Part shown: positions 1 through 64,000 of the stretch, one piece after another | Position numbering within the stretch: position 1 is the stretch's first letter | How the letters are laid out: every line of letters begins with the position of its first letter | From: Acidimicrobiia bacterium | GTDB taxonomy: Bacteria > Actinomycetota > Acidimicrobiia > Spongiisociales > ZC4RG35 | Assembly (NCBI GenBank): GCA_012270885.1 | Contig: JAAXHN010000032.1 | Coordinates: forward strand, 28,688-92,687 | Length of the DNA: 64,000 nucleotides | Reading direction: 5' to 3' | Made by a program: the position numbers and the translations under genes | Notes under the pieces: generated by a model | Told to the model about the DNA's origin: nothing | What the model saw: the letters and a program-made list of their open reading frames with translations, nothing else | The model's database searches: none

Positions 1-1245
1 GGGGATGGCCTTGTAGATGAGGGGAGTGTCGGTGCGGTAGCAGAAGGGATAGGAGTGCCGGACACGCTCGTGCCTCATCAGTTTGCCCGACTCTTTCAGC
101 AGGCGGACCAGGGTCCGGTCGGCGTCCTTCACGTTCTCTCCGGCCACATCTGGGACCTCGTCGGTGAAGCGTCCCTCGGCATCGATAGGATCCACCAGCA
201 GATTGAGCCGGTTGGCTGCAAAGGTCTCGAAGTCGGCCTCTCCATAGGCAGGAGCCATGTGTACAAGGCCGGTTCCCTCATCGGCGGTGACGTCCTGGGA
301 GGAAACTACCGTGAAACCTCCCTGGGATGAGAGGCGCTCGAAATATGGGAAGGCAGGCTCGTAACGGCTACCGACCAACTCGGCGCCCCGGCCGTCGGCC
401 ACCGGATCCGGGGGATCGTCCCACACCGCCGCCACCAACTCCGCCGCCACCCAATAACGCTGTCCGTCCTGGGGGATGGCGACATATCGAATATCGGGAC
501 CGACCGCCACCGCCAGGTTGCCGGGGATAGTCCAGGGGGTGGTGGTCCAGATCAGGAGTTGGTCCCCGGACTCCACCGGCCCCGTTCCCTCGGTCACTGC
601 GAGCTTCACGGTTATGGAGGGATCGTCCACTTCCTGGTACCCGCCCAGGTTCAACTCGAAGTTGGAGAGGGGTGTGGCGCAGGCCCATGAATAGGGCAGC
701 ACCTTGAAATCCCGGTAGATCAGGCCCTTGTCCCACAGTTGCTTGAACACCCACCACACGCTCTCCATGAAGCCGGGATCCATAGTCTTGTAGTCGTTGC
801 GAAAGTCCACCCAGCGTCCGATACGGTTGGTCACATCCTCCCATTCCTCGGTGGTCTGCTCCACCATCTTCCGGCAGGCCTCGTTGAAACGATCTACTCC
901 CAACTCGGCTATCTCGCGGGGTCCGCTGATCCCAAGCTGTTGTTGCACCTCCATCTCGATCGGCAGCCCGTGGGTGTCCCATCCGAAACGGCGCTCGATG
1001 CGATACCCCCGCATCGTCCAGTACCTCGGGACGATGTCTTTGATCACCCCCGCCAGGATGTGACCGTAATGGGGACGTCCGGTGGTGAAGGGCGGTCCGT
1101 CATAGAAGGTGTACTCACGGTCCGAGGGCCTGCGCCTGATGGATTCACCGAAGGCGTCGATCTCCTCCCAGATGAGCGCTATCTCCGCGTCGAGGTCCGG
1201 GAAGTGGACCTGGGGCGGGATGCGGGCAAAGTCGGTTGGGGGCAT
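1..1245 (-). CDS. ileS: isoleucine--tRNA ligase, N-terminal part (gene continues beyond window start)
   Basis: Absent from the ORF track because it has no stop in the window. My translation of the minus strand from the ATG (complement of 1243-1245) reads MPPTDFARIPPQVHFPDLDAEIALIWEE..YTFYDGPPFTTGRPHYGHILAGVIKDIVPRYWTMRGYRIERRFGWDTHGLPIEMEV. This shows the class I aaRS HIGH motif (HYGH) and an IleRS-type N-terminus. The frame stays open to position 1. Confidence 0.9.
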   Translation of the reverse strand, partial: MPPTDFARIPPQVHFPDLDAEIALIWEEIDAFGESIRRRPSDREYTFYDGPPFTTGRPHYGHILAGVIKDIVPRYWTMRGYRIERRFGWDTHGLPIEMEVQQQLGISGPREIAELGVDRFNEACRKMVEQTTEEWEDVTNRIGRWVDFRNDYKTMDPGFMESVWWVFKQLWDKGLIYRDFKVLPYSWACATPLSNFELNLGGYQEVDDPSITVKLAVTEGTGPVESGDQLLIWTTTPWTIPGNLAVAVGPDIRYVAIPQDGQRYWVAAELVAAVWDDPPDPVADGRGAELVGSRYEPAFPYFERLSSQGGFTVVSSQDVTADEGTGLVHMAPAYGEADFETFAANRLNLLVDPIDAEGRFTDEVPDVAGENVKDADRTLVRLLKESGKLMRHERVRHSYPFCYRTDTPLIYKAIP

Positions 1246-1532
1246 GCTCTCTCAGGACGCGGGGCAGCAAGGGTGAATGCTACATTTGCCAGGTGGGCCT
1301 GCCGCCGTTTCCGGAAAGTTGGTCATCGGCCGTCCGGGTGGTGGAGGGGAGGTACCGGCTCAGTGTGGGTGTCGGCGGGATCGTCCCGCAATCAGGTGGA
1401 TGGCATTCACGGGGATTCATTGAAGGTGCGGGTAAACGCTCGCCCGGAAGCCGGTAGAGCCAACCTGGCTGTCGAGCGAATGTTGTCCACCGCGGTGGGT
1501 GGGAGAGCGCGAGTGGTTTCGGGGCGAAAATC

Positions 1533-1562
1533 GCGGTTGAAAGCGGTTGAAAGCGGTTGAAT
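1533..1562. repeat. three tandem 10-bp copies GCGGTTGAAA / GCGGTTGAAA / GCGGTTGAAT in the ileS / dksA-like divergent intergenic region
   Basis: Read directly at 1533-1542, 1543-1552 and 1553-1562. Each copy carries a TTGAA(A/T) -35-like hexamer phased at one helical turn, about 56 nt upstream of the 1618 start. Confidence 0.9.
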
Positions 1563-1617
1563 TCACTCTGTGACGCGATAACCTCTAATCCGGTAATTGG
1601 GTCTAGGAGGACTTTAA

Positions 1618-1989
1618 ATGGCCAGAGTGCTGCACGATAGGACCATCTCTCAACTTCGCGCCCGGCTCGAGGAGGAGCGGAGGCGGATTCTGGGGCTGAT
1701 CGGGGTCTACGGCCAGGCCATGGAAGAAGCCAGGATGGCGGAGGGGGCGGGAGAGCGGAGTCCTGATCCGGCCAGCGCCGAGGCGGGTGCGGCCGCCACC
1801 GACTACGAGACGCAGATGTCCCTTCAGCGCAACGCCTCCCTACTCTTGGAGAAAGTGAACGATGCCCTCTCCAAGATGGACCAGGACAGCTACGGGGACT
1901 GCGACATGTGCGGTAAGCCGATTCCGGTGGCCCGCCTACGCTACCTCCCTTACATAGACAGTTGCATAGAGTGCGCCGCCCGAGGCTGA
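1618..1989 (+). CDS. DksA/TraR-family C4 zinc-finger protein
   Basis: C-terminal CDMCGKPIPVARLRYLPYIDSCIEC (CxxC-x17-CxxC) follows a coiled-coil-like N-terminus. AGGAGG RBS at 1605-1610. Position between ileS and lspA is typical of actinobacteria. Confidence 0.8.
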   Translation: MARVLHDRTISQLRARLEEERRRILGLIGVYGQAMEEARMAEGAGERSPDPASAEAGAAATDYETQMSLQRNASLLLEKVNDALSKMDQDSYGDCDMCGKPIPVARLRYLPYIDSCIECAARG

Positions 1990-2459
1990 TCTCCACATTC
2001 GGCTTGGCGGTGGGGACGGCCGCGGTGGTGGTGGCGGCTGACCAGATCACCAAGAGGCGGGCCTCCGAGAGCTTCGTCGACGACCGACTGGAGGTCGTTC
2101 CCGATCTCCTCTGGTTCACCTATGTGGAGAATCCTGGCTCTGCCTTCTCGATGTTCCAGGACGCTGGGGTGTGGTTGGGTCTGGCCGCGGCCGGTGCGGT
2201 GGGGGTGGTGGGATGGGCCCTGCGGACCCCGAGGCCCGGCTTGGAGGTGATCGGGTTAGGCCTCGTGATGGGAGGAGCGGTGGGCAATCTTGTGGACCGG
2301 GCGACAAGGGGAGAGGGATTGCTGGACGGGAAGGTGGTGGACTGGATACAAATCCCGAATTTCCCGGTGTTCAACCTGGCCGACTCAGCCTTGACCGTCG
2401 GGGTGGGCCTGGTGTTGATGTCGGCTCTCCGCCAGAGCATTGCCGCCTCCCGCTCTTGA
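1962..2459 (+). CDS. lspA: lipoprotein signal peptidase II
   Basis: Motifs VENPGSAFSMF, GAVGNLVDR and FPVFNLADSALTVG, with about 4 TM segments. The start is uncertain (TTG overlapping the previous gene). Confidence 0.9.
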   Translation: MHRVRRPRLISTFGLAVGTAAVVVAADQITKRRASESFVDDRLEVVPDLLWFTYVENPGSAFSMFQDAGVWLGLAAAGAVGVVGWALRTPRPGLEVIGLGLVMGGAVGNLVDRATRGEGLLDGKVVDWIQIPNFPVFNLADSALTVGVGLVLMSALRQSIAASRS

Positions 2460-3414
2460 CCGCGGCGAGGCGGCGTCAGAGAAACCGCAAGCGGCTGGGC
2501 TCAGGGAGTGGACCGTCCCCGAAGGGCTGGCCGGGGAACGCGCCGACCGGGTGGTCTCGTCGCTCCTGGAAGTGAGCCGCTCGGTCTCACGGCGTCTGAT
2601 CGAAGCGGGTGAGGCAGTCGGCCCCCACGGGCGACCGCTGAAGCCGGCCGAACGAGTGGAGGCGGGGACCGCCCTGTGGATCGGCGATCCCCCCGAACGA
2701 AAGATCCAGCCGGAACCGGTGGACTTCGAGGTGGTCTATGACGATGAGCATCTGGCGGTGGTGGTGAAACCGGAGGGAGTGATCACCCATCCCGGTACCG
2801 CGGTGCCCTCCCAGACCGGTACCCTGGCAGCCGGGCTGTTGCACCGCTATCCCCAGATCGAAGGGGTGGGACTCCCGAGCAGGTGGGGCATAGTCCACCG
2901 CCTCGACCGGGCCACCTCTGGATTGATGGTGACCGCCCTTTCGGAGATGGCATACTGGGAGTTGGGCGCCGCCCTCCGCCGGCGGGAGGTCAAACGCCGC
3001 TACCTGGCGCTGGTGCACGGGGGAATGGAGGCGGCCAGGGGGGCTGTCGAGGCGCCGCTGGGCCCCGATCCACGCCGGCGGGGCACACGGGCGGTGGTGG
3101 CCGGCGGCAAATACGCCCTCACCCGGTACCGGGTGGTGGGAAGCCGGAGCGACCCTCCTCTCTCGCTCCTCGAAGTCGAGTTGGAGACGGGGCGCACCCA
3201 CCAGATCAGGGTGCACATGGCTTCCATCGGTCGCCCGGTGGTGGGCGACCGTCTCTACAGCGGCCGGCCCGATCCGCTGGGGGCGGGTCGCATGTGGCTT
3301 CACGCCTCCGAGTTGGAGTTCCCCCACCCGGCCGACCCGTCCGTGCAGATGCAGCACCGCTCTCCCTTTCCCCCCGAGCTCGGTCGGAGGATCGTAGGGT
3401 TGTCCGGCGGCTAG
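2440..3414 (+). CDS. rluD: RluA/RluD-family 23S rRNA pseudouridine synthase with N-terminal S4 domain
   Basis: HRLDRATSGLMV catalytic-Asp motif and GRTHQIRVHMASIGRPVVGDRLY. S4-like RADRVVSSLLEVSRSVSRRLIEAG at the N-terminus. Confidence 0.9.
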   Translation: MPPPALDRGEAASEKPQAAGLREWTVPEGLAGERADRVVSSLLEVSRSVSRRLIEAGEAVGPHGRPLKPAERVEAGTALWIGDPPERKIQPEPVDFEVVYDDEHLAVVVKPEGVITHPGTAVPSQTGTLAAGLLHRYPQIEGVGLPSRWGIVHRLDRATSGLMVTALSEMAYWELGAALRRREVKRRYLALVHGGMEAARGAVEAPLGPDPRRRGTRAVVAGGKYALTRYRVVGSRSDPPLSLLEVELETGRTHQIRVHMASIGRPVVGDRLYSGRPDPLGAGRMWLHASELEFPHPADPSVQMQHRSPFPPELGRRIVGLSGG

Positions 3415-3433
3415 CGTTACTCTCTGTATTCTC

Positions 3434-4276
3434 TTGACATCCGACCATCCGGCTCAGGTCTCCTGCTATCGGCACCCCGGGCGCGTCACCCGCCTGGCAT
3501 GCAGCAGTTGTGAGCGACCGATTTGCGTGGACTGCTCGCACGACGCCTCGGTGGGACAGAAGTGCCCGAGGTGCATCGGCCGGGGTCAGCGCAATACCAG
3601 GACGGTGTCGGCCAGGATGGGCCTCCCGCCGGTCACAACCGCGTTGCTGGTCCTCACCTGCTCGGTCTACGTCTTTACATGGCTGTTGCCGGGCCTCGAG
3701 AGGGAGTTGGTAAACGAGTTGGCCATGTGGAATCTGGGAGTCTCGGTCGGACAGTGGTGGAGAATGGTGACCGCCGTGGTTCTCCACGGATCGGTGTTCC
3801 ACATCCTGTTCAACATGTGGGCGCTCTATGTGTTCGGCCCCCAGCTTGAGAGAGAATCGGGCTCCCTGCCGTTCCTGGCCATGTATCTCTCATCGGCTGC
3901 GGTCGGAAGCCTGTTCGTCTACTGGTTTTCGCACCCCTTGACCGTCTCGATCGGCGCTTCCGGCGCCATCTTCGGTGTGTTCGGGGTCTGGCTGGCAGGC
4001 GCCTACCGGTTGCGACACACCCCCTACGGCAGGCGGCTCCTGTCCCAGTTGGGATTGCTGCTGGCCATCAACTTCGCGCTGCCTCTTCTGGTTCCCAACA
4101 TTGCATGGCAGGCGCACCTGGGGGGAATGGCAGGCGGGGCCCTGATCGGGGTTGTGTGGTCGGCCCAGCGCCGGCGTTCCCAGGCCGGCCTGGGAATGGC
4201 AGCCTCCGCCCTGGTGGTGGGGACTATGGCGGTGGGGGCGGCTTTGTTCCTGGGTGGGAGCCTTCTGAGCGGATGA
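3434..4276 (+). CDS. rhomboid-family intramembrane serine protease with N-terminal Cys-rich zinc-ribbon
   Basis: CYRHPGRVTRLACSSCERPICVDCSH..KCPRC, then TM helices with HGSVFHILFNMW, GASGAIFG (catalytic Ser) and AHLGG (catalytic His). Confidence 0.85.
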   Translation: MTSDHPAQVSCYRHPGRVTRLACSSCERPICVDCSHDASVGQKCPRCIGRGQRNTRTVSARMGLPPVTTALLVLTCSVYVFTWLLPGLERELVNELAMWNLGVSVGQWWRMVTAVVLHGSVFHILFNMWALYVFGPQLERESGSLPFLAMYLSSAAVGSLFVYWFSHPLTVSIGASGAIFGVFGVWLAGAYRLRHTPYGRRLLSQLGLLLAINFALPLLVPNIAWQAHLGGMAGGALIGVVWSAQRRRSQAGLGMAASALVVGTMAVGAALFLGGSLLSG

Positions 4277-7200
4277 GCGCCAACTCGGACTTCGTCCATT
4301 TACACCTCCACACCGAGTACTCGATGTTGGACGGCGCCTCTCGGGTGCCGGAGATCATGGCGGCGGTGGCGTCCGATCGCCAACCGGCGGTGGCGATGAC
4401 CGACCACGGGGTCCTGTACGGGGCGGTGGAGTTCTACCAGGCCGCTCGGGACGCGGGAGTCAAGCCGATCCTGGGCATGGAGGCCTACGTGAGTCCGGGC
4501 TCGCGCTTCGACCGACCAACCGGGGATCAGAACATCCGCCATCACCTGACGCTCCTGGCCTACAACGACGCCGGATATCAAAACCTGATCAAGATCAGTA
4601 GCCGGGCCTTCCTCGACGGATACTGGTACAAGCCACGGGCCGACCGCGAACTGCTGGCTGACCATGCCGAAGGGATTATTGCCGCTTCGGGGTGCCTCAG
4701 CGGGGAGATAGCTTCCCATCTCGTTCCTGGCCTCGTTACCGAGGAAGGGGGGGCGGGGGGTGTCTTCGATCCGGACACAGCCGCCCGGGCGGCCGGCGAG
4801 TACCAGGACATCTTCGGGAGGGAGAACTTCTTCATCGAGATCATGGACCACGGCCTGGCGCACCAGCGCCTCCTCCTGCCCGAACTTGCAAAGCTCTCTC
4901 AGCGGGTGGGAGCGCCTCTCCTGGCTACCAACGACTCCCACTACACGCGCCCGGATGAGTCTGAGACCCACGATGTGCTCCTCTGCGTCAACACCGGCGC
5001 CAACTTCTCCGACGACAACCGGTTGCGTTTCGACTCCCAGGACTTCTACATCAAGTCGGCCCGCGACATGAGGGAACGCTTTCCCTCAGACTTGTATCCG
5101 GGCGCCTGTGACAACACGTTGTTGGTGGCAGAACGGGCCGACGTAAGCATGAGAACCGGGGAACTGCTGCTACCGGATTTCCCAACCCCTCCCGGCCATA
5201 CCCACACCTCCTATCTGGAAGAACTGGTGCGGGAGGGCGCCCGGAAACGCTTTGGGGGAGAAGTCCCCTCCGAGGTCTCCCAGCGCATCCGGTACGAGTT
5301 GGGAGTGATCGGGGAGATGGGCTTTGAGACCTACTTCCTGATCATCTGGGACCTGATCCGCGAGGCGCGCGACCGTGGCATCCGGACCGGACCGGGCCGG
5401 GGATCGGCGGCGGGGTCGATGGTCTCCTATTGCCTGGAGATCACCCAGATCGATCCCTTGGAGTACGGGCTGATCTTCGAGCGGTTCCTGAATCCCGGCC
5501 GGGCCGCCATGCCCGACATCGACATCGACTTCGACGAGCGTTTCCGGGGCGAGATCATCGACTACGTGCGTTCCCGGTACGGCTCCGACCATGTGGCGCA
5601 GATCGTCACCTTCGCCACCATCAAGGGCAAGCAGGCGATACGCGACGCCGCCCGGGTGTACGGCTACGAGTACCGGGTGGGCGACCAGTTGTCGAAGCTC
5701 ATGCCGTCAGCCATTCTCGGGAAGGAGGCGTCTTTGAACCAGTGCCTGAACCCGCCTCCGTCCGAGAGTGACGGCATAGTCAGGGACTGGTACGCCAACG
5801 CGGCCGGCTTGCGGGAGGCATACGACTTCGATGCGGACGCGCGCAAGGTGATCGACGCCGCCCGCGGGCTGGAGGGCCTGCGCCGCCAGGACTCCATCCA
5901 CGCAGCCGGGGTGGTGATCTCCCCGGTCCCGATGACGGAGTTGGTTCCCATCCAACGGAAGGGTGAGGGAGCGGAAGTGGTCACCCAGTACGAGATGGGG
6001 GCGGTGGAGCAACTGGGACTCCTGAAGATGGACTTTCTGGGACTCCGCAATCTCTCCACCATCGAACGGACGATGGACATGGTGGAGGAAGCCACCGGAG
6101 AGCGTCCCGACATCGACCGGGTTCCCCTGGACGACCCGAAGACGTTCGAACTGCTGCGGGCCGCCCAAACGATCGGGGTCTTCCAACTGGAGGGGGATCC
6201 GATGAGAGTGTTGATCCAGCGGCTCCGCCCGGACAGCTTCGACGACGTGGTGGCGCTGGTGGCCCTGTACCGGCCGGGGCCGATGGGGGCCAACATGCAC
6301 AACCTGTATGCCGACCGGAAGACCGGTCGGGCGGCAGTGGCGCCGCTTCACCCCGCCCTGAAGGAGATCCTGGACCCCACCTACCAGATCCTGGTCTACC
6401 AGGAGCAGGTGATGGAAGTCTCCCGCGCCATGGCCGGTTACAGCATGGAGGAAGCCGACAATCTGCGGAAGGCTATGGGCAAGAAGATCAAGGCGGTGAT
6501 GGACGCCGAGGAGGAGAAGTTCGTGGAGGGCTGTGTCGCCCAGGGGCACGACCGCGCCACGGGTCGGGACCTGTTCGAGCTGATCAGCCACTTCGCGGGC
6601 TACGGCTTCAACAAGTCCCACTCGGCCTGCTATGGACTGGTGGCCTACCAGACCGCCTATCTCAAGGCCAACCACCCGGCGGAATACATGGCGGCCCTCC
6701 TGACCTCCTCGAAGAACAACCGGGACCGCACCTCCCTGTACCTTAAGGAGTGCGGCCGGATGGGGCTGTCCGTGAAGGTGCCCGACGTCAACGAGTCGGG
6801 AATGGACTACGAGGTCAGGTCGGGAAGCATCCGGGTGGGGCTTTCTGCGATCCGCAACCTGGGAGAGTCGGTTGCACGAAAGATCATCGAGGCCCGCCGG
6901 GAGAAGGGGGCCTTTGTGAGTTTCGTGGACTTCTGCGAGAAGGTGTCGGTGGAGGCGCTGCGCCGCAACACCCTGGAGTCGCTGGTCAAAGGGGGAGGGT
7001 TCGACAGCGTCGGCCACACCCGGCGCGGACTCATGGAGGTAATGCCCCTGATCGTCGACTCGGTGGTGGACCGCCGCCGCCAGGAGGAGACCGGCCAGTT
7101 CTCCCTGTTCGGGGGTGGCGGGCTGCCGGATCTCACTTTGCCGGAGATCCCCGTCCACCAATGGGACAAACAGGTACGCCTCTCCTTCGAGAAGGAGATG

Positions 7201-7782
7201 CTGGGGTTGTATCTCTCGGATCATCCCTTGGCGGAGAAGGCCGCGGCTGTCCAGGCGGCCGCCGACGCGGTGACCTCGGAGTTGAAGAACCGTCCCGACA
7301 AGGCCAAGGTCAAGATCGCGGGCCTGATCGTGTCGGCTACGAACCGGTGGACGCGCAAGGGCGACCGGATTATGGTCCTGACCGTGGAGGATCTGGACGG
7401 CGAAGTGGAAGTGGTGGTCTTCCCGCAGGCCGTGCAGCGTTACCGGGAGCTATTGGTTGCCGATCAGATGGTGGTGGTTTCAGGAAGGGTGGACCGGCGC
7501 GAAGACGTGGTGCAACTCATCGCCAGCCGGATCGAGGCGCTCCAGCCGCCCCCTCCATCGCTGAATATCAGCCTCAGCAAGAGCCTCTTCGGCGAGCGCG
7601 AGATCGCTCAGCGGCTCGGGGATGTGCTGCGCCGCCACCCAGGGCAGAGACAGGTGGTCTTCCACATCAAGGAGGACGGCACCCACATCTTCACCTCCGA
7701 TCCCAAGGTGAGCGGGGAGGCGGGATTGATCGCTGAACTCGAAGAACTACTGGGCGCCGATACAGTGGTGGTCGCGGCGTAG
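4273..7782 (+). CDS. dnaE: DNA polymerase III alpha subunit
   Basis: MSANSDFVHLHLHTEYSMLDGASRV PHP-domain start and full-length DnaE1-like sequence (GSAAGS, PDIDIDF, FNKSHSACY). The track ORF starts at 4105, but ATG 4273 matches the conserved N-terminus and overlaps the rhomboid stop. Confidence 0.95.
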   Translation: MSANSDFVHLHLHTEYSMLDGASRVPEIMAAVASDRQPAVAMTDHGVLYGAVEFYQAARDAGVKPILGMEAYVSPGSRFDRPTGDQNIRHHLTLLAYNDAGYQNLIKISSRAFLDGYWYKPRADRELLADHAEGIIAASGCLSGEIASHLVPGLVTEEGGAGGVFDPDTAARAAGEYQDIFGRENFFIEIMDHGLAHQRLLLPELAKLSQRVGAPLLATNDSHYTRPDESETHDVLLCVNTGANFSDDNRLRFDSQDFYIKSARDMRERFPSDLYPGACDNTLLVAERADVSMRTGELLLPDFPTPPGHTHTSYLEELVREGARKRFGGEVPSEVSQRIRYELGVIGEMGFETYFLIIWDLIREARDRGIRTGPGRGSAAGSMVSYCLEITQIDPLEYGLIFERFLNPGRAAMPDIDIDFDERFRGEIIDYVRSRYGSDHVAQIVTFATIKGKQAIRDAARVYGYEYRVGDQLSKLMPSAILGKEASLNQCLNPPPSESDGIVRDWYANAAGLREAYDFDADARKVIDAARGLEGLRRQDSIHAAGVVISPVPMTELVPIQRKGEGAEVVTQYEMGAVEQLGLLKMDFLGLRNLSTIERTMDMVEEATGERPDIDRVPLDDPKTFELLRAAQTIGVFQLEGDPMRVLIQRLRPDSFDDVVALVALYRPGPMGANMHNLYADRKTGRAAVAPLHPALKEILDPTYQILVYQEQVMEVSRAMAGYSMEEADNLRKAMGKKIKAVMDAEEEKFVEGCVAQGHDRATGRDLFELISHFAGYGFNKSHSACYGLVAYQTAYLKANHPAEYMAALLTSSKNNRDRTSLYLKECGRMGLSVKVPDVNESGMDYEVRSGSIRVGLSAIRNLGESVARKIIEARREKGAFVSFVDFCEKVSVEALRRNTLESLVKGGGFDSVGHTRRGLMEVMPLIVDSVVDRRRQEETGQFSLFGGGGLPDLTLPEIPVHQWDKQVRLSFEKEMLGLYLSDHPLAEKAAAVQAAADAVTSELKNRPDKAKVKIAGLIVSATNRWTRKGDRIMVLTVEDLDGEVEVVVFPQAVQRYRELLVADQMVVVSGRVDRREDVVQLIASRIEALQPPPPSLNISLSKSLFGEREIAQRLGDVLRRHPGQRQVVFHIKEDGTHIFTSDPKVSGEAGLIAELEELLGADTVVVAA

Positions 7783-7839
7783 CCGCCTGACTCGGTTTCG
7801 GTAGTCTGAAGACTGCTTGACAGCGAAAGGACGTCGGCC

Positions 7840-8058
7840 ATGGCATGGCAGGTACAGGAGGCAGAAGCAGGGTTCAGTGAAATGTTGGAGGCAATCCGAG
7901 TTTAAGGGCCCCAGATTGTCACTAAACAGGGCGTGGAGGTAGCTGTTCTGGTTGCGATGGACGAGTGGATGGAGCTTCAGCAGCGGGCCAGGCCGGGTAT
8001 CAAAGAGTGGCTACTGGCTCCGGAGGGAAGGACGGAATCGTTGATCGCCCGCGGGTGA
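7840..8058 (+). pseudogene. Phd/YefM-like type II antitoxin interrupted by an in-frame TAA
   Basis: ATG 7840 gives MAWQVQEAEAGFSEMLEAIRV, then TAA at 7903-7905. The same frame continues GPQIVTKQGVEVAVLVAMDEWMELQQRARPGIKEWLLAPEGRTESLIARG to TGA at 8056-8058. The pattern matches antitoxins that pair with PIN toxins. Confidence 0.6.
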
Positions 8059-8089
8059 AACATCTGCATCGCACCCTCCCGGATTCGGA

Positions 8090-8149
8090 TTGATTGGTGA
8101 TGCAATGATCACCGCCACCGGAATGGAGTTGTTGAACCTGTTCATTTGA
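8090..8149 (+). pseudogene. stump of a PIN (VapC) toxin gene, C-terminal about 20 codons only
   Basis: The frame reads LIGDAMITATGMELLNLFI*. It resembles the PIN C-terminus (xADALIAATA ... GLELLNPF) with the internal part deleted. It lies immediately 3' of the broken antitoxin. Confidence 0.4.
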
Positions 8150-8183
8150 GGGAGTGAATGGATCGGACATAGCCGATCTATCT

Positions 8184-8576
8184 CTATGTGGTCACGGGCC
8201 AGTGCTGAAGGTCGAGTTCAGGCATTGGGAAGTCGGTGACATTGGCGGTGGCCAGCGCTGCTCCAACTCCGACGGCCGCCGCCGCGATCAGGCAATCTGC
8301 TTGGTGGAGAGTGACTCCCCGCTCAGCATAGGTGCGCCTCCAACGGCCCGCCCGTTGTCCCTCGGTGGAACCAAGCGGCGCTAGACGCAAACCTCGGACG
8401 AGGCGACGTGCGGCGGACTCCTCCTCGGGCTGGAGACCTCGCCAGATTTCCTCAACCGAGATGGCGCAGACCCATGGCTCGACGCCGGTCCGGCGAAGTC
8501 TTCTTAGACGCTCCGCAGCGGGACGTCCGCGTAGAGCGTCGATCAACACGGTGGAGTCGAGCAGGAGCCTCGACAT
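8184..8576 (-). CDS. vapC: PIN-domain toxin VapC
   Basis: LLLDSTVLIDALRG (N-terminal Asp), SVEEIWRG, and ADCLIAAAAVGVGAALATANVTDF (distal acidic residues). Separated by only 2 nt from the upstream antitoxin stop (8579). Confidence 0.85.
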   Translation of the reverse strand: MSRLLLDSTVLIDALRGRPAAERLRRLRRTGVEPWVCAISVEEIWRGLQPEEESAARRLVRGLRLAPLGSTEGQRAGRWRRTYAERGVTLHQADCLIAAAAVGVGAALATANVTDFPMPELDLQHWPVTT

Positions 8577-8578
8577 GC

Positions 8579-8818
8579 TCAGCCGGACCGCTGGGGATCC
8601 CCCTGTCGCTGGGCGCGTACCCAGGATCCGGGATCCTCATCCCACTCATGGCCCGTATCGGGGATGGTGCCCAGCGAGGCTTCGATGTCATCCCATCGCC
8701 GTTCGTCATCGAGTCCCCGTCGGATCAGAGCTGTGATGAACGCACTACGCCTTCGGGGCCCTGCCCTACGATCCAAGTCTTCAACAAGATCGTCATCCAG
8801 TTGAATGTGTATTCTCAT
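8579..8818 (-). CDS. vapB: ribbon-helix-helix (CopG/VapB-type) antitoxin
   Basis: MRIHIQLDDDLVEDLDRRAGPRRRSAFITALIRRGL is an RHH signature. Start chosen at the Met of MRIHIQL (complement of 8816-8818). The track ORF extends to 8836. Confidence 0.75.
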   Translation of the reverse strand: MRIHIQLDDDLVEDLDRRAGPRRRSAFITALIRRGLDDERRWDDIEASLGTIPDTGHEWDEDPGSWVRAQRQGDPQRSG

Positions 8819-8926
8819 GTGCGTTATTATACACACACGATGGCAGTTGCTGGTTTAGAGAGTGGGGATGTGTCACAGGTAGGGGGGTACCCTCGATCCT
8901 GTGATTAGCCATGAGGTAGTGCCAAC

Positions 8927-11900
8927 ATGCTGAAACTGGAGGACATTGAAGCAGGCGCTTTGGTAGCTGGGCTGGTGCCCGGCAGTGCTGTGACTGTTAA
9001 GGCGGTCACCAGGCACGGTGACGATGACATTGAGGTCTTCTACGCCGATGATGAAGGGAATCTCGGAAGTGGACTCTTGTCCAGGGCAGACGAAGATCGC
9101 CTCAGCCTGGCCGCCGCCGAACGCTCTTGGCCTCTGGACGCCGACGGGGAACTGTTCAAACTCGTATCAGAAGCCCGCCGCATCGAGTCGGCCCATCTCT
9201 TCGATCCCTACGTGGCGATCAACACCGCCGACATCGATCCGCTCCCTCACCAGATCGAGGCGGTCTACCAGCGGATGCTGCCGCTCCAACCTCTCCGGTT
9301 CCTGTTGGCCGACGACCCCGGCGCGGGGAAGACCATCATGTCCGGCCTCTACATCCGAGAGTTGATGATTCGTGGCGACGTGGAGCGGGTGCTGATCATC
9401 GCCCCGGGGTCTCTGGTGGTTCAGTGGCAGGACGAACTCTGGCATCGGTTCGGGCTCGAGTTCGACATACTCTCCCGCGAGATGGTCGAGACAGTACGAA
9501 CCGGCAACCCGTTCACCGAGAAGCCGCGGCTCATTGCCCGCCTCGACCAGGTCTGTCGAAGTGAGGATCTCCTTGCCAAGCTGGATGCTTCCCGGTGGGA
9601 CCTGATCGTGGTCGACGAGGCCCACAAGATGTCGGCCCACTACTTCGGCAACAAGCTGCACAAGACAATGCGGTACCAACTCGGGGAACGCCTGGGCCTG
9701 CTAACTCGCCACTTGCTGTTGCTCACCGCCACGCCTCACAGCGGCAAGCCGGACAGCTTTCACCTGTTCTTGGCGCTCCTGGATGAGGACCGTTTCGGTG
9801 GCCGCCAGCGCAACGGAGGGACTCCCGATGTCTCCGACATTATGCGCCGCTCCGTGAAGGAGGATCTGCTCACCTTCGACGGAAAGCCACTTTTCCCCGA
9901 GAGGCGGGCCTACTCAGCCAAGTACGAACTCTCCTCGCTGGAACAGAACCTGTACGACGAGGTCACCCGCTACGTCCGGGATGGAATGGACAAGGCCAAG
10001 GAGATTGAGCAGCAGGACCGCAGGCGGGGTCTGGTGGTGGGCTTCGCTCTGACCGCCCTGCAACGCCGCTTAGCGTCCTCCCCGGAAGCCATCTATCGCT
10101 CCTTGCGCCGGAGGCGCGAACGACTGGAGAACCGCTTGGTTGAACTGGAGGTCATCGCGGAAGGTAAAGCCGCTCCTGGAGAGACTTCTCGTCTGTCCTT
10201 CGGTAAGGGGTTGTCAGAGAAGGACATCGAGTTCTTCGACTTCGACGAATACGACGATGAAGACCGCGAGCAACTCGAGACGGAGGCTATCGACCAGGCA
10301 ACGGCGGCCGCAACTGTTCCGGAACTACGGAAGGAGATCGCAACTCTCCACCGCCTGGCAGCCCTGGCCGCCGAAGTCCGAAGCTCAGGGACCGACAGGA
10401 AGTGGGATGAGTTGTCATCGATTCTCCAGTCCGAGCACATGACCGCGCCAGACGGGACCAAACGCAAGATCATTGTCTTCACCGAGCACAAGGACACCCT
10501 CGAATACCTGAGGCGTCGCATCGTGAGCTTGCTCGGTGGAGTGGACCGGGTGGTAGTGATCCATGGGTCGGTACGCAGGGAAGATCGTCGACGGCACCAG
10601 GATGCCTTTGTGAACGTGCCGGAGGTGGAGGTGATGGTCGCCACCGACGCCGCCGGTGAAGGTATCAACCTGCAGAGGGCCAACCTGATGGTCAACTATG
10701 ACCTCCCTTGGAACCCCAATCGGATCGAGCAGCGTTTCGGGCGTATCCACCGTATTGGTCAAACCGAAGTCTGTCATCTCTGGAACCTGGTCGCATACCA
10801 GACGCGGGAGGGTGCGGTCTTCCACCGACTTCTGCAGAAGATCGAGGAGCAGCGCAGGGCTCTCGGCCAGCAGGTCTACGACGTTCTGGGAGACTCCCTT
10901 ATCGACCGGTCCCTCCGGGACCTGCTGATCGAAGCCATCCAGTACGGTGACCGTCCCGAGGTGAGAGAACGCCAGACTCGCGTCATCGATCAGGAGATCG
11001 GCCCTCAGATCCAGAAACTTGTAAGTGAACGCAGCTTGGTTATCGGTGATCTTCCCGGATTCGACATCCGGGAGGTCCGTGATGACATGGAGCGAGCCAA
11101 ATTGCGAAAACTCCAGCCCGGATTCATATCGAGGTTCTTCATCGAGGCTCTCAACCGTCTGGGTGGAAGGATCGTGAAGCGAGAGAAGGGTCGGTTCGAG
11201 ATAACCAGGGTTCCCGCCAGGGTGAGAACCCGGGAGCGGGAACTCCAGGTCGGAGGTGAGTTGCAACCGAAGTATGAACGGGTGACCTTCGAAAAGGAGT
11301 TGGTGGACCACGAGTCCCGTCCTCAGGCACAGTTGCTGGCTGTCGGGCATCCGTTGTTGGAAGCTGTCGTCAAGACGGTGATCGAAAGCCACGGCGCTCT
11401 GTTACAGAGAGGGGCGATACTCGTGGATCCTCACGCCACCGACAATCGACTGAGAGGACTCACACAGCTAACTCATCTCATAGAGGACGGTAGGAGCCGC
11501 ACCGTGTCACGCCAACACTGGACGGTCGAGATTCCCGTTGGGGGAGACCCGGAAGAGACCGGGGCTGCCCGTCACCATGATCTAAAGCCCATAACCGATG
11601 AGGAGCGTGACCTGATCTCGGGCATCCTGGAGCAGAGCCAAGTCGATGATCTGCTTTCCGATAAGGCGCGGGTTTTCGCCATTACGAGCCTTTGCCGTCC
11701 TCATCTGAATCGGGTCCACCGAGCCGTGGAGTCGCGAGTGCGGCGGATGCGAACCGCAGTGGAAGAGCGACTGTGGGGTCGCATCCAGTACTGGGATGGC
11801 TACGTCAACAAAGCACACACGCTGCAACTGCAGGGGCGTCGGCCCAAGGGGGGATTCACTGCCGGCCACGCACGGAACCTGGCTGACGAACTACAGGCGA

Positions 11901-12433
11901 GACTGGACAGGCGTTGTCACGAACTGGATCTTGAACTGCAACTAACCAACCGACCTCCCGAGGTGGTTGGAGGAGCGGTAGTGGTTCCAAAGATCCTCCT
12001 GGATCGACTATCCAACTGCGACGACGAGCCACCGAATACCCACCCAAAACAGACCCAAGAGGTGGACGAGCGGGCCGTGAAAGCTGTGATGGCCGCTGAG
12101 CAAAGACTGGGACGCCAACCAAAGGAGATGTCCCATAACAACCCCGGCTACGACATCGAGAGCCGCGATCCACAAACCGGCATGCTCTACTTCATCGAAG
12201 TCAAGGGCCGGATCGAAGGAAGTGACACTGTAACGGTCAGCGGCCGCCAGGTGATCCACTCCCAGAACGTCCCCGACCACTTCATTCTGGCCGTTGTCGA
12301 GGTCCCCACGGACCGCAAGGCCAAACCGACGGTGCGCTACGCCAGCCGACCCTTTGAAGGCATGGAAGTTCCATTTGACAGGTTCGCCATCACCGTGCCG
12401 CTGTCGGAGCTCAACCTGCAGGAACCCTCATGA
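8927..12433 (+). CDS. SNF2-family helicase fused to a C-terminal DUF3883 / PD-(D/E)xK-like nuclease domain (defence-module helicase)
   Basis: Helicase motif I LLADDPGAGKTIMSG, motif II VVDEAHKM, motif III LLLTATPHSG, and C-lobe AAGEGINLQRANLMVNYDLPWNPNRIEQRFGRIHRIGQ. The C-terminal 130 aa read NNPGYDIESRDPQTGMLYFIEVKGRIEGSDTVTVSGRQVIHSQNVPDHFILAVV (D..E-x-K arrangement). Confidence 0.85.
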   Translation: MLKLEDIEAGALVAGLVPGSAVTVKAVTRHGDDDIEVFYADDEGNLGSGLLSRADEDRLSLAAAERSWPLDADGELFKLVSEARRIESAHLFDPYVAINTADIDPLPHQIEAVYQRMLPLQPLRFLLADDPGAGKTIMSGLYIRELMIRGDVERVLIIAPGSLVVQWQDELWHRFGLEFDILSREMVETVRTGNPFTEKPRLIARLDQVCRSEDLLAKLDASRWDLIVVDEAHKMSAHYFGNKLHKTMRYQLGERLGLLTRHLLLLTATPHSGKPDSFHLFLALLDEDRFGGRQRNGGTPDVSDIMRRSVKEDLLTFDGKPLFPERRAYSAKYELSSLEQNLYDEVTRYVRDGMDKAKEIEQQDRRRGLVVGFALTALQRRLASSPEAIYRSLRRRRERLENRLVELEVIAEGKAAPGETSRLSFGKGLSEKDIEFFDFDEYDDEDREQLETEAIDQATAAATVPELRKEIATLHRLAALAAEVRSSGTDRKWDELSSILQSEHMTAPDGTKRKIIVFTEHKDTLEYLRRRIVSLLGGVDRVVVIHGSVRREDRRRHQDAFVNVPEVEVMVATDAAGEGINLQRANLMVNYDLPWNPNRIEQRFGRIHRIGQTEVCHLWNLVAYQTREGAVFHRLLQKIEEQRRALGQQVYDVLGDSLIDRSLRDLLIEAIQYGDRPEVRERQTRVIDQEIGPQIQKLVSERSLVIGDLPGFDIREVRDDMERAKLRKLQPGFISRFFIEALNRLGGRIVKREKGRFEITRVPARVRTRERELQVGGELQPKYERVTFEKELVDHESRPQAQLLAVGHPLLEAVVKTVIESHGALLQRGAILVDPHATDNRLRGLTQLTHLIEDGRSRTVSRQHWTVEIPVGGDPEETGAARHHDLKPITDEERDLISGILEQSQVDDLLSDKARVFAITSLCRPHLNRVHRAVESRVRRMRTAVEERLWGRIQYWDGYVNKAHTLQLQGRRPKGGFTAGHARNLADELQARLDRRCHELDLELQLTNRPPEVVGGAVVVPKILLDRLSNCDDEPPNTHPKQTQEVDERAVKAVMAAEQRLGRQPKEMSHNNPGYDIESRDPQTGMLYFIEVKGRIEGSDTVTVSGRQVIHSQNVPDHFILAVVEVPTDRKAKPTVRYASRPFEGMEVPFDRFAITVPLSELNLQEPS

Positions 12434-12511
12434 GGTCACCAACGAGCCTCCTCAAGTAGCCATGAACCGAGAGGACTCGGTTGAACTGTAGTTCTGTTGG
12501 GGTTCCGAGCC

Positions 12512-12865
12512 TTAACCCCAGAAGATGAAGGTGGGGTCGCGTTCTACCTCTGCGATCAGTTGTTCGATCGAAGGTGTCGCCTCTGCAAGGTCGTACTCGC
12601 GGAACCTCAGGTTGCTGTCACTCCAATACAACGACCATTCTCCGCGCACCTTGGTGTAGCGAAAGCGGCAGATCGGGTCGCGAGTCCACTCGGGTCCCAT
12701 GTCATCACTCCACGGCGGTCGGCACTCCAGAACCGTAATCGTACGGGGAGTAAGGTCGATCTCGAATCGGATCAACCCCTGGGCTCCGGCAGGCAAAGCA
12801 GCGTTCCGTCGGTCTATCCACCGACGCACCCGCATCAGGTCACGATCCGGAATCACACCTCGCAT
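12512..12865 (-). CDS. DUF3024-family protein (function unknown)
   Basis: 117 aa. The pattern ..ECRPPWSDDMGPEWTRDPICRFRYTKVRGEWSLYWSDSNLRFREY....LIAEVERDPTFIFWG matches my memory of the DUF3024 consensus (W-LYW-D-N...Y, terminal FWG). Family assignment is from memory only. Confidence 0.6.
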   Translation of the reverse strand: MRGVIPDRDLMRVRRWIDRRNAALPAGAQGLIRFEIDLTPRTITVLECRPPWSDDMGPEWTRDPICRFRYTKVRGEWSLYWSDSNLRFREYDLAEATPSIEQLIAEVERDPTFIFWG

Positions 12866-12936
12866 AGTAGATTCCCGAGGCGCACGGTCAACCAGAATGC
12901 CTATGCAGACAATCCTGAGCGTGTTTCGGTGATGGG

Positions 12937-14442
12937 TCAGGCGCCGTGGTAAAGGCGGTCGGGGTCAATCAACTCCACGTCGGACCGGCGGTTGGCGCCA
13001 CCGATTAGGGCGGGCGTGAAGCCATCCAAGGAGAAGAGCAGAAGCTTGAGGGTGGGGGAGGGAGAGACTCGGTCTCGGCCGGCCAGCAGTTGGGTGAGGC
13101 GGTCGAGGCGGGTCAGGTCGGAGATGTCGAGGCGGGAGGCCTTGGCTTCTCCCACAGCCTGGAGTGTCAGGTGGCGCCCCGGGCCGCCTTCCGGGGCGGC
13201 GGCGGCGATGTCCAGTTCGAAGGATTGGCGCCGGTTGGGGTCGTTGACCTGAACGCGGTGCGCGGTGCCGACCGGGCCGCCCAGGGTCTCCGGCGCCGCA
13301 TACCGGTTGACCCACTCACGACAGAGAAACTCGAAATGGGGACCCACGATCTGAGATCGGTAGGTGCGGGCCGAGGCGGACCAGACTTCCGAAGCCCTGC
13401 GTTGTTCCAGCATCGCCCGGTGGCGCCGGGTGATCAGATGGTGGAAGCGGACGATGGGGTCGGCAATCCGGTAGACGGGCCGCCGGGCAGTGAGCAGGTC
13501 GTCGTCCCGCACCACGAACCCGGCGGTGGTCATCACTTTGAGGTGATGAACGATGTCACCGGGGGCCCGACCCACCGCCGCGGCGATACGTCCCTGCGAG
13601 ATCGGACCCCGGGAGATGGCTTGCAACAGTGAGTAGTAGGGCGCCTCGGCGGTGATTCGGGGGTCCTCTCTGAGGAGGTACTCGTCCTCTCGGAACAGGG
13701 CGTGGGACGGATTGATCGCCGTGGAGGCAAGCCAGTCGCCCAGGTCGTCGGTGCGAAGGGGTGACCCGGCGGCGATGGTCAGGTCCTTGTATCCGGCGGC
13801 GCCCCCCACGATGGCGTCGACGGCGAATGCCACTTCCGGGTCGTCGATCCCCCAAAAGCCGCGGGCCTGACGGTAGTCGAAAGACGCCAGGGGCATGTCG
13901 AGCGTCGCCCGCCCCCGCATGGGAGAGGCGCCGCTGAGGATGGAGGTCATAACCGACATAGCCGATCCGCACACGATGACGGTAACCGGCGAGGTCCAGT
14001 CGCCACCCACACTCCCGGCGGTGGTCTCATCAATCAGGGCCTGGATGGTGGAGTCCAACTCGGGACTGGTGTGACGCAGGTAGGGATATTCGTCAAGCAC
14101 CAGCACTCCTGGTCCCCTCGGGGCTTGACCCAGCATGTTGACGGCGAAGGTCAAAGCGGCGGTCCAGTCGCCGAAGCGAAAGGGGGGCTCTCCGGGGTGG
14201 TGATGACTCAGAATGGCCGCGAACCTGTCCAGGGCCGTTCGTCGCTCCTCTTGGAGGGCGAGGTGGTATATCCCGCCCACCGCCTCCACCAACCCCCGCA
14301 GCAGGTGGCTCTTACCGAATCGACGCCTTCCATATACGATCCCCAACCTCAGCCGCGGTCCGGGTCCGGTGACGAAACCGGCCAGATCAGCCCATTCCAC
14401 ATCCCGGTTGTACACGTTGTGTGGCTTGTTTGCCGACATCAC
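12937..14442 (-). CDS. STAND/archaeal-ATPase-like P-loop NTPase with winged-helix and DUF234-like (possible PD-(D/E)xK) C-terminal domain
   Basis: Walker A GRRRFGKSHLL and Walker B VLVLDEYPYL. wHTH-like ISQGRIAAAVGRAPGDIVHHLKVMTTAGFVVRDD..RRPVYRIADPIVRFHH. The C-terminus has FELDIAAA ... LQAVGEAKAS (D ... E-x-K). Confidence 0.7.
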   Translation of the reverse strand: MMSANKPHNVYNRDVEWADLAGFVTGPGPRLRLGIVYGRRRFGKSHLLRGLVEAVGGIYHLALQEERRTALDRFAAILSHHHPGEPPFRFGDWTAALTFAVNMLGQAPRGPGVLVLDEYPYLRHTSPELDSTIQALIDETTAGSVGGDWTSPVTVIVCGSAMSVMTSILSGASPMRGRATLDMPLASFDYRQARGFWGIDDPEVAFAVDAIVGGAAGYKDLTIAAGSPLRTDDLGDWLASTAINPSHALFREDEYLLREDPRITAEAPYYSLLQAISRGPISQGRIAAAVGRAPGDIVHHLKVMTTAGFVVRDDDLLTARRPVYRIADPIVRFHHLITRRHRAMLEQRRASEVWSASARTYRSQIVGPHFEFLCREWVNRYAAPETLGGPVGTAHRVQVNDPNRRQSFELDIAAAAPEGGPGRHLTLQAVGEAKASRLDISDLTRLDRLTQLLAGRDRVSPSPTLKLLLFSLDGFTPALIGGANRRSDVELIDPDRLYHGA

Positions 14443-14467
14443 TTCTCCCAGAGCGAGAGGGGCCCCA

Positions 14468-14485
14468 GTATAACTCGATTTATAC
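14468..14485. promoter_or_regulatory. near-perfect palindrome GTATAA-CTCGAT-TTATAC in an AT-rich patch just upstream of the ATPase gene
   Basis: Read directly; 16 of 18 positions are self-complementary. It lies 26 nt upstream of the minus-strand start at 14442, in the 285-bp divergent region shared with the methyltransferase gene. Confidence 0.35.
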
Positions 14486-14735
14486 GAAATGGCGTTATAT
14501 TACCGACACTGCGGGAAGGAACACCCGACCGCCTCGGTTCTCGGGATGGTCCACGCCGCAGTGGGCTATAGCAAACCTTTCCTGTGAGTATTAAGTTTTA
14601 CCTCAGGTTTAGGTAGGGCGGTGCATCGCAGGTGAAGGAGCGCCCGTCGGTCGGTTGCTCCACTTCATGGCCCATAACTCGTCTACTCCTCGCCTCGCGA
14701 TCCCTGTCACAGGGGGTGGGTAGGATTTGGGCGAA

Positions 14736-17517
14736 ATGGAGAGGCAAGGTCATCCGGTGCCCTACAAGCGGAAGCTGATTGAGGTGGCTTTGCCGCTCGA
14801 TGCCATCAGCAAGGCATCGGCTCGGGAGAAGTCGATCCGGCATGGGCATCCTTCGACTTTGCATCTTTGGTGGGCGCGTCGGCCGTTGGCGGCGGCCAGG
14901 GCCGTGCTGTGGGCTTCTTTGGTGGACGACCCGTCGTCCCACCCCGACACATTTCCTACCCAGGAGGAGCAGGCCGAGGAGCGCGAGCGACTGTTCGAGA
15001 TCTTGAAGGAACTAGTCGTGTGGGAGAACTCCAACAACGCTCGGGTCTTGGAGAAGGCCCGGCTCGAGATCGAGAAGTCCTGTGACGGTGAGTTGCCGAA
15101 CATCCTTGATCCGTTCTGCGGGGGGGGGGGCAATTCCCTTGGAGGCGCGGCGGTTCGGTCTTCCGGCTTATGGAGGTGACTTAAATCCGGTAGCGGTGCT
15201 GGTCTCCAAGGGGTTGGTCGAGATTCCGCCTCGGTTTAAGGGATTGCCGCCAGTGAATCCGGATGCCCAGTCTGGCCTGGCTGTGAGCTCCTGGGAGCGT
15301 GCGCAGGGATTGGCGGATGACGTCGGCTATTACGGTCGTTGGATGAGGGAGCGGGCATACGTGAGGATTGGCCACCTGTATCCGAAGGTGAGGCTGCCTG
15401 CTTCCGAGGGGACAGGTGACGCAACGGTGATCGCCTGGTTTTGGGCGCGGACGGTCGAGTCTCCGGATCCCTCGTGGAGTGGTCATGTGCCGCTGGTTCG
15501 TTCCTGGGTGGTTCGCCGGGCGAAGAAGAACAAACCGGCAGTGTGGATATCACCGGAAGTTAATCGGTCCAATCAAACTATTAGCTACCGGATTACGGAG
15601 GGAGACGATCCGCCGGGGAGGGGGACGGTTGACAGGAGGGGCGGGAGATGTGTTGCCACCGGGTCGCCAATCGGGTTTCCCTACATTAGGGAACAGGGTC
15701 GCCGAGGGCTGATGGGCAGGTCGTTGATTGCGGTTGTGGCCGAAGGGAACCGGGGTCGGGTATATGTTTCGCCTTCTGCACAACCAGAGGCACCTCAACC
15801 AACCTGGGAACCAACCTCCCCGCTCCCTAAGCGAACTCTGGGGTTCCGAGTACAGCAATATGGGATGATCGAGTGGGCCGACTTGTTCACTGACCGTCAG
15901 CTTGTGGCTTTGTCTACGTTCTCGGATCTATTGGGTGAGGTGCGGTCGGTGGTGGAAACCGACGCGAAGATGGCGGGTTTGGTGGATGACGGAGTCCGTT
16001 TGCGGGACGGTGGTTCCGGGGTGGTGGCGTATGCGGATGCAGTGGTTACCTATCTGGCGTTCGTGGTTGACAAGTGCGCCGATTATTGGTCCACCATTTG
16101 CAGTTGGCACAACGGGAGAGAGTTGATCCGAAACACTTTCGGGCGGCAAGCGATACCGATGGTCTGGGACTACACAGAAGCCAACCCCTTCTCCACCTCT
16201 TCGGGGAACTGGATGGGACAGGTCACCTGGGTGCGGAAGGCGGTAGCGGCGGCACCCGGGCGAGGTGGTGGGGAGGTGTTGCAGCGGGACGCCGTGGCCC
16301 GGATCCGGGAGGTCGCCTCACCGGTGGTGTGTACCGATCCTCCCTATTACGACAACATCTCCTATGCCGATCTGTCGGACTTCTTCTACGTGTGGCTGCG
16401 TCGCAACGTGGGGGATGTTTGGCCGGAGGAGACCGCCACTTTACTGTCTCCCAAGGTTGAGGAGTTGATCGCCAACCCTTATCGGGCGGGATCGAAGCAG
16501 GCTGCAAAGGAACACTTTGAGGACGGGATGATTGATGTTCTTAGCGAAGTTGCCGCTTCTCAAGACTCGCAGTTTCCAGCCACGATCTTCTATGCCTACA
16601 AGCAGCAGGAGACAAAGGAAGGAGATAGGACATCCACGGGGTGGGAGACATTCCTGCAGGGCTTGGTGGATGCCGGGTTGCAGGTTACCGCTACTTGGCC
16701 GATCAGGACCGAACTCTCCAACCGGCCCGTGGCCAGAGGAACCGCGGCATTGGCCTCTTCCATCGTGATCGCCTGCCGTCCGAAGCGGCCGGATGCTTCG
16801 CTGGCTACCCGGCGGGAGTTCCTTGATGCCCTTCAAGCGGAGATGGCGGATCGGGTTCGGGTAATGCAGAGGGACGCCATTGTGCCGGTGGATATGGCCC
16901 AGTCGGCGATCGGTCCCGGCATGGAAGTGTTCTCCCGGTTTGCCAAGGTGGTTGAAGCCGACGGGAGTGAGACGCGGGTTCGCACGGCTATCGGCTTGAT
17001 TAATGAGACCCTGCGGGAGGTGCTGTCTTCCGAGGACACCGAGCTTGACGCCGATACCCGCTGGGCTTTGACTTGGTACGAACAGCACCGACACGACGCG
17101 GCTCCGTTCGGGGATGCTGACACCTTGTCCAAAGCCAAGAACACCTCGGTAGCGGGAGTCGAGCGGGCTGACATCATCGAAAACGTGGCGGGCAAGGTTC
17201 GGATTCTCACCCGTGACGAACTGGAACCGGAGTGGGATCCGGTGGCGGACCCGCGGCGGACTGACTGGAAACTTGCCCAATACCTCATTCTCTTTCTTGC
17301 GGAGTCTGAGGAGAAGGCCGGCAATCTGCTCCGAAAGGTAGGCGGAGGGCTGGGTGATCGGGCCCGCCGTCTCGCTTGGCTGCTCCACCAGATAGCGGAT
17401 CGCAAAGAGTGGTCGTCCGATGCGGCCGCTTATAACGGTCTTGTCCAGTCCTGGCACGACATCCAAAGCCACGCCCAGGTCGGGCCTCCGGCTGAGCAGA
17501 CTTTCGAGGGGATGTAG
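14736..17517 (+). pseudogene. DUF1156-family DNA methyltransferase (DPPY type), reading frame broken by +1 frameshift in a G11 tract
   Basis: N-terminal ORF (14727/14736-15179): [66 protein letters not shown], then out-of-frame NSLGG..*. ORF 15082-17517 continues in the other frame as [27 protein letters not shown] ... VVCTDPPYYDNISYADLSDFFYVWLRR. Removing one G restores [13 protein letters not shown]. Confidence 0.85.
15120..15130 (+). repeat. homopolymeric G11 tract at the frameshift site (codes the GGG of SAM-binding motif I)
   Basis: Counted directly: G at 15120 plus ten G at 15121-15130, flanked by TGC and CAATTCCC. Ten G would be in frame (TGC GGG GGG GGG GCA ATT CCC). Confidence 0.95.
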
Positions 17518-17520
17518 GCG

Positions 17521-20500
17521 ATGGCGGTTACCAATCACGAGCGGGTTGGCAAGGCTCTGACGCTGGTGCGTGACGCCATCCGTCCTGAAGTGGAGCAGAC
17601 TTGGCGCGGCCAGTTCGGCAACAAGTGGGTGCAGCAGGTGAGCGGAAGGATTCACCATCATGGTGGTCCCACTAGCCCCGATGATCTTGCCTTTCTGCTG
17701 AGGGGAATGGATGCCACCTGGGATCAGTTCTTCCGTCAAACTCAGTCCCGATCGACTCGTAGCTACCTGCATCTCCTTTGGGAGGCTCGCAACGAATGGG
17801 CGCACACAAAGCGTTTCAGTTCCGACGAAACCCTCCGCATCCTCGACCATTGTGAGATGATGCTTTTGGCATTCCAGGCCGGAGAGCCAGCAGAGGAGGT
17901 GCAGGAAATCAAACGCACTCTACTCCGCCAGGTGTATGCCGAAGAGCGGCGGACGGCGGAGCGCCGGGCCGCCGCTGGGGCCACCAAGGGGGCACCTCTT
18001 GCAGGTCTGAAGCCGTGGCGGGAAGTGATAACGCCTCATCCCGATGTGCGAGAGGGCCGTTTCGCCCAGGCCGAGTTCGCGGCCGATCTGCGCCAGGTGG
18101 TGAGAGGCGAAGCAGCGTCGGAGTACGGGGACCCCACCGATTTCTACGCCCGGACCTTCGTTACCGACGGGCTGAGGGATCTGATCCGCAACGCCGCCCG
18201 GCGCCTGTCCGGCCAGGGAGGCGACCCGGTGGTGGAGCTTCAAACCGGGTTCGGAGGCGGAAAGACTCACAGCCTGATTGGTCTCTATCATCTGGCCTCC
18301 GGACGGTCTGCTCTGCCGGGAGTGGGTGAGACGTTGGAGGAGGATTACCTGTCGGTTCCCGAGGAGGTGCGGCGGGCGGTGTTCACCGGACAGTTGACTT
18401 CGCCTTCTTCGCCCGTGGTCACGGTGGGAGACATCGAAATCCGGACCATGTGGGGCTACATCGCCTACCAGTTGGGAGGTGTAGAAGGATTTCGGATGGT
18501 GGCTGACGACGATCGCAACGCCACCAATCCCGGCGACAAGCTGGTGGAGTTGTTCCGCAGATACGGTCCGGTCCTGATCTTGATCGACGAATGGGTGGCC
18601 TACGCTCGTGGTCTGCCCATGGCAAACGGGGAGAGGCTGCTCCCCGCTGGTGATTTCGACACGCAGTTCACCTTCGCCCAGGCTTTGACCGAATCCGTGG
18701 CATCGGTGGACAATGCTCTGCTGGTGGTCTCGGTACCCGAATCAAGCGACCCGAGTACGGCGTCCGGCGATCCTCGGGAGGACAGTCTTGAGATCGGAGG
18801 AGAGAAAGGCCGTATGGCGCTCGACCGCTTGCGCCATGTGCTGGCTCGCAAGGCGTCACAGTGGCAACCGGCATCGTCCGAAGAGTCGTTCGAGATCGTG
18901 CGGCGCCGGCTGTTCGAGCCCCTGGAGTCGTCGATGGCCCGTCACAAGGACGCAGTGGTCAAGGCCTACCACAGGTTCTATCTGGACAACGCCCGAGAGT
19001 TTCCTTCAGAGACGAGGGAGCGAGACTACCTGAGGCGGATGGAAGCCGCCTATCCCATCCATCCTGAGTTCTTCGACCGCCTCTACCAGGACTGGTCGAC
19101 GCTCGAGCGGTTCCAGCGGACCCGTGGGGTACTGCGGTTGATGGCGAGTGTCATCTCTGAGTTGTGGGACCGCGACGATAAGTCTTTGATGATCATGCCG
19201 GGAGTCGTCCCGATGGACTCCGCGAAAGTGGTGACTGAACTAACCCGATATGTGGACGACCGCTGGAAACCGATCATCGACGCCGATGTAGACGGCCCCG
19301 GGTCGCTGCCTCTGCGCTTTGACCGGGATCGGAAGAACCTGGGCAGATACTGGGCCTGCCGCCGAGTGGCCCGCGCCACCTATTTGGGGTCGGCTCCTCT
19401 GCCGGTTGATCGGCGCGGAATCGACCGGACTCGCATCGTGCTGGGATGTGTCCAGCCTGGCGAGCGGCCGGGTGTGTTCGGTGACGCCCTCCGACACCTG
19501 GCGGGCGAGGCCACCTACCTCTACAACCAGCAGATGAGGTACTGGTACGACACCAAGCCGTCGTTGACCAAGATGGCGGCGGACCGGGCGCTCTCTAACT
19601 TCAGCGACGACGATGCGGATATCGAGTTGCGCGGACGGATGCAGAAGATCAGGGCCGGTGAACCGCTCGGCTTTGTCCATGTTTTCCCCGACGGGCCGGG
19701 AGACGTCCCGGATGAGGACGACAGAGTCCGGCTGGTGATCCTTCCCCCAAAGCAATATCACGAGAGAGGAGCTGAGTCTCCGGCGGAAGAGGCGGCCCAA
19801 GCAATCCTGGAGCAGCGTCGAGGTGGGCCTCGTATCAACCGGAACATGCTGGTGTTCCTGGCCGCCGAGAGGGCAAGGGTTCCCGAGTTGCGTCAGGCTG
19901 TTCGCAGTCAGATGGCTTGGCAGTCCATCATCGACGACCAGGGAGAGTTTGTTCTCAACCTAACTCCCGCCGACGTCCGCCAGGCCGAGACTAGGAGGGC
20001 TGAGGCAAAACGCACTGTGGAACTGCGGATTGAGGAGACGTTCAGCCAGGTGCTCTACCCGGTTCAGGCACCGGGTGAATCTGAAATCCGGTGGGCGGCG
20101 GTACGAGCAAGTTCCGTTGGCAACCTGGCCGAGCGGGTGGCCCGCAAACTGGAATCATCGGAACACCTGATCCCGAGTTACCACGGCACACGGGTCCGTC
20201 GAGATCTCGACCGAAAGGATGCCCGGTTGTGGAAAGGACCCGGCGACGGAACCCATGTCGGCATTCAAGACCTGTGGTCCTACTACTGCCGCTACCTCTA
20301 CATGCCGCGCCTTGCCGGTTTCGGCGTTCTCGCTACCGCGATCTCCGGGGGCGTGGGCAGTATGAGTTGGCAGACCGAGACCTTTGCCTATGCCGAGTCC
20401 TACGATGAAGAGTCCGACCGTTTCCTGGGCCTTCAAACAGCGCAGCATGTGGACGTGACGCGGAGTCTTGAGGCAGTGCTGGTCCATCCGGATCGGGCAT

Positions 20501-20844
20501 GGGCCCAGATCCAGGCTGACTCCGATGTCCCCAATGCTGGGGGAACTGACACAGACGGGAATGGCGGTGAAGGGAAGGGCGATGACCCCGACAGCGGAAC
20601 AGATCCCGACAAGCTTCCCCTCACCCGCTTCTACGGTCAGGTCGATTTGGATTCAGTGAGGGCCATTCGCGACCTGGAGAGCATCCTCAAGGAGGTCGTC
20701 TCGCATCTCCGCCGGGACGGCAAAGAGGTGACCATCTCGGTCGAGGTGAACGCAGAGGCCGAGGGATTCGACGCCCATACCATGCGGGTGGTGAGCGAAA
20801 ACGCTGCTCAACTCGGCTTCAAGGCACACGAATTCGAGGAGTAA
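17521..20844 (+). CDS. Swt1-like HEPN domain fused to DUF499 P-loop ATPase (defence-module ATPase)
   Basis: N-terminal HEPN signature LWEARNEWAHTKRF (R-x4-H at 17788-17805). Walker A GFGGGKTHSLIGL and Walker B VLILIDEWVAY. About 1100 aa, typical of DUF499 proteins. Starts 4 nt after the methyltransferase stop. Confidence 0.8.
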   Translation: MAVTNHERVGKALTLVRDAIRPEVEQTWRGQFGNKWVQQVSGRIHHHGGPTSPDDLAFLLRGMDATWDQFFRQTQSRSTRSYLHLLWEARNEWAHTKRFSSDETLRILDHCEMMLLAFQAGEPAEEVQEIKRTLLRQVYAEERRTAERRAAAGATKGAPLAGLKPWREVITPHPDVREGRFAQAEFAADLRQVVRGEAASEYGDPTDFYARTFVTDGLRDLIRNAARRLSGQGGDPVVELQTGFGGGKTHSLIGLYHLASGRSALPGVGETLEEDYLSVPEEVRRAVFTGQLTSPSSPVVTVGDIEIRTMWGYIAYQLGGVEGFRMVADDDRNATNPGDKLVELFRRYGPVLILIDEWVAYARGLPMANGERLLPAGDFDTQFTFAQALTESVASVDNALLVVSVPESSDPSTASGDPREDSLEIGGEKGRMALDRLRHVLARKASQWQPASSEESFEIVRRRLFEPLESSMARHKDAVVKAYHRFYLDNAREFPSETRERDYLRRMEAAYPIHPEFFDRLYQDWSTLERFQRTRGVLRLMASVISELWDRDDKSLMIMPGVVPMDSAKVVTELTRYVDDRWKPIIDADVDGPGSLPLRFDRDRKNLGRYWACRRVARATYLGSAPLPVDRRGIDRTRIVLGCVQPGERPGVFGDALRHLAGEATYLYNQQMRYWYDTKPSLTKMAADRALSNFSDDDADIELRGRMQKIRAGEPLGFVHVFPDGPGDVPDEDDRVRLVILPPKQYHERGAESPAEEAAQAILEQRRGGPRINRNMLVFLAAERARVPELRQAVRSQMAWQSIIDDQGEFVLNLTPADVRQAETRRAEAKRTVELRIEETFSQVLYPVQAPGESEIRWAAVRASSVGNLAERVARKLESSEHLIPSYHGTRVRRDLDRKDARLWKGPGDGTHVGIQDLWSYYCRYLYMPRLAGFGVLATAISGGVGSMSWQTETFAYAESYDEESDRFLGLQTAQHVDVTRSLEAVLVHPDRAWAQIQADSDVPNAGGTDTDGNGGEGKGDDPDSGTDPDKLPLTRFYGQVDLDSVRAIRDLESILKEVVSHLRRDGKEVTISVEVNAEAEGFDAHTMRVVSENAAQLGFKAHEFEE

Positions 20845-20919
20845 CCCTCCGAGAAATAGCGTCTCATCAGGGAGTGTCAACCTCAAGGGTCCCTGGCAAC
20901 CAGCGATGCCGGGTGCCCG

Positions 20920-21906
20920 CTAGTTGGCTTCCCCTCTCCGATCCTGCTGCACGATCACCTTTCGGTGCGGATAGGGTATGTCTATCCCGGCGGCGTCCAG
21001 GGCCTCCTTGATCCGGAGACGCAACTCGCGTTCGGTTCGCCACTGCAGGGAAGGCCTGGTCTTGGCCCGAACCCGTATGAAGATGCCGGATTCGCCCAAC
21101 TCCTGAACGCCTTTGACCTCGGGGGGTTCGGACAACTCGTCCCCGCCCCACTCGGGGTCGTTCCACATGTCGTCGCCGGCTTGGCGGATCACTCTTATCG
21201 CCTCTCGCAGGTCACACTCGTATGAGACCTCTATGTCCACCTGCGCCCGGGCCCACAACTGGGAGTAGTTTCCGACGAACTCGATGTTGCCGTTGGGAAC
21301 GGTCCAGACGACACCCTGGCGGGTGCGGATTGATGTCGACCTCAGGGATATTCTCTCCACGGTCCCGCGCCCTCGCCCGAAATCTATGTCGTCCCCGACG
21401 CTGTAGATGTCCTCGATCATGGTGAAGACACCGCTCAGGAAGTCCCGGACCACGGTTTGAGAGCCAAAGCCGATGGCGATGCCGAGGATGCCGGCGCCCG
21501 CTATGAGCGGACCCAGGTCGATGTTGAGTTGGCCGAGGGCCAGCAGGATCGTAAACGTCCATATCCCGAATAGGGCTATGCTGCGAAGCACCCCGGCAAG
21601 GGTCTCTGCTCTGGCTTTGGCTCGTAGCTTTTCCGCCTCTATCGAGACAGTGGGATCCCGCCCTATTTCCCTGAGGTCCGGACGTGCGAGCCGTGCTGTG
21701 AAACGGTCGATGGCCCGTTTAACGACGTGAGAAGCCACCCATCCGCCCACCAGTATCAGCAGCACGAGCAATCCGGGGCCCACCAGCCAAGTGGCCATGT
21801 CCGCAAGGACCCGGCTGCCGGTCCACTCAAACACCTTTACACATACGATGTTCGTCTGATCACCGCAGGCCGGCACGGTGGTGCTCCCTTGAGCTATGAG
21901 GAACAT
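20920..21906 (-). CDS. small-conductance mechanosensitive channel (MscS family)
   Basis: TM helices followed by GAGILGIAIGFGSQTVVRDFLSGVFTMIEDIYSVGDDIDFGRGRGTVERISLRSTSIRTRQGVVWTVPNG. Confidence 0.85.
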   Translation of the reverse strand: MFLIAQGSTTVPACGDQTNIVCVKVFEWTGSRVLADMATWLVGPGLLVLLILVGGWVASHVVKRAIDRFTARLARPDLREIGRDPTVSIEAEKLRAKARAETLAGVLRSIALFGIWTFTILLALGQLNIDLGPLIAGAGILGIAIGFGSQTVVRDFLSGVFTMIEDIYSVGDDIDFGRGRGTVERISLRSTSIRTRQGVVWTVPNGNIEFVGNYSQLWARAQVDIEVSYECDLREAIRVIRQAGDDMWNDPEWGGDELSEPPEVKGVQELGESGIFIRVRAKTRPSLQWRTERELRLRIKEALDAAGIDIPYPHRKVIVQQDRRGEAN

Positions 21907-22104
21907 GGCATGGCTACCTGCGTTCGACTCGACAAAACGTGGGTCAGAAGTCTACTGACGGCCGTACAGCGGGAGGGTGGGGGCAGACACCAGGCGAAAC
22001 GTCCGACGGACAGACCTTCCTGAGCGGGGCGATGCCGGTGAGTGCTCTTGCCAAGGTGGTCTTTCCCGCACCCCTCTCACCCGCCACACCGCATGCAGTG
22101 CCCG

Positions 22105-22500
22105 TCAAGAGGGCGGCATGTGAAAGCGGCAGAAGGGCCCCGGGGCGTTCGCCAGTCGTTCGTCAAGAGTCGCCATCGGTACTCCAAGCGCTTCTGCCAA
22201 GGCCACATACCAAGCGTCGTATACGCTGAGAGTGTCTCGTAACTGCCAGATTCGTTCCGCAAAGGGAAGGAAGGGATAAAGTTCCACGGGAGTTTGGAGA
22301 AGATCGGCAAAAGCCAAGGTGGCGATTTCGGGTGGCAGCCGTTTGTTCAACTGTGCCCTCCGGAGGGCGTGGGTCGCTTCTGCGATGACTAAGTGAGGAG
22401 CGGCAAACGGCCCCTTGCGAAGCTTTGATCTGGCCCAAACTCCCCGGCGGTCCGAGTCGACTAAGGCGCTGACTAGGACCGAGGCATCAACAACCGTCAC
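22105..22500 (-). CDS. vapC: PIN-domain toxin VapC
   Basis: MTVVDASVLVSALV.., HLVIAEATHAL, SVYDAWYVALAEALGVPMATLDERL. 4-nt overlap with the upstream antitoxin. Confidence 0.85.
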   Translation of the reverse strand: MTVVDASVLVSALVDSDRRGVWARSKLRKGPFAAPHLVIAEATHALRRAQLNKRLPPEIATLAFADLLQTPVELYPFLPFAERIWQLRDTLSVYDAWYVALAEALGVPMATLDERLANAPGPFCRFHMPPS

Positions 22501-22733
22501 CGACGGCCGTCATGAATGTAGGACAGGATCTCCTCAGAAGACAGCTTCGTCTGGCTTACTTGAACACGCCGTTCAACTTGAGCCAGCCAATACTCGATGT
22601 CAGGTTTGTCTGCCAGGACGATCAACTCCCGTCGAAGGTACTCCTGCAGGGAACGACCGCTTCGCGCCGCCCGGGCTGCAAGTTCGTCTCTTGTCCGGTC
22701 AGGAACATTTCGGATGGTGATGGAAGTAGGCAT
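22497..22733 (-). CDS. vapB: FitA/VapB-like antitoxin
   Basis: MPTSITIRNVPDRTRDELAARAARSGRSLQEYLRRELIVLA. Start placed at the Met of MPTSITIRN (complement of 22731-22733). The longer track ORF translates an AT-rich promoter region. Confidence 0.75.
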   Translation of the reverse strand: MPTSITIRNVPDRTRDELAARAARSGRSLQEYLRRELIVLADKPDIEYWLAQVERRVQVSQTKLSSEEILSYIHDGRR

Positions 22734-22736
22734 TGC

Positions 22737-22769
22737 ATGCATTATATAGTTGTTGCTGTTATTATGCAT
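22737..22769 (-). promoter_or_regulatory. inverted repeat ATGCATAATA-N13-TATAATGCAT with a TATAAT box 7 nt upstream of the vapB ATG (probable leaderless promoter/operator)
   Basis: Plus strand has ATGCATTATA at 22737-22746 and TATTATGCAT at 22760-22769 (9/10 complementary). The minus-sense TATAAT is the complement of 22741-22746, followed by a 7-nt spacer and then the ATG. No Shine-Dalgarno is visible. Confidence 0.4.
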
Positions 22770-22827
22770 GTAGGTTCGACGTGACGCCAACTCAATGGCG
22801 CATTGAGAAGTATCCTGGGTACTAGAA

Positions 22828-23049
22828 ATGGCCGACCAACTTGATGTAGATGCGATGATCGCCCGTTATCGGGGCAGGGCGGAGGCGGTGCAGAACCGCT
22901 CGCTCCCTCCGGTGGCGGGCGAGGAACGACGGCGGTTCATCCAGCAGGCCGAGGAGGACTACATGGACTACTCGCTGGTGGGAGCGGCGAAGTGGTCGGT
23001 GGAGGAAGGCCACTTGGTACTGCGCATTCCGCTGGGTCGTGGGGGCTAA
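22828..23049 (+). CDS. hypothetical small protein (73 aa)
   Basis: ORF with a plausible non-shadow composition (MADQLDVDAMIARYRGRAEAVQNRSLPPVAGEERRRFIQQAEEDYMDY..). No family recognised. Confidence 0.4.
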   Translation: MADQLDVDAMIARYRGRAEAVQNRSLPPVAGEERRRFIQQAEEDYMDYSLVGAAKWSVEEGHLVLRIPLGRGG

Positions 23050-24683
23050 AACTCCAGCGGCAAGGGCATGGATTGTCCCAAGAGACGCCTTTCTAAGCGG
23101 CGCCCAGCTTCCAGCCTCTCTAAATCCACCCCGTCGGTGTTGAGATACTTAAAGGCGTTGGCGATGCGGGTGTGGCCCGCCACCTCCGCGATCTGGCGGT
23201 GCATCTCTATGCACACCCGCCGGTAATTGGGATGGCCGGCGGGTTGGGTGCGCAGTTCGATCAGATGTAGGGCCTGCCGGGCGTTCATCTCCATCATGAA
23301 CCTGATGTGATAGGCGAATGGCACGGCGTACTGGGCGACCTGACGGCCCAGGGAGGTCCGCACCCGCTCATAGAACTCCCCGGCCTCTTCCAGGGTCCGA
23401 TCCCAGAGGCCGTCCAGGCCGGCGTCGGCCAACTCCTCGGGTCGCTCGTGGCCGAGCCGCGTGGTGAGCGGCTGCCACTCGATGGTCATCATGCGGTGGC
23501 GCTGCAGATCCCGGAACGCCCCGAAGTCGCACACCACGTCGAAGCGGTAGTAGCTTCGCTCCAGGGCCCGACCCGGCTTGTGGCGGCGGTTTCGGCGTTC
23601 TCCCACCATCGACGCCACCAACTCGGTGACCTGCTCCGATGACATTCCGTCCACGGTCTCCCGCAGTTTGGCATCGGGGAGTTCGGAGACGCTGTACAGT
23701 GCGGCGGCAGCCAGCTTCCGCTCCGCGTCGGGATCCCAGTCGGTGAGGGTCACCTCGGCTGCCGGAGCCGGGCTGACGCCCAGGCGTTCGGCAATCTCCT
23801 CCAGACGGAAGCCGGTCTCGGAGAGATAATTGCTCCACAGCACTCCCCGGTCGGGAAGGTCCACCCGGGTGAGGAAGGAGGGGATCACCTTGCGAAGTTC
23901 GGTGAGCATCATCGCACCATAGTCCCGCACTTCCCTCAGGGGATGAGCCTGCATGCGGATCAGCGCCATCTCATAGGCCTGGCCGGTGGCGTAAATGCCC
24001 ATGTTGGAGAGCGTCGAGGCGGGGAGAAGTCCCCGGATGGAGTCGAAGGCCTTGGCCCGGATGGCGGCCCGGTGTATCCAAGCCGGGTCCCCTTCCCGGC
24101 GGGGGTGGCGCTGGGTGAAGTACTGGATCATCACCGGGCGCATCTCCCGGTAGGTCTCGAACAGGCGGTTCATCATGGCCAGGTAATCGTCCCGGAGGGG
24201 TGACTCCTCGACCTCGGGCGGGAGAAAGAACCGGTAGCCGTCCCCGAGTCGCTGGTCGTAGGCGATGTAGCGGGTGGACTGCTCGAGGTAGGCGGCCAGG
24301 CGTCCCCATTCCAGGACCTTGGTCAGAAGGTTCGAGGCCTGCTCGCAGGCCAGATGGACTCCTCCCAGCTGCGCTACCGAGTCGTCTCCGTACTCGTAAA
24401 AGACCCGTTTGTAGAGGTCCTCGGCCCGCTTGAGCTTGATGAGGGGATCATCGGGGCTCATTTCGTCGGCGATGGCCTCGATTCCGGTGTCGGGATCTGT
24501 GACGAACTCGTCCAGGAAGAGCCGGCGGAGGGACTTGTGGGTTCTGCTGTAGCGGGCGAACAAAGCGCCCTTCACGACCTCGGGGAGATTGACCAGAGCG
24601 AACACCGGCCCGTCGAGGTCTGTGAAGAAACGGCTCAGAATCCCGCGCTCGGACTCGGTGAAGGACTCTTGGTGGTACGCCAT
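23046..24683 (-). CDS. double-length ThyX-like (FAD-dependent thymidylate synthase-like) protein
   Basis: 545 aa. The C-terminal half has FRDLQRHRMMT (the RHR of the ThyX motif). The N-terminal half has LEQSTRY (the S-x-RY part) but WGR in place of RHR. Confidence 0.6.
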   Translation of the reverse strand: MAYHQESFTESERGILSRFFTDLDGPVFALVNLPEVVKGALFARYSRTHKSLRRLFLDEFVTDPDTGIEAIADEMSPDDPLIKLKRAEDLYKRVFYEYGDDSVAQLGGVHLACEQASNLLTKVLEWGRLAAYLEQSTRYIAYDQRLGDGYRFFLPPEVEESPLRDDYLAMMNRLFETYREMRPVMIQYFTQRHPRREGDPAWIHRAAIRAKAFDSIRGLLPASTLSNMGIYATGQAYEMALIRMQAHPLREVRDYGAMMLTELRKVIPSFLTRVDLPDRGVLWSNYLSETGFRLEEIAERLGVSPAPAAEVTLTDWDPDAERKLAAAALYSVSELPDAKLRETVDGMSSEQVTELVASMVGERRNRRHKPGRALERSYYRFDVVCDFGAFRDLQRHRMMTIEWQPLTTRLGHERPEELADAGLDGLWDRTLEEAGEFYERVRTSLGRQVAQYAVPFAYHIRFMMEMNARQALHLIELRTQPAGHPNYRRVCIEMHRQIAEVAGHTRIANAFKYLNTDGVDLERLEAGRRLERRLLGQSMPLPLEF

Positions 24684-24712
24684 GGAGCTAATAATGATAT
24701 GGGAGGCCCGTC

Positions 24713-25012
24713 ATGCGGTACCGTAACACTCCCATGGGGTCGGTCGTCTTTCGCGTTGTGATCGGAGCGCTGGTGGTGTTCGCCATCGTCCTGGCGGTGA
24801 TCCCCCTGCTGGCCGCCCTGGACCTGGCCCGGGGAGGGAGTGGATTCGGGATCTGTCCGGACGGGGTGTGGCTGTGCTCGGATCCGTACCTGCCGGTGGT
24901 CCGGCTGACCGGCCTGGTGGGACTGGGCATGGGGGCCGTGGCGGTGGGGATCCGCTTCGCCCGCCGCGGGCTCCGGTGGGCCGAACGCCAGGAGATGCCC
25001 CCTCCCGGGTAG
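24713..25012 (+). CDS. hypothetical small membrane protein
   Basis: Two hydrophobic helices (VVFRVVIGALVVFAIVLAVIPLLAAL; LTGLVGLGMGAVAVGI). No family recognised. Confidence 0.4.
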   Translation: MRYRNTPMGSVVFRVVIGALVVFAIVLAVIPLLAALDLARGGSGFGICPDGVWLCSDPYLPVVRLTGLVGLGMGAVAVGIRFARRGLRWAERQEMPPPG

Positions 25013-25049
25013 CGGACGTCCCAGACGGTCGGCAGGCGTGACTTGAGAG

Positions 25050-25529
25050 TCATTCGCCCCGGAGCCGGATGCCCATCTCCTCCAGGCTTTCGGTGGCGAT
25101 GAACAGTCCCTCCGACGAAGCGCATACCGCCTCTCCCGACACCAACTCGGCGTGAATTACGAGGCGCTTACCACGGCGTTCGGTGACCCGGCCCCGCACC
25201 CACAGTTCGGGGTCGTCCACCCGGGCGGGACGGTGGAAACGGACCTCGATGCGGCCGGTGACCACCATCGTGTGATGGGACAGGATCGCCGCCCACACCG
25301 AGATCTCATCGAGCGTGGTGGTGACCACCCCGCCGTGGAGGGTCCCGTAGGTTCCCCTCAGCTCTTCGCGGGGATGGAAGTCGGCTACGGCGTGGCCGTC
25401 ACGGGTGCGAAATCCTTCCATCCGTAGCCCGTGAGGATTGGCGCTGCCGCAGGCGAAGCACCCCTCCCCGTAGTAGTCTCGCACATCGGAGATCAGTTCC
25501 CGGACGGCCTGGCTGCTGAGGTCCTTCAT
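25050..25529 (-). CDS. PaaI-family hotdog-fold thioesterase
   Basis: CFACGSANPHGLRM..GTLHGGVVTTTLDEISVWAA is typical of PaaI/YbgC-like thioesterases. Confidence 0.75.
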   Translation of the reverse strand: MKDLSSQAVRELISDVRDYYGEGCFACGSANPHGLRMEGFRTRDGHAVADFHPREELRGTYGTLHGGVVTTTLDEISVWAAILSHHTMVVTGRIEVRFHRPARVDDPELWVRGRVTERRGKRLVIHAELVSGEAVCASSEGLFIATESLEEMGIRLRGE

Positions 25530-25609
25530 GGCTTGGGTTTATTGACCGCCGCCGGCATGCCATTCGATGCCCGGGGAGAGGCGGCGGGCTCAACTAGCAT
25601 CGGAGGGGA

Positions 25610-26287
25610 GTGGCATCCAAGTTCCTATCGGACGGTAGCGCGCCCACCCCCGCCCAGCGGGGCAAGGCGCGGGCGGTGCTCAATCGTCTGATCCGCCGCT
25701 ATCGGTCCGCCCAGACGGCGCTCGACTACGCCAACCCCTGGGAGTTGCTGGTCTCCACCGTGCTTTCGGCCCAGACCACCGACGAGAACGTCAACCGGGT
25801 GACGCCGGCCCTCTTCCGGCGGTGGCCCACCGCGGAGGACCTGGCCGGCGCCTGCATCGAGGAGGTGGAGAGCGTGGTTTTCTCCACCGGCTTCTACCGC
25901 CAGAAGGCCCGCTCGATCACCGAACTCTCCCGGGACCTGACGCAGAGGTACGGGGGAGTGGTGCCTGCTGAACTCGAGGAACTGATCACCCTGCGGGGGG
26001 TGGGGAGAAAGACGGCCAGCGTGGTGTTGGCCGAGGCGTTCGGCGTTCCCGCCATCGCGGTCGACACCCATGTCCGGCGGGTGACTGGAAGGATCGGACT
26101 CACCCTCCAAACCGACCCCCAGAAGATCGAGACAGATCTCAAGGCCCTGTATCCGACCAAGGCATGGGGCGGCATCTCTATGAGGTTCATACAGTTCGGA
26201 CGGGACATCTGCGACGCCCGGGCGCCTCGATGCGGAGAGTGCGAGATGTTATTCGACGGCTTGTGCGACTGGCCGGACCGTTCCTGA
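25610..26287 (+). CDS. nth: endonuclease III
   Basis: PWELLVSTVLSAQTTDENVNRV, HhH-GPD LRGVGRKTASVVLAEAFGVPAIAVDTHVRRV, and C-terminal 4Fe-4S Cys cluster C..ARAPRCGECEM....C. Confidence 0.9.
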   Translation: MASKFLSDGSAPTPAQRGKARAVLNRLIRRYRSAQTALDYANPWELLVSTVLSAQTTDENVNRVTPALFRRWPTAEDLAGACIEEVESVVFSTGFYRQKARSITELSRDLTQRYGGVVPAELEELITLRGVGRKTASVVLAEAFGVPAIAVDTHVRRVTGRIGLTLQTDPQKIETDLKALYPTKAWGGISMRFIQFGRDICDARAPRCGECEMLFDGLCDWPDRS

Positions 26288-26323
26288 ACGGGTCCCGCCC
26301 CCCATGGAAGGAATGCTTCGCCC

Positions 26324-27643
26324 GTGATCCGAGGTTCCACGAGAGGTTGGGATCGGCGCATCCTGGCCTTGGCCGTTCCCGCCCTGGCCGCCTTGGTTGC
26401 CGATCCGCTGCTTTCGCTGGTGGACACCGCGTTCGTGGGGCGCCTGGGGAGGGTGGAGTTGGCCGCGCTGGGGGTGGACACGGCCCTGTTCGGCATGGCG
26501 TTCGCGGTCTGCAACTTCCTGGCTTTCGTGACCACTCCCATGGTGTCCCAGAGCCTGGGGCGGGGGGACAGGGCCGGAGCGGGGCGGGTGGTCAACCAGG
26601 CCATGGTGACCGCCATCGGCCTGGGGGTGGTCGGAGTGGCGTTGTTCTGGACGGCGTCGGGGGCCCTGGTGGGCATGATGCAGGCATCGGCGGAAGTGAC
26701 GGCTCCGGCGGTCGAGTATCTCCAGATCCGGGCCCTGGCCTTCCCGGCAGCCCTTCTGAACCTGGCATCCCACGGGATCTACCGCGGATACCAGGACACC
26801 CGTACCCCGATGTGGGTCTCGGTGGGGGTGAACGCCTTCAACGCGGCGCTGGATCCGGTTTTGATCTTCGGTCTGGGATGGGGCCTTGCCGGTGCGGGGT
26901 GGGCGACGGTCACCGCCCAATGGCTGGGCGCCGGATGCTTCTTCTTGCTGCTCTCCCGGCGTGCATCCATGGAGGGATGGTCGCTTCGGGGGACGAGGTG
27001 GGGCGATCTGCTGCGCTTCTGGGGGATGGGGGCGGTCCTGGCCCTCCGCACCCTGTTTCTGGTGATGACCCTCACTCTGAGCGTGGCGGCCGCGGCCCGG
27101 GTGGGGACGGTGGAGGTGGCTGCCCACCAGATCATGGTCGGGGTGTGGGCCCTCTGTTCCTTCACGCTCGATTCGATGGCCATCGCCGGCCAGGCCCTGG
27201 TGGGAGAGCAGACCGGACGCGGGGATGTCGCCAGCGCGCACCAGGTCACCAGGCGCCTTCTAGGATGGGGATTGGTGATGGGAGTGGTGATCGCCGGACT
27301 GCTGCTGGCGTCCGGCCCCTGGTTGGGCGGGGTATTCACCGACGACCGGGCGGTGGCTGACGCGGTGAGAGGAGTGGTGCCCCAGGCCGCCCTGATGCAG
27401 CCCCTGGGGGCCCTGGTGTTCGTGGCCGACGGGATATTCATGGCGGTCCTGGCCGTGCGTCTCCTGGCCGCCTCCACGGGTGCGGGCCTGGTGGCGGCGG
27501 CCGGCGTGTTGTGGATCTCGGACGCGGCGGGAGGGGGTTTGTCGGGGGTGTGGTGGGCGATCCTGGCAATGATCGTGGCTCGCTCCTGCGTGTTCGCCTG
27601 GGGAGGGCGACGGGGACTGGGGAAGTGGATAAGGGGCGTGTAG
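26324..27643 (+). CDS. MATE-family efflux transporter (DinF-like)
   Basis: 12-TM profile. N-terminal ILALAVPALAALVADPLLSLVDTAFVGRLG is characteristic of MATE proteins. Confidence 0.85.
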   Translation: MIRGSTRGWDRRILALAVPALAALVADPLLSLVDTAFVGRLGRVELAALGVDTALFGMAFAVCNFLAFVTTPMVSQSLGRGDRAGAGRVVNQAMVTAIGLGVVGVALFWTASGALVGMMQASAEVTAPAVEYLQIRALAFPAALLNLASHGIYRGYQDTRTPMWVSVGVNAFNAALDPVLIFGLGWGLAGAGWATVTAQWLGAGCFFLLLSRRASMEGWSLRGTRWGDLLRFWGMGAVLALRTLFLVMTLTLSVAAAARVGTVEVAAHQIMVGVWALCSFTLDSMAIAGQALVGEQTGRGDVASAHQVTRRLLGWGLVMGVVIAGLLLASGPWLGGVFTDDRAVADAVRGVVPQAALMQPLGALVFVADGIFMAVLAVRLLAASTGAGLVAAAGVLWISDAAGGGLSGVWWAILAMIVARSCVFAWGGRRGLGKWIRGV

Positions 27644-27735
27644 CGGTAAGCGGTCACCGCCCCGGACCAACGAGCGCAGTGCCGATGAGGCGGGAGTGGT
27701 ACGGGTTCGACTTCAACCCCTGACCGCCGGATCGG

Positions 27736-28332
27736 TCACGGTCTGGCGACGTCGAGGCGCTCGAGGAAGACCTGGACTAGCGGACCGATCAGCACGGCGA
27801 AGGCCACCGTGCCTAGCCCGATCGTTCCACCGAGTAGCCAGCCGACCAGCAACACCAAGCCCTCGATGAGAAACCGCGCCAGCCGAATCGAGAGGCCGCG
27901 CTTGGCCAATCCCGTCATGAGCCCGTCCCGCGGGCCCGGTCCCAGCCGCCTTCCGATGTATATGCCTGATCCGAGCGCCACGATCACGATCCCTCCCAGC
28001 ATGAGGGCCAGGCGCGCGACGAATGACGCCGGAGTTTCAACCAGGACCAGCGTGCCGTCGATCACCAATCCGACGACGATTATGTTGAGCACAGTGGCGA
28101 GCCCGGGCCGCTGCCGGAGGGGGATCCAAGCCAGCAGGACGACGAACCCGGTAAGGATCCCGGCCACCCCGATGGTGAGTGGGGTGTGGATCGAGATCCC
28201 CTGGTGAAGGGCCTCCCAGGGAGAGAGGCCGAGGTCGGCCTCCACCATGAGGCCCATACCGAATCCAAACAACACCAGACCGAAGATCACCGCCGGCAGC
28301 CGCCGCAACTTCGTCTGGGCTCGTTGGCTCAT
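27736..28332 (-). CDS. YczE/YitT-like integral membrane protein
   Basis: LVLFGFGMGLMVEADLGLSPWEALHQGIS.. and 5-6 TM helices. Confidence 0.6.
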   Translation of the reverse strand: MSQRAQTKLRRLPAVIFGLVLFGFGMGLMVEADLGLSPWEALHQGISIHTPLTIGVAGILTGFVVLLAWIPLRQRPGLATVLNIIVVGLVIDGTLVLVETPASFVARLALMLGGIVIVALGSGIYIGRRLGPGPRDGLMTGLAKRGLSIRLARFLIEGLVLLVGWLLGGTIGLGTVAFAVLIGPLVQVFLERLDVARP

Positions 28333-28685
28333 ACCGCCACCGATGCCCTGAACAGGAACCGCCTGTCCAACTCCGTGATAAGCACCCGACCGAACCCGCC
28401 GCCGGCGACTCGGGCGCCGAACCGGCCACGGAGACTCTCGGCGGCCCTCGGGTCGATCTCCACCGTGGTCAGATCGGCGACTCCATAATCGAGCAGCGCC
28501 TCGGTGACGAGCCCGGGGCCCGGTCCGATCTCCAACACCCGGCCCTCAAGGTCGATCCCGTCGAGTACATCGGGCAGCACTCGATCGACCATCAATCGTT
28601 TCCACCGCCGCGACTTGCAGTACCAGTCGTGGATGCAGTTCACATCGTTGCCGGCCGGATCGGACCGCTCCAAGAGATAGACCAC
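28329..28685 (-). CDS. class I SAM-dependent methyltransferase fragment (N-terminal Rossmann half only)
   Basis: Motif I VLEIGPGPGLVT and motif II acidic LTTVEID. The ORF ends after 118 aa with non-family sequence and overlaps the next gene by 4 nt. Confidence 0.5.
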   Translation of the reverse strand: MVYLLERSDPAGNDVNCIHDWYCKSRRWKRLMVDRVLPDVLDGIDLEGRVLEIGPGPGLVTEALLDYGVADLTTVEIDPRAAESLRGRFGARVAGGGFGRVLITELDRRFLFRASVAV

Positions 28686-28892
28686 CCGGTTGCTGACCCC
28701 GACCTAGGTTACTTCGGCCCTCGGCGCCCGAACCGGCCACAGATGAACAACTCTACACCGGCAAGCCGCCACTTCAACCAAGCCCGATCTGACCCCGCTT
28801 CATGGCTAGGGCCGTAAGCAGTCATCAACGGTAAAATCCCCACTGAAGGCAATAGATTCGCTTGTGGCCGTCAACGCTTGGAAGGCGCTTCG

Positions 28893-29666
28893 ATGGATTT
28901 CTTGGACATGGCTCTGGCACTGCAACTGGCGGTGGCGTTCGGAGGGGGACTCCTGGCTTTTATCTCTCCCTGCGTACTGCCGCTGCTGCCCGGATACCTG
29001 GCGATGGTGTCGGGGTATTCCGTGGCCGACCTCCAGAGAGGGGTGGCGTCCACCTCCAAGGTGCTCCGGGCCTCCCTTTTGTTTGTGGTGGGCTTCACCC
29101 TCATCTTCGTGGCCCAGGGGGCGGGCGCCACTTCCGTCTCCCGGTTTCTCCTGCAGAACCAGGTGGTGGTCACCCGGATCGCCGGAGCGGTGATCGCACT
29201 GTTCGGGGTTGCCATGGTGGGGATGTCCTTCTCCGGTTGGGGGATCTTCGGCTGGTTCTCCCGGGAGAGGCGGTTCCACGTGGTGTCCAACCGGTTCGGA
29301 GTCCTGTCTCCGGTGGTGTTGGGCGCCGCCTTCGGGTTCGGCTGGTCTCCCTGTATCGGCCCGATTCTGGGAGGGGTGTTGGCGATCGCCGCCGCCCAGG
29401 ACACGGTCCTGGCGGGCATGCTCCTCCTGTTTGTCTTCTCCCTGGGGATAGGGGTTCCCTTCGTACTCTCGGGAATCGGGCTGTCCAAAGCCTTCGGCGC
29501 CTTTGCGGTGGTCAGAAAGATCAGCCGCCCGCTGATCATCGTGGCCGGGGTTCTCATGACCGCGTTCGGGGTGCTGATGATGTTCAACGGACTCAGTTGG
29601 ATGTCGAGGGTGATCTCCAACCTCTTCGCTGCGCTCCCCCTGCTCAGTAATCTCACAGAGATCTAA
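28893..29666 (+). CDS. ccdA: cytochrome c biogenesis / thiol-disulfide electron transporter CcdA (DsbD family)
   Basis: GGGLLAFISPCVLPLLPGYLAMVSG and GWSPCIGPILGGVL (two conserved Cys), with 6 TM helices. Confidence 0.85.
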   Translation: MDFLDMALALQLAVAFGGGLLAFISPCVLPLLPGYLAMVSGYSVADLQRGVASTSKVLRASLLFVVGFTLIFVAQGAGATSVSRFLLQNQVVVTRIAGAVIALFGVAMVGMSFSGWGIFGWFSRERRFHVVSNRFGVLSPVVLGAAFGFGWSPCIGPILGGVLAIAAAQDTVLAGMLLLFVFSLGIGVPFVLSGIGLSKAFGAFAVVRKISRPLIIVAGVLMTAFGVLMMFNGLSWMSRVISNLFAALPLLSNLTEI

Positions 29667-29714
29667 CCAACAGCCAGAGTTTCCCCCAAGTCTCCGCTCA
29701 ACCACCCTTTCTGT

Positions 29715-31193
29715 ATGAACAACCTAACTGTCACCCCTTCCCTCGACGAGTACCTGGATCTGGCTGCCCGCTGCCGGGTGGTTCCCGTCGCGGTCAACCT
29801 GATCGGCGACCGGGAGACCCCGCTCACGGTCTTCCAGAAGCTGGCGACAGACCAACCGGGGTTCCTCCTGGAATCGGTGGAGGGAGGGGAGCGCTGGGCG
29901 CGCTGGTCGTTCGTGGGGTGGGACCCGGCTTTCATCCTTACCGCTCGGGACGGGAAATGTGAGATAACCGGGTCCGACATCGAGCTGCCGGATGGAGACC
30001 CCCTGGAGGTGCTGGAGGAGTTGCACCGCCAGTTCGCCCTGGCCGAGATGCCCGGGTTCCCGCCGCTCTATTCGGGGATGGTGGGATACCTGGGATATGA
30101 CTGTGTCCGCTATGTGGAGCATCTGCCCGACCGGCCTCCCGACGACCGGGGGCTCCCCGAGATGCTGTGGCACTTCCTGGGCGGACTGGCGGCGATCGAC
30201 CGTTTTTCACAGACCATCACCCTGATGAGGAACATTTATGGGGGCGAGGATCCGGTGACCGACTATCGGGAGGCCGTCGACCTGCTTACCCAGGATGCGG
30301 CCCGCCTGGCGGCGCCCCACCGGTACGAGCTTCAACCTGTGGTTCCCGAGTTGCCGCCAACCCCGCCCTTTGTCTCCACGTTCACCCGTCCCGAGTATGA
30401 GGCGGCGGTGGTGAAGGCCCGGGACTACGTGTGGGCCGGCGAGGTTTTCCAGGTGCTTCCCAGCCAGCGGCTGACGGTGCCGTTCTCGGGGGACAGTCTC
30501 GACATCTACCGGGCGCTCCGGCTCATAAACCCTTCCCCCTATCTGTTCTATGTGCGGTCGCCGGAGGTGGAGATCGTGGGATCGTCACCGGAGCTGATGA
30601 CCCGGGTTCGGGACGGGAAGGTCTACTCCCGTCCCATCGCCGGGACCCGTCCCCGGGGCGCCACCCCCGCTGAAGACGCCGCCCTGGCCAAGGAACTCCT
30701 GGCCGACCCCAAGGAGCGGGCCGAGCATGTCATGCTGGTGGATCTGGCCCGAAACGACGTTGGACGGGTGTGTGAGTTCGGCACCGTGCAGGTGGACGAA
30801 TTGATGGTGATAGAGCGTTACAGCCACGTGATGCACATCGTGTCGGCCGTTTCGGGGACCCTTCGAGATGAGGTGGGTCCCGTTGATGCGCTGCGCGCCA
30901 CCTTCCCGCACGGGACGGTCTCCGGAGCGCCCAAGGTCCGGGCCATGGAGATCATCGACGAGTTGGAGCCGGTGGCCCGCGGTCCCTACGCGGGTGCGGT
31001 GGGTTACATCGACTTCTCGGGCACGATGGACACCGCCATCTGCCTGCGTACCGTGATCGTGGCCGACGGTTCGGCCTGGGTGCAGGCCGGTGGGGGAGTG
31101 GTGGCCGACAGCCAGCCCGGGTTCGAGTACGAAGAGACCATGAACAAGGCGGCGGCCCCGCTGGCCGCCATCGCCCTGGCCGCCCGTGGCTGA
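29715..31193 (+). CDS. trpE: anthranilate synthase component I
   Basis: LLESVEGGERWARWSF, FQVLPSQR, PSPYLFY, GTRPRG, MLVDLARNDVGRV, GAPKVRAMEIIDELE, GPYAGAVGY. Confidence 0.95.
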   Translation: MNNLTVTPSLDEYLDLAARCRVVPVAVNLIGDRETPLTVFQKLATDQPGFLLESVEGGERWARWSFVGWDPAFILTARDGKCEITGSDIELPDGDPLEVLEELHRQFALAEMPGFPPLYSGMVGYLGYDCVRYVEHLPDRPPDDRGLPEMLWHFLGGLAAIDRFSQTITLMRNIYGGEDPVTDYREAVDLLTQDAARLAAPHRYELQPVVPELPPTPPFVSTFTRPEYEAAVVKARDYVWAGEVFQVLPSQRLTVPFSGDSLDIYRALRLINPSPYLFYVRSPEVEIVGSSPELMTRVRDGKVYSRPIAGTRPRGATPAEDAALAKELLADPKERAEHVMLVDLARNDVGRVCEFGTVQVDELMVIERYSHVMHIVSAVSGTLRDEVGPVDALRATFPHGTVSGAPKVRAMEIIDELEPVARGPYAGAVGYIDFSGTMDTAICLRTVIVADGSAWVQAGGGVVADSQPGFEYEETMNKAAAPLAAIALAARG

Positions 31194-32166
31194 TTTGGGA
31201 CTCGGGGGTTCGGTCGATGTCGGGTCTGCGGCGCCCGACAGCTTCGGGAATGTGACGGGTGAGTACCTGGCCCTTCGCAGGGGATGCGGGCTGGTGTCGG
31301 AGCGGTGGGAGGTTGTGTGGGTGGAGGGACCGGATGCGGTCCCGTTCCTCCAGGGCCTGGTATCAGCCGACGTGGAGGAACTTTCGGAGCGGGGGGTGTG
31401 TCGCTCCTACCTCCTGACTCCCCGGGGCATGGTCCGCTTCTCACTGTGGGTATTGAAAGAAGGCGACAAGCTGGGTCTGGTGTGTGGCCGGGGCGAGGGT
31501 GCGCCGCTGGCCGAGACCTTCGAGTACTACCGGATCCGTATCAAGGCAAAGGTCCGCCTCGATCCCCGGCCGGTCTCCGCCTTGGTGGGACCCACCGTTC
31601 CTTGGACCGAAGCCGTCGAGGAAGACAGGTGGGAAAACCGCGGCGAGGACTTCCGGGCGCCCGCCCCTCTGGCCGGCACTCCGAGGGTGTTCTTCACCGG
31701 CGAGGCACCCGGTGGGATCCGACCGGTGGGAGAGCTTGCCTGGCGGGCGGTGCGGGTGGAGAGCGGCGAACCGGAGGTGGGCAGGGACCTGGATGACCGG
31801 ACCATCCCCCAGGAGACCGGGGAGTTGGCGGACGCGGCGATCTCCTTTGACAAGGGGTGCTACCTCGGCCAAGAGTTGGCGGCCCGGATCGACAGCCGGG
31901 GGCGGGTGAATCGTACTTTGCGGGGCCTGGAGGTGAGGACCAATCTCCTCCCTCCCGAGGGAGCGGACGTGTGGAAGGATAAGCGGAAGGTGGGGAAGAT
32001 CACTTCTGTGGCCGAGTCTTTGGAGTTGATGGCTCCGGTGGGACTCTCCCTGATCAGGCGGGGCACCGACCCCGGAGATGAGGTTCGGATCCGCTGGGAA
32101 GGAGGGAATGCGCCCGCCCGGGTTAGAGCGCTTCCGATGGTGCTCGGCTCATCCGGTTCTGCCTGA
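31186..32166 (+). CDS. YgfZ/GcvT-like folate-binding protein
   Basis: FDKGCYLGQELAARIDSRGRVNRTLRGL (the KGCYxGQE motif of YgfZ-type proteins). Overlaps the trpE stop by 8 nt. Confidence 0.75.
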   Translation: MADLGLGGSVDVGSAAPDSFGNVTGEYLALRRGCGLVSERWEVVWVEGPDAVPFLQGLVSADVEELSERGVCRSYLLTPRGMVRFSLWVLKEGDKLGLVCGRGEGAPLAETFEYYRIRIKAKVRLDPRPVSALVGPTVPWTEAVEEDRWENRGEDFRAPAPLAGTPRVFFTGEAPGGIRPVGELAWRAVRVESGEPEVGRDLDDRTIPQETGELADAAISFDKGCYLGQELAARIDSRGRVNRTLRGLEVRTNLLPPEGADVWKDKRKVGKITSVAESLELMAPVGLSLIRRGTDPGDEVRIRWEGGNAPARVRALPMVLGSSGSA

Positions 32167-32180
32167 TCGACACAAGGGGC

Positions 32181-32226
32181 ACACTAGTGTTGCATTCTGC
32201 ATAGAATATGCAAGCATTATGCTATC
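32181..32226 (+). promoter_or_regulatory. AT-rich palindromes (ACACTAGTGT; GCATTCT-GCAT-AGAATATGC) and a CATTAT box 6 nt upstream of the vapB ATG
   Basis: Read directly. ACACTAGTGT (32181-32190) is a perfect palindrome. 32192-32211 is an imperfect inverted repeat. CATTAT is at 32215-32220 and the ATG at 32227, with no Shine-Dalgarno. Confidence 0.35.
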
Positions 32227-32448
32227 ATGAAGACTCTTTACCTGCGAAATGTCCCGGATCTGGTGGCAATTCGCCTGAAAACGCTGGCGCAGCGGGAAGG
32301 GATGTCCGTATCTGCCTTCGCTCTCCGGGAACTCTCCTTAATCTCCCGTCGGGCGGACAATGCGGCCATACTTGCCGACCTCCCTGACCTAAGGGTTCCT
32401 CGACCAGAGATTCTGGCGGCTCTGAAAGAAGGACGCGCCGGTCGGTGA
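32227..32448 (+). CDS. vapB: FitA/VapB-like antitoxin
   Basis: MKTLYLRNVPDLVAIRLKTLAQREGMSVSAFALRELSLI. Paralogous in pattern to the 22497-22733 antitoxin. Confidence 0.75.
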   Translation: MKTLYLRNVPDLVAIRLKTLAQREGMSVSAFALRELSLISRRADNAAILADLPDLRVPRPEILAALKEGRAGR

Positions 32449-32828
32449 TCGTAATCGACGCCTCGGCGGCGTTGGACGCGTTGCTTTCGTCGGGGGAAGC
32501 TCGTCGAAGGTTGGGCTCGGAGTCGGTGGCGGCGCCGCACTTGGTGGATTCGGAGATCTGTCACTCCTTGCGCCGCCTTTGCAGGCTGGGAGCGATCAGC
32601 GTCCGGGAAGCTGAGCGCTTAATCGGTGATTGGGCACGATTAGGGATTCAACGGTTCGGCGTGGTCGCTCTCTCGGGCCGTGTCTGGGAGTTGCGCGACA
32701 ACCTGACTGCATACGACGCAACCTACGTAGCCCTGGCAGAAGCGCTGGATTGCCCCCTGTTGACCACCGATCTTCATCTCGTCCGAGTCCCGGGATTGCG
32801 ATGCTCCATTACCGTCCTGCCGGATTAG
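32445..32828 (+). CDS. vapC: PIN-domain toxin VapC
   Basis: MIVIDASAALDALL.., HLVDSEICHSL, TAYDATYVALAEALDCPLLTTDLHL. 4-nt overlap with the antitoxin. Clear paralogue of 22105-22500. Confidence 0.85.
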   Translation: MIVIDASAALDALLSSGEARRRLGSESVAAPHLVDSEICHSLRRLCRLGAISVREAERLIGDWARLGIQRFGVVALSGRVWELRDNLTAYDATYVALAEALDCPLLTTDLHLVRVPGLRCSITVLPD

Positions 32829-33000
32829 CAGGCGGCCGCCTCCAGAGTGCTCCGCCGCGGCAGGGCAACCCGGCGAAACCGTTCGGAGATCCCCGGGAGG
32901 TCCTTCCGCGGCGCCCGACCCCCGGCCACGAGCGCTTCCCGTCTCTCCAGCGGTCCTCCGGGCGGCATCGCGGGTTGGTGGGGTCTCGTAGAATCGCAGG

Positions 33001-33765
33001 GTGATGCTCGATGAGATAATCTCTTCAACCCATCGGCGGATCACGGTACTCAAGGACCGCGGCGGCGAGGATAGCCCCCGGCGCGGGGTAACAGGCCGTT
33101 TCGAGACGGCCCTGGCCAGGCCGGGCCTGGCTGTGATCGGGGAGATCAAGAGACGGTCTCCGTCCCGAGGCGTGTTGGCCGAAGGGCTTGACCCGGTACG
33201 CCAGGCCAGGATCTACGAAGGGGCGGGAGCGGCGGCGGTTTCGGTCCTGACCGAGCCGGATCACTTCGGGGGCTCCAACCATGACCTGACCCGGGTCGCC
33301 GAGGCGGTGGGGATCCCGGTCCTGCGTAAGGATTTCACCCTCGATCCCGCTCAGGTTTGGGAGGCAGCAGGGATCGGGGCTGACGCGGTCCTCCTGATCG
33401 TTGCGATCCTCGATGATCGCCGTCTCGGAGAACTGCTGGAGGTGTCGGCCGAGGCCGGCCTGGCGGCCTTGGTCGAGGTGCACAATGCCCAAGAGGCCCG
33501 GCGGGCGGTCCGGGCCGGAGCCGGCATCGTGGGGGTCAACAATCGGGATCTGCGCAACTTCACCGTCGACCTGGGAACCTCACTTCATCTGGCCCCGATG
33601 CTGGCCGACGCAAAGATTCGGATCGCCGAAAGCGGAATCCACACGCCTGCCCAAGCTGCGGAGATGGCCGCGGCGGGCTTTGACGCGGTGCTCGTGGGCG
33701 AGGCGCTGGTTCGGGCCCGGAGTCCGGGAGACCTGGTGTCGCAGATGAGGGAAGCGGTGGGTTGA
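33001..33765 (+). CDS. trpC: indole-3-glycerol-phosphate synthase
   Basis: VIGEIKRRSPSRG, SVLTEPDHFGGS, PVLRKDFTLDPAQV, GVNNRDLRNFTVD, ESGIHT. Confidence 0.9.
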   Translation: MMLDEIISSTHRRITVLKDRGGEDSPRRGVTGRFETALARPGLAVIGEIKRRSPSRGVLAEGLDPVRQARIYEGAGAAAVSVLTEPDHFGGSNHDLTRVAEAVGIPVLRKDFTLDPAQVWEAAGIGADAVLLIVAILDDRRLGELLEVSAEAGLAALVEVHNAQEARRAVRAGAGIVGVNNRDLRNFTVDLGTSLHLAPMLADAKIRIAESGIHTPAQAAEMAAAGFDAVLVGEALVRARSPGDLVSQMREAVG

Positions 33766-34370
33766 TGGTCTGGGTGAAGGTGTGCGGGATCTCGAAGAGA
33801 ACCGACCTCGATGCCGCGGCGGAAGCCGGCGCCGACGCGGTCGGCCTTGTGCTGGCGGCCGGCACTCCCCGCTGCATCACGGTCGATCAGGCCACGCGAC
33901 TGGCGGGCCAATCCCCTGTCCCGGGAATCCTGGTTACGGTGGACGAGAGTCCGGAGGATCTGATGGAACTGGTCGAACGGACCGGGGCCCGGGGTGTACA
34001 GCCCCACGGGGAGCATCAGGCCGATGCGGCGAAGGAGGCTGCTCGCAACGGGCTGATGGTGCTGAGGCCGGTGAGGGTGGGAAAGGACCGGTTCTCCCTT
34101 GATCACGTGCCCGGTTCCCAGATCCCCATTCTCGACACCGCCGACACCCGTCGGCACGGAGGTACCGGCCGGACCTTCGACCACGACGCCCTGCCACCTA
34201 TCCATCGGAGGTGGGTCCTGGCCGGGGGAATGGGCCCCCACAACGTTGCGGAGGCGATTCAAAAGCTGCAACCATGGGGTGTGGATGCCTCCTCTCATCT
34301 AGAGTCGGAGTTGGGAGTGAAGGATCCCGCCCGTATACATGCGTTCGTGAGAGAGGCCAAAGGACAATGA
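33762..34370 (+). CDS. trpF: phosphoribosylanthranilate isomerase
   Basis: [57 protein letters not shown]. Confidence 0.85.
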
Positions 34371-35536
34371 GAGCCAGACTGCACCGTCCTGACCGGAGGG
34401 GTCGCTTCGGGGAGTACGGGGGACGTTTCGCGCCCGAGACCCTGATGACTGCCCTGGAAGAGTTGGAGGTGGAGTTCGCCGCCGCCTGGGCCGATCCGCT
34501 GTTTGTTGGCGAGTATCACCGGATGTTGGAGCTTTATGTGGGACGTCCCACCCCCCTGTATCCGGCTCATCGGCTCAGCGAACGGCTGGGAGTCGAGGTG
34601 TGGCTCAAGCGGGAGGACCTGGCCCATACCGGAGCTCACAAGATCAACAACGCTCTCGGGCAGGGACTCTTGGCCCATCGCATGGGGAAGCCGCGCATCA
34701 TCGCCGAGACCGGGGCCGGACAGCACGGGGTGGCCACCGCCACCGCCGCGGCGGTGCTGGGCCTCGAGTGCCAGGTGTACATGGGGGAGGTCGACATCCG
34801 CCGCCAGGCGCCCAACGTCTCCCGGATGCAGATCCTGGGCGCCGATGTGATCGGGGTGGCGACGGGGGCGGGGACGCTCAAGGACGCGGTGAGCGAGGCG
34901 ATGCGGGACTGGGCTCGAACCGTGGAAGAGACCCAGTACGTGATAGGGTCGGTGGTGGGTCCCCATCCCTTCCCGTGGATGGTCCGGGAACTGCAGAAAG
35001 TGATCGGCGACGAGGTGCTGCGCCAGTCTGAGCAACTGCCCGATGTGGCGGTGGCCTGCGTGGGCGGCGGCTCTAATGCGATCGGCATGTTCTGGCCCCT
35101 GGCGGGGACAGGAGTGGAGTTGGTGGGGGTGGAGGCCGGAGGAGAGGGGATCGGAACGGGACGCCACGGGGCTTCCATCGGAGCGGGAAGCCCGGGAATC
35201 CTGCACGGCGCCCGCACCTACATGCTCCAGGACGATGACGGCCAGGTCCTCGAGGCCCACTCCATATCGGCGGGTCTCGACTATCCGGGGGTGGGGCCGG
35301 AGCACTCCTACTTCCAGGAGGTGGGCCTGGCCCGCTATGTCTCGGTCACCGACCGCGAAGCGCTGGACGGGGTGAGGCTCCTGGCTCTGACCGAGGGGAT
35401 CATCCCCGCCCTGGAGAGCGCCCATGCGGTGGCTTGGGTGGCGAGGGAGGCGGCGTCTCTCCGTCACAAGACGGTGCTGATCAATCTCTCGGGAAGGGGT
35501 GACAAGGACATGGAAATGTTGGTGGAAAGCCTGTGA
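34367..35536 (+). CDS. trpB: tryptophan synthase beta chain
   Basis: [32 protein letters not shown] (PLP Lys), [23 protein letters not shown] 34367 overlaps the trpF stop; the track ORF starts earlier at 34211. Confidence 0.95.
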
Positions 35537-36375
35537 GCAACCACGACCCGGCAGCCGCGGCGCGGATGCGCTCGGGTGCGGAGCGGATCGCGGATCTCTT
35601 CTCCGTTGCCCGTGAGGAGGACCGGGCGGTCTTCTTGCCGTTCCTGACCGCCGGGCTCCCCAATCCGGCTTCGTCGACCAGGCTGTTCAGGGCCATGGCG
35701 GAGGCGGGCGCTGACGGCTTCGAAGTGGGGATACCGTACTCGGATCCGCTCATGGACGGGCCGGTCATCTGCCGGGGGAGCGAGCAGGCCATTTCGGAGG
35801 GGGCCACCTTGGACCGCAGCCTCTCCATTCTCGGCGAGGTGGCGGAGACCACCGGTCTTCCCTCGTTGGCGATGACCTACGCCAATCCGGTGTTCCGCCG
35901 GGGCGTGGACCGGTTCTGCGACCGCCTTGCCGAGGCCGGAGCCGCCGGGTTGATCGTGGCCGACCTTCCTTTCGATGAGGCGGGCTCCCTGGGCGACGCC
36001 GCCCGCCGCCACGGCCTGGGACTGGTGCTTTTCGTGGCGCTCACCTCCGGTTACAACCGCATCAGGGCCGTGGCCGAGGCGGCGCCTTCCTTCATATATG
36101 CGGTCGCCAACCTGGGGGTAACGGGAGAACGGAGGGAGTGGAGCGGCCGCGTGGAGAGGCTCGTGGAGGGAATCCGCGAAGTGACCGACATTCCGGTGGT
36201 TCTGGGGGTGGGCATCTCCACTCCCGAGCAGGCTGCGATCGCCGCCGAACTGGCGGACGGCTTCATAGTGGGAACCGCCCTGGTCCGGCGGGTCCTGGAG
36301 TCCTCAGGCGAGCAGGATGCGGCCCGGTCTGTGGCGGGCCTGGTGGAGGAGATGGCTTCGGCCGCTCGTAGATGA
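35533..36375 (+). CDS. trpA: tryptophan synthase alpha chain
   Basis: [51 protein letters not shown]. Confidence 0.9.
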
Positions 36376-36518
36376 GCCGATCGGCGGGAAACATCACAAC
36401 CGGGGAGGCGTCTTGGTAGGGGAGGGAGGAATGACAAGTCATAGGGATTCGTCCATGCCTATTGTGAGATTTCGAAAAGGGGACGAACCATGCAACAGAT
36501 TCTGAAAGGGGAGAAACC

Positions 36519-38594
36519 ATGAGACGTTTGCTGGCTGCGACAGTGGCCGCACTACTGGTGGCATCGGCCTGTGGCGCCGACGACGAGGGCCAGACCCCGA
36601 CCACTGCCTCCGCCACCACTGCTGTCACCACCACCGACACAACCGGCGCAGAACAACCGACTTCCACCACCCGGGGTGACACCGCCACCACAGCAGGCAG
36701 CGGAGGTCCCGTCTTGGTCACGGTCGGGCTGCGTGCGTTCGCGAGTTGCGACGCGATTCTGAACTATTACATCGAGAACGCCCTGGAGTTGGTGGGACCC
36801 TACGGGCTGGACGGAGGCCCGTCGATTTGGAGGGGGGATAGCGACGACGCAATGGTCGAGGAGGCAATGGCTGCTGCCGAAGCTGACGCGGCGCCCGCTA
36901 CCAACGCTTCACAGTCCGCGCCTTCCTTCACCGGGACGAACGTGCAGGTGGCCGGGGTGGACGAGGCCGACCTGGTCAAGACCGACGGCTTCTACATCTA
37001 CTCGTTGCTGGATGAGCGGAGCCGTCTCCGGATCGTCGAGGTGGAGGGCGGTGTCATGAACCTCCAGGCCACCCTCGACGTCGGCTTTGAGCCCCGGGAG
37101 ATGCTGCTCCATGAGGACACTCTTTTGCTGGTGGCCACCGAGTGGAGGGTGGGCGCCGTCACCCGGATCGCCCAGGTCGACATCTCCGACCGCAGGTCGC
37201 CCGAGGTGGTGGCGGACCTGAGCATGGACGGTCTTTACAACGGAGCCCGGCTCTCGGACGGGGTTGCAAGGGTGGTGATCACCTCCAATCCGGTGGGGAT
37301 CGAATGGGAGCATCCCCAGGGTAGCGGATTGCGAGCCGAGCAGGAGGCGATCGAGGCCAATCGGGAATTGGTGCGGAACTCCACCTTGGGCAACTGGCTG
37401 CCCGCCTACGTGCAGGCGGATCTCGAGGGTGGAGCTCCAGAGTGGGGACAGTTGGTCGATTGCTCCAACGTGTTGGCGCCCGGAGTGTTCTCGGGTTTGA
37501 ACACTCTCTCGATCCTCCTGTTCGACCTCTCCGCGGGGATCACCGATTGGACCACGGCCAGTGTGGTGGCGGAGGGAGACACGATCTACGCCACCCCCGA
37601 AAGCGTCTACGTGGCAACATCCCGTTGGGTCAACTGGGGAGCCCTCTCCGAAGACGACGTGCGGTCGGAGTCTCGCGGATACGCCACGCTGATCCACAAG
37701 TTTGACACCTCCGGTTCCAGCCGGCCCGTCTATGAGGCCAGCGGGGAAGTGGAGGGGTTCCTGCTCAATCAGTTCTCGATGGACGAACATAACGGAGACC
37801 TGCGAGTGGCCGCCACAGCCGGACCGTCCTGGTGGTGGACCGAGGACTCAGAGAGTCACGTCACCGTGCTTCGACCCGTGGGCGATGTGCTGGAGGAGAT
37901 CGGTTCGGTTTGGGGCCTGGGAGAGGGAGAGCGCATCTTCTCGGTGAGGTTCATGGGACCCGACGCCTATGTGGTCACCTTCCGCCAGGTCGATCCCCTT
38001 TACGCATTGGATCTCTCCGATCCCACCAACCCCGAGGTGCTGGGTGAGCTCAAGATCCCGGGCTTCTCCTCGTACCTGCATCCGGTGGGCGAGGACCGCC
38101 TGCTGGGCGTTGGCCAGGATGCCTCCCTGGAGGGACGGGTGGAGGGTCTGCAGGTCTCGTTGTTCGACGTTTCCGATCCGACCGATCCCATCCGGGTGGC
38201 CCAACTCCCTCTCCCCGAAGACCACGATCCGGACATGTACAGCTGGTCCCCGGTGGAGAACGACCACCGGGCCTTCCTCTATTTCGAGGATCTGGCCTAC
38301 GTCCCCTACCACTCCTACTGGTGGGAAGACGACGAGGACTACCACGTGTTGGATGCGGGCGTGGCGGTGGTTGAGGTGAGGTCCGGCGATCTGGTCCTGG
38401 AGGCGCTGTTACGTCCCCTCGAGGACGGGCCCGTCCGAGAAGATGACCGGTTGTGGAACCGGGCCTGGAGATCCGTTCCCCAGCGGGTGATGGTCATTGA
38501 CGACTGGCTCTACTCCGTCAGTTCCTTCGGGATTGGCGTTCACCGGACTGACAACTGGGAGAGGGGTACCTTCCTGGAGTACCCGGAACGGTAA
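36519..38594 (+). CDS. secreted lipoprotein with beta-propeller domain
   Basis: Lipobox LLVASAC, a Thr/Ala-rich linker, then sequence typical of the bacterial/archaeal beta-propeller-domain family (VDEADLVKTDGFYIY, FMGPDAYVVTFRQVDPLYALDLSDPTNPEVLGELKIPGFSSYLHP). Confidence 0.7.
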   Translation: MRRLLAATVAALLVASACGADDEGQTPTTASATTAVTTTDTTGAEQPTSTTRGDTATTAGSGGPVLVTVGLRAFASCDAILNYYIENALELVGPYGLDGGPSIWRGDSDDAMVEEAMAAAEADAAPATNASQSAPSFTGTNVQVAGVDEADLVKTDGFYIYSLLDERSRLRIVEVEGGVMNLQATLDVGFEPREMLLHEDTLLLVATEWRVGAVTRIAQVDISDRRSPEVVADLSMDGLYNGARLSDGVARVVITSNPVGIEWEHPQGSGLRAEQEAIEANRELVRNSTLGNWLPAYVQADLEGGAPEWGQLVDCSNVLAPGVFSGLNTLSILLFDLSAGITDWTTASVVAEGDTIYATPESVYVATSRWVNWGALSEDDVRSESRGYATLIHKFDTSGSSRPVYEASGEVEGFLLNQFSMDEHNGDLRVAATAGPSWWWTEDSESHVTVLRPVGDVLEEIGSVWGLGEGERIFSVRFMGPDAYVVTFRQVDPLYALDLSDPTNPEVLGELKIPGFSSYLHPVGEDRLLGVGQDASLEGRVEGLQVSLFDVSDPTDPIRVAQLPLPEDHDPDMYSWSPVENDHRAFLYFEDLAYVPYHSYWWEDDEDYHVLDAGVAVVEVRSGDLVLEALLRPLEDGPVREDDRLWNRAWRSVPQRVMVIDDWLYSVSSFGIGVHRTDNWERGTFLEYPER

Positions 38595-39012
38595 ACCCCG
38601 GTGGCTTGGCCATCCGGTGTCCGGCCGAACCCCTGTTACCGGCATAGGCATTCGGCACGGGTCCACTAAACCAACTCCGCGAAAACAGAGAATATCCCGC
38701 GAAATTCGGCTCGCGTCTCTTCACCCAAAGGGCCCGTCCCCACCACCACCGTTCCATTGGTCGGGACGCGTTTCGCCAGGACCATGCAGGGGTCCCTTGC
38801 CGACTATGAACCCTGTTCGGTCCGAGGGGCGCCGGGTCTCGGTCCGAGAGGTGTTTGGATACATACCAATATGCACCGGGGGTGGGACAGGAGTCAACCG
38901 AATGGCCGCCAGGTTTTTGCCAGTCCCCGCTGGCGGCAGATTTCCCCAGGCCGCCGGGATGTAATCTCGGTGGGAGTCCATGTGACGACCGGAAGAAGCG
39001 GAGGCCCCCCTG

Positions 39013-39783
39013 ATGTCAATAGTCCAATACTCGGTGGAAGGTGCGGTGGCGGTGGTACGTCTCAACCGCCCTCCGGTCAACGCCCTCTCATCGGAGTTGG
39101 GCGCCGAATTGAACAAGGCCTTCGGGAGGGCCGAGGATCCTGCTGTCCGGGCGTTGGTCCTCACTGGCCAGCCTCACTTCGCGGCCGGAGCGGATATCAA
39201 GGGGTTTCAGGCCGCCCATGAGTCCGGAGCTATCACCGATGACCTGGCCTCCGAACTGGTGGACGCCATCTGGCGGCTGGAGGCCCTGGCCAAGCCGACC
39301 ATAGCTGCCATCTTCGGGTATGCCCTGGGAGGCGGCCTGGAGTTGTCAATGGGGTGTGACTTTCGCTACATGGCTGAAGACGCCCAGGTGGGCCAGCCCG
39401 AGGTGAAGCTCGGGATCATGCCCGGGGCAGGTGGAACGCAGCGGCTGGTGAGAATCATCGGGTTCCAGAAGGCCAAGGAGATAGTCTTCTCCGGCAGGTT
39501 CGTCCCGGCGGCCGAGGCGCTGGAGTTGGGGCTGGCGGACAAAGTGTTCCCCGCTGGTGAGTTGCTGGACCGGACGATGGAGGACGCCCGGCGCTGGGCG
39601 ACAGGCCCCACCGTGGCGCTGGGCACATCCAAACGGGCCATCATCGGGGGGCTCGGGCTTCCCCTGCGGGAGGCTATGGAAGTCGAACGCCGGGCCTTTC
39701 TGGACTGTTTCTGGAGCGGCGATGCCCGGGAGGGGGTGGCGGCGTTCATCGAGAAGCGCAAGGCGACGTTCGAGGGGAGTTAG
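39013..39783 (+). CDS. enoyl-CoA hydratase/isomerase (crotonase family)
   Basis: VRLNRPPVNAL, FAAGADIKGF, IAAIFGYALGGGLELSMGCDFR, EVKLGIMPGAGGTQRL. Confidence 0.9.
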   Translation: MSIVQYSVEGAVAVVRLNRPPVNALSSELGAELNKAFGRAEDPAVRALVLTGQPHFAAGADIKGFQAAHESGAITDDLASELVDAIWRLEALAKPTIAAIFGYALGGGLELSMGCDFRYMAEDAQVGQPEVKLGIMPGAGGTQRLVRIIGFQKAKEIVFSGRFVPAAEALELGLADKVFPAGELLDRTMEDARRWATGPTVALGTSKRAIIGGLGLPLREAMEVERRAFLDCFWSGDAREGVAAFIEKRKATFEGS

Positions 39784-40238
39784 CAGCCCTTCTCACCCTC
39801 CCAGTCGTCTTCAACCCGCTTCTGGAAGCGGGCCAGGTTGGCCCTGAAGATCCTGCGAAGTACCGGTCGGGACGACCACTGGACGAAGACCCCGCCCAGG
39901 TACCAAGGGAACCTGAGATGCTCGGTCCAGGTGAGCCGGCATCGAGGCGGGTGGTCCGACAGATCGAAGCGGCCCCAGCCACCTATCCGACCCAGGTGGC
40001 GCACCCCCATGCGTCTGCCCTCGGTCCACTCGTCGATCTCCATGAGATCGGTGGTGCGAAAGACCCGCACACGGGTGGGCACCTGCATCCGCACACCCTC
40101 CCCGCGGCGTTGCTCGGTCAAAAAGGAGATGGCAGCCGCATCGCGCATCCACTCTGAATGAGAGGGGAGATCCGATAAACGCGCCCAGACGAAATCGAGA
40201 GGCGCTTGGATCTCCACTGTTACCGTGATGGGCCCCAC
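39780..40238 (-). CDS. SRPBCC (START/polyketide cyclase-like) family protein
   Basis: VEIQAPLDFVWARLSDLPSHSEWMRD.. is typical of the SRPBCC N-terminus. 152 aa. Confidence 0.65.
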   Translation of the reverse strand: MGPITVTVEIQAPLDFVWARLSDLPSHSEWMRDAAAISFLTEQRRGEGVRMQVPTRVRVFRTTDLMEIDEWTEGRRMGVRHLGRIGGWGRFDLSDHPPRCRLTWTEHLRFPWYLGGVFVQWSSRPVLRRIFRANLARFQKRVEDDWEGEKGC

Positions 40239-40346
40239 AGTCGGCCAATCCTAAGGCAGGCCCATCCGGGAGATTGGTTGTAGTCCGGCCTATGGTGTCG
40301 ATCTCTGCCTCCACCAGGGATTTCGGCCGGTTCCGGTGGGGCGGAT

Positions 40347-41765
40347 ATGCTGATGCTCGCCATGGTGTCCTCCCGACCTTCCTTTCCCTTGGTCTCTTTC
40401 TTTGCGAGGATCAGGGCTCGGGTGGCCACCTACCGCCACGGGTGGTTCAAGGTTCTGGTGTGGTTCCTGTTCGGAGCCATGACCCTGGCTTTCCTCCCCG
40501 GGTTTGTGGCCGTCTGGTTCTGGCGGCTCTCCCACCGGCCGCCCCCCGGGCGAGGGCGGCGCGTTTCGATGTTGGTGCTGGTGGTGCTTGTCGGGCTGTT
40601 TCAAATACTGTGGTTGAATGTTCTGATAATCGATCCCCTGGCCGGGTTGGGGGAGGCTCGGGACCAACCTCCAGAGATAACTGGGGACGACCCGGGGCCC
40701 GCGGCGGATGATCCCGCCTCGGGGGTGGCGATCGAACCGGCCAACACCGTCGACACGTCTCAAGCTGAAGTCGAGATCGATGCCGGAGAGGCTGGTGTTT
40801 CCAACACGACCTCTCAAGCGCCGGTCCCGGACGCGACCACTGCCGGGGCGGAGAGTGCCACCACGACCGTGCAGCAGTTGGGGACTACCACCTCCACCAC
40901 GGTCCCCTCGCTGGGGCCCACCACGACCACCACTGCGCCGGCTACCACCACCACGGCGGCCGTCTCGCGCACCGCCGACCCGCCGAGAGATCAGTCCGCA
41001 ACCCCCGCGGGAGGGGCGTTGGCGGCCTTAGCAGTGGCTGAGGAGGGCGACGGTGGAGTGGCATACGATCGTGACCTGTACGGGTCGTGGACCCGGGTCA
41101 GGTCGGGATGCAACACCCGCTGTGCGGTGCTGGAGGAGGAGAGGCGGGCCGACGGGACCTGGCTTTCCTGGTACGACGGGATAGTGACCTCGGATGCGTC
41201 CCTACTGGACATCGATCACATGGTTCCCTTGGCGGAGGCGCACTTGTCGGGAGCCTGGCAGTGGGATTTATCCCGGAGGACCGCCTACGCGAACGATCTC
41301 CTCCATCCCGAGGCCCTGGCGGCGGTGAGCGCTTCCTCCAATCGTTCCAAGGGGTCCCGCGATCCATCCGAGTGGAAGCCTTCCGAGGGATCCGCCTGGT
41401 GCAGGTACGCCACCGACTGGGTGACGGTCAAGGCGGCCTGGGGGCTTACCGCCGATCGGGCCGAGGTTGGAGCGTTGCGGGAGATGCTGGACACCTGCGA
41501 CTCCGGTGTGACGATCATCACCCTCCCGGTCCGCGATACGACCACCACCGGCGCCACTACCACAACCACCGTCTCCACCGCTGATGCGTCCTGTCCGTAC
41601 ACCTCGGCGGCGGGTGACCCGTGCGCAGAGGTGCCCGAACTGGGCAATCGGAGCAACGATGTCAACTGCGGCGACATCCCAAATCGCTTCAAGCCTCTGA
41701 CCGTGGTAGGCAGGGGCTATGACAGACTGGATGGGAACAACGACGGTCTGGCATGCACCAGTTGA
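40347..41765 (+). CDS. membrane-anchored secreted protein with DUF1524 (HNH/GmrSD-C-like nuclease) and C-terminal excalibur Ca-binding domain
   Basis: N-terminal TM helices and a Thr-rich linker. [16 protein letters not shown]...[15 protein letters not shown] (DUF1524 His-Me finger pattern). Terminal NCGDIPNRF....[14 protein letters not shown] (excalibur DxDxDGxxCE-like). Confidence 0.7.
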
Positions 41766-41811
41766 TTCTCTTGAAGATTGAGATGGTCGGCTGTTATGCT
41801 CAAGGGCGCCC

Positions 41812-41886
41812 TCGGGGGTGGTGTAATTGGTAACACGACAGGTTCTGGCCCTGTTATTGAGGGTTCGAGTCCTTCCCCCCGAGCCA
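41812..41886 (+). tRNA. tRNA-Gln (anticodon CTG)
   Basis: Hand-folded cloverleaf. Acceptor TCGGGGG/CCCCCGA (U1-A72), D arm GTGT-AATTGGTA-ACAC, anticodon arm ACAGG-TTCTGGC-CCTGT, T arm GAGGG-TTCGAGT-CCTTC. Discriminator G and CCA are encoded. Confidence 0.9.
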
Positions 41887-41910
41887 GGCTGGGTATGATT
41901 CGAGCCTGTT

Positions 41911-41986
41911 GGCCCCGTCGTCTAGTGGCCTAGGACGCCGGCCTCTCAAGCCGGTAACGCCGGTTCGAATCCGGTCGGGGCTGCCA
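41911..41986 (+). tRNA. tRNA-Glu (anticodon CTC)
   Basis: Hand-folded. Acceptor GGCCCCG/CGGGGCT, GTCTAGTGGCCTAGGAC D arm, anticodon arm CCGGC-CTCTCAA-GCCGG, T arm GCCGG-TTCGAAT-CCGGT. CCA is encoded. Confidence 0.9.
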
Positions 41987-42108
41987 CTGGATGACCAGGC
42001 GTCCCCTGTGCGGGATGGCGTTCCGAACGGCGTTGTCCGAGAACCGCCCTCGATGCCCCGTCACGGTCTTCGCGAAAGAAACCGCATCCAAAAGGCAGTC
42101 GATTATCC

Positions 42109-42137
42109 TTGACAGATATAGACTTTTCTCATGTAAC
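42109..42137 (+). promoter_or_regulatory. candidate sigma-70-type promoter (TTGACA-17 nt-TGTAAC) for the HTH gene
   Basis: Perfect -35 TTGACA at 42109-42114, a 17-nt spacer, and TGTAAC at 42132-42137. AAGAGG RBS lies before ATG 42154. Confidence 0.3.
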
Positions 42138-42153
42138 TGGAAAAGAGGTTCAT

Positions 42154-42387
42154 ATGGTGGAGAATTCCAATTCCGAAGGGGCCGCATACCCGCCCGTGAT
42201 CGACACCGCCCAAGTGGCTGAGCTGCTGCGCATGAATGTGCAGATGGTTCGCAAATACGTGCGGGAGGGTCGGCTTCCCGCTTACCAGTTGCCCGGGTCA
42301 CGGGTCTACCGCTTCATTTACTCAGAGGTGATCGACTATATCAGGTCCCATCCGGTTCACCCCCCGGAGCACTCCGAGAGTAAGTGA
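42154..42387 (+). CDS. excisionase-family (MerR-like) helix-turn-helix DNA-binding protein
   Basis: IDTAQVAELLRMNVQMVRKYVREGRLPAYQLPGSRVYRFIYSEVIDYI is the typical Xis/AlpA-like HTH pattern. Start placed at ATG 42154 behind the RBS. Confidence 0.65.
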   Translation: MVENSNSEGAAYPPVIDTAQVAELLRMNVQMVRKYVREGRLPAYQLPGSRVYRFIYSEVIDYIRSHPVHPPEHSESK

Positions 42388-42415
42388 CTTCCCGGCAACA
42401 GGCAGCCGCGTGCGT

Positions 42416-42994
42416 TCAAGCCAGAGAGAGCGCGCGGGTCACGACCGATATCTCGTCGAAGGGAAGGTAGGAGTCAAATCCTGCCGCGTCGACCAGCCAC
42501 ACATGATCGACGGCCACCGCCCTGATCCTTCCAGCCAGGGAGACTCCCAGGGATGGGGAATGAAGCTCCACCGACTCCTGGGTTAGTTCCATCTGGGTAA
42601 GCCTGGCCCTCCAATTGGAGGGCATCCCTGCGGCATGGGCACCTCCGGAATGGCGTTTGGTAACCCGGAGGGCGACCATGCCCAGACGGGCATCGGCGCA
42701 GAGTTGTCTGGTGTTGATGGTGACATAGTCCGCCCCTCCAGCCGTGACCTGTCCGGAGAGTCGGAGGCTGCCGGCCTGCAGGGTCAGGCGATCTCCACGA
42801 TGGAGCAGCATCTTTCCGACATCCCGCAACGTGCGGCGGCGGAGACGGTCCTGGTGGCTCTCGAACTCGGTGGCTTCGAACTCGGCCCGCCACTGCTGTC
42901 CCACCCCTTGGCGCAGGAAACGGGCGAGGTCGGAAAATGCGTCCGGGCTCGAATCCGGGTCATGATGGGACGAACCGGTGGAAAAAAACCTCAT
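42416..42994 (-). CDS. hypothetical protein (192 aa), two beta-rich repeats
   Basis: Non-shadow composition. Two similar segments (GDRLTLQAGSLRLSGQVTAGGADYVTI.. and LGVSLAGRIRAVAVDHVWLVDAAGFDSYLPFDEISVV) suggest small-barrel (Sm/PRC-like) repeats. No family recognised. Confidence 0.45.
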   Translation of the reverse strand: MRFFSTGSSHHDPDSSPDAFSDLARFLRQGVGQQWRAEFEATEFESHQDRLRRRTLRDVGKMLLHRGDRLTLQAGSLRLSGQVTAGGADYVTINTRQLCADARLGMVALRVTKRHSGGAHAAGMPSNWRARLTQMELTQESVELHSPSLGVSLAGRIRAVAVDHVWLVDAAGFDSYLPFDEISVVTRALSLA

Positions 42995-43110
42995 ACTGGG
43001 AAAACCCTCCTCCCTGAGTAGCTGTAGGCCTCCTCTCTGTCCTTTATAGTCGGTCGTCGAACTTACTTCTTCGCAGCGCCGATCGGGGTGGTCGGCGCGA
43101 GGGAGGGGAT

Positions 43111-43920
43111 ATGACCTCTTTTACATCCTTTGGCAAGACCGACGCCACGTCTGGCGGCGTCCACCGGCGTCGCAGATGGTTCGCGGCCGTTTCGGGGGCC
43201 CACTTGCTGATTGTGGCAACCGGAGTGTTGGCCCTGGTAACCAACCTGGTGCTCCTGCGCAGGGGTGAGGAGCCCCTAGCCCGGGTGGCGGTGAGTGCGG
43301 TCGAACTGGCGCCGGGACGCTCCCTCCAGCCGGGGGATATACAGCTGACCCCGCTCGACGTGGCGGAGTCGGTGGCTTCGCACTTGGTGTCGGAGGACGA
43401 ACTGGCCGAATACCAGGGATGGGTTATCACCAGACATACCGCAGCCGGATCCTTCCTAACCAAGGAGAGTCTTCGTTCGCCGCTCGGGACGGTGGGGTAT
43501 CGGGCGATGAGCTTTCCGGTCGATGCCGACCATGCCGCCGGGGGAGATCTGATCCCGGGGGATCTGGTGGATGTGATCAGGGTGGACGAGGAGCAGGCTT
43601 CCTTCGTTGCGACCGCCCTGGCGGTGCTGGGGGTCTCCACCCAGTCGGAGGGAGCCCTGGGTTTGTCCGGGGGCGGTTTCCACCTGATTCTGGAGGTGGA
43701 TGACAGGACCGCTCTGGCCCTGGCCCTGGCGCTTGCCAATGCTGAGGTGGAGGTGTTGCGCTCCACCGGGTCCGCGCCGGTGGAGGTTCGCCTACTGAAG
43801 GATTCCTCTGCCGCTTTGGAGACTTACCGGTCGACTCCAGACGGTTTTGTCGGTTCTGGTTCCGAGCCATCTGCGGGACCGGAGGGGTTCCTCCTGACAG
43901 AGGAAGGGCCGCCGCAATGA
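43111..43920 (+). CDS. cpaB: Flp pilus assembly protein CpaB/RcpC-like (SAF domain)
   Basis: N-terminal TM helix, then VAVSAVELAPGRSLQPGDI (SAF) and MSFPVDADHAAGGDLIPGDLVDVI. First gene of the tad cluster. Confidence 0.7.
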   Translation: MTSFTSFGKTDATSGGVHRRRRWFAAVSGAHLLIVATGVLALVTNLVLLRRGEEPLARVAVSAVELAPGRSLQPGDIQLTPLDVAESVASHLVSEDELAEYQGWVITRHTAAGSFLTKESLRSPLGTVGYRAMSFPVDADHAAGGDLIPGDLVDVIRVDEEQASFVATALAVLGVSTQSEGALGLSGGGFHLILEVDDRTALALALALANAEVEVLRSTGSAPVEVRLLKDSSAALETYRSTPDGFVGSGSEPSAGPEGFLLTEEGPPQ

Positions 43921-45101
43921 GAGATATCGAGTTGGCCTTGGCGGTTTCCACCCGCGGGTGGTCCGATCACCTGCACCGATTCCTGGTGGACCATGGCGGC
44001 GCGAGGGTCCGGTTGTATGTAATGCAGCCCGAGGACGCCTACTCGGAGCGTTTTGACGTTCTTCTGATTGACGATATCTGCTCGTTTCTCTCGCCCCACC
44101 TGGTGAAGAAGCTGAACCGGTCGGGTCGGCGGGTGGTGGGCGTCTACGACCCGGCGGAGTTCCCCGACGGAAAGGACCGGCTGTTGGCTTGCGAGGTCAC
44201 CGAGGTCATAGAAGCCGACGCCGGCCCCGAGGAATTCCTGGCGCTGGTTGATCGGCTGGAGATTGCGCCACAGGAGGGGGAGGACCCGACTCATGCCGAC
44301 AATGCCGGAGGCGCGGTCACCAATCACCCCGCCGGGAGACCTCCGTTGATCGCAGTGGGATCTCCGCCGGGAGGATGCGGCGCCACCGAGGTGGCCATCG
44401 CTCTGGCTCGCCGGTTGGCGGAGCGGCGTGCTTCGGTTGCCCTGGTGGATGTTGATCAGCGAGCGCCCTCGATGGCACAGCGCCTCGGGTTGGGTCTCTA
44501 CCCGAACCTCCTCACCGCCATCGACGCCGTACACCATCACAGCGAGAGCCTTGATGCCTGTTGGCACACCCTCAGAGGTACGACCCTCCGCGTGCTTCCC
44601 GGCGTCCCGACGTTTGCGGACCGGGGGGAGCTTCGCCGGGGTGAGGTGACCGAACTCTTGCTGGAGACCGCTCGGATGTCAGACGTCACGGTGGCCAATT
44701 TCGGGTCTTGTGAGAGCGGCCAGGGAGACCCCCAGATCTGGGAGACCGCCGGAGGCGTTTCCGACGCAGTGATGGCCATCGCCACGGTTCTGGTGGGGGT
44801 GGCGCTTCCCAATCCGGTGGGAATAACCCGGATGATCGAATGGATCGGACAACTTCGGGTGAAAGAGCCCGGCATGGAGGCTTTCGTGGTGATCAATCGC
44901 ACACCCGCTTCTCTTTCGCAGAGAAAAGCCTTGTTCGAGGAGTTGTCCAAGGCGGTCGGCCAAGTCCGGATCGGGTTTCTTCCCGAGGACACACGGGTGG
45001 CCGAGGCGGCCTGGAATGGGGTGCTGGTGGAGAGGGGAAAGTTCCGTCGGGGATGTGACCGCTTGGCGGACCAGGTCCTGGGAGAGATCGGGCTTGGCTG
45101 A
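43917..45101 (+). CDS. CpaE/TadZ-like ParA/MinD-fold protein with degenerate P-loop and N-terminal receiver-like domain
   Basis: LIAVGSPPGGCGATEVAIALA sits where the deviant Walker A (GxKGGxGKT) is expected. ALVDVD.. follows. Position between cpaB and cpaF. Confidence 0.7.
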   Translation: MRDIELALAVSTRGWSDHLHRFLVDHGGARVRLYVMQPEDAYSERFDVLLIDDICSFLSPHLVKKLNRSGRRVVGVYDPAEFPDGKDRLLACEVTEVIEADAGPEEFLALVDRLEIAPQEGEDPTHADNAGGAVTNHPAGRPPLIAVGSPPGGCGATEVAIALARRLAERRASVALVDVDQRAPSMAQRLGLGLYPNLLTAIDAVHHHSESLDACWHTLRGTTLRVLPGVPTFADRGELRRGEVTELLLETARMSDVTVANFGSCESGQGDPQIWETAGGVSDAVMAIATVLVGVALPNPVGITRMIEWIGQLRVKEPGMEAFVVINRTPASLSQRKALFEELSKAVGQVRIGFLPEDTRVAEAAWNGVLVERGKFRRGCDRLADQVLGEIGLG

Positions 45102-46380
45102 GGGAGGGACCACCGGCTACGCCTATGCGGAGATCCGCCGCAGTTCCCTGAATCTCATCGAAGAACGGAACCTCGATCCCGAAACGGACCGGCCCGGCGC
45201 CCGCCGGCTGGTGGAAGAAGCCGTCAAGGAATACTCCCGTCGCACCCAGGTGGGACTGGGCCGCGCCCTCCGCGATCCCTTGGACATGGCAGAACGGGTG
45301 CTCCGTTCCATCGCCGACTACGGTCCCCTTACCGAATTGCTATCCCGCTCCGACGTGGAGGAGGTCTTCATCGAGGGGCCCAGAGTGACCTTCATCGATG
45401 GGGCGGGACGCCTGCAAGGCCTGAAAGAACCCACCACGGTGGAGGAGAACCGGCAGGTGGTGGACAGGCTGCTGGCGGGAAGCGACCGTCGGCTGGATGT
45501 GTCCCAACCCATCGTCCAGGCGCGGGTGATGGATGACTCGGCTCGCCTTACAGCCGTTATCCCGCCCATCTCGGACCAGATCTCCGCCACCCTCCGACGG
45601 TACGCACTCCGGAGGCAAAGCCTGGAATCTCTGGTGGAACTGGGGTCGATGCCCCCGGCGGCGGCCCGGTTCTTGGCCGCTGCGATGCAGACAGAGTGCG
45701 GGGTGGTCGTCTCTGGTCCGCCGGGTGCGGGAAAGACCTCACTTCTCAGCGCCCTGTTGGATTCTTGTCCCCCAACCCGGTGCATCCGCTGTTGTGAAGA
45801 GGTGCGGGAATTGCACATTCCCCTGGTTCACGGGTCGTTCTACGAGGCGCGGCCGCCCGGCCTGGATGGAAAGGGAGAGATCAGCCTGCGGGTGCTGGTC
45901 AAGGCAGTGCTGGCCATGCGCCCCGACCTGATCGTGGTGGGGGAGGTGAGGGGGGCGGAAGCCTTCGAGTTGACCCGGGCCGCCAACGCCGGGTGCGGGT
46001 TTGCCTGCACGGTCCATGCCAACTCCGCCGCCGATGCGCTTGATGCGCTGGTAAGCGCTGCCCTGATGGCCGGAGAGAATATCAGTGAACGGGTGGTGCA
46101 GCGGGTGTTTGCCTCGGCCATCGACCTGGTTGTGCACCTGGATCGGGAGGCGTTGGGTGAGGGCCGGGGAGGACCGATGCGGCAGGTGCGGGAGATCGTC
46201 TCGGTGATGCCCGGGCGTCAAGAGTCCTTCTCCATCCATGCTCTGTTCCGCCGTCCGCGCCTGGGGGAGTCCATGATCTGGGTGGGAGAGTCTCCTCCCG
46301 AATCCCTGGTCTCCCGCATCGAACGGGCGACGGGATCGGCGTTGGGGGCGATATTGGATGGAGAGGGGTGGCCGAGGTGA
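45094..46380 (+). CDS. cpaF: CpaF/TadA type IV pilus secretion ATPase
   Basis: VVVSGPPGAGKTSLLSALL (Walker A), LIVVGEVRGAEAFEL (Walker B/Asp box), ACTVHANSA (His box). Start uncertain: TTG 45094 chosen to minimise overlap; the track ORF begins at 45016. Confidence 0.85.
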   Translation: MAEGGTTGYAYAEIRRSSLNLIEERNLDPETDRPGARRLVEEAVKEYSRRTQVGLGRALRDPLDMAERVLRSIADYGPLTELLSRSDVEEVFIEGPRVTFIDGAGRLQGLKEPTTVEENRQVVDRLLAGSDRRLDVSQPIVQARVMDDSARLTAVIPPISDQISATLRRYALRRQSLESLVELGSMPPAAARFLAAAMQTECGVVVSGPPGAGKTSLLSALLDSCPPTRCIRCCEEVRELHIPLVHGSFYEARPPGLDGKGEISLRVLVKAVLAMRPDLIVVGEVRGAEAFELTRAANAGCGFACTVHANSAADALDALVSAALMAGENISERVVQRVFASAIDLVVHLDREALGEGRGGPMRQVREIVSVMPGRQESFSIHALFRRPRLGESMIWVGESPPESLVSRIERATGSALGAILDGEGWPR

Positions 46381-47264
46381 AATGGACCGCAGCCCTGGCC
46401 AGCGGGGTGTTTGTCTCTCTGATGGTGGCGATGCTGATGGGGATCCGGCCCCACCTGCGAATGACTCGGCCGCGTCGCAGGACCGGCGCGCGGGAGTTGT
46501 GGCTTGCCCAGGCCGGCTTGAACATCACCCCACTGCAGTTCACGCTGGCCTCGGTGGGTTTGGGCGTCCTGGCGCTGGTGGTCCTTCTCGGGGTGTCGGG
46601 TGTGTGGGTTGTGGCCCTGCCGCCTTCGGTGCTGATCTCCCTCCTGCCCCGCTTCTATTTCGCGCGGGTCCGGACGCGGCGGCTGTCGGAAGTCAGAAAG
46701 GCCTGGCCGGACGGGATCAGGGATGTGGTCGGAGGGGTTTCGTCAGGATTGTCCGTCCAGCGGGCGGTGGAGGACCTGTCGCGTTCCGGCCCGGAGCCTC
46801 TCAGGGAAGCCTTCGGCCGTTTTCCGATGCTGGCTCGCACCTTGGGAGTGATCCCCGCTCTGGAATCGATCAGGGAGGACCTGGCCGACCCGACCAGTGA
46901 TCGGGTGATAGAAGTGCTGATGATTGCACATGAGCGGGGTGGGGTCTTGATTCCGGACATCCTCCGCGACCTGGCCGACACCACCTCCATGGACCTGGCA
47001 GTCACCGAGGAGGAGCAGACCGAGGCCCTCGAGCAGCGCATCAACGCCCGGGTGGTGTTCATACTCCCCTGGCTGGTGCTGGTGGCCCTGACTTTCCGCC
47101 CGGGACCCTTTCGAACTTTCTACTCCTCTCCGGCTGGTATTGTGGTAGTGGCGATCGGAGCGGGCTTGTCGCTTTTCGGAATCGCCCTGATCTCCAGGCT
47201 ATCCCGTCCTCAGGAGGAACCCCGGGTGCTGGCCCCCTCGGTTGGCGAGGGCGTTTCATGGTAG
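46368..47264 (+). CDS. tadB: TadB-like type II secretion system F-domain membrane protein
   Basis: TM-cytoplasmic T2SSF domain-TM topology directly after cpaF, with a 13-nt overlap. Confidence 0.75.
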   Translation: MAEVKWTAALASGVFVSLMVAMLMGIRPHLRMTRPRRRTGARELWLAQAGLNITPLQFTLASVGLGVLALVVLLGVSGVWVVALPPSVLISLLPRFYFARVRTRRLSEVRKAWPDGIRDVVGGVSSGLSVQRAVEDLSRSGPEPLREAFGRFPMLARTLGVIPALESIREDLADPTSDRVIEVLMIAHERGGVLIPDILRDLADTTSMDLAVTEEEQTEALEQRINARVVFILPWLVLVALTFRPGPFRTFYSSPAGIVVVAIGAGLSLFGIALISRLSRPQEEPRVLAPSVGEGVSW

Positions 47265-48208
47265 ACCAGCCTGCGCATCTGGTGGCGGCCTCATTCACAT
47301 CGGTCACGGTGATGGGAGTGATGCTCAGGTTTTTCCCCCTCCCCAAGCGTCTGAGCACCCGGGTGCGTCCCTATGCAGGGACGGGCGGCTTGCCGGGGGT
47401 TGTCTCCGACCCCGGCGTCCCGTTCGGGCGGACAGCGGGAACTGCCCCGGTCCGACTGTTTGGTCCGATGATTCTGGCCGCGGCTCACGGGGTGGGGAGG
47501 ATCGCCGACAGGATGGGAGAGGGGCACCTGATCCTCCGCCTGCGGCAGGCCCGCTTCTACGTCGGTCTGGAAGACCGGGACCGCGTGGCGTCCTATCGGT
47601 TGGCCGTTCTGGGGACTGCGGCCATGCTGGCCGGCATGGGAGCGGGGATCATGTTGGCGCTTCGCCAGTCCACCCTGGTGGTGCTGGCTGCCGCTATCGC
47701 CGGGGGGTTTGTGGGGTCCTTCAGGGTTCGGGGCCGGCTGGATCGGGCGGTGGAGCAGCGTCGTTCCATGATGAAGATCGAGATCTCCACCATTAATCAG
47801 CTTCTCGCTATCCGGGTCCGATCGGGAAGCGGGGTCATGCACGCCGTGGGGGAGATGACCGCCCGCGGCAGGGGTGAGGTAATCGAAGAGTTGGGAACCG
47901 CCCTTCGCATGCACCGTTCGGGAATGAGCGCCGCTGAGGCCTTCCGGAGGATGGCCGAGATCACGCCCGAGTCCCATTGCGCACGCACCTACAAGCTGTT
48001 GGCCTCTTCAGAGGAGATGGGAGTGGATCTGGCAGCCGGCCTTCGGACCCTGGCGGACGATGCCTCCCGGGGTCGCCGGGAGGAGATTCGACGCTCCGCC
48101 GTCAAGAGACGCTCGGCCATGCTGATTCCCACCATCGCCATCCTCGCGCCGGTGATGCTGCTGTTCGTGGCTGCCCCCCTCCCGCAATTGGTTCTTGGCG
48201 GGACATAG
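47258..48208 (+). CDS. tadC: TadC-like type II secretion system F-domain membrane protein
   Basis: Paralogous topology to the previous gene. C-terminal PTIAILAPVMLLFVAAPL helix. Confidence 0.75.
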   Translation: MVDQPAHLVAASFTSVTVMGVMLRFFPLPKRLSTRVRPYAGTGGLPGVVSDPGVPFGRTAGTAPVRLFGPMILAAAHGVGRIADRMGEGHLILRLRQARFYVGLEDRDRVASYRLAVLGTAAMLAGMGAGIMLALRQSTLVVLAAAIAGGFVGSFRVRGRLDRAVEQRRSMMKIEISTINQLLAIRVRSGSGVMHAVGEMTARGRGEVIEELGTALRMHRSGMSAAEAFRRMAEITPESHCARTYKLLASSEEMGVDLAAGLRTLADDASRGRREEIRRSAVKRRSAMLIPTIAILAPVMLLFVAAPLPQLVLGGT

Positions 48209-48234
48209 ACGTAGGACAAGAAAGGAGCTACCAA

Positions 48235-48438
48235 ATGATAACGACGGTATTTGTGATGATCGGGGAGACATTCCGGAGGATGAAACGTGAGGAGCGTGGA
48301 CTCAGCACTGCGGAATTGCTGGGCAACGCGGCGCTGGCCATAGTGGCGCTGTTGGCCATCTGGGCTCTCCTGCAGTCCCTGGGCACCGACATCGTCGGGT
48401 GGATCCGTGCACAGCTCTCCACCAGTTTGAAGCCGTGA
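48235..48438 (+). CDS. flp: Flp-family type IVb pilin precursor
   Basis: 67 aa, AAAGGAG RBS at 48221-48227. ..MKREERG|LSTAELLGNAALAIVALLAIWALL fits the Flp G/xxxxE(Y) cleavage motif followed by a hydrophobic helix. Confidence 0.75.
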   Translation: MITTVFVMIGETFRRMKREERGLSTAELLGNAALAIVALLAIWALLQSLGTDIVGWIRAQLSTSLKP

Positions 48439-48472
48439 CAGGGATGGTTCCTTTCGGAGGGAGTTTCTCACC

Positions 48473-48871
48473 GTGATGATCGGTTCGGGACCGACCCAGG
48501 ACTCGGGTTGCTCGGACGGGTTCACGACCGCGGGTTTTATAGTGGCGGTGGGTTTCTCGATGCTGTTCTTTGTGCTGTTGGCCAACCTGATGGCTGTCCA
48601 GTACGGCCGGGGAGTCGTTCGGGTGGCCCTGGATGAAGGGGCCCGGCACGGCGCCCGCTACGGTGTCGGGGATCCCGCCTGTGAGAACCGGATCCGGGAG
48701 GTGCTGGGTGGCCTTCTGGGTGGGGATATGGGCTCGGGGGTGACCTATCGGTGCCAGGGGGACTCCCAACGGACCAGGGCCAGCGCGCAGGTGGTGTTTC
48801 CCGCTTGGATCCCCGGCATTCCGGAGTTCCGCTTCCAGATGGCGGCTACCGCCGTCGCCGAGCGGAAATGA
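48473..48871 (+). CDS. TadE-like pseudopilin/pilus assembly protein
   Basis: N-terminal hydrophobic segment GFTTAGFIVAVGFSMLFFVLLANLMAVQYGRGVVRVALDEGARHG. Position in the tad cluster. Confidence 0.65.
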   Translation: MMIGSGPTQDSGCSDGFTTAGFIVAVGFSMLFFVLLANLMAVQYGRGVVRVALDEGARHGARYGVGDPACENRIREVLGGLLGGDMGSGVTYRCQGDSQRTRASAQVVFPAWIPGIPEFRFQMAATAVAERK

Positions 48872-49317
48872 CGGACCACCGGTTCCAAAGGGGTTCGGCG
48901 CCCATCGAGTTGGTGATGGCGATCGGCTTGATCCTGATACCCATGGCTCTGCTCTCGCTCTCCTTCGGTCCGTACCTCCAGCGGATGGTCTTGGTCAGGA
49001 TCGCGGCGGCGGAGGCCGCCAGGGAGTTGGTGCTCTCGGACGGTTCCGAGGCGGGAGTCGTGGCACTGATTGCGGAGATCTCCCGCAATCACGGCGTTCA
49101 AGCGAGCGATGTGGCGGTCGGATTCTGCGGCGGAGCGGCCCGCCCGGTCACCGAACGCCCCGGGTCGGGCTGCGGTCCGCCGGCCAAGGGCAGGGACCTC
49201 ACCGTGACTGTCACCGTGATGATCCCAGCTCTTGTCACTCCCTACGGTGAGGTGGGGAACCTGACGGCCAGGGCTTCCCACACCGAGAAAGTCGGCCTTT
49301 ATCGCTCCACCCCATGA
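48868..49317 (+). CDS. TadE-like pilus assembly protein
   Basis: RGSAPIELVMAIGLILIPMALLSLSFGP is the typical TadE N-terminus (G-SAxxE). ATGA overlap with the previous gene. Confidence 0.7.
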   Translation: MTDHRFQRGSAPIELVMAIGLILIPMALLSLSFGPYLQRMVLVRIAAAEAARELVLSDGSEAGVVALIAEISRNHGVQASDVAVGFCGGAARPVTERPGSGCGPPAKGRDLTVTVTVMIPALVTPYGEVGNLTARASHTEKVGLYRSTP

Positions 49318-49745
49318 CAGGACAGCCGAGACAGAGGGGATCGATCACCCTGTGGCTGCTGGGCCTTGGGATCTGTCTTCTGGTGGTGGGAGGGATGGGA
49401 CTGGACATGTGGTCGGTGGTTGCGATGCGCGCCCGGTTGGTGGGGGTGGCGGAGGCCATTGCCACGGGAGCGGCCTCGGGCATCTCCGAAGCGCACTGGC
49501 GAGACACCGGAGAGATCCGGCTCGATCCCGTCCGGGCGAAGCAGTTGGGCAGAGACCTGGCCTTCCGCCATCCAGGGGTCAGCCTCCTGGATAGACCCCC
49601 TGAGATCCTGGTCGACTCGGCGTTCCGGTCGGTGACGGTGCAGGTGTCGGGTTCGGTGCCACTGACTCTGCTGGCACTGGGGGTGAATTCGGGGCGTATC
49701 GAGATAACGGCTTCCGCCACCTCGCGGCCCCACGTGTTCGGCTGA
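49314..49745 (+). CDS. TadG-like (pilus assembly, N-terminal TadG motif) protein
   Basis: QRGSITLWLLGLGICLLVVGGMGLDMWSVVAMRARLVGVAEAIATGAA resembles the TadG-like N-terminal domain. Confidence 0.6.
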   Translation: MTGQPRQRGSITLWLLGLGICLLVVGGMGLDMWSVVAMRARLVGVAEAIATGAASGISEAHWRDTGEIRLDPVRAKQLGRDLAFRHPGVSLLDRPPEILVDSAFRSVTVQVSGSVPLTLLALGVNSGRIEITASATSRPHVFG

Positions 49746-49770
49746 GGATTGGGGGAAGAGGTGACTACTC

Positions 49771-50553
49771 CTAGAGGATGTAGAGGCCCACCACAGCCAG
49801 GGCGGCGGTGTAGGCCCCGAACGGCGCCAGCCCGATCCGGCGTATCACGGACAACAGGCCGACTATCGAGAGGTACCCCACCACCGCCGCCACCCCCAGG
49901 CCCACGAGGTCGGGGCCCAGAGCCTCGGGGGCCAAGTCCATTCGGGTCATCGACCGCACCCCGGCGGCTGCTATCGCAGGCACAGCCAGGAGGAAGGAAT
50001 AGCGGGTCGCTTCCTCGGGAGAGAGACCCCGCGCCATCCCGGCCGTGATTGTGACCGCCGAGCGGGAGACGCCCGGCATGAACGCCAGCACCTGGGCCAC
50101 CCCCACCCACCATCCGTCCCGGAGCCCTGCCTTCTCCAGCCGCCCGGTCCGTCCCCCGAGTCTCTGTCCCACCACCAGGACTGCGGTGGTGAACCCGAGC
50201 GCCACCGAGACGGCGGTCGTACTGTCCTGGGCGCTTTCCACCAGATCCTCGACCAGAAGCCCCAGTGCGGCGGGCGCGGTTCCGACAATCAGCAGGCCCC
50301 ACAGGTGGCGGGCCTTTGCGGAACTTGTGAACCTCAACAGCACGCCCACGTCTCTGCGGTAGAAGAAGACCACCGCCACCAGAGTCCCAAGATGAAGGAA
50401 TGCGCTCTGTGCCAACGAGGGAGTGGAGACCGAGAGACCCATCTCCGACAGCAGAGCGGGAACCAGCACCAGGTGACCGCTGGAGGAGACGGGTAGGAAC
50501 TCTGTAAGTCCCTGGATGATCCCCCAAGTGACCGCGTTGATCATGGATGACAC
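49771..50553 (-). CDS. uppP: undecaprenyl-diphosphate phosphatase
   Basis: GIIQGLTEFLPVSSSGHLVL and PGVSRSAVTITAG motifs, with 8 TM helices. Confidence 0.9.
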   Translation of the reverse strand: MSSMINAVTWGIIQGLTEFLPVSSSGHLVLVPALLSEMGLSVSTPSLAQSAFLHLGTLVAVVFFYRRDVGVLLRFTSSAKARHLWGLLIVGTAPAALGLLVEDLVESAQDSTTAVSVALGFTTAVLVVGQRLGGRTGRLEKAGLRDGWWVGVAQVLAFMPGVSRSAVTITAGMARGLSPEEATRYSFLLAVPAIAAAGVRSMTRMDLAPEALGPDLVGLGVAAVVGYLSIVGLLSVIRRIGLAPFGAYTAALAVVGLYIL

Positions 50554-50554
50554 G

Positions 50555-51118
50555 CTAGCGGCCCGGCGCCACCGCCACCGTCAGGGTTCCGTAGGCCGAA
50601 GCGGCCGAGACCCGGGCCAGTTGTTCCGCGGGTATTGCGATCAGCGCCCTTTCCCCGGGTTCCTGACCCTCGGCCATGGGGCGGATCACCACTCCCGGGA
50701 TTGGTTCTGTGGTCGGGGAGAGCCCGTCGCCCCCGGCCACCAAGAGCACATGGGCTCCGGGGAGGAGCCCCGGCGGCGTCTCCAATTCGACGGCCCACCA
50801 TCCATCGGGAACCGCGGTCTCCGTCCCGTCGAGCACCGCCGACGTCAGGGGGTCGCCTCTGGACAGCGGCACGACCAAGACGCCTCGGACGGCAACCGCC
50901 GGCAGAAGCCCTTCGGGTATCTCCCGGTACTCAAACAGATCCTCCGAAAGCTCGGCGCCCTCCGGAATGTCCACACTGGCAAAGGGATGCAGGGTCACCG
51001 GGGAGGGCATCACCTGTATCAACCAGGACATCCCCACAATCGCCGCCGCGCCCGCCCATTTGAGGTAGGGGCGCGGTGCAAACCACATCATCCCACAAGA
51101 TGGCGTTGCCACCCCCAA
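50555..51118 (-). CDS. SAF-domain protein
   Basis: N-terminal TM helix, then a SAF-like segment (VDIPEGAELSEDLFEYREIP) and a CpaB-like C-terminus. Confidence 0.55.
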   Translation of the reverse strand: MGVATPSCGMMWFAPRPYLKWAGAAAIVGMSWLIQVMPSPVTLHPFASVDIPEGAELSEDLFEYREIPEGLLPAVAVRGVLVVPLSRGDPLTSAVLDGTETAVPDGWWAVELETPPGLLPGAHVLLVAGGDGLSPTTEPIPGVVIRPMAEGQEPGERALIAIPAEQLARVSAASAYGTLTVAVAPGR

Positions 51119-51198
51119 CGGGGACCGGGGTGGAGACCGAGGAGTTGTCGCGGGTCAGGGATTTCTTTCCTACTCTCCCGCGGTCGGCCGGGAGGAGG

Positions 51199-51522
51199 CT
51201 ATTTGGAGGAGGAAGTCTCGCTCTTCGAAGCTCTTACGGAGGACTTGTCGGCTGCCGGTTTGGCGTCGGAGGAAGCAACACCGCTCTTCTGGCTTTTCTG
51301 TTCGGCTGAGGACTGTCCGTTGGTCCCGGCCGAGGCGGGGTTGGGCTTTCGGGAGTCGGTCACGTAGAACCCGGACCCCTTGAAAACCACTCCCCGGGCG
51401 TGAAACACCTTTCGTAGCGGCCCCCCGCATGATTCATGCCGGGTTAGGGGAGCATCGCTGAAGGACTGCCACACCTCCAGGCTGTCCCCGCACTGGCGGC
51501 AAAGGTACTCATAGGTGGGCAT
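51199..51522 (-). CDS. FmdB-family zinc-ribbon (CxxC-CxxC) putative regulatory protein
   Basis: MPTYEYLCRQCGDSLEVWQSFSDAPLTRHESCGGPLRKVFHA..FKGSGFYVTD is the canonical FmdB family N-terminus. Start at the Met of MPTYEY. Confidence 0.85.
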   Translation of the reverse strand: MPTYEYLCRQCGDSLEVWQSFSDAPLTRHESCGGPLRKVFHARGVVFKGSGFYVTDSRKPNPASAGTNGQSSAEQKSQKSGVASSDAKPAADKSSVRASKSETSSSK

Positions 51523-51608
51523 GGCGTGACGATCCGGTTCGGTTACGCGGTGGGAATCCACCTCCAGGATACCTCCACGCGGCTTTGAGGCATAAACTGG
51601 ATTGCATT

Positions 51609-52211
51609 ATGGAGTTACCCGTCTGGGCGGCCGTCGCCCTCGCTTACCTGATCGGTTCGATCGACTTCGCCATCTTCGTGGCGCGTCTACACGGTGTGGA
51701 CATCCGCGCGCACGGGAGCGGCAACCCCGGAACCGCCAACGTATTCCGGGTGATGGGGATCGTTCCGGGGATCGTGGTGCTGGTCGGCGACCTGCTGAAA
51801 GGGGTGGTGGCTGCCTACCTCGGCTGGTTGGCGGCGGGATCGATCGATCCGGTTGGCTCTTGGGTGGTGATGCTGGCCGGGACGGCCGCGGTGATCGGAC
51901 ACTGCTATCCGGTCTTTCACAGGTTTCGGGGAGGCAAGGGGATGGCGACCCTCTTCGGAGCGATGCTCTTCATCCTGCCCCTCGTGACGGTCGTGGCGGC
52001 CGTGGTGTGGGGGCTGGTGGCCAGGGTGGCGAAATTCCCCGCGGCAGGATCCTGCTCGGTGGCTATCGCCTACCTGCCGATCGGATACTGGCGGGGTATG
52101 GAACTGCCGGCACTGTCCTGGCTGCTGCTTGCCGTGGTGCTGATTCTCTACCGCCACAGATCCAATCTTGTCACCTGGAGGGAGAGAAGGTCCGGGTCGG
52201 AGACGGCGTGA
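51609..52211 (+). CDS. plsY: glycerol-3-phosphate acyltransferase PlsY
   Basis: AYLIGSIDFAIFVARLHGVDIRAHGSGNPGTANVFRVMG and FRGGKGMAT motifs. Confidence 0.9.
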   Translation: MELPVWAAVALAYLIGSIDFAIFVARLHGVDIRAHGSGNPGTANVFRVMGIVPGIVVLVGDLLKGVVAAYLGWLAAGSIDPVGSWVVMLAGTAAVIGHCYPVFHRFRGGKGMATLFGAMLFILPLVTVVAAVVWGLVARVAKFPAAGSCSVAIAYLPIGYWRGMELPALSWLLLAVVLILYRHRSNLVTWRERRSGSETA

Positions 52212-53461
52212 CGGCCGAGGAGATGAAGCCACTCGCCGCCGCCCGGCGGGAAGTTCTGTCCGTCATGCGGCTCCTGCCCGCAGTAGAAGTCCCTCTCGAT
52301 GAGGCGCAGGGATTGGCCTTGGCTTCAGATGTGATCGCTCCTCATGCGGTTCCTTCGTTCGCCAACTCCGCCATGGACGGCTATGCGGTGAGGGTGGCGG
52401 ATGTGGCGGACCCACCGGTGGAGTTGCACATCTCAGAGGATGTGCCGGCCGGCCATGTTGCGTCGGGTGCGGTGCAACCGGGCGCCGTCATCAAGATCAT
52501 GACCGGAGCCCCGATTCCTGAAGGGGCGGAGGCGGTTGTGAAGGTGGAGGACACCAAACCGGTTCCGGGAGGCAGGGTGAGGATCATGGCGTCGGTTGCA
52601 ATGGGCACTGCGGTGAGACCTGCGGGAGGCGACTTGGCGGAGGGTCAACTGGTCATGCCGGCCGGAGCGCGACTGGGCCCCGTCCACCTCGGGGTCCTGG
52701 CCACCATCGGCGTCTCGGCGCCGGCGGTGAGAAGAAAAGCAAGGGTGGCGGTGCTTTCCACCGGAGACGAGCTCTTCCCCGTCGACTCCCGGAACCTGCC
52801 CCCGGGCGGGATACGCGACTCCAACCGGCCTCTCCTGAAAGGCCTTCTGTCCGACCTGGGCGTCGAGATTCTCGACATGGGGATCATCCCCGACCAGGAG
52901 GACCAACTGCGCGCCGCTTTGAAGGATGCGTCGTCCGGTGCGGATGTGACTGTCACCTCCGGCGGAGTCTCCATGGGTGAATATGACTTGGTGAAACAGG
53001 TCCTGTCGAGCCTGGGTGATATTGAGTTGTGGAAGGTTGCAATGCAGCCTGCCAAGCCGTTCGCATTCGGGCATATCCACGGCACCCCGCTGTTCGGCCT
53101 GCCCGGTAACCCGGTCTCCGCCCTGGTCGCCTTCGAACAGTTCGTTCGTCCGTCGCTATTGAAGATGATGGGGGCGCGGGCGCTGTTTCGGCCGCGGGTG
53201 CCGGCCGTGGCTGGACACCCTCTCCGCACCAACCCGGAGAAGACCGTGTTTGTCCGGGTGGTGGTGGGTCTGGAGGACGGCCGCATGATTGCCCGCTCCT
53301 CGGGCGAACAGGGGTCGAATGTGCTGTCCGCCGCCGCCGCGGCTAACGGCATGGCCGTGGTTCCCAGGGGCGTGGCTTCGGTGGGGGAAGGTGATCCGGT
53401 TGCAGTCGAGATGTTGAGGTCCCCGGAGTCTCGGACCGAGGAGGAGGCGCCGGATGAGTGA
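52208..53461 (+). CDS. moeA: molybdopterin molybdotransferase MoeA
   Basis: PSFANSAMDGYAVRV, IMTGAPIPEGA, LSTGDEL, SGGVSMGEYD, PGNPVSA. GTG 52208 overlaps the plsY stop. The upstream part of track ORF 51602-53461 is a shadow of plsY. Confidence 0.9.
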   Translation: MTAEEMKPLAAARREVLSVMRLLPAVEVPLDEAQGLALASDVIAPHAVPSFANSAMDGYAVRVADVADPPVELHISEDVPAGHVASGAVQPGAVIKIMTGAPIPEGAEAVVKVEDTKPVPGGRVRIMASVAMGTAVRPAGGDLAEGQLVMPAGARLGPVHLGVLATIGVSAPAVRRKARVAVLSTGDELFPVDSRNLPPGGIRDSNRPLLKGLLSDLGVEILDMGIIPDQEDQLRAALKDASSGADVTVTSGGVSMGEYDLVKQVLSSLGDIELWKVAMQPAKPFAFGHIHGTPLFGLPGNPVSALVAFEQFVRPSLLKMMGARALFRPRVPAVAGHPLRTNPEKTVFVRVVVGLEDGRMIARSSGEQGSNVLSAAAAANGMAVVPRGVASVGEGDPVAVEMLRSPESRTEEEAPDE

Positions 53462-53930
53462 TGACCCTGTCTTTTCGCACCTGGACGAGCAGGGAGAGAT
53501 GCGGATGGTGGAAGTAGGGGAGAAACCCGAAACGATGCGACGGGCGGTGGCGGAAGCTCACGTTCGCTTGAGTCCCGAGGTGCGACGTTCGCTCCTGGAA
53601 GGCTCGCTTCCCAAGGGAGACGCCTTGGCGGCGGTGAGGTTGGCGGGGATCATGGCTGCCAAGCGCACTTCCGAACTCATCCCGCTTTGCCACCCGTTGC
53701 CTCTCTCGGGGATCGACGTGAACGTGGCTCCATCTTCCGAAGGGGTCTCCATAGCCGCCTCGGTGCGGACCACTGCCCGGACGGGGGTGGAGATGGAGGC
53801 GATGGTGGCCGTTTCCGTGGCGTCTCTGGCCCTCTACGACATGGTAAAGGGGCTGGATAGGGGAGCGGTGATCGGCCCGATCCGCTTGCTGGAGAAGACC
53901 GGCGGCAAGTCGGGTGATTGGAGACGGTAG
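53454..53930 (+). CDS. moaC: cyclic pyranopterin monophosphate synthase MoaC
   Basis: FSHLDEQGEMRMVEVGEK, KGDALAAVRLAGIMAAKRTSELIPLCHPLPL, MEAMVAVSVASLALYDM. Confidence 0.9.
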   Translation: MSDDPVFSHLDEQGEMRMVEVGEKPETMRRAVAEAHVRLSPEVRRSLLEGSLPKGDALAAVRLAGIMAAKRTSELIPLCHPLPLSGIDVNVAPSSEGVSIAASVRTTARTGVEMEAMVAVSVASLALYDMVKGLDRGAVIGPIRLLEKTGGKSGDWRR

Positions 53931-54044
53931 AGGCGCGGGGGGGATGGACCGACGGGAGCCGGCCCACCGGAGGCCTCGATCTGTCCGTAACGCCACCGGG
54001 CGGCGACCCCTCCGGGCCGTGAGGTTGGTATACTCGTCCCGGTT

Positions 54045-54512
54045 ATGGCCGCTTTGATGATCGCCCTGTTTGTCATCCTGGTGGCCTGGGGATGGTATCT
54101 GGTTCCCAAGAAGACCGGTGCGCATAAATCCTCACGGCTGAGCTTTGGCCGCCAGCAACCCAGGAGCGGTCGGGTCCCGGATGTGACGGTCATTCCGGTG
54201 GCACGCGTCGCTGGTAGCACCGGTAACGGAGAGCATGTCCCCGGTGCTCCTGGACCGCCGTCGGCGGCATCCGCAAGGCGTAGCCGGATCAGAGGTGTTC
54301 TGGTTGCGATGGCGGTGATCTCTGCGGCGTCTGCCCTGTACACCCGCTCGCTCAACTGGTGGCTCACCCACATAGGCATAGACGCCTTGCTGCTCATCTA
54401 TTACGGATTGTCCCTCCAGGTGCAGAGCAGGGCCGCGTCGCTGTCCCGCTCCCCGGGCGTAGGGAGCAGAGGGCGGTCCGATCCGGTTCTCAGACGGGTG
54501 GTAGGCGGCTGA
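54045..54512 (+). CDS. hypothetical membrane protein
   Basis: N-terminal TM helix (AALMIALFVILVAWGWYLV) and two later helices. No family recognised. Confidence 0.4.
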   Translation: MAALMIALFVILVAWGWYLVPKKTGAHKSSRLSFGRQQPRSGRVPDVTVIPVARVAGSTGNGEHVPGAPGPPSAASARRSRIRGVLVAMAVISAASALYTRSLNWWLTHIGIDALLLIYYGLSLQVQSRAASLSRSPGVGSRGRSDPVLRRVVGG

Positions 54513-54559
54513 ACCCTCCTGGGAGGGACGAGGGGGACTGGTAAACTGCCTTCCGGCGC

Positions 54560-54633
54560 GGGGGTGTAGCTCAGCTCGGCAGAGCGCTTCGTTCGCAACG
54601 AAGAGGCCACGGGTTCAAATCCCGTCACCTCCA
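54560..54633 (+). tRNA. tRNA-Ala (anticodon CGC)
   Basis: Hand-folded. Acceptor GGGGGTG/CACCTCC with the G3:U70 alanine identity pair, D arm GCTC..GAGC, anticodon arm CTTCG-TTCGCAA-CGAAG, T arm ACGGG-TTCAAAT-CCCGT. CCA is not encoded. Confidence 0.9.
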
Positions 54634-54880
54634 CTGGCCACGAGTTTCCCCCATCCTCCTTTCTCATGGATTCTGCCGGTTTTCTGAGGTTTCATTTTGT
54701 GCTGTGATCCCAGCTAGAAGGCCATATTGTTGCGGTAGGGGGTGGGTGACCATGCTGTGGTGCCCACGGTCACTTCCAGCACCTTTTGAACAACCAACAC
54801 CTGTATGAACAAACGGCGCTGCGGCATAGCCGGTGGTTGTGTAGGTCGCGCCTGCTGGCGCCGCTGAGTACCATCGGGAC

Positions 54881-55882
54881 ATGTCCGAGGGCAGCTTCGC
54901 GGTGGCTCTGCCTAGCAATCACATCAGGGAAGCAATTCCATTGGCCAAGTTGGCGGATGCCGAGTCCGTCGACTCGCTCTGGACCATCGAAACTCGGCTG
55001 ACAGGAGATGCGATCACCCCACTCTCGGTGTACGCAGCCAATACAGCCCGGATCCGCGTGGGTACCGCCGGAATCCCCATCTGGACGCGGCATCCCGTGC
55101 TGATCGCTCAGACGTTCGCGACACTTCATGCGATGGCGCCCGGGCGAGTAGTGCTCGGTCTGAGTGCTTGGTGGGACCCGTTGGCGACTCGCGTGGGCCT
55201 CAGCCTCAAGAAGCCCGTTAAGGCCATGCGCGAGGTAATCGAATCGATCCGGCTTCTTCTTACTGCAGAGGGTCCTGTAAGTTACGCCGGCGAATTCGTC
55301 CGGCTACGAGAAGTTCGGCTGGAGAACCGGGTTGATGATACGCACAAGATCCGTATCTACATGGGTGCCGTGGGCCCTCAGCTTCTGCGTTTGGCTACCC
55401 GCGTGGCGGATGGAATCGTATTGAACGGCGGTCACACTGTGGCCGTAACGCGCCGCGAGGTTGAGGTGATCCGCGAGGAGGCGATGAAAGTAGGCCGCCC
55501 CTATGACGAGATTGAGATTCTCAAGATGATGCGGATCCGTGTCGATAACAACAAGGAGAGGGCGATTACAGGACACAAACCCGATGTTGCGCGCTACATT
55601 GCCGAACAAGCTCACATCGCCCGGTCCTCTGAAGCCGATCCTGGCCTTGTAACCCGTCTGAGATCGATGATGTCCTGGCCTTCATCCGAGAGCGAGGCCA
55701 TCAGGGCGGCTGAATTGGTCCCCGATAGTCTCGTCGAGAGCCTCGGGTGTTACGGTGACCACCAGGAAGTGCGCGGGAGGATCCGTGAGTATATGGCGGC
55801 TGGGATCACGATGCCTCTGCTCCTACCCGATAGCATCACATATATGCGCCGAGCAGTAGACCTGATGTTGGAAGGCTGGTGA
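54881..55882 (+). CDS. LLM-class (luciferase-like) flavin/F420-dependent oxidoreductase
   Basis: ESVDSLWTIETRLTGDAITPLSVYAANTARIRVGTAGIPIWTRHPVLIAQTFATLHAMAPGRVVLGLS is the typical LLM TIM-barrel N-terminal half. Confidence 0.8.
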   Translation: MSEGSFAVALPSNHIREAIPLAKLADAESVDSLWTIETRLTGDAITPLSVYAANTARIRVGTAGIPIWTRHPVLIAQTFATLHAMAPGRVVLGLSAWWDPLATRVGLSLKKPVKAMREVIESIRLLLTAEGPVSYAGEFVRLREVRLENRVDDTHKIRIYMGAVGPQLLRLATRVADGIVLNGGHTVAVTRREVEVIREEAMKVGRPYDEIEILKMMRIRVDNNKERAITGHKPDVARYIAEQAHIARSSEADPGLVTRLRSMMSWPSSESEAIRAAELVPDSLVESLGCYGDHQEVRGRIREYMAAGITMPLLLPDSITYMRRAVDLMLEGW

Positions 55883-55964
55883 TTTGACACCTCCATGCTG
55901 TACACCGCGCCGGAAGACTACGGTCGACTAGCCATCCCCGGACGCCGTACCGAAGAGCACCGCT

Positions 55965-56921
55965 GTGCTTGAAGTCACCAACCTCAAGGTCCATTTCACA
56001 ACGAGGCAGGGAACCGGGCGAGCTGTGGACGGTGTCTCCTTTCACTTGGAGCGAGGCGAGACGTTGGGGTTGGTGGGCGAGTCGGGATGCGGCAAGAGCA
56101 TCACCGCCCTCTCGATCATCGGGTTACATCCGAGGCCTGCCTCAAAGGTTGTTTGCGGTGAGATAGAACTGGATGGGGAGTCCATTCTCACGCTTTCGAA
56201 GCGGGAGATGCGCAAGGTTCGAGGAGAACGAATCTCCATGATTCTCCAGGATCCCCTGACGTCGCTGAATCCCGTTCTCACTATTGGCAAGCAGGTGGGC
56301 GAGCCGCTACGGCTCCATCGCAACATGGACAAGTCGGCGTCTCGTATTCGGGTGATCGAGTTGCTCCGTCAGTTACACATCCCCGAACCCGAGTCGAAGC
56401 TCGATGATCACCCCCACCAGTTCAGCGGTGGGATGCGTCAGAGAGTGGTGGGTGCGATCGCGTTGGCCGCAGACCCTGACCTGCTCATTGCGGACGAACC
56501 AACCACCGCGCTGGATGTTACGATCCAGGCTGCCTTTCTTGCTCACCTGAGAGCAGTACAGAGAGCGCGAGGTCTTGCGATTCTGTTCATCACTCATGAC
56601 TTCAGCATCATCGCCAAGATGTGCGACAGGGTGGCTGTCATGTACGCAGGAAAGATCGTTGAGACCGGGCCAACCGCTGAGCTGCTCTCCTCTCCACAAC
56701 ACCCTTATACGCAAGCGCTCCTTGAATCCGTTCCGTCTGTCGACCGGGGCAGAAAGCGGCTCCACTCCATAGGGGGGAGTCCACCGTCTATCTACGATCT
56801 GCCGAAGGGATGCACGTTTGAACCGCGATGCTCGTACGCCATGGACCGCTGCCGAGAGTCCTATCCTCTGCAATTTGACATCGCCGACGATCACTCAGTG
56901 AGTTGTTGGCTGCTGGAATGA
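55965..56921 (+). CDS. peptide/nickel-type ABC transporter ATP-binding protein (OppD/DppD-like)
   Basis: GLVGESGCGKS (Walker A), QFSGGMRQRV (signature), LLIADEPTTALD (Walker B), and the C-terminal oligopeptide-type extension with Cys residues. Confidence 0.9.
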   Translation: MLEVTNLKVHFTTRQGTGRAVDGVSFHLERGETLGLVGESGCGKSITALSIIGLHPRPASKVVCGEIELDGESILTLSKREMRKVRGERISMILQDPLTSLNPVLTIGKQVGEPLRLHRNMDKSASRIRVIELLRQLHIPEPESKLDDHPHQFSGGMRQRVVGAIALAADPDLLIADEPTTALDVTIQAAFLAHLRAVQRARGLAILFITHDFSIIAKMCDRVAVMYAGKIVETGPTAELLSSPQHPYTQALLESVPSVDRGRKRLHSIGGSPPSIYDLPKGCTFEPRCSYAMDRCRESYPLQFDIADDHSVSCWLLE

Positions 56922-57937
56922 GCCACCCCGACCCCATCATCGGCGTCAGAGACCTCAAAAAACACTTTCCCATTGGCGGTGGAACTCTTTTGCCGGGGAA
57001 GGAGAGGAAGTTTGTTCGTGCCGTGGATGGTGTGACGCTCAACCTCCATGCACGAGAAACCTTGAGCCTGGTTGGCGAATCCGGATCAGGAAAGACGACC
57101 ACTGCTCGTATGATCCTCCGGCTCATCACCCCCACATCCGGCCGTGTCGTCTTCGAGGGGGAAGACGTGGCGGAGTTACGGGGCACCAAGCTAAGGCACT
57201 TTCGAGCATCGGTTCAGGCGGTGTTCCAGGACCCCTGGAGTTCTCTTAACCCCCGCAAGCGAGCTGAATCGATCATTGCTGAACCGATAGTCATCAACCA
57301 ACCTTTGCCAAAGGCGGAGCTTAAAGGTCGTGTCGAAGAGCTTCTTGCGGCCGTAGGGCTCGGTCCCGCCGTCATGAGGCATTACCCGCATGAGTTCAGT
57401 GGTGGAATGCGTCAGCGCATTGCGGTTGCTCGTGCACTCGCGCTCAATCCGTCCGTCATCATCCTCGACGAGCCAGTATCGGCACTCGATGTCTCGATCC
57501 GGGCGCAGATCATGAACCTCCTCCGCGACCTCCAAGAGAGCTTTCATATCTCGTATCTACTCATCGCTCACGACCTCGCGACCGTCCGCTATCTGAGCGA
57601 CAGAGTGGCTGTGATGTATCTTGGAAGACTTGTAGAGGCGGCGCCTTCAGAAGAGCTGTTTGAGAACCCGTTGCATCCCTATACCCAGGCGCTGATTGCC
57701 GGCTCACGATCGACGACGATGGTGGATGAAGAAGCAGCACGTCTTCTGGCTTCCGAGATCCCGTCGCCTGTGAACCCCCCTTCCGGTTGTGCCTTCTATG
57801 CCCGCTGTCCGGTCTCGACAGCGGCAAGAAGCGACGACCCGATCTTCTACGAAAGAACCGTAACCGAGAGACCGGAGCTCATCGAAGTCCGGCCTGGTCA
57901 CCTGGTAGCCTGTCATCAATTCGATCCCAAGGACTAA
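56903..57937 (+). CDS. peptide/nickel-type ABC transporter ATP-binding protein (OppF/DppF-like)
   Basis: LVGESGSGKTT, EFSGGMRQRIAVARAL, IILDEPVSALD, PPSGCAFYARCP. Confidence 0.9.
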   Translation: MLAAGMSHPDPIIGVRDLKKHFPIGGGTLLPGKERKFVRAVDGVTLNLHARETLSLVGESGSGKTTTARMILRLITPTSGRVVFEGEDVAELRGTKLRHFRASVQAVFQDPWSSLNPRKRAESIIAEPIVINQPLPKAELKGRVEELLAAVGLGPAVMRHYPHEFSGGMRQRIAVARALALNPSVIILDEPVSALDVSIRAQIMNLLRDLQESFHISYLLIAHDLATVRYLSDRVAVMYLGRLVEAAPSEELFENPLHPYTQALIAGSRSTTMVDEEAARLLASEIPSPVNPPSGCAFYARCPVSTAARSDDPIFYERTVTERPELIEVRPGHLVACHQFDPKD

Positions 57938-58049
57938 GAACGGAGCCGCGGTCTTCTATACGTAAATTTGGCAAAATAGAAGTATCGTCCACGGCCGGGA
58001 TCCGATTGCCGCTGTTAGGGTTTTGTTAGCGCGATCGCGAAAGGGAAAA

Positions 58050-59771
58050 ATGATCATGCGACGGTACCTGGCTCTCTTGTCCTCACTCCTGATTATGTTG
58101 GCTGCTTGTGGAGACGGTGATGCGGACACACCAGCAACCACCGCAACCCAGGCAACGGCCACCACTGAACCTGCCCCTGCACCTACCACTGCGCCGGAGA
58201 CCACAACCGAAGAAACGGCTGCGACGACCGCACCGCCGACTTCAACGACGACTACCGCCCCTGCCCCACCGGAAGTTGTGCCCACTGGGACCGTGACCGT
58301 GGCGATTCCAACCTTCGGCAATGAACTCCTTGATCCGACCCGGTCCTCGAACCCCGATTTGCCGTACTGGGGCAACGCCTTTGACTTCCTCATGGGTATG
58401 GATGAGAACGGAAACCCGACCACCGAAACCGGTGCGGCCAGGTCTGTCGAATCTTCCCCGGACGCCAAGGTTTGGACGATCGAACTCCGCGAGGGCATGA
58501 CATTCCACGACGGTGAGGAGGTCACCGCTGAGGACGTCGCCTTCAGTTTCGAGTTGTACGCGAGGGAGGAGTCTGCCTGCACCTCCTGCGGAAAGATGCA
58601 GAAGAACTTCGATTCTGCCGCTGTCACGGGCACATACACCCTTGAAGTGACCTTCAAGGAGCCAAACGCCCTGTTCCTTCGCGACCTGACCAGAGTGAAT
58701 GACACCCTTGCCATCATCCCGAAGCACCACTGGGAAGCAATGGGGGGCGGCGATGGGTTCAACGCCAATCCTCTCGGAAGCGGACCCTATGTCTTCAGCG
58801 ATCGCGCCATTGGCGAGTTCGTCGAGTTCAAGGCGAACACCGAGTACTGGAACCCTGACCGGGTACCCGGATTCGAGACTCTCCGCTTAGTCCTCGCTCC
58901 CGAAGCGACCAGCCGTTTGGCCCTGCTCGAGCGCGGAGACGCCGATCTTGCGTTGATGGACCCGTTCACGGCCCCCGACGTGTTGGCCGCCGGCCTGGAA
59001 ATTGCCGGGCCGAAACGCGTCCAGACATTGAGTCTCGCCTTTGGTATGCCCTGGAAGACCGAGTTCTTCTACCACAACCAGGCTGCCCGCGAGGCTCTGA
59101 TCAAGGCGGTTGACGTCGCAGCGATCGTATCCGCTATCTACCCTGAGGGGACAGCGACACCGGCCGCCAGCTTCGCGGCGGTTCCGAGCCAGGAAGGGCA
59201 CGACCCCAGCCTGACTCCATACGCGTACGATCCCGCTGCTGCTGCGCAGGCAATTCAGGATCTGGGGCTCGTCGGCCAAGAGATCACGATGTACCAATAC
59301 GCGTTCGGGGCAACGCCGGAGTTCCCGCAGATACAAGAAGCTGTTGCGGCCTTTTGGACCATAGCCGGGCTTAGCCCTCAGTTGAGGCCCACAGACTTCG
59401 CCAGTATCCGCCCGTATTTCCTCGAGGCTCCGTACTTCACCGAGCCCTTCACCCACCTTTGGTTCGTTACAGCCGGCACAACCACGGAGAACGCCCTGAG
59501 GATCGGGGTCATCAGCAAGGACATCGGAGGCTTCTACTCGGCTTTCGGCGATCCTGTACTCGACGATATCTACGGTCAATACCGATCCGAAGTTGACCCT
59601 GAGAAGAGAGCGGCTCTCGCCGGCGACGCCGTCAGCCTGATCTACGACACCTTCGCGGTGCTTCCTATCGCCACCACCGACATGATTTGGGGTAAGGGTC
59701 CCCGGATAGCCAGTTGGTCACCAACCAACGGATCGATAGCGGCCGTTAACTTCGAGACCCTCAGGCCATGA
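58050..59771 (+). CDS. family-5 (peptide/nickel) ABC substrate-binding lipoprotein
   Basis: Lipobox LLIMLAAC and a Thr/Ala/Pro linker. Then the family-5 SBP pattern (..WTIELREGMTFHDGEEVTAEDVAFSFE.., GSGPYVF). Confidence 0.85.
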   Translation: MIMRRYLALLSSLLIMLAACGDGDADTPATTATQATATTEPAPAPTTAPETTTEETAATTAPPTSTTTTAPAPPEVVPTGTVTVAIPTFGNELLDPTRSSNPDLPYWGNAFDFLMGMDENGNPTTETGAARSVESSPDAKVWTIELREGMTFHDGEEVTAEDVAFSFELYAREESACTSCGKMQKNFDSAAVTGTYTLEVTFKEPNALFLRDLTRVNDTLAIIPKHHWEAMGGGDGFNANPLGSGPYVFSDRAIGEFVEFKANTEYWNPDRVPGFETLRLVLAPEATSRLALLERGDADLALMDPFTAPDVLAAGLEIAGPKRVQTLSLAFGMPWKTEFFYHNQAAREALIKAVDVAAIVSAIYPEGTATPAASFAAVPSQEGHDPSLTPYAYDPAAAAQAIQDLGLVGQEITMYQYAFGATPEFPQIQEAVAAFWTIAGLSPQLRPTDFASIRPYFLEAPYFTEPFTHLWFVTAGTTTENALRIGVISKDIGGFYSAFGDPVLDDIYGQYRSEVDPEKRAALAGDAVSLIYDTFAVLPIATTDMIWGKGPRIASWSPTNGSIAAVNFETLRP

Positions 59772-59794
59772 CGACCGGTCACGAATGGGTTTGA

Positions 59795-60805
59795 ATGCGT
59801 AGCCTGATGAGCGACCTGCCCAAGAGATTCGGAATCAAGTTACCGGGCGTTGGAATACAGGACAATACCGAGTTGGCTCAATACGCTGATGACGTTGGTG
59901 TGGAGTCGGTTTGGATGGCTGAAGGGCGTCTCACCTTTGATGCGATAACTCCGATGGCCGTATATGCGGCCAGCACGAAGAGGGTCAGGGTCGCATGTGG
60001 TGTGCTGCCCATCTTCACTCGCAATCCGGCCCTGATCGCACAGACCTTTGCGACCTTGGACTTCCTGGCGCCGGGGAGGATAATTCTCGGTCTGGGTGTA
60101 TGGTGGGATCCGATCGCCACGAAGGTTGGCATTGACCGCGGGACCAAACTCATCCGGGCGGCCCGTGAATACCTCGAAGCGATTCGACTTCTGCTTGAAC
60201 GTAGGGAACCGGTCACGTATGAGGGTGAATATGTACGGTTCGATGATGTGTTCCTCGACCACGGCGCAACCGGTCCACACCATGTTCCGATCTACTTGGC
60301 CGCCGTGGGACCGCAGATGCTCAGACTGGCCGGTCGCCTTGCCGACGGTGTGGTCCTGAACAGCAGTCACACTGTCGAGGCCACGCGGGATGAGGTTCAG
60401 CAGGTGCTGGTGGGGGCCGAGGCAGCAGGCCGCAGCCTCGACGACATAGATATCGTGCAGCCATGCACCATTCGTCTTACGAACGACAAGCCGACCGCCA
60501 TCGCTCAGGACAAGGTGGTCGTCACACAGTTCATCGCGCAGCAACCACACGTTGCAGGACCTACCGGAATCGAACCGGAGTTGGCTGATCGAATCCGAGA
60601 CATAGTGGGCGGTTGGCCGGCGAGCCGAAGCTCCATTGTGGAGGCGTCCAAGCTGGTTCCTGACGAGATCATTGAGAATATCGGTTGTTACGGGAGCGAT
60701 GATGAAGTGAGAGAACGGCTGCGCGCATACGAAGGTGCAGGGGTGGATTGCCTCTATGCCGCCGCCGACAAGGCACTGATCGACTTCCTCGCGCAGGGCT
60801 GGTGA
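59795..60805 (+). CDS. LLM-class flavin/F420-dependent oxidoreductase (paralogue of 54881-55882)
   Basis: VESVWMAEGRLTFDAITPMAVYAASTKRVRVACGVLPIFTRNPALIAQTFATLDFLAPGRIILGLG is collinear with the first LLM protein. Confidence 0.8.
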   Translation: MRSLMSDLPKRFGIKLPGVGIQDNTELAQYADDVGVESVWMAEGRLTFDAITPMAVYAASTKRVRVACGVLPIFTRNPALIAQTFATLDFLAPGRIILGLGVWWDPIATKVGIDRGTKLIRAAREYLEAIRLLLERREPVTYEGEYVRFDDVFLDHGATGPHHVPIYLAAVGPQMLRLAGRLADGVVLNSSHTVEATRDEVQQVLVGAEAAGRSLDDIDIVQPCTIRLTNDKPTAIAQDKVVVTQFIAQQPHVAGPTGIEPELADRIRDIVGGWPASRSSIVEASKLVPDEIIENIGCYGSDDEVRERLRAYEGAGVDCLYAAADKALIDFLAQGW

Positions 60806-60822
60806 CCTGAATAGTCAATCCG

Positions 60823-61638
60823 ATGCTCACTGTAGATACCCACTGCCATGTCCTCGATACATGGTTTGAACCGGTTGAGGTACTCCTTTTCCAGATGGCG
60901 CGAGCCGATGTTGACAAAGCTGTATTGGTTCAGTTATCCACCAACTATGACAACAGCTATCTTGTTGAGTGTTCCAATCGATTCCCGGGGCGGTTTGCCA
61001 TCGTGGGCTCTGTCGACACTTCTGCACCAGACTGCCTGGAGAAACTCGAATACTGGGCCGGCCTGGGTGTGATAGGGGTCCGGTTGACGCCGATGCAGAA
61101 GTCAGCAGGCAAGGCTCCCCTCGCGGTCTGGAAGAAGGCGAACTCGTTGGGCATGTTGGTGGACCTGTGGGCTTGGCATGGCCCTGATGCAATGAAGGGA
61201 TTCGTGTCCGACGAATACGTCGGACTGGTGGAAAGCTTTCCGCAGATGCCATTCATCATCGAACACCTCGGGTATGTGGCCAATGACCCGGATCCTCCTT
61301 ATGCCGACTTCCAAAGGATCCTGGCGTTGAATCGATACGCCAATGTCTTTTTGAAACTTCCCGGGATCGGTGAGTTCGTTCCCAGACCGGTCCCTCACCG
61401 CAGTCCACCATATGACTTTGACGCCATCCCACCCTTCATCGACATGGCTCTCGATGCTTTCGGGCCGGATCGGGTAATGGTCGGATCCGACCATCCTCGT
61501 TGCTCGGATTGGGAAGGATATTCGAACGTCTTCGGGTACCTGCGGGAGTACCTTGGGCGCCTGCTGAACGCAGATGAGATGGCCTCGGTCTTGGGGGCTA
61601 CCGCCGAGCGGATCTATTTCGCCAACCCGGTGGAGTGA
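60823..61638 (+). CDS. amidohydrolase-2 family metal-dependent hydrolase
   Basis: MLTVDTHCHVLD (HxH metal site), IIEHLG, and MVGSDHP, typical of the amidohydrolase 2 / ACMSD-like fold. Confidence 0.7.
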   Translation: MLTVDTHCHVLDTWFEPVEVLLFQMARADVDKAVLVQLSTNYDNSYLVECSNRFPGRFAIVGSVDTSAPDCLEKLEYWAGLGVIGVRLTPMQKSAGKAPLAVWKKANSLGMLVDLWAWHGPDAMKGFVSDEYVGLVESFPQMPFIIEHLGYVANDPDPPYADFQRILALNRYANVFLKLPGIGEFVPRPVPHRSPPYDFDAIPPFIDMALDAFGPDRVMVGSDHPRCSDWEGYSNVFGYLREYLGRLLNADEMASVLGATAERIYFANPVE

Positions 61639-61760
61639 GAATCGTTGCCGTGTGGTATGACACCCTCACCCGAAGAGGGTGTACGGTGGTGAGTCGGTGT
61701 CGTGGCTGCGGCGTGACCGGACCCCAAGGGTACGCGGACAATACCCACTGCAGTGGCTGA

Positions 61761-62912
61761 ATGAGGTCGGCTCGGGTTACGACAGTCGCCTCAAGCGTGG
61801 TGGCGCTGGCTGCTGTGCCGGTATTCCTAACCGGTGCCATGGGCGTTCAGATACGCGCCGAATTCGGGCTTGGTCCTGCTGGATTCGGCATGATGCTGAG
61901 CGCGTTTCACGTCAGCTCTACTTTGGCATCGCCGGCCTTGGGGCGAGCTGCCGAGAGACACCCGGCGATGTCAATGCGATGGGCTGTGACTCTCACTCTT
62001 GTGTCCCTTGTCGGTGTCGCGCTGGGAGGGAGAAGTCCCGTTCTGTACGCAGGCTGCCTAATCGGAACCGGGCTGGGGTTCGCATTAGCGCAGACTTCTA
62101 CGAATCTCTTCATCACGCGAACAGTGCCTGCAGGCAACCGGGCCACGGTCCTGGGTATCAAGCACGCTGCCATTCCGCTCGCCGCCTTGTTGGCGGGACT
62201 AGCGGTGCCGACGGTTGCCGTAACGATTGGTTGGCGCTGGGCCTTCGCCATCGCAGCAGGCGGTGCGACTCTCCTATGGGCGTGGCTGCCGAAGTCATTC
62301 ACCGGGTTCAGAAACCCTCCTGCAAAGGATGGCGAAGGCAGTCCCCCGAAGGAACTGATCGTGCTGGTATTGGCAACTATTCTGGCGATGGCCAGCGGTT
62401 CTGCCCTTAGTGCCTTCCTGGTCTCCTTCGCAGTCGCCACGGGCATCAGCGCGGCTTCTGCCGGATTCCTACTCTCCGCAGGCGGTGCTTCAGCTATTGC
62501 CATGCGAGTCACGTGGGGATGGATAGCCGATCGCCGGTCAACCCGAGGTTTCGTTGGCATAGTGTGGCTTCTGACTGTTGGCAGCGTAGGCTATTTGCTG
62601 CTTAGCACCGAGCAACCAACGCTTGTCCTCGTCGGTGCCATGACCTCGTTCGCGGGGGTTTTGGGGTGGTCCGGGCTCCTGGTTCACGCGGTAGTTGACA
62701 GGAATCTGAAAGCTCCCGCTCGTGCCACAGGGGTGACCCAGGTCGGCTTCTACGCAGGAGGCGGAATCGGGCCGCCACTCTTCGGTTTTCTGATCGATCA
62801 ATTCTCATATCGTTTCGCGTGGATGACAGCCGCCGGCTTAGTGCTTGTTGCAGCCGGTCTCGTCCTTGCAGTGGAGTTGAGTAGTCGCGCCAAGCGGACC
62901 CGGCCCAGCTAG
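61761..62912 (+). CDS. MFS transporter
   Basis: About 12 predicted TM helices. Loop motif GRAAERHPAM after TM2, typical of MFS. Confidence 0.75.
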   Translation: MRSARVTTVASSVVALAAVPVFLTGAMGVQIRAEFGLGPAGFGMMLSAFHVSSTLASPALGRAAERHPAMSMRWAVTLTLVSLVGVALGGRSPVLYAGCLIGTGLGFALAQTSTNLFITRTVPAGNRATVLGIKHAAIPLAALLAGLAVPTVAVTIGWRWAFAIAAGGATLLWAWLPKSFTGFRNPPAKDGEGSPPKELIVLVLATILAMASGSALSAFLVSFAVATGISAASAGFLLSAGGASAIAMRVTWGWIADRRSTRGFVGIVWLLTVGSVGYLLLSTEQPTLVLVGAMTSFAGVLGWSGLLVHAVVDRNLKAPARATGVTQVGFYAGGGIGPPLFGFLIDQFSYRFAWMTAAGLVLVAAGLVLAVELSSRAKRTRPS

Positions 62913-63089
62913 GCCGCATCCTCCCCTCGCAGCACCAGAGAAGGTCGAGACATGAACCCGACTGGACCCGAACAAACACTGGCTCACCGGCACAACGACT
63001 CCTTCAAAGTCGACACGAGAGTTCATGGAAACACTATCCTCAACTCACACTGAGGTAGGTTTTCCATCCTGAATAGGAGGTCTGGCCGG

Positions 63090-63199
63090 ATGAGCCCAGC
63101 TATTCCGGAGATGGAACGTTACCGCCAAATCACCCCCGGGTCTCGAGCGCTTTGGGAGCGAGCCACACGTGTCCTGCCGGGCGGGGACACTCGATCCAG
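63090..63199 (+). pseudogene. 5' fragment of a class-III aminotransferase (GSA-aminomutase-like) gene
   Basis: The first about 35 codons, MERYRQITPGSRALWERATRVLPGGDTRSSIYW, match the conserved N-terminus (S..L.ERA..V.PGG.TR). The remaining ORF is non-family sequence. Confidence 0.5.
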
Positions 63200-63211
63200 C
63201 ATCTATTGGCG

Positions 63212-63508
63212 ATCGCCGCGCTCTGCGGGGTTGTCCGCGACATGGGAGGTGTGTGCGTCACTCACATTCGTTACGAATCTGGTGATGGCTTCATCGATCC
63301 CAACCTTGAGGCACTCGACGTCGGGAGAAGAACGGGAGTGCCGGTCCATGTCTCGCACTACGCCAGCACTTGGAAGCGCAACGGCCAGTTCCGTCCCTTG
63401 CTGAGGCTCGTGGAGGATGCAACTTCCGACGGCGTTGATGTGACATTCGATGCCTACCCGTACGTGCACACCGGCGCTCTCCCGGGCCGAGTCTTGCGGC
63501 ATGGGTGA
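63212..63508 (+). pseudogene. internal fragment of an N-acyl-D-amino-acid deacylase (D-aminoacylase) gene
   Basis: A different frame reads AALCGVVRDMGGVCVTHIRYESGDGFIDPNLEALDVGRRTGVPVHVSHYAS...LLRLVEDATSDGVDVTFDAYPYVHTGAL. This matches the central H-R-E / PVHxSH / DxYPY region only; the N- and C-terminal parts are missing. Confidence 0.55.
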
Positions 63509-63553
63509 CCAAACCCAACGTTCGATGTGTCCAGGGATTCGGATGACGCCGCC

Positions 63554-64000
63554 GTGATCATCAAGGGCGGCCGTGTTGTGACAGAAGTTGGCGTTGTCGA
63601 TGCGGACATCCTCGTTGTCGACGGGTCCATCGAGTCGATCGGATCTGACTTTTCCGGAGGTCCGGTCGTGGATGCTCGCGGAGCATGGGTGTTACCCGGC
63701 GTCGTTGATCCGCATGTTCACACATCGGTGGGTGGGTTCCACACCATGGATCCCCTCGCCGAGGATCTGAAGCAGGCGACCGCCGCGGCTCTCATGGGCG
63801 GTGTCACGACGGTGGCAGCCTATGTCAATCGTGGACCCGAGATGGGATTGATCGACACCGTCAAATACCAAATCCAGTTCGGTAACGAGCATTCTGCGGT
63901 CGACTTTGCTATCAACGCTCTGTGTCTTCCGGGGGACCCGCTGACCGAGGTGGTTGATGCGGGCGTGGGATTGGGCGTAACCACATACAAGGCCTTTCTT
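63554..64000 (+). CDS. dihydropyrimidinase/hydantoinase-like cyclic amidohydrolase, N-terminal part (continues beyond window end)
   Basis: Absent from the track (no stop in the window). My translation from GTG 63554 reads VIIKGGRVVTEVGVVDADILVVDGSIESIGSDFSGGPVVDARGAWVLPGVVDPHVHTSVGG..LMGGVTTV..TYKAFL, including the HxH metal site. Confidence 0.75.
   Translation, partial: MIIKGGRVVTEVGVVDADILVVDGSIESIGSDFSGGPVVDARGAWVLPGVVDPHVHTSVGGFHTMDPLAEDLKQATAAALMGGVTTVAAYVNRGPEMGLIDTVKYQIQFGNEHSAVDFAINALCLPGDPLTEVVDAGVGLGVTTYKAFL

Follow-up and report, generated by a model that had tools for sequence, protein, structure and literature searches.

Hma systems (PADLOC; Payne et al. 2021, PMC8565338), also described as Type-1 DUF499-centred BREX-related systems (NAR 2026, PMC12839542), are found in 26 phyla. 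Under the PADLOC rule, the three hma genes share a strand and neighbouring ones are separated by no more than three embedded genes. [quoted passage not shown] The curated set behind the orientation figure left out pseudogenes, and a locus with a frameshifted hmaB would have dropped out of it. DUF3780 is normally absent from Type-1 systems, and 1370 of 2446 Type-1 taxa have the HEPN fusion. In the tested example, HmaABC of Halomonas meridiana (PMC11232893), the HmaA nuclease domain is required for defence against T4, hmaA alone confers T4 protection, and overexpression of HmaB does not lead to T4 escape. As far as we could see, the paper on the BREX-related systems (PMC12839542) mentions neither repeats nor phase variation.

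The Type-2 sister system, MANTIS or Gao_RL (bioRxiv 10.64898/2026.09.23.753747), has been reconstituted, and an earlier note on the DNA described here, which called the mechanism of such modules essentially undescribed, is outdated on account of this work and of the HmaA nuclease result. MANTIS has a homologous DUF499 ATPase and DUF1156 methyltransferase (MTase), and it provides a mechanistic template in which hemimethylation relies on loading by the ATPase, and the MTase guides modification as well as restriction, as it also does in BREX. Unlike the locus described below, MANTIS needs DUF3780 (MtsB) and a helicase with an HKD/PLD domain.

Precedents for a length-variable repeat in a methyltransferase gene come from other systems. 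By analogy, the closest is the G tract of pglX in the Pgl (BREX type 2) system of Streptomyces coelicolor, where changes in tract length toggle resistance, as the phase variation of Pgl is summarized in PMC4365076, citing Sumby & Smith 2003. Pgl likewise combines an actinobacterial host, membership of the BREX superfamily and a methyltransferase gene with a G tract, but its gene set (PglW kinase, PglZ phosphatase and PglY, with no helicase-nuclease) differs from the one reported here, and switching has been measured for pglX whereas for hmaB we infer it. In phasevarions (Type III mod and Type I hsd; PMC5909438, PMC7383803), repeats located in the 5′ portion of the open reading frame (ORF) of an N6-adenine MTase turn the gene ON or OFF, and the repeats in hmaB occupy a similar place. 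Those genes belong to classical restriction-modification (RM) systems of host-adapted pathogens, whereas the family considered here is BREX-related and its hosts are uncultured, sponge-associated Acidimicrobiia.

Judged from its sequence, the segment from 8927 to 20844 of the 64-kb stretch of DNA that we analysed (the window) is an Hma system in its common, HEPN-fused form. This assignment rests on full-length PADLOC matches to HmaA, HmaB and HmaC, on Pfam domains, and on the published definitions of Hma and Type-1 systems. The genes follow the order hmaA, two embedded genes, hmaB and hmaC (Table 1), with all hma genes on the plus strand, and the layout agrees with the PADLOC rule. Scanning 8-21.5 kb for promoters and terminators gave nothing usable.

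Table 1. Features of the hma locus (positions in the window).
Feature	Position	Strand	ORF	Description
hmaA	8927..12433	+	8927-12433, 1168 aa	Swi2/Snf2 helicase with C-terminal PD-(D/E)xK-type NOV_C/DUF3883 nuclease domain; intact; predicted restriction effector
Embedded gene 1	12512..12865	-		DUF3024 protein, 117 aa; Pfam DUF3024 E=2e-22; PADLOC candidate PDC-S43 E=3e-16
Embedded gene 2	12937..14442	-		ATPase_2-type P-loop protein, 501 aa, with weak HTH
hmaB 5′ part	14736..15179	+	14727/14736-15179 (split)	DUF1156 helical domain, followed by motif I as far as the tract; out of frame beyond it
G11 homopolymer	15120..15130	+		Within Gly-Gly-Gly codons of AdoMet-binding motif I
hmaB 3′ part	15118..17517	+	15082-17517 (split)	Shifted frame: MTase core, variable TRD region, DPPYY motif IV, C-terminal HTH-like region
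hmaC	17521..20844	+	17521-20844, 1107 aa	DUF499 ORC/Cdc6-type AAA+ ATPase with N-terminal Swt1-like HEPN (about nt 17551-17871); intact

HmaA matches its PADLOC profile from end to end (E=0, 1366 bits, aa 1-1159), contains the Pfam domains SNF2-rel_dom, Helicase_C and NOV_C (PF13020, formerly DUF3883; aa 1048-1131, E=7e-17), and carries helicase motif I (GAGKT at aa 132) and a DEAH box (aa 230). The 5′ part of hmaB is recognized by Pfam DUF1156 (E=1e-32) and by the PADLOC HmaB profile (163 bits), which matches the 3′ part with 877 bits. HmaC, whose gene starts 4 nt past the hmaB stop, matches its profile over aa 163-1107 (955 bits) and has the Pfam domains HEPN_Swt1 (aa 11-117, E=9e-20) and DUF499 (E=1e-30), with intact HEPN (RNEWAH, Rx4H), Walker A (GFGGGKTH) and Walker B (LILIDEW) motifs. 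These profile searches bear out the SNF2-DUF3883, DUF1156 and HEPN-DUF499 domains that the earlier note had read from the letters, as well as its view of an RM-like defence module; its coordinates for the three genes agree exactly with the ORFs, and its actinobacterial host fits the nearest relatives, which are metagenome-assembled genomes (MAGs) of Acidimicrobiia and Ca. Spongiisociaceae.

The two opposite-strand genes between helicase and MTase, also noted earlier, are real and constitute a two-gene cassette. Embedded gene 2 matches Pfam ATPase_2 at E=1e-6, which is under the gathering score, along with a weak HTH_20, and the ATPase part only matches PADLOC candidate PDC-S27 (E=1e-15); this match and the one of embedded gene 1 to PDC-S43 are weak. 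The cassette recurs in a related locus (L001), where a DUF3024 gene adjoins an ATPase gene of 78% identity, and the DUF3024 gene is additionally present in L082, L088 and L090. A PDB sequence search with both embedded proteins returned no relative. The earlier note had called the locus unusual in four ways; the lack of DUF3780, the presence of embedded genes and the host are normal for the family, and what is uncommon for Hma in the cassette is its opposite orientation.

Two other identities were considered and rejected. The earlier note had suggested that these genes form the core of MADS, but MADS (Maestri et al.; bioRxiv 10.1101/2023.03.30.534895) is described as an eight-gene mad1-8 operon with MAD6-8 mandatory and a bipartite TCAGNNNNTCC target. 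The literature lists it apart from DUF499-centred systems, and the three core genes found here set the locus apart from that gene set. The PADLOC matches of HmaB and HmaC are to Hma, DUF1156_MTase, MTase_II and DUF499 models only. Nor do the proteins belong to the NCBI families labelled anti-phage-associated, whose equivalog models describe Gao_RL/MANTIS: DUF1156_antiphage scores 97.5 bits against a cut-off of 1000, DUF499_antiphage scores 151.8 against 1200, and NF042964 scores 180 against 1100 with HmaA, in a match confined to the helicase part. DUF3780 matches no ORF between 8.1 and 21.9 kb, where no room is left for such a gene, and Pfam finds no PLD domain and no HKD/PLD nuclease at the helicase N-terminus. 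On these grounds the Type-2 identity was dismissed.

In its three proteins, helicase-PD-(D/E)xK fusion, DUF1156 MTase, HEPN-fused DUF499 and embedded genes, the locus resembles other Hma systems. It differs from them in the rare orientation of its cassette and in a homopolymeric tract within hmaB motif I that leaves the gene out of frame. The MTase frameshift recorded in the earlier note is real and maps exactly to a run of 11 G residues that contains one G too many. A stop at 15177-15179 limits the 5′ part to a product of 147 aa, whereas a run of ten would be read in frame as TGC GGG GGG GGG GCA through the motif I codons. Removal of one G yields a continuous MTase of 926 aa with motif I and motif IV (DPPYY), aa 128-926 of which match the 3′ part (tblastn). 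Beyond YGGDLNPV this part has 782 open codons and no interruption of its reading frame. No compensating second hmaB or other MTase was found in the window. The placement of the frameshift in a G tract of motif I is an interesting feature that the earlier note had missed.

The tract is the sole homopolymer of at least 8 nt in the window and, as in a contingency locus, it is a simple sequence repeat inside an ORF whose length fixes the reading frame. A G run of at least 10 is not improbable from base composition (59 of 100 shuffles attain the observed count), and the argument for the tract therefore rests on its site and on its recurrence in homologues. At the same codons, orthologous 'B1' genes (85-89% identity) have runs of G11 (in frame), G12, G13, G13, G14 and G15. 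Other Acidimicrobiia hmaB genes have G11 at motif I, out of frame in L003 and L005 and in frame in L095. About ten codons upstream there is an out-of-frame G14 in L004, an in-frame G12 in L096, and the dinucleotide repeats (GA)14 in L002 and (AG)15 in L083; a Dehalococcoidia homologue carries C15, in frame. At three sites, in-frame and out-of-frame alleles coexist among orthologues of related genomes. The 200-nt hmaB segments hold 10 of 36 repeats while making up 1.0% of 1.91 Mb (expected 0.36; P=2e-12). That similar slippery repeats recur at the same spot of hmaB in sponge-symbiont relatives suggests a gene that is switched on and off reversibly, not one that is dead.

About 75 more distant homologues have mixed Gly codons and G runs of at most 6, as do the three nearest syntenic homologues (77-80% identity). 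The lack of a tract in these nearest relatives marks it as young in the lineage of the window. An ORF is called from just past motif I in 7 of the 120 best protein matches. Of four 'N-truncated' matches that start upstream of motif I, one (P0005) was rejected as a frameshift, being a start-codon call. In JGI metagenomes, a DNA search with exact flanks and a variable-length gap gave no match, and a protein-seeded scan retrieved 4 distant loci only, none of the 4 with repeats.

Taken together, these observations make it probable, in our judgement, that the hmaB of this Hma locus is phase-variable by slipped-strand mispairing and is presently OFF. The frameshift could instead be the mark of a plain pseudogene, in which synonymous changes to GGG codons produced a fortuitous G run and a single slip killed hmaB. 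The system would then be in decay, or HmaA alone would still function, and the tract would play no part in switching. This would agree with the lack of a tract in the nearest syntenic relatives and with the ability of Halomonas HmaA to defend by itself. It would also agree with the excess of OFF over ON among tract-bearing DNA alleles (11 versus 4), an ON share that does not exceed the 1 in 3 that random length drift would give. Indeed, some tract-bearing copies may be decaying, because one (L092) has an extra 18-nt deletion and others (L003, L005, L083, L095) are orphans in housekeeping neighbourhoods, with no hmaA or hmaC nearby. We nevertheless consider a pseudogene unlikely as an account of the window. 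Its hmaB shows no other damage, and hmaA and hmaC are intact. The downstream ORF of about 780 codons is open in 18 of 18 clade genes, every out-of-frame one included, with no secondary stops. Pairs of out-of-frame hmaB genes give dN/dS values of 0.10-0.25 at dS 0.3-1.7, the same as intact pairs that lack a tract (0.18). Going by these substitution rates, hmaB, its OFF alleles notwithstanding, is intact in other respects and evolves under purifying selection. Three different repeat types of independent origin in one 200-nt segment likewise speak against a chance run.

The purifying selection on out-of-frame alleles is as compatible with slippage during expression as with reversible switching. 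Slippage is known to occur at long homopolymers, and on the G run either RNA polymerase or the ribosome (+1) could slip and so restore the frame in a fraction of products. HmaB would then be made despite the frameshift, with the tract tuning its dosage instead of switching it off. However, relatives would need corrections of varied sign and size (+1, +2, -1), some of them on (GA)n repeats, as opposed to one programmed recoding event, and we regard this explanation as very improbable, while recognizing that it is compatible with DNA-level switching and that the two are not mutually exclusive. A single-base difference in an 11-nt homopolymer is also a classic site of sequencing or assembly error, and many of the related MAGs are, by their record names, long-read assemblies, so the true sequence could be G10 with hmaB intact and always on. 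This is the least probable of the readings weighed here. A contig from a second assembly (L080; ENA ERZ27298222 k141_964113, a MEGAHIT-style name) is 100% identical over 17,339 bp, G11 included, and its hmaB is called as a 147-aa gene; G11 alone is seen in the species of the window, in these two assemblies, which may share reads or samples. Two sources (L093 and L094) have G15 in common, and relatives are off by +1, +2 and -1 and carry dinucleotide repeats too, and the names of their contigs hint at short-read as well as long-read assemblers. Even with a wrong length call, the tract would be real and unusual.

By analogy with BREX and MANTIS, the system probably works as follows. HmaB, a putative DUF1156 N6-adenine-type (DPPY) methyltransferase, would be loaded by HmaC onto short asymmetric sites, where it would mark self DNA and probably also supply the sequence recognition for restriction. 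On unmarked DNA, HmaA would translocate and then cut, and the HEPN domain could act as a back-up RNase effector. Slipped-strand mispairing would alter the length of the G tract and so turn hmaB, and hence the whole system, stochastically ON or OFF. The OFF state would be safe for an unmethylated chromosome if restriction, too, needs the MTase for target recognition. This dependence of Type-1 restriction on HmaB is an assumption, since Halomonas hmaA defends alone and HmaB overexpression gave no escape.

Four of the related loci (L001, L081, L082, L093) have two hmaB paralogues for one hmaC, with the tract in one paralogue and not in the other, and L082 has a single hmaA as well. The orphan tract-bearing copies are those most like phasevarion mod and hsd genes. 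We tentatively propose, as a possibility that falls short of our reading of the window itself, that in sponge-associated Acidimicrobiia, and possibly in other sponge symbionts, the 5′ hmaB repeats are a selected contingency switch. At two-paralogue loci its effect would be the gain or loss of a second target specificity, not merely the shutdown of defence, and orphan tract-bearing hmaB genes would serve as phasevarion-like epigenetic regulators of an uncultured symbiont.

The Hma module itself is textbook and offers nothing new; the repeat is the part worth keeping. Slipped-strand switching has hitherto been known from Streptomyces pglX and, in pathogens, from RM methylases of Type I and Type III. 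If our reading is true, this form of phase variation would extend to the DUF499-centred BREX-related family, and to uncultured marine-sponge symbionts, which are rich in defence genes. Public genome pairs with ON and OFF alleles (for example, L001 versus L081/L082) exist, in which existing long-read kinetics could reveal the recognition motif. Furthermore, if an OFF MTase is harmless while the helicase-nuclease and HEPN-ATPase remain intact, then Type-1 restriction must depend on HmaB, as it does on the MTase in BREX and MANTIS.

The coding content proposed in the earlier note was recovered by ORF calling, which placed three large plus-strand genes exactly at the coordinates it gave, and a Pfam profile search bore out its SNF2-DUF3883, DUF1156 and HEPN-DUF499 domain claims. 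PADLOC profiles match HmaA (E=0, 1366 bits) and HmaC (955 bits) end to end, and the HmaB score is split over two fragments (163 + 877 bits), the longer of which matched no Pfam family. Inspection of the sequence revealed undamaged GAGKT and DEAH helicase motifs in HmaA, and an undamaged HEPN RNEWAH motif, Walker A and Walker B in HmaC. Given these full matches and the published definition of Hma (helicase, methylase, ATPase; 1,638 operons in 26 phyla; Payne et al. 2021, PMC8565338), since renamed the Type-1 DUF499-centred BREX-related (BR) system (NAR 2026, PMC12839542), we assign the locus, on its sequence, to this described family as a canonical member. The Hma module itself is therefore already known. 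Type-1 BR systems occur in 2446 taxa, with a HEPN-fused ATPase in 1370 and a helicase-PD-(D/E)xK fusion in 79% (NAR 2026, PMC12839542), and the same paper traces the earliest mention of the HEPN-DUF499/MTase/helicase neighbourhood to 2013.

Two other identities had been suggested and are rejected. The NCBIfam ‘anti-phage-associated DUF1156/DUF499’ equivalogs, whose label had been thought to apply, score too low by a factor of about ten; these models accompany DUF3780 and a PLD-helicase in Gao_RL, now MANTIS, the Type-2 BR system (bioRxiv 10.64898/2026.09.23.753747). MADS, of which the genes had been taken to be the core, comprises eight genes in one operon, has a bipartite target and is regarded as distinct (bioRxiv 10.1101/2023.03.30.534895). 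The absence of a DUF3780 gene was correctly noted, in that the ORF map and profile search show neither such a gene at the locus nor space for one, but it is the rule in Type-1 systems, unlike Type-2, and is not unusual.

The suspected frameshift in the methyltransferase (MTase) gene hmaB is likewise present, and it maps to a run of 11 G residues (G11); no other homopolymer in the 64-kb window reaches 8 nt. The run spans the three consecutive Gly codons of AdoMet-binding motif I. A G10 version reads through this motif as one continuous protein of 926 aa; with G11, translation ends at 15179. An independent assembly contig of the same locus (L080; ENA ERZ27298222, k141_964113) is identical across 17,339 bp, G11 included. 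Because a chance test from composition alone indicated that a G run of at least 10 is not improbable, we examined homologues. The tract is absent from the three closest syntenic relatives (77-80% identical); in the window it is therefore of recent origin, produced when GGC/GGA codons changed synonymously to GGG.

Scanning genomes with the repaired HmaB as query yielded 79 loci, all in MAGs, labelled Acidimicrobiia, Ca. Spongiisociaceae (within class Acidimicrobiia), Poribacteria, Latescibacterota, Dehalococcoidia or Caldilineaceae; going by these names, the hosts belong to a marine-sponge symbiont community. About 75 distant homologues carry mixed Gly codons at motif I, where no G run exceeds 6, and repeats are frequent in the hmaB genes of the Acidimicrobiia clade. 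These include the G tracts of B1, an orthologous group of 85-89% identity, and a different repeat type, (GA)14 and (AG)15, within the same hmaB segment. A survey of 96 hmaB genes (1.91 Mb) counted 36 repeats (mononucleotide runs of at least 9, dinucleotide repeats of at least 6 units); 10 of them fall within the 200-nt 5′ hmaB segments, which make up 1.0% of the sequence and would be expected to hold 0.36 (binomial P=2e-12). Seven of the best 120 protein matches are ORFs called from directly after motif I. Poly-C tracts also adjoin other Hma genes in three loci (L002, L043, L077), and in two Dehalococcoidia MAGs (L021, L063) C-rich repeats lie directly upstream of large ORFs whose N-termini resemble signal peptides and whose products may be phase-variable surface proteins.

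Features of the window and of homologous hmaB loci (L handles; L001 is OZ242000.1)
Locus	Feature	Position	Strand	Repeat and frame, or assignment
Window	hmaA helicase	8927-12433	+	Pfam SNF2-rel_dom, Helicase_C, NOV_C (PF13020, ex-DUF3883)
Window	DUF3024 gene, between helicase and MTase	12512-12865	-	Pfam
Window	ATPase_2-type gene with weak HTH, between helicase and MTase	12937-14442	-	Pfam
Window	hmaB 5′ ORF	14736-15179	+	Pfam DUF1156
Window	hmaB 3′ ORF, overlaps 5′ ORF	15082-17517	+	PADLOC HmaB 877 bits; DPPYY motif IV
Window	hmaB motif I tract	15120-15130		G11
Window	hmaC	17521-20844	+	Pfam N-terminal Swt1-like HEPN, DUF499
Window	Toxin-antitoxin pair 1	8184-8576 with 8579-8836	-	VapC-like; 85-aa upstream ORF without family
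Window	Toxin-antitoxin pair 2	22105-22500 with 22497-22790	-	PIN; FitA-like RHH
Window	ThyX homologue	23046-24683	-	545 aa, two Thy1 matches
L001	hmaB pair	2866-5610 and 10001-12781
L081	hmaB pair	9603-12349 and 16227-18983
L082	hmaB pair	9586-12355 and 14503-17292
L093	hmaB pair	3001-5472 and 7608-end
L001	Motif I, B1			G11, in frame
L082	Motif I, B1			G12, out of frame
L081	Motif I, B1			G13, out of frame
L091	Motif I, B1			G13, out of frame
L092	Motif I, B1			G14, out of frame, 18-nt deletion
L093 = L094	Motif I, B1			G15, out of frame
L003	Motif I, non-B1			G11, out of frame
L005	Motif I, non-B1			G11, out of frame
L095	Motif I, non-B1			G11, in frame
L004	~10 codons upstream of motif I			G14, out of frame
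L096	~10 codons upstream of motif I			G12, in frame
L002	~10-15 codons upstream of motif I	10355-10382		(GA)14, out of frame
L083	~10-15 codons upstream of motif I	9925-9954		(AG)15, out of frame
L037 (Dehalococcoidia)	5′ part of hmaB			C15, in frame
L077	5′ end of DUF499/hmaC homologue	6452-6463		C12
L043	Directly upstream of an hmaB start, beside TATACT box	9974-9984		C11
L002	At break in weak DUF499-like match	20911-20920		C10
L021	Upstream of large ORF	17844-17865		C11(CA)6
L063	Upstream of large ORF	19918-19944		C27
L081	Embedded cassette		-	HipA/GmrSD
L082, L093	Embedded cassette		-	Lactamase_B pair
L089, L090	Embedded cassette		-	GmrSD

Whether the out-of-frame alleles are decaying genes or one state of a switch can be weighed from these comparisons. 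All 18 of the 18 clade hmaB genes, the out-of-frame ones included, retain an open ORF of ~780 codons after the repeat, and dN/dS among out-of-frame pairs (0.10-0.25 at dS 0.3-1.7) is indistinguishable from that of intact pairs lacking a tract (0.18). Long-dead pseudogenes would not show this pattern. Points that speak against a selected switch are the excess of OFF over ON alleles at the DNA level (11 vs 4), the further deletion in L092, and the occurrence of several tract-bearing hmaB genes as orphans (L003, L005, L083, L095), with neither hmaA nor hmaC within 10 kb in the fetched flanks. These four, which lie among housekeeping genes in Ca. Spongiisociaceae-like genomes, represent orphan methylases of a phasevarion-like kind or else remnants.

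Four related Acidimicrobiia loci (L001, L081, L082, L093) carry two hmaB paralogues with one common hmaC, and L082 also shows a single hmaA; the tract occurs only in the upstream paralogue, and the copy adjoining hmaC lacks it. In such loci a switch may determine whether a second specificity is present. The window, unlike these, has a single hmaB. Identity along hmaB is mosaic, and the stretch at ~aa 300-420 is variable. Single Poribacteria chromosomes hold at least three separate hmaB loci (OY764061.1: L015, L019, L039; OZ240244.1: L026, L032, L044), and tblastn (1e-10) found no HmaA-like helicase within 10 kb of most of the distant hmaB loci.

The two opposite-strand genes that separate hmaA from hmaB had been counted as an oddity. 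They are present, but embedded genes occur in 62.7% to 66.5% of Hma loci in literature surveys, and only the orientation departs from the norm, as 96.7% are co-oriented with the system. Minus-strand cassettes are nonetheless frequent in the Acidimicrobiia clade. The embedded proteins give weak matches to the PADLOC candidates PDC-S43 and PDC-S27, and the same gene pair recurs in L001, adjoining hmaC. This site varies among related genomes as a hot spot holding TIR, Fic, AbiEii, GmrSD and HipA genes, bordered by dnaE upstream (window, L082) and by a PIN/FitA pair and thyX downstream (L082, L088-L090). The GC content of the Hma region (8000-22000) is ~0.60-0.61 vs 0.63-0.68 across much of the window, consistent with horizontal acquisition. 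PIN-type toxin-antitoxin pairs lie on either side of the locus, and the PIN/FitA-like pair is kept beside it in L082, L088 and L089. The ThyX homologue appears to be a tandem-domain protein, and those of L088-L090 fall in the same length class (537-570 aa).

The searchable literature yielded no account of Hma/BR systems with repeats or phase variation, nor of phase-variable methyltransferases in sponge symbionts, although this is absence of evidence only. What is observed directly is the domain content, the undamaged motifs, and the tract with its pattern across homologues; to this a mechanism may be added by analogy with MANTIS and BREX. HmaC would load HmaB onto asymmetric sites, HmaB would both mark self DNA and direct restriction, HmaA would act as the translocating nuclease, and the HEPN domain could serve as a back-up RNase. 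A caveat to HmaB-directed restriction is that HmaA of Halomonas meridiana is active without HmaB, protecting E. coli from T4 by itself in a manner requiring its nuclease (nickase) domain (PMC11232893). On the MANTIS/BREX model, a frameshift in hmaB would silence modification and restriction together, which is how a cell without methylation could tolerate an intact HmaA. The same reasoning has been put forward for Streptomyces Pgl (PMC4365076), where the G tract lies in pglX and not, as here, in hmaB.

Follow-up and report, generated by a model that had tools for sequence, protein, structure and literature searches.

Two minus-strand genes lie between the helicase and methyltransferase genes of a defence module in a sponge-associated Acidimicrobiia genome, raising the question of whether they form one dedicated system or are separate pieces of cargo. 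A preliminary description of the window (the whole 64,000-nucleotide stretch of DNA that was analyzed) had proposed a candidate two-gene system composed of an ATPase with a winged helix and a nuclease-like C-terminus and a small DUF3024 protein. Translation confirmed both open reading frames at this location (Table 1), and both are real genes rather than chance ORFs, because word-indexed searches returned 807 homologues of the ATPase and 74 of the DUF3024 protein (1852 representative clusters for the family) and GC content by codon position followed a coding pattern in each (0.68/0.50/0.80 and 0.60/0.50/0.68, respectively). The 501- and 117-aa ORFs originally described exist, and their starts were revised. 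For the ATPase, GTG 14442 opens the 501-aa frame and the next codon, ATG 14439, is preceded by a Shine-Dalgarno-like GGGAGA and agrees with a 500-aa database entry (P0001). For DUF3024, an ATG at 12865 would encode 117 aa, but the true start is probably GTG 12856 since homologues begin there and the closest relative, at locus L015, lacks the upstream ATG.

Table 1. Features of the ATPase and DUF3024 genes and of the surrounding Hma genes (window coordinates).
Feature	Position	Strand	Description
hmaA	8927-12433	plus	SNF2/DEAD helicase, NOV_C C-terminus; PADLOC model 1366 bits
DUF3024 gene	12512-12856	minus	114 aa from conserved GTG 12856 (probable start)
Promoter-like element	12864-12891	minus	TTGACC-16-TACTAT, between ATPase and DUF3024 genes
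ATPase-wHTH-nuclease gene	12937-14439	minus	500 aa from ATG 14439; stop 12937-12939
ATPase PD-(D/E)xK-like domain	12940-13404	minus	E370, D410, E431-x-K433
ATPase winged helix	about 13465-13647	minus	ArsR-like, residues 271-331
ATPase Walker B	14089-14109	minus	VLVLDEY
ATPase Walker A	14308-14331	minus	GRRRFGKS
Inverted repeat	14469-14499		13 nt, TATAACTCGATTT / AAATGGCGTTATA; 296-bp divergent region, ATPase-hmaB
hmaB	14736-17517	plus	DUF1156-type adenine methylase; PADLOC model 877 bits
hmaC	17521-20844	plus	DUF499 ATPase, N-terminal Swt1-like HEPN domain; PADLOC model 955 bits

PADLOC models identified HmaA, HmaB and HmaC together on one strand, with the two genes of interest in the bay between hmaA and hmaB. 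This arrangement, in which the three genes keep their order around foreign genes, matches the embedding reported by Payne et al. (bioRxiv 10.1101/2024.01.29.577857), where 62.7% of Hma systems are reported to contain embedded genes. The original suggestion that nesting inside a defence module marks defence cargo holds and is already described for Hma, and the combination of ATPase and DUF3024 is not named in the available parts of their text and supplements. Cargo also differs among close relatives of the window. Locus L015 carries a 95%-identical ATPase and two additional cargo genes, one encoding a DUF4062-TPR-PIN protein, and L007 has 14 kb of other cargo between hmaA and hmaB that includes an 81%-identical DUF3024 gene and no ATPase. 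The window differs from the described systems in that a +1 frameshift interrupts its hmaB at an unbroken G11 tract (15120-15130) within the DPFCGGG SAM-binding motif, and the same tract is present in one independent contig spanning it. Not all three genes are therefore intact, and given this frameshift the host Hma system may be off.

The predicted ATPase model (pLDDT 88.6) looks like an Orc1/Cdc6-like P-loop ATPase followed by a winged helix and a C-terminal PD-(D/E)xK nuclease-like domain. Its top PDB match was the PF01637 ATPase 2qen (E 5.5e-12, TM 0.65 on target), followed by Orc1/Cdc6 and NB-ARC proteins. The predicted C-terminus has an alpha-beta-beta-beta-alpha-beta topology (H349-379, E394-400, E405-414, E424-433, H439-453, E458-470) that bears E370, D410 and E431-x-K433, consistent with both the core topology and the E ... 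D ... (D/E)xK motif of the PD-(D/E)xK superfamily. In an alignment of 81 sequences with identity down to 42%, K43, D116, E117, R177, E431 and K433 were each invariant (81/81), and E370 and D410 were kept in 80/81 and 79/81. The model and this conservation bear out the domains first read from the sequence, including the P-loop, the winged helix, and the DUF234-like C-terminus with acidic and Lys residues (FELD...GEAK in the translation). DUF234, which has been placed within the PD-(D/E)xK superfamily (PMC3424549), weakly matched 4/20 ATPase relatives and did not match the window protein itself. A PDB sequence search with the C-terminal profile gave no useful match.

The closest known family is PDC-S27/COG1672 'archaeal ATPase' (PF01637 + DUF234), which shares the single-gene format, an N-terminal Walker ATPase with a PD-(D/E)xK-type C-terminus, and the 2qen fold. 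Searching a plasmid collection with tblastn likewise returned haloarchaeal 'ATP-binding protein' genes at 92-96% coverage and about 27% identity. The window ATPase differs in its partial match to the PDC-S27 HMM (E 1e-15, residues 33-196 aligned to profile 25-184 of 474, the N-terminal third only), its sub-cut-off ATPase_2 score (PF01637, 29.2 bits versus 33.2) and its undetected DUF234, and it belongs to an actinobacterial subfamily that comprises the word-indexed matches. The STAND-type logic invoked in the preliminary description applies to the NTPase and putative nuclease, a works-like likeness to Avs/AVAST and other STAND NTPase-nucleases that pairs an NTPase switch (NB-ARC-like fold matches) with a PD-(D/E)xK effector, but it does not extend to the C-terminal repeat sensor of those proteins. 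The window ATPase has a winged helix in the sensor's place, ends with the nuclease domain, and at 500 aa is much smaller. PDC-S01 (AAA_14 + DUF4143) also combines an ATPase and a PD-(D/E)xK domain in one gene, although both domains come from different families.

The DUF3024 assignment was clear, with 79.8 bits against the PF11225 cut-off of 24.9 over profile positions 10-112 of 112. The protein also matched PADLOC PDC-S43 (E 2.9e-16, profile 32-115 of 115), an assignment made by HMM match, separately from PADLOC system thresholds, and with clear HMM membership, the same length and the format of a small stand-alone protein it shows no notable difference from PDC-S43/PF11225. The predicted fold contains one helix, a five-stranded antiparallel sheet and one further helix, and is rich in invariant Trp, Arg and Tyr residues. 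Foldseek searches of the model against PDB and BFVD returned nothing at E<=1e-3, and the best, weak match was XisI-like 2nlv (probability 0.85, E 0.07, TM 0.35-0.38). No similarity to other Pfam families was detected at E<=10, including no XisI signal. Sequence searches of the PDB with DUF3024 and with three of its partner proteins were uninformative, a tblastn search with DUF3024 found no match in phage records, and IMG/VR pattern scans confirmed no relatives of either DUF3024 or the ATPase. Nor is there support for the pair standing in for a missing DUF3780-type component, as Hma consists of three genes that are all present and DUF3024 resembles no other Pfam family at E<=10.

A TAC[TC]AT hexamer lies 6-7 nt 5' of the DUF3024 GTG in 4/4 pair-carrying loci, suggesting that DUF3024 probably has a promoter of its own, and at that spacing the transcript would be leaderless. 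No terminator is predicted between the ATPase and DUF3024 genes, so the two may be co-transcribed. On the other side of the ATPase gene, the inverted repeat in the divergent region is a possible operator. The ATPase, being transcribed divergently from hmaBC, was considered as their regulator, a role that was rejected because the arrangement is not kept in L015 or L017.

If the two genes were an obligate, clade-specific defence or toxin-antitoxin-like system, with a nuclease effector and DUF3024 as its neutralizer or activator, they should travel together. DUF3024 occurred within 6 kb of the ATPase in only 4 of 80 ATPase loci drawn from different species, and was adjacent in 3; the ATPase was found near DUF3024 in 1/80 metagenome DUF3024 loci. 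The ATPase is thus alone in 76/80 species and 79/80 DUF3024 loci lack it. In the single exception, the genes are convergent with two phosphoesterase genes in between, and DUF3024 is 69% identical to that of the window while the ATPase is only 45% identical. Adjacency was confined to one narrow clade, whose ATPases share at least 78% identity with that of the window, and the divergence of the two genes is discordant in L052/L114. What speaks for coupling is that the genes are adjacent and co-directional with a spacer of 69-81 nt in four loci. The window and L015 carry them inside the hmaA-hmaB bay, and L016 and L017 have them downstream of hmaC. These two positions relative to Hma suggest movement or persistence as a unit, and the lack of a predicted terminator points the same way. 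However, an 84%-identical ATPase is intact without DUF3024 in L014/L001, and in L016 DUF3024 is frameshifted with loss of an invariant Trp next to an intact, 79%-identical ATPase. An intact ATPase without working DUF3024 is incompatible with DUF3024 as an essential antitoxin. We consider a dedicated pair highly improbable. The proposed two-gene system thus gives way to what look like two independent single-gene phage-defence candidates, in line with each gene occurring intact alone, with the finding of no recurrent neighbour of any kind in ATPase loci, and with PADLOC, which already catalogues both families as single-gene candidates (PDC-S27-like and PDC-S43) of unproven function. The earlier remark that neither family has an assigned function holds as far as experiments go, but the two had been catalogued.

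A looser form of coupling would make DUF3024 an unrecognized, promiscuous 3' accessory, acting as a sensor, modulator or immunity partner through whichever nuclease or toxin effector lies upstream and serving here an ATPase-nuclease that can also work alone. Gene calls made with a codon-position-aware gene caller, which are crude for the metagenome loci, placed a co-directional gene within 120 bp upstream of DUF3024 in 44/76 cases (20 overlapping) versus 16/72 downstream (p=1e-5, 80 DUF3024 loci), but this asymmetry is weak after dereplication (25/47 versus 14/45, p=0.04). Upstream partners include AbiEii, DUF5615 PIN-like (5 loci), PIN, Mrr_cat, DUF2357+PDDEXK_7, Tpt1, a PDC-S02-like gene and a NERD-like gene ending a type I RM operon, and fusions of DUF3024 to HepT RNase and to PRiA4_ORF3 exist. 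Such a partner would modulate or guard unrelated PD-(D/E)xK, PIN-like, HepT, AbiEii and ATPase-nuclease proteins, possibly as XisI does with XisH. In cyanobacteria, XisH/XisI likewise combines a PD-(D/E)xK-fold protein with a small alpha+beta partner that follows it, but the low TM to XisI and the missing Pfam signal make this likeness a lead only. In about 40% of cases no co-directional partner lies upstream of the DUF3024 gene, and DUF3024 genes of the window clade carry their own promoter-like signal. The upstream toxin-antitoxin operons (DUF433-DUF5615, AbiEi-AbiEii) need no DUF3024 to be complete, and with these cognate DUF433 and AbiEi-like genes present, the idea that DUF3024 stands in as the antitoxin of DUF5615 or AbiEii was rejected. 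Taken together, we regard an accessory role as rather unlikely.

Another explanation is that neither gene is anti-phage. The ATPase would then be an ATP switch that binds DNA and serves in housekeeping, in regulation or in a mobile element, and DUF3024 would be a plasmid or mobile-element passenger, for instance in addiction or anti-defence, with both accumulating in a recombination-prone hotspot. ATPase neighbourhoods across 80 species are mixed, with largely metabolic or unrelated genes and only a modest defence link, and a PDC-S27 representative failed to protect E. coli from T4, T5 or T7 (PMC12881386). Plasmids of Rhodococcus and Mycobacterium commonly carry DUF3024 beside recombinases and toxin-antitoxin genes, and DUF3024 is also present in the immunity region of prophage 933W. 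Against this, both families were found independently through embedding in BREX, DISARM or type I RM, and ATPases of the window's clade lie repeatedly in or beside Hma and near toxin-antitoxin genes, DarTG, AbiE and GmrSD. The commonest neighbour of the ATPase family (7/137) is PDC-S01, itself an ATPase-nuclease candidate, and the nuclease motif is strictly conserved. We regard this reading, with no anti-phage role for either gene, as quite improbable.

The best explanation, to which we assign a probability of roughly 0.6, is that two single-gene cassettes, independent of each other, occupy the variable hmaA-hmaB cargo bay of an Hma defence island. The first encodes a stand-alone Orc1/Cdc6-like AAA+ ATPase with a winged helix and a PD-(D/E)xK domain, related to PDC-S27/COG1672. 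Its winged helix would bind DNA, and ATP binding and hydrolysis (Walker A/B, Arg177) would bring about a change in conformation or oligomeric state, allowing the C-terminal nuclease (E370, D410, E431, K433) to cut DNA, probably invading DNA. The second encodes the 114-aa DUF3024 protein (PDC-S43), which probably uses its own promoter and would need no ATPase to act.

These findings provide a clear negative, as adjacency alone is no ground for merging two neighbouring candidates into one 'system'. They also supply testable residues (K43, D116/E117, R177, E370, D410, E431 and K433) for an abundant, unvalidated ATPase-nuclease family. For DUF3024, a family of about 1850 representative clusters, the fold is confidently predicted and has no known structural relative, and the suggestive tendency of its genes to come last, after varied nuclease and toxin genes, leaves the accessory role as a weaker reading. 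For Hma itself, the window adds a further documented case of the system serving as a cargo bay whose content varies among close relatives.

Both minus-strand ORFs that the preliminary description placed between the helicase (hmaA) and the methyltransferase (hmaB) are present there, each with a high-GC coding signature and many homologues. One codon inside the larger ORF, an ATG is preceded by GGGAGA and yields the 500-aa protein of database entry P0001, and the gene for the ATPase was therefore taken to start at that position. The start of the smaller gene, DUF3024, is most likely GTG 12856 (114 aa), since homologous sequences begin there and the ATG of the longer ORF is replaced by ATT in the nearest relative, locus L015. 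Between the two genes lies the sole sigma-70-like match in 12300-15200, an interval in which a search for terminator-like sites found none. In all four loci with the adjacent pair, a TAC[TC]AT hexamer stands 6-7 nt before the DUF3024 GTG, with the remaining spacer divergent, a position that would fit a leaderless DUF3024 transcript. Leaderless transcripts are common in Actinobacteria. The inverted repeat on the other side of the ATPase gene may be an operator.

Features of the island and its surroundings (window positions)
Feature	Position	Strand	Description
dnaE	4105-7782		island bound; mscS/thyX on other side
HmaA	8927-12433		PADLOC model, 1366 bits
Smaller ORF (DUF3024)	12512-12865	-	117 aa by translation
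Sigma-70-like match	12891-12864	-	TTGACC-16-TACTAT
Larger ORF	12937-14442	-	501 aa by translation from upstream start
ATPase gene	12937-14439	-	ATG start (14439), 500 aa
13-nt imperfect inverted repeat	14469-14499		AT-rich patch upstream of ATPase start, region divergently shared with hmaB
hmaB, whole extent	14736-17517	+	N-terminus from ATG 14736; two frames joined at G11 tract
HmaB (part)	15082-17517		PADLOC model, 877 bits, profile positions 147-958 only
G11 tract	15120-15130		unbroken
HmaC	17521-20844	+	PADLOC model, 955 bits
ThyX homologue	23046-24683	-	545 aa

Against Pfam, the ATPase matched ATPase_2 at 29.2 bits, just under the 33.2 cut-off, and HTH_20 weakly. NCBIfam and PDB matches assign residues 271-331 to an ArsR-like winged helix, and the PADLOC match to the single-gene defence candidate PDC-S27 (E 1e-15) is confined to the N-terminal ATPase part. 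For an AlphaFold model made with 52 homologues (pLDDT 88.6), the top PDB match was 2qen, a Pyrococcus abyssi PF01637 Walker ATPase (E 5.5e-12), ahead of Orc1/Cdc6 proteins and the NB-ARC modules found in Apaf-1 and plant NLRs. Residues 346-500 of the model form helix-strand-strand-strand-helix-strand, in which the first helix carries E370 (GPHFE), the second strand D410 (FELD) and the third strand E431-A-K433 (GEAK), a predicted canonical PD-(D/E)xK layout. Across 81 sequences (80 species plus the window, identity down to 42%), K43, D116, E117, R177, E431 and K433 are invariant, while E370 is kept in 80 and D410 in 79. Pfam detected DUF234 weakly in the C-termini of four of 20 relatives (best E 0.0039), and DUF234/COG1672 is counted among the PD-(D/E)xK families (PMC3424549). 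The model, the DUF234 matches and the conserved motifs support the initial domain reading of a P-loop ATPase with a winged helix and a DUF234-like C-terminus. Haloarchaeal plasmid genes found by tblastn in a plasmid collection align full-length to the ATPase at ~27% identity, in agreement with the reported abundance of PDC-S27 in Archaea (PMC12988326; bioRxiv 10.1101/2025.11.08.687337). The published description of PDC-S27 is of an ATPase joined to a PD-(D/E)xK domain, awaiting validation, and one representative failed to protect E. coli B from T4, T5 or T7 (PMC12881386).

The preliminary description had proposed a two-gene system, a reading that found no support in a co-occurrence search, in which profiles of the two families were run against every six-frame ORF of 80 loci centred on the ATPase (each species represented by one genome) and of 80 DUF3024-centred metagenomic loci. 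In 4/80 ATPase loci DUF3024 lay no more than 6 kb from the ATPase, and the ATPase was found in one of the 80 DUF3024 loci, 50 of which have at least 1.8 kb of upstream sequence and hence room for it. Three of the four co-occurrences (L015, L016 and L017, with ATPases 95%, 79% and 78% identical to that of the window) repeat the arrangement of the window, with the two genes side by side and in one direction. In the fourth, L052, two phosphoesterase genes separate the convergent genes, and DUF3024 stands behind its own upstream gene; since its DUF3024 is 69% identical to that of the window and its ATPase 45%, the two have separate histories there. The single DUF3024-centred case, L114, is arranged like L052.

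Each gene is also kept without the other. An intact, 84%-identical ATPase stands without DUF3024 in L001/L014, among toxin-antitoxin genes, a SWIM/DUF6880 gene, an IS110 element and an hmaA remnant, and DUF3024 is likewise absent where a 72%-identical relative adjoins hmaC fragments. In L016, DUF3024 is frameshifted with loss of an invariant Trp, and the ATPase retains all its motifs. Conversely, the 14-kb cargo separating hmaA from hmaB in L007 includes an 81%-identical DUF3024 and no ATPase. This rare co-occurrence and separate retention rule out an obligate pair, and a toxin-antitoxin relation is ruled out by the ATPase remaining intact without DUF3024 or beside a frameshifted copy. What favours linkage is that the pair keeps its short spacer of 69-81 nt at two different sites with respect to Hma: in the window and L015 it lies between hmaA and hmaB, and L016 and L017 have it downstream of hmaC. 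No recurrent ATPase neighbour was found across the 80 species; the commonest family, PDC-S01 (AAA_14+DUF4143), itself an ATPase and PD-(D/E)xK candidate, accounts for 7/137 neighbouring proteins (L014-L093).

Other embedded genes were observed in these loci. In L007 (1-16318), a related Hma island, the cargo is an unusually large embedded defence collection and holds DarT-Macro (DarTG), an IS3 transposase, SWIM/DUF6880, AbiEi-like and AbiEii, DUF3024, HipA, GmrSD_N and Fic. L015 has two further genes between hmaB and the ATPase (1736-5823, minus strand), encoding a 1203-aa DUF4062-TPR-PIN protein (PIN-TPR-GreABC type) and a 159-aa protein that has no Pfam match; neither gene matches any PADLOC model tested.

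Family membership of the smaller protein is clear (Pfam DUF3024, 79.8 bits; PADLOC PDC-S43, E 2.9e-16), and a search of 1.84 billion representatives with the DUF3024 profile returned 1852 clusters, mostly of 110-120 aa. The model (pLDDT 88.3) places five antiparallel strands between an N-terminal and a C-terminal helix, and the invariant or near-invariant residues are mainly Trp, Arg and Tyr with a few acidic ones. Comparison with PDB and BFVD structures gave no match at E<=1e-3, the nearest fold being XisI-like 2nlv (probability 0.85, TM 0.35-0.38). In the literature, DUF3024 appeared only in a gene list, as part of the prophage 933W immunity region. Some longer proteins (P0213, P0284, P0239, P0260; L175 3350-4333) end in a DUF3024 domain, including one fusion to an N-terminal HepT-like RNase and one to PRiA4_ORF3; in several, among them Rhodococcus opacus WP_005249359, ~220 N-terminal aa have no assignment.

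Real gene calls show three settings for DUF3024: at the end of a type I RM operon, where it overlaps a 197-aa gene; flanked by HipA and AbiE; and on its own next to recBCD. In our own gene calls for the 80 DUF3024-centred loci, a co-directional gene within 120 bp lies upstream in 44/76 (20 overlapping) and downstream in 16/72, or 25/47 versus 14/45 after dereplication (p=0.04). The upstream partners include AbiEii, a DUF5615 PIN-like protein (5 loci), PIN, Mrr_cat, DUF2357+PDDEXK_7, Tpt1, HsdM and a PDC-S02-like gene. Because the DUF433-DUF5615 and AbiEi-AbiEii pairs are already complete before it, DUF3024 is an add-on and not the antitoxin. On actinobacterial plasmids it lies near recombinases and RES toxin-antitoxin genes. 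The upstream partners, fusions and plasmid company weakly support an optional accessory role for DUF3024 alongside nuclease or toxin genes, a role we consider improbable.

The HmaB N-terminus sits in a different frame from the rest, and the frames join at the G11 tract, within the DPFCGGG SAM-binding motif. Eleven G shift hmaB out of frame, and G10 would bring the frame back. The tract could be a phase-variable methylase switch, mark an inactivated Hma or be a homopolymer sequencing error. In relatives these glycines are encoded by interrupted codons, and in three public runs contigs end at the tract, with one contig crossing it with 11 G. It is the sole homopolymer of at least 9 bases in the 64-kb window. 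HmaC has a Swt1-like HEPN domain (residues 11-117) before its DUF499 ATPase, with the PADLOC profile match beginning only at residue 163; the HEPN_Swt1+DUF499 pairing was also found, in fragments, in L003. Island G+C is a little below that of the flanks, and named homologues indicate sponge-associated Acidimicrobiia. The Thy1 domain of ThyX covers residues 313-502 only, leaving its long N-terminal part without Pfam assignment; L001 and L017 encode relatives 541-549 aa long. Window positions 54000-64000 have a G+C of 0.58-0.60, versus 0.64-0.68 over the preceding 30 kb, and may be another acquired segment.

Embedded genes were reported in 931 of 1485 Hma systems (62.7%), and "guilt-by-embedding" yielded HEC and 145 PDC candidates, now in PADLOC (Payne et al., bioRxiv 10.1101/2024.01.29.577857). 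From this survey and the PADLOC entries, both the Hma nesting and the two families, as single-gene candidates, are already catalogued. The proposed interpretation of nesting as defence cargo is supported; the suggestion that the pair replaces a DUF3780-type component falls away, as Hma consists of three genes and all three are present. The locus is a further instance of already described Hma cargo nesting, in which DUF3024 is the more interesting side lead, at low probability, and the hmaB frameshift is possibly phase-variable.

Follow-up and report, generated by a model that had tools for sequence, protein, structure and literature searches.

A poly-G tract in motif I of hmaB as a candidate ON/OFF switch of an Hma defence system in an uncultured Acidimicrobiia-like genome

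That defence methyltransferases can vary in phase is textbook knowledge for type I and type III restriction-modification in a small number of pathogens and for a single BREX system of Streptomyces, and to our knowledge no such case has been reported in uncultured symbionts. In the phase-variable mod genes of type III and type I systems of Neisseria, Haemophilus, Helicobacter and Campylobacter, a 5' simple-sequence repeat turns the gene ON or OFF by frameshifting, tract length differs from strain to strain, and the methyltransferase doubles as the recognition subunit. The pglX gene of the Pgl system (type 2 BREX) of Streptomyces coelicolor undergoes phase variation through a G-tract (Sumby and Smith, 2003, cited in PMC4365076), which is 8 G long and for which switching was measured at 1e-2 to 1e-4 (PMC4365076). 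HmaB is the DUF1156 methyltransferase of the Hma system (Payne et al., via PADLOC; Liu et al., 2024, PMC11232893), for which the name Type-1 DUF499-centred BREX-related system is also in use (PMC12839542). The passages searched of PMC11232893 and PMC12839542 contain no mention of repeats, of a frameshifted hmaB or of phase variation, the term 'phase vari' having no occurrence in those of the latter, and no report linking DUF1156 or Hma with phase variation was found in the literature searched.

The window (the whole 64-kb stretch of DNA analysed here) carries at 8.9-20.8 kb a locus made up only of hmaA, an embedded ATPase gene, hmaB and hmaC (Table 1). The hmaA product matches the PADLOC HmaA model with 1366 bits (model positions 1-1162 of 1176) and contains the Pfam domains SNF2-rel_dom, Helicase_C and NOV_C; the hmaC product, whose gene starts 4 nt past the hmaB stop, matches HmaC with 955 bits and contains HEPN_Swt1 and DUF499. 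These matches agree with the identities given in an earlier note on this DNA, namely a defence methyltransferase, a helicase-nuclease and a HEPN-ATPase. The three core features of the Hma system are present, with hmaB split as written, and the three genes, their domain architectures (a helicase-nuclease fusion and HEPN-DUF499) and the insertion hotspot between hmaA and hmaB (for the hotspot, PMC11232893) all correspond to what has been described for Hma. The same hotspot holds other cargo in relatives: TIR in L084, and GmrSD in L085 and L086. Pfam and PADLOC gave no match to the PglZ or PglX families at this locus, the gene content of which marks it as an Hma system and not BREX proper, although its working would resemble that of the pglX switch.

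Table 1. Features of the Hma locus and of the split hmaB gene, in window coordinates.
Feature	Position	Strand	Evidence
hmaA, SNF2 helicase with C-terminal NOV_C (PD-(D/E)XK) nuclease, intact, 1168 aa	8927..12433	+	
Embedded 501-aa ATPase in the hmaA-hmaB insertion hotspot	12937..14442	-	Weak ATPase_2 and PDC-S27-like matches
hmaB 5' fragment, 147 aa: DUF1156 helical domain, DPFCGGG, 16 out-of-frame codons, stop	14736..15179	+	
G11 simple-sequence repeat, three Gly codons of motif I DPFCGGGA	15120..15130	+	Sequence, frame logic, motif I alignment
hmaB 3' part, 795 codons, +1 frame	15118..17517	+	
hmaC, HEPN_Swt1 fused to DUF499 AAA+ ATPase, intact, 1107 aa	17521..20844	+	PADLOC, Pfam

In the sequence as assembled, hmaB is split by 11 consecutive G, with TTC TGC on the 5' side and CAATTCCC on the 3' side. 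This run is the longest homopolymer of the window, where the runner-up length is 7 (three runs, none of which breaks an ORF) and no other run reaches 8. Removal of a single G yields one ORF of 926 aa, which aligns with the HmaB model of PADLOC from end to end (1051 bits, model positions 5-958 of 967), contains Pfam DUF1156 at residues 18-89 (1.6e-31) and has both motif I, DPFCGGG, and motif IV, DPPY; the claim that the G11 run frameshifts motif I of a defence methyltransferase was thus borne out. Any one-unit change in this tract shifts the frame, G10 or G13 being in frame and G11 out of it. Some details of the earlier description needed adjustment: the stop of the first ORF (15177-15179) stood, while its start was placed at ATG 14736 (or TTG 14727), the part of the protein lying downstream amounts to 86% and not 90%, and it is read in the +1, not the -1, frame relative to that ORF. 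The remainder of the methyltransferase core, with motif IV at TDPPYYDN, is encoded in this downstream part, as are the variable region for target recognition and the domains at the C-terminus. A sequence search of the PDB gave one weak match (5e71, E = 0.21), and this alignment to a class-I methyltransferase serves to locate motif I only.

GGG makes up 30% of the Gly codons in the window, which gives a prior of about 2.8% for three in a row, and none of the 14 other Gly-Gly-Gly tripeptides encoded by its genes is all-GGG. Taken alone, the run is unusual but could be a chance event; chance falls far short of explaining that it recurs at this site among relatives. Tracts of G10-G15 at the motif I Gly triplet were found in ten independent related hmaB genes, four in frame, five out of frame and one ambiguous. 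The out-of-frame tracts were G15 in L001 (the same allele being present in L002, a second, k-mer-based assembly), G13 in L003, G12 in L004, G13 in L092, where an extra G is an additional lesion, and G11 in both L007 and L009; tracts in frame were G11 in L005 and L094 and G12 in L087; L093 has a G14 of in-frame length with a 15-nt deletion just 3' of it. A DNA pattern scan of metagenomes added three tract genes: L089 (G11, OFF), from a distant lineage in which hmaA, hmaB and hmaC form a compact locus, L090 (G10, ON) and L091 (G10, OFF). Further repeats were located some ten codons upstream of the Gly triplet in related hmaB genes, namely G14 in L008, (GA)14 in L006 and (AG)15 in L088, all three OFF, and (RE)5 in P0040, in frame. 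Five of the genes with repeats are on public HiFi chromosomes: L005 on OZ242000.1, L007 on OZ241842.1, L008 on OZ246890.1, L009 on OZ251578.1 and L006 on OZ251535.1. P0103, expected to be split at the poly-G, was rejected as an example, being truncated instead at an upstream (AG)15 repeat, and P0005 (842 aa), considered as an N-truncated product, turned out to be a gene-calling artefact with a non-ATG start and without a tract.

ORF length is an unreliable guide to ON and OFF in these GC-rich genes, in which alternative frames stay open for more than 100 codons, and states were therefore scored from the conserved DPF and IPLE frames and from tblastn segments. ON alleles were assigned to L005, L087, L094, L090, P0040 and P0266, and OFF alleles to the window, L001, L003, L004, L007, L008, L009, L006, L089 and L091, in a collection whose ON:OFF counts are biased by the choice of several loci for being truncated; in less biased samples, five of eight were OFF. 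Among the best 120 N-terminal matches, a frameshift at the Gly run was flagged in 42, of which about 35 stood up to hand inspection, and four to six tract states coexist within single 90%-identity clusters, including isolates of Mobiluncus mulieris (WP_278972062.1, WP_211710569.1).

An unbiased sample of 79 species-representative loci contained 18 long repeats, 7 of which fell inside a 5' section of hmaB that makes up 3.4% of the sequence (binomial p = 1.1e-6). The remaining orthologues encode the glycines with a mixture of codons; their longest G runs measure 2-6, and lengths of 7-9 are absent. Pairwise dN/dS was 0.095-0.16 among the tract-bearing genes of clade (i), at dS of 0.46-1.6, and 0.25 between L007 and L087; the low ratios at such dS argue that the tract has persisted through deep divergence in genes still under selection. 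On the question of whether orthologues keep or break the run, G10-G15 is retained in several diverged lineages, but others, including the closest relatives of the window, interrupt it. These are the three closest full-length syntenic relatives, L086 (80% identity), L084 and L085 (77%), which have interrupted Gly codons and no tract, so that the tract of the window is young, of recent derivation. The closest N-terminal relative, P0122 (92% identity), has the tract and is OFF in the other frame, and the sub-lineage of the window contains OFF alleles only (the window and P0122). Long-term maintenance of the tract by selection is therefore shown for other clades only.

Taken together, we consider, with a probability of roughly 0.6, that the G11 run is a hypermutable repeat that makes hmaB a slipped-strand ON/OFF contingency locus, a reversible switch being the most likely reading when set against a one-off error. 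Slipped-strand mispairing during replication would alter the length of the run, G10 (or G13) giving the full-length 926-aa HmaB, the ON state, and G11 or G12 leaving a 147-aa N-terminal fragment and no catalytic protein, the OFF state. The window would then represent the OFF state, with hmaA and hmaC intact, and its tract would switch reversibly at a useful rate. The OFF state may silence the whole system if HmaB is needed for target recognition, as is PglX in BREX and Mod in type III systems, which would explain the viability of OFF genomes that keep hmaA and hmaC intact. The slipped-strand switch suggested earlier is strongly supported at the level of the gene family, by recurrent tracts, ON and OFF alleles, selection and length variation within species, but the youth of the tract in the window tells against it there. 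With GGG common among Gly codons (30%), a G10 is expected by chance in about 3% of cases, a point against a switch, as is the fact that many relatives are long-read metagenome assemblies, some at 3-14x, in which homopolymer length is the main error class. It has been reported that HmaA alone, from Halomonas meridiana, protected E. coli against T4 (PMC11232893), an observation that we count against an HmaB-dependent switch.

The same uncertainty about homopolymers underlies the possibility of a miscount in sequencing or assembly, by which the true tract would be G10, hmaB would be intact and the run would be incidental to GGG codon choice, with no meaningful switching. Homopolymer length is the most frequent long-read error, most of the relatives come from metagenome assemblies of HiFi type (with contigs named, for instance, ctg..._14x_l and ..._3x_l), and the window's own product (P0001) is on record on no other contig, its cluster showing an NCBI/ENA mirror only; to this can be added that G11 is just one base off an in-frame length, that three GGG codons in a row may arise by chance (about 2.8%) and that the closest relatives have no tract. 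However, the family pattern would require most consensus calls at one site to be wrong, and out-of-frame tracts also occur in scaffolds with short-read-type names (the G12 of L004, and L093) and in isolate genomes of M. mulieris. The G15 is present in both L001 and its k-mer-based second assembly, lengths run from 10 to 15, beyond a one-base miscount, dinucleotide repeats at the neighbouring site escape homopolymer error, and the rest of the 64 kb is free of apparent frameshifts, all of which makes a miscount unlikely in our view.

We give slightly less credence to a plain pseudogene, in which a real frameshift would simply mark the onset of decay of hmaB or of the Hma system and would not serve any adaptive, reversible switching. 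The recent origin of the tract in the window's lineage is compatible with decay, the additional lesions of L093 (the deletion) and L092 (the extra G) imply that at least some tract-bearing copies are decaying, and the OFF share in the less biased samples is about what neutral drift in tract length would give; hmaB can also be lost, about 15% of hmaA loci being devoid of it (Liu et al., PMC11232893). Against this, no second lesion was found across the 926 codons of hmaB, a single-base slip in a G11 is readily reversed, and other clades combine the tract with strong purifying selection (dS up to 1.6) and ON alleles. The suggestion that the island is being inactivated found no support either: further inactivating lesions were looked for in the module and none was seen, hmaA and hmaC are intact, dnaE, trpE and moeA are also full length, and no other frameshifted gene was found in the window with the ORF list and Pfam checks of the large genes. 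A GC3-based frameshift scan was dropped in favour of these checks (stop-to-stop ORFs overlap routinely). The frequency of out-of-frame tracts among relatives under purifying selection could alternatively mean that the G11 allele still gives some full-length HmaB, through RNA-polymerase slippage or ribosomal frameshifting, and would be leaky or constitutive instead of OFF. Long homopolymers can provoke transcriptional slippage, but known slippage-prone tracts are mostly A/T runs, and the existence of both out-of-frame states and many lengths fits variation in the DNA and not one programmed event, so that we regard recoding as highly improbable.

With a switch as the favoured reading, and judged by analogy, the closest known counterpart of the locus is the pglX G-tract of the Streptomyces Pgl system. 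In both cases, a high-GC actinobacterium has a poly-G run within a gene for an N6-adenine methyltransferase that belongs to a BREX-type defence system. In Pgl, gain or loss of a single G switches the phenotype, defence depends on the methyltransferase and the OFF state silences the system, features that we count as probably shared. The differences are that DUF1156 HmaB takes the place of PglX, that the partner genes are others, without PglZ or PglW here, and that the tract has 11 G and lies exactly in the SAM-binding motif I. The phase-variable mod genes are alike in their 5' repeat with frameshift ON/OFF, in length differences between strains and, by analogy, in a methyltransferase that would double as recognition subunit, whereas their hosts are host-adapted, mostly low-GC pathogens and Hma is found here in an uncultured Acidimicrobiia-like genome.

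If the switch is real, part of the defence repertoire in the metagenome-assembled genomes of these bacteria is stochastically switched, and split hmaB calls in public annotations would be switch states and not junk. Hma would gain a testable constraint, since survival of HmaB-OFF cells with intact HmaA and HmaC would mean that HmaB is probably needed for restriction, as are PglX and Mod, and a cheap test would be possible on existing HiFi data, by comparing tract length per read with 6mA kinetics. It is possible, and we propose it only tentatively, that DUF1156 HmaB-type methyltransferases are family-wide contingency genes across Actinomycetota. Such a family would include Acidimicrobiia symbiotic with sponges, Coriobacteriia of the gut type such as Thermophilibacter, and Mobiluncus. 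The repeat hotspot would have arisen more than once, either within motif I, as poly-G, or about ten codons upstream, where the repeat would be poly-G or (AG)n. In loci with two copies, an hmaB' that varies in phase and has a divergent region for target recognition would lie upstream of the stable hmaB. That OFF genomes are viable would also imply that Hma restriction depends on HmaB. The population would alternate at random in the specificity or activity of its BREX-related defence, and orphan copies would serve as epigenetic switches of the phasevarion type. Among the relatives, L007, L087 and L094 are orphan hmaB-like genes that carry repeats, and these would be nearer analogues of phasevarions than the hmaB of the window.

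The window holds an unbroken run of 11 G at 15120-15130 (G11; context GAT CCG TTC TGC [G11] CA ATT CCC TTG GAG), and no other homopolymer in its 64 kb (63% G+C) exceeds 7, the next longest being two G7 and one A7. The upstream frame of hmaB, from the ATG at 14736, reads to ILDPFCGGG and, after 16 further codons in the wrong frame, ends at a stop (15177-15179); the downstream part, 795 codons to 17517, is displaced by +1 nt. The frameshift described in the earlier note is correct in the main, with the downstream part amounting to 86% rather than 90% of the protein and lying in the +1 rather than the -1 frame. A change of +/-1 G in the tract puts motif I and all downstream sequence out of frame; removing one G from G11 gives a single 926-aa ORF, while the product of the out-of-frame (OFF) state is a 147-aa DUF1156 fragment without the catalytic domain. 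On the + strand of the window, runs of G5 outnumber those of C5 about two to one (102 vs 49), in keeping with most genes lying on that strand and with GGG being a much-used Gly codon.

The repaired protein is a full-length match to PADLOC HmaB (1051 bits), with Pfam DUF1156 at residues 18-89, motif IV DPPY at TDPPYYDN, and the tract region weakly matched to ILDPFMGAGGILIEA, the motif I of the class-I SAM methyltransferase 5e71. With the PADLOC and Pfam matches of its neighbours, which bear out the methyltransferase, helicase-nuclease and HEPN-ATPase identities proposed earlier, the island is identified as the Hma system known from PADLOC and from Liu et al. (PMC11232893); it is chromosomal, and no second hmaB was found in the window. 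The relatives come from MAGs of sponge symbionts, most of them Acidimicrobiia, with Ca. Spongiisociaceae among these. Cargo 5' of hmaB varies among the window and L084, L085 and L086, in agreement with the published insertion hotspot. A 472-aa ORF 20 kb downstream is possibly another defence gene, and at 545 aa the Thy1 (ThyX) protein is longer than usual, its best Thy1 stretch (residues 313-502) being accompanied by a second matching one.

Whether orthologues keep the G run, a point raised in the earlier note, has a split answer. Other hmaB lineages have long G runs at the same motif-I Gly site, among them clade (i), the upstream hmaB' copies of loci with two hmaB genes, but the closest full-length syntenic relatives, with the hmaB-hmaC...Thy1 context of the window, have mixed codons: L086 (80% identity, GGT GGG GGA), L084 (77%, GGC GGG GGA) and L085 (77%, GGT GGA GGA). 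The window tract is two synonymous changes away from them and is therefore young. The additional lesions in L093 and L092 could be either decay or low-coverage error.

Features of the window and of related hmaB loci
Sequence	Position	Feature	Details
Window	4105-7782	dnaE	one flank of island; MscS and Thy1 genes at other
Window	8927-12433	hmaA, upstream of hmaB	SNF2 helicase + NOV_C nuclease, 1366 bits
Window	12937-14442 (-)	501-aa ATPase, 5' cargo	weak ATPase_2 and PDC-S27-like matches
Window	17521-20844	hmaC, four bases past hmaB stop	HEPN_Swt1 fused to DUF499
Window	23046-24683 (-)	Thy1 (ThyX)	
Window	40347-41765 (+)	472-aa ORF	weak GmrSD_C match
L084	6975-7841	5' cargo	TIR protein
L085	1276-3012	5' cargo	GmrSD-family protein
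L086	3027-4697	5' cargo	GmrSD-family protein
L001	4399-7147 + 9292-12084	two-copy locus, clade (i)	G15, out of frame; also in independent Logan assembly L002
L003	5603-8349 + 12227-14356	two-copy locus, clade (i)	G13, out of frame
L004	5586-8355 + 10503-13292	two-copy locus, clade (i)	G12, out of frame
L005	866-3610 + 8001-10781	two-copy locus, clade (i)	G11, in frame
L092	5602-8349 + 12196-14358	two-copy locus, clade (i)	G13, out of frame
L092	about 5930	extra G ~30 nt upstream of tract	3x-coverage contig
L093		clade (i)	G14, in-frame length
L093	3406-3425	15-nt deletion just 3' of tract	removes IPLEA
L007		clade (iii)	G11, out of frame
L087		clade (iii)	G12, in frame
L094		further clade	G11, in frame
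L009		further clade, with L094	G11, out of frame
L089		compact hmaA-hmaB-hmaC locus, distant lineage; metagenome DNA-pattern scan	G11, out of frame
L090		metagenome DNA-pattern scan	G10, in frame
L091		metagenome DNA-pattern scan	G10, out of frame
L008	8322-8335	second site	G14, out of frame; adjoins intact hmaC
L006	8355-8382	second site	(GA)14, out of frame
L088	5925-5954	second site	(AG)15, out of frame, truncated
P0040		second site	(RE)5, in frame
P0059		second site	GGGG, in frame
L047	7974-7984	C11	~20 nt ahead of hmaB ATG
L081	4452-4463	C12	ahead of 987-codon ORF
L025	15844-15865	C11 then (CA)6	
L067	17918-17944	C27	
L041	8392-8406	in-frame C15 (poly-Pro)	within hmaB

Of 86 in-frame motif-I sites in the fetched loci, 83 had a longest G run of 2-6 and three one of 10-12, with no site at 7-9. 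In an unbiased census of 79 GTDB loci (1.38 Mb), scoring G/C runs of at least 9 or dinucleotide repeats of at least 6 units, the hmaB 5' region (-60 to +520) held 7 of 18 repeats, although it amounts to 3.4% of the total length (binomial p = 1.1e-6), and all five close Acidimicrobiia relatives carried a repeat (one in frame, ON; four OFF). Tract-bearing hmaB genes are not dead: pairwise dN/dS was 0.095-0.16 within clade (i) (dS 0.46-1.6) and 0.25 for L007 vs L087, stable copies giving 0.14-0.21. By our estimate, the chance under neutrality of three or four fourfold-degenerate sites all remaining G across such synonymous divergence is of order 1e-3.

When the first 131 residues of HmaB served as query, 42 of the best 120 short matches were flagged for a frameshift within the Gly run or immediately past it, in both wrong frames, and about 35 were left once false flags had been weeded out by eye. 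Single 90%-identity clusters contain several tract states (GGG-V, GGGG-D, GGGG-R, GGGGG-D, GGGGG-R and in-frame GGGGSIPLEA in Spongiisociaceae; AGG-C, AGGG-C, AGG-V and AGGG-V in proteins of Mobiluncus mulieris isolates and in metagenome copies), so tract length differs between strains of one species. These differences span assemblies of different sources and pipelines, isolate genomes included. The repeat-tract pattern across the hmaB family is well supported.

A series of motif-I frameshifts was also seen in human- or animal-associated Actinomycetota, cultured isolates included (P0148 and P0267-P0270 from Mobiluncus mulieris, P0171 from Thermophilibacter sp., P0139, P0165 and P0179-P0207). 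RefSeq labels the 181-182-aa frameshift fragments 'DUF1156 domain-containing protein'.

The earlier note had left the choice between a switch and a homopolymer error open; the intact flanking genes and the variable tracts of relatives now favour the former, and we consider it probable (about 0.6) that G11 is a genuine contingency tract, out of frame as assembled. This reading is weakened by the youth of the tract in this lineage and by the commonness of GGG (30% of Gly codons in the window), and a miscount of an incidental G10 is retained as an unlikely explanation. The condition of the locus fits an OFF state that is real, recent or reversible: apart from the tract, no lesion was found in the 926 codons of hmaB, nor in hmaA or hmaC, the window's large housekeeping genes are unbroken, and the nearest N-terminal relative among the best 120 matches (P0122, 92% identity) also has a tract, OFF in the other frame. 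That hmaB is instead a plain pseudogene seems quite unlikely, and recoding across G11 is scarcely credible.

If G11 is a contingency tract, replication slippage would alter its length at high frequency, and OFF cells would survive if the restriction complex needs HmaB for target recognition, a role it may share by analogy with BREX PglX and type III Mod. In the window, L008 and L089 the OFF allele stands beside intact partner genes, which is consistent with such a need. Hma, renamed a Type-1 DUF499-centred BREX-related system, is predicted to mark self DNA through the methyltransferase and to restrict foreign DNA through the ATPase and helicase-nuclease, as put forward in PMC12839542. In the only experiment on Hma, reported in PMC11232893, HmaA alone protected against T4, and HmaB overexpression left T4 infectivity unchanged. 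The closest precedent is the pglX G-tract of the Streptomyces coelicolor Pgl system (type 2 BREX), for which 8 G and switching at 1e-2 to 1e-4 are reported (PMC4365076; also PMC9122589). The window locus would work like it, but is not BREX: PglZ is missing, and the methyltransferase is of another family than PglX. Full-text literature searches found no papers linking Hma, DUF1156 or sponge symbionts to phase variation; while a methyltransferase G-tract switch is known from pglX, a putative one in hmaB would be new by the literature searched.

In the two-copy loci, poly-G is always in the upstream hmaB' and mixed Gly codons in the downstream, hmaC-adjoining hmaB, with other defence-type genes between them (Lactamase_B-like pair, HipA/GmrSD, HigB/kinase). 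The copies are ~70% identical and diverge most at alignment columns 320-520, where the target-recognition region probably lies. A second repeat site lies ~10 codons upstream of motif I, at the SC-DGE-LPNV position. The DUF1156 N-terminal fragment P0177 has an (SL)n stretch just past motif I, its protein sequence implying that a further position holds a CT/TC dinucleotide repeat. Orphan repeat-bearing hmaB-like methyltransferases occur in housekeeping neighbourhoods (L006, L007, L009, L087, L088, L094), with no hmaA or hmaC found within 6-8 kb, and are possibly phasevarion-like. Further long C/G runs mark the 5' ends of long ORFs, or lie a little upstream of them, in these defence islands (L047, L081, L025, L067, L041), and may serve phase variation as promoter or 5' tracts.
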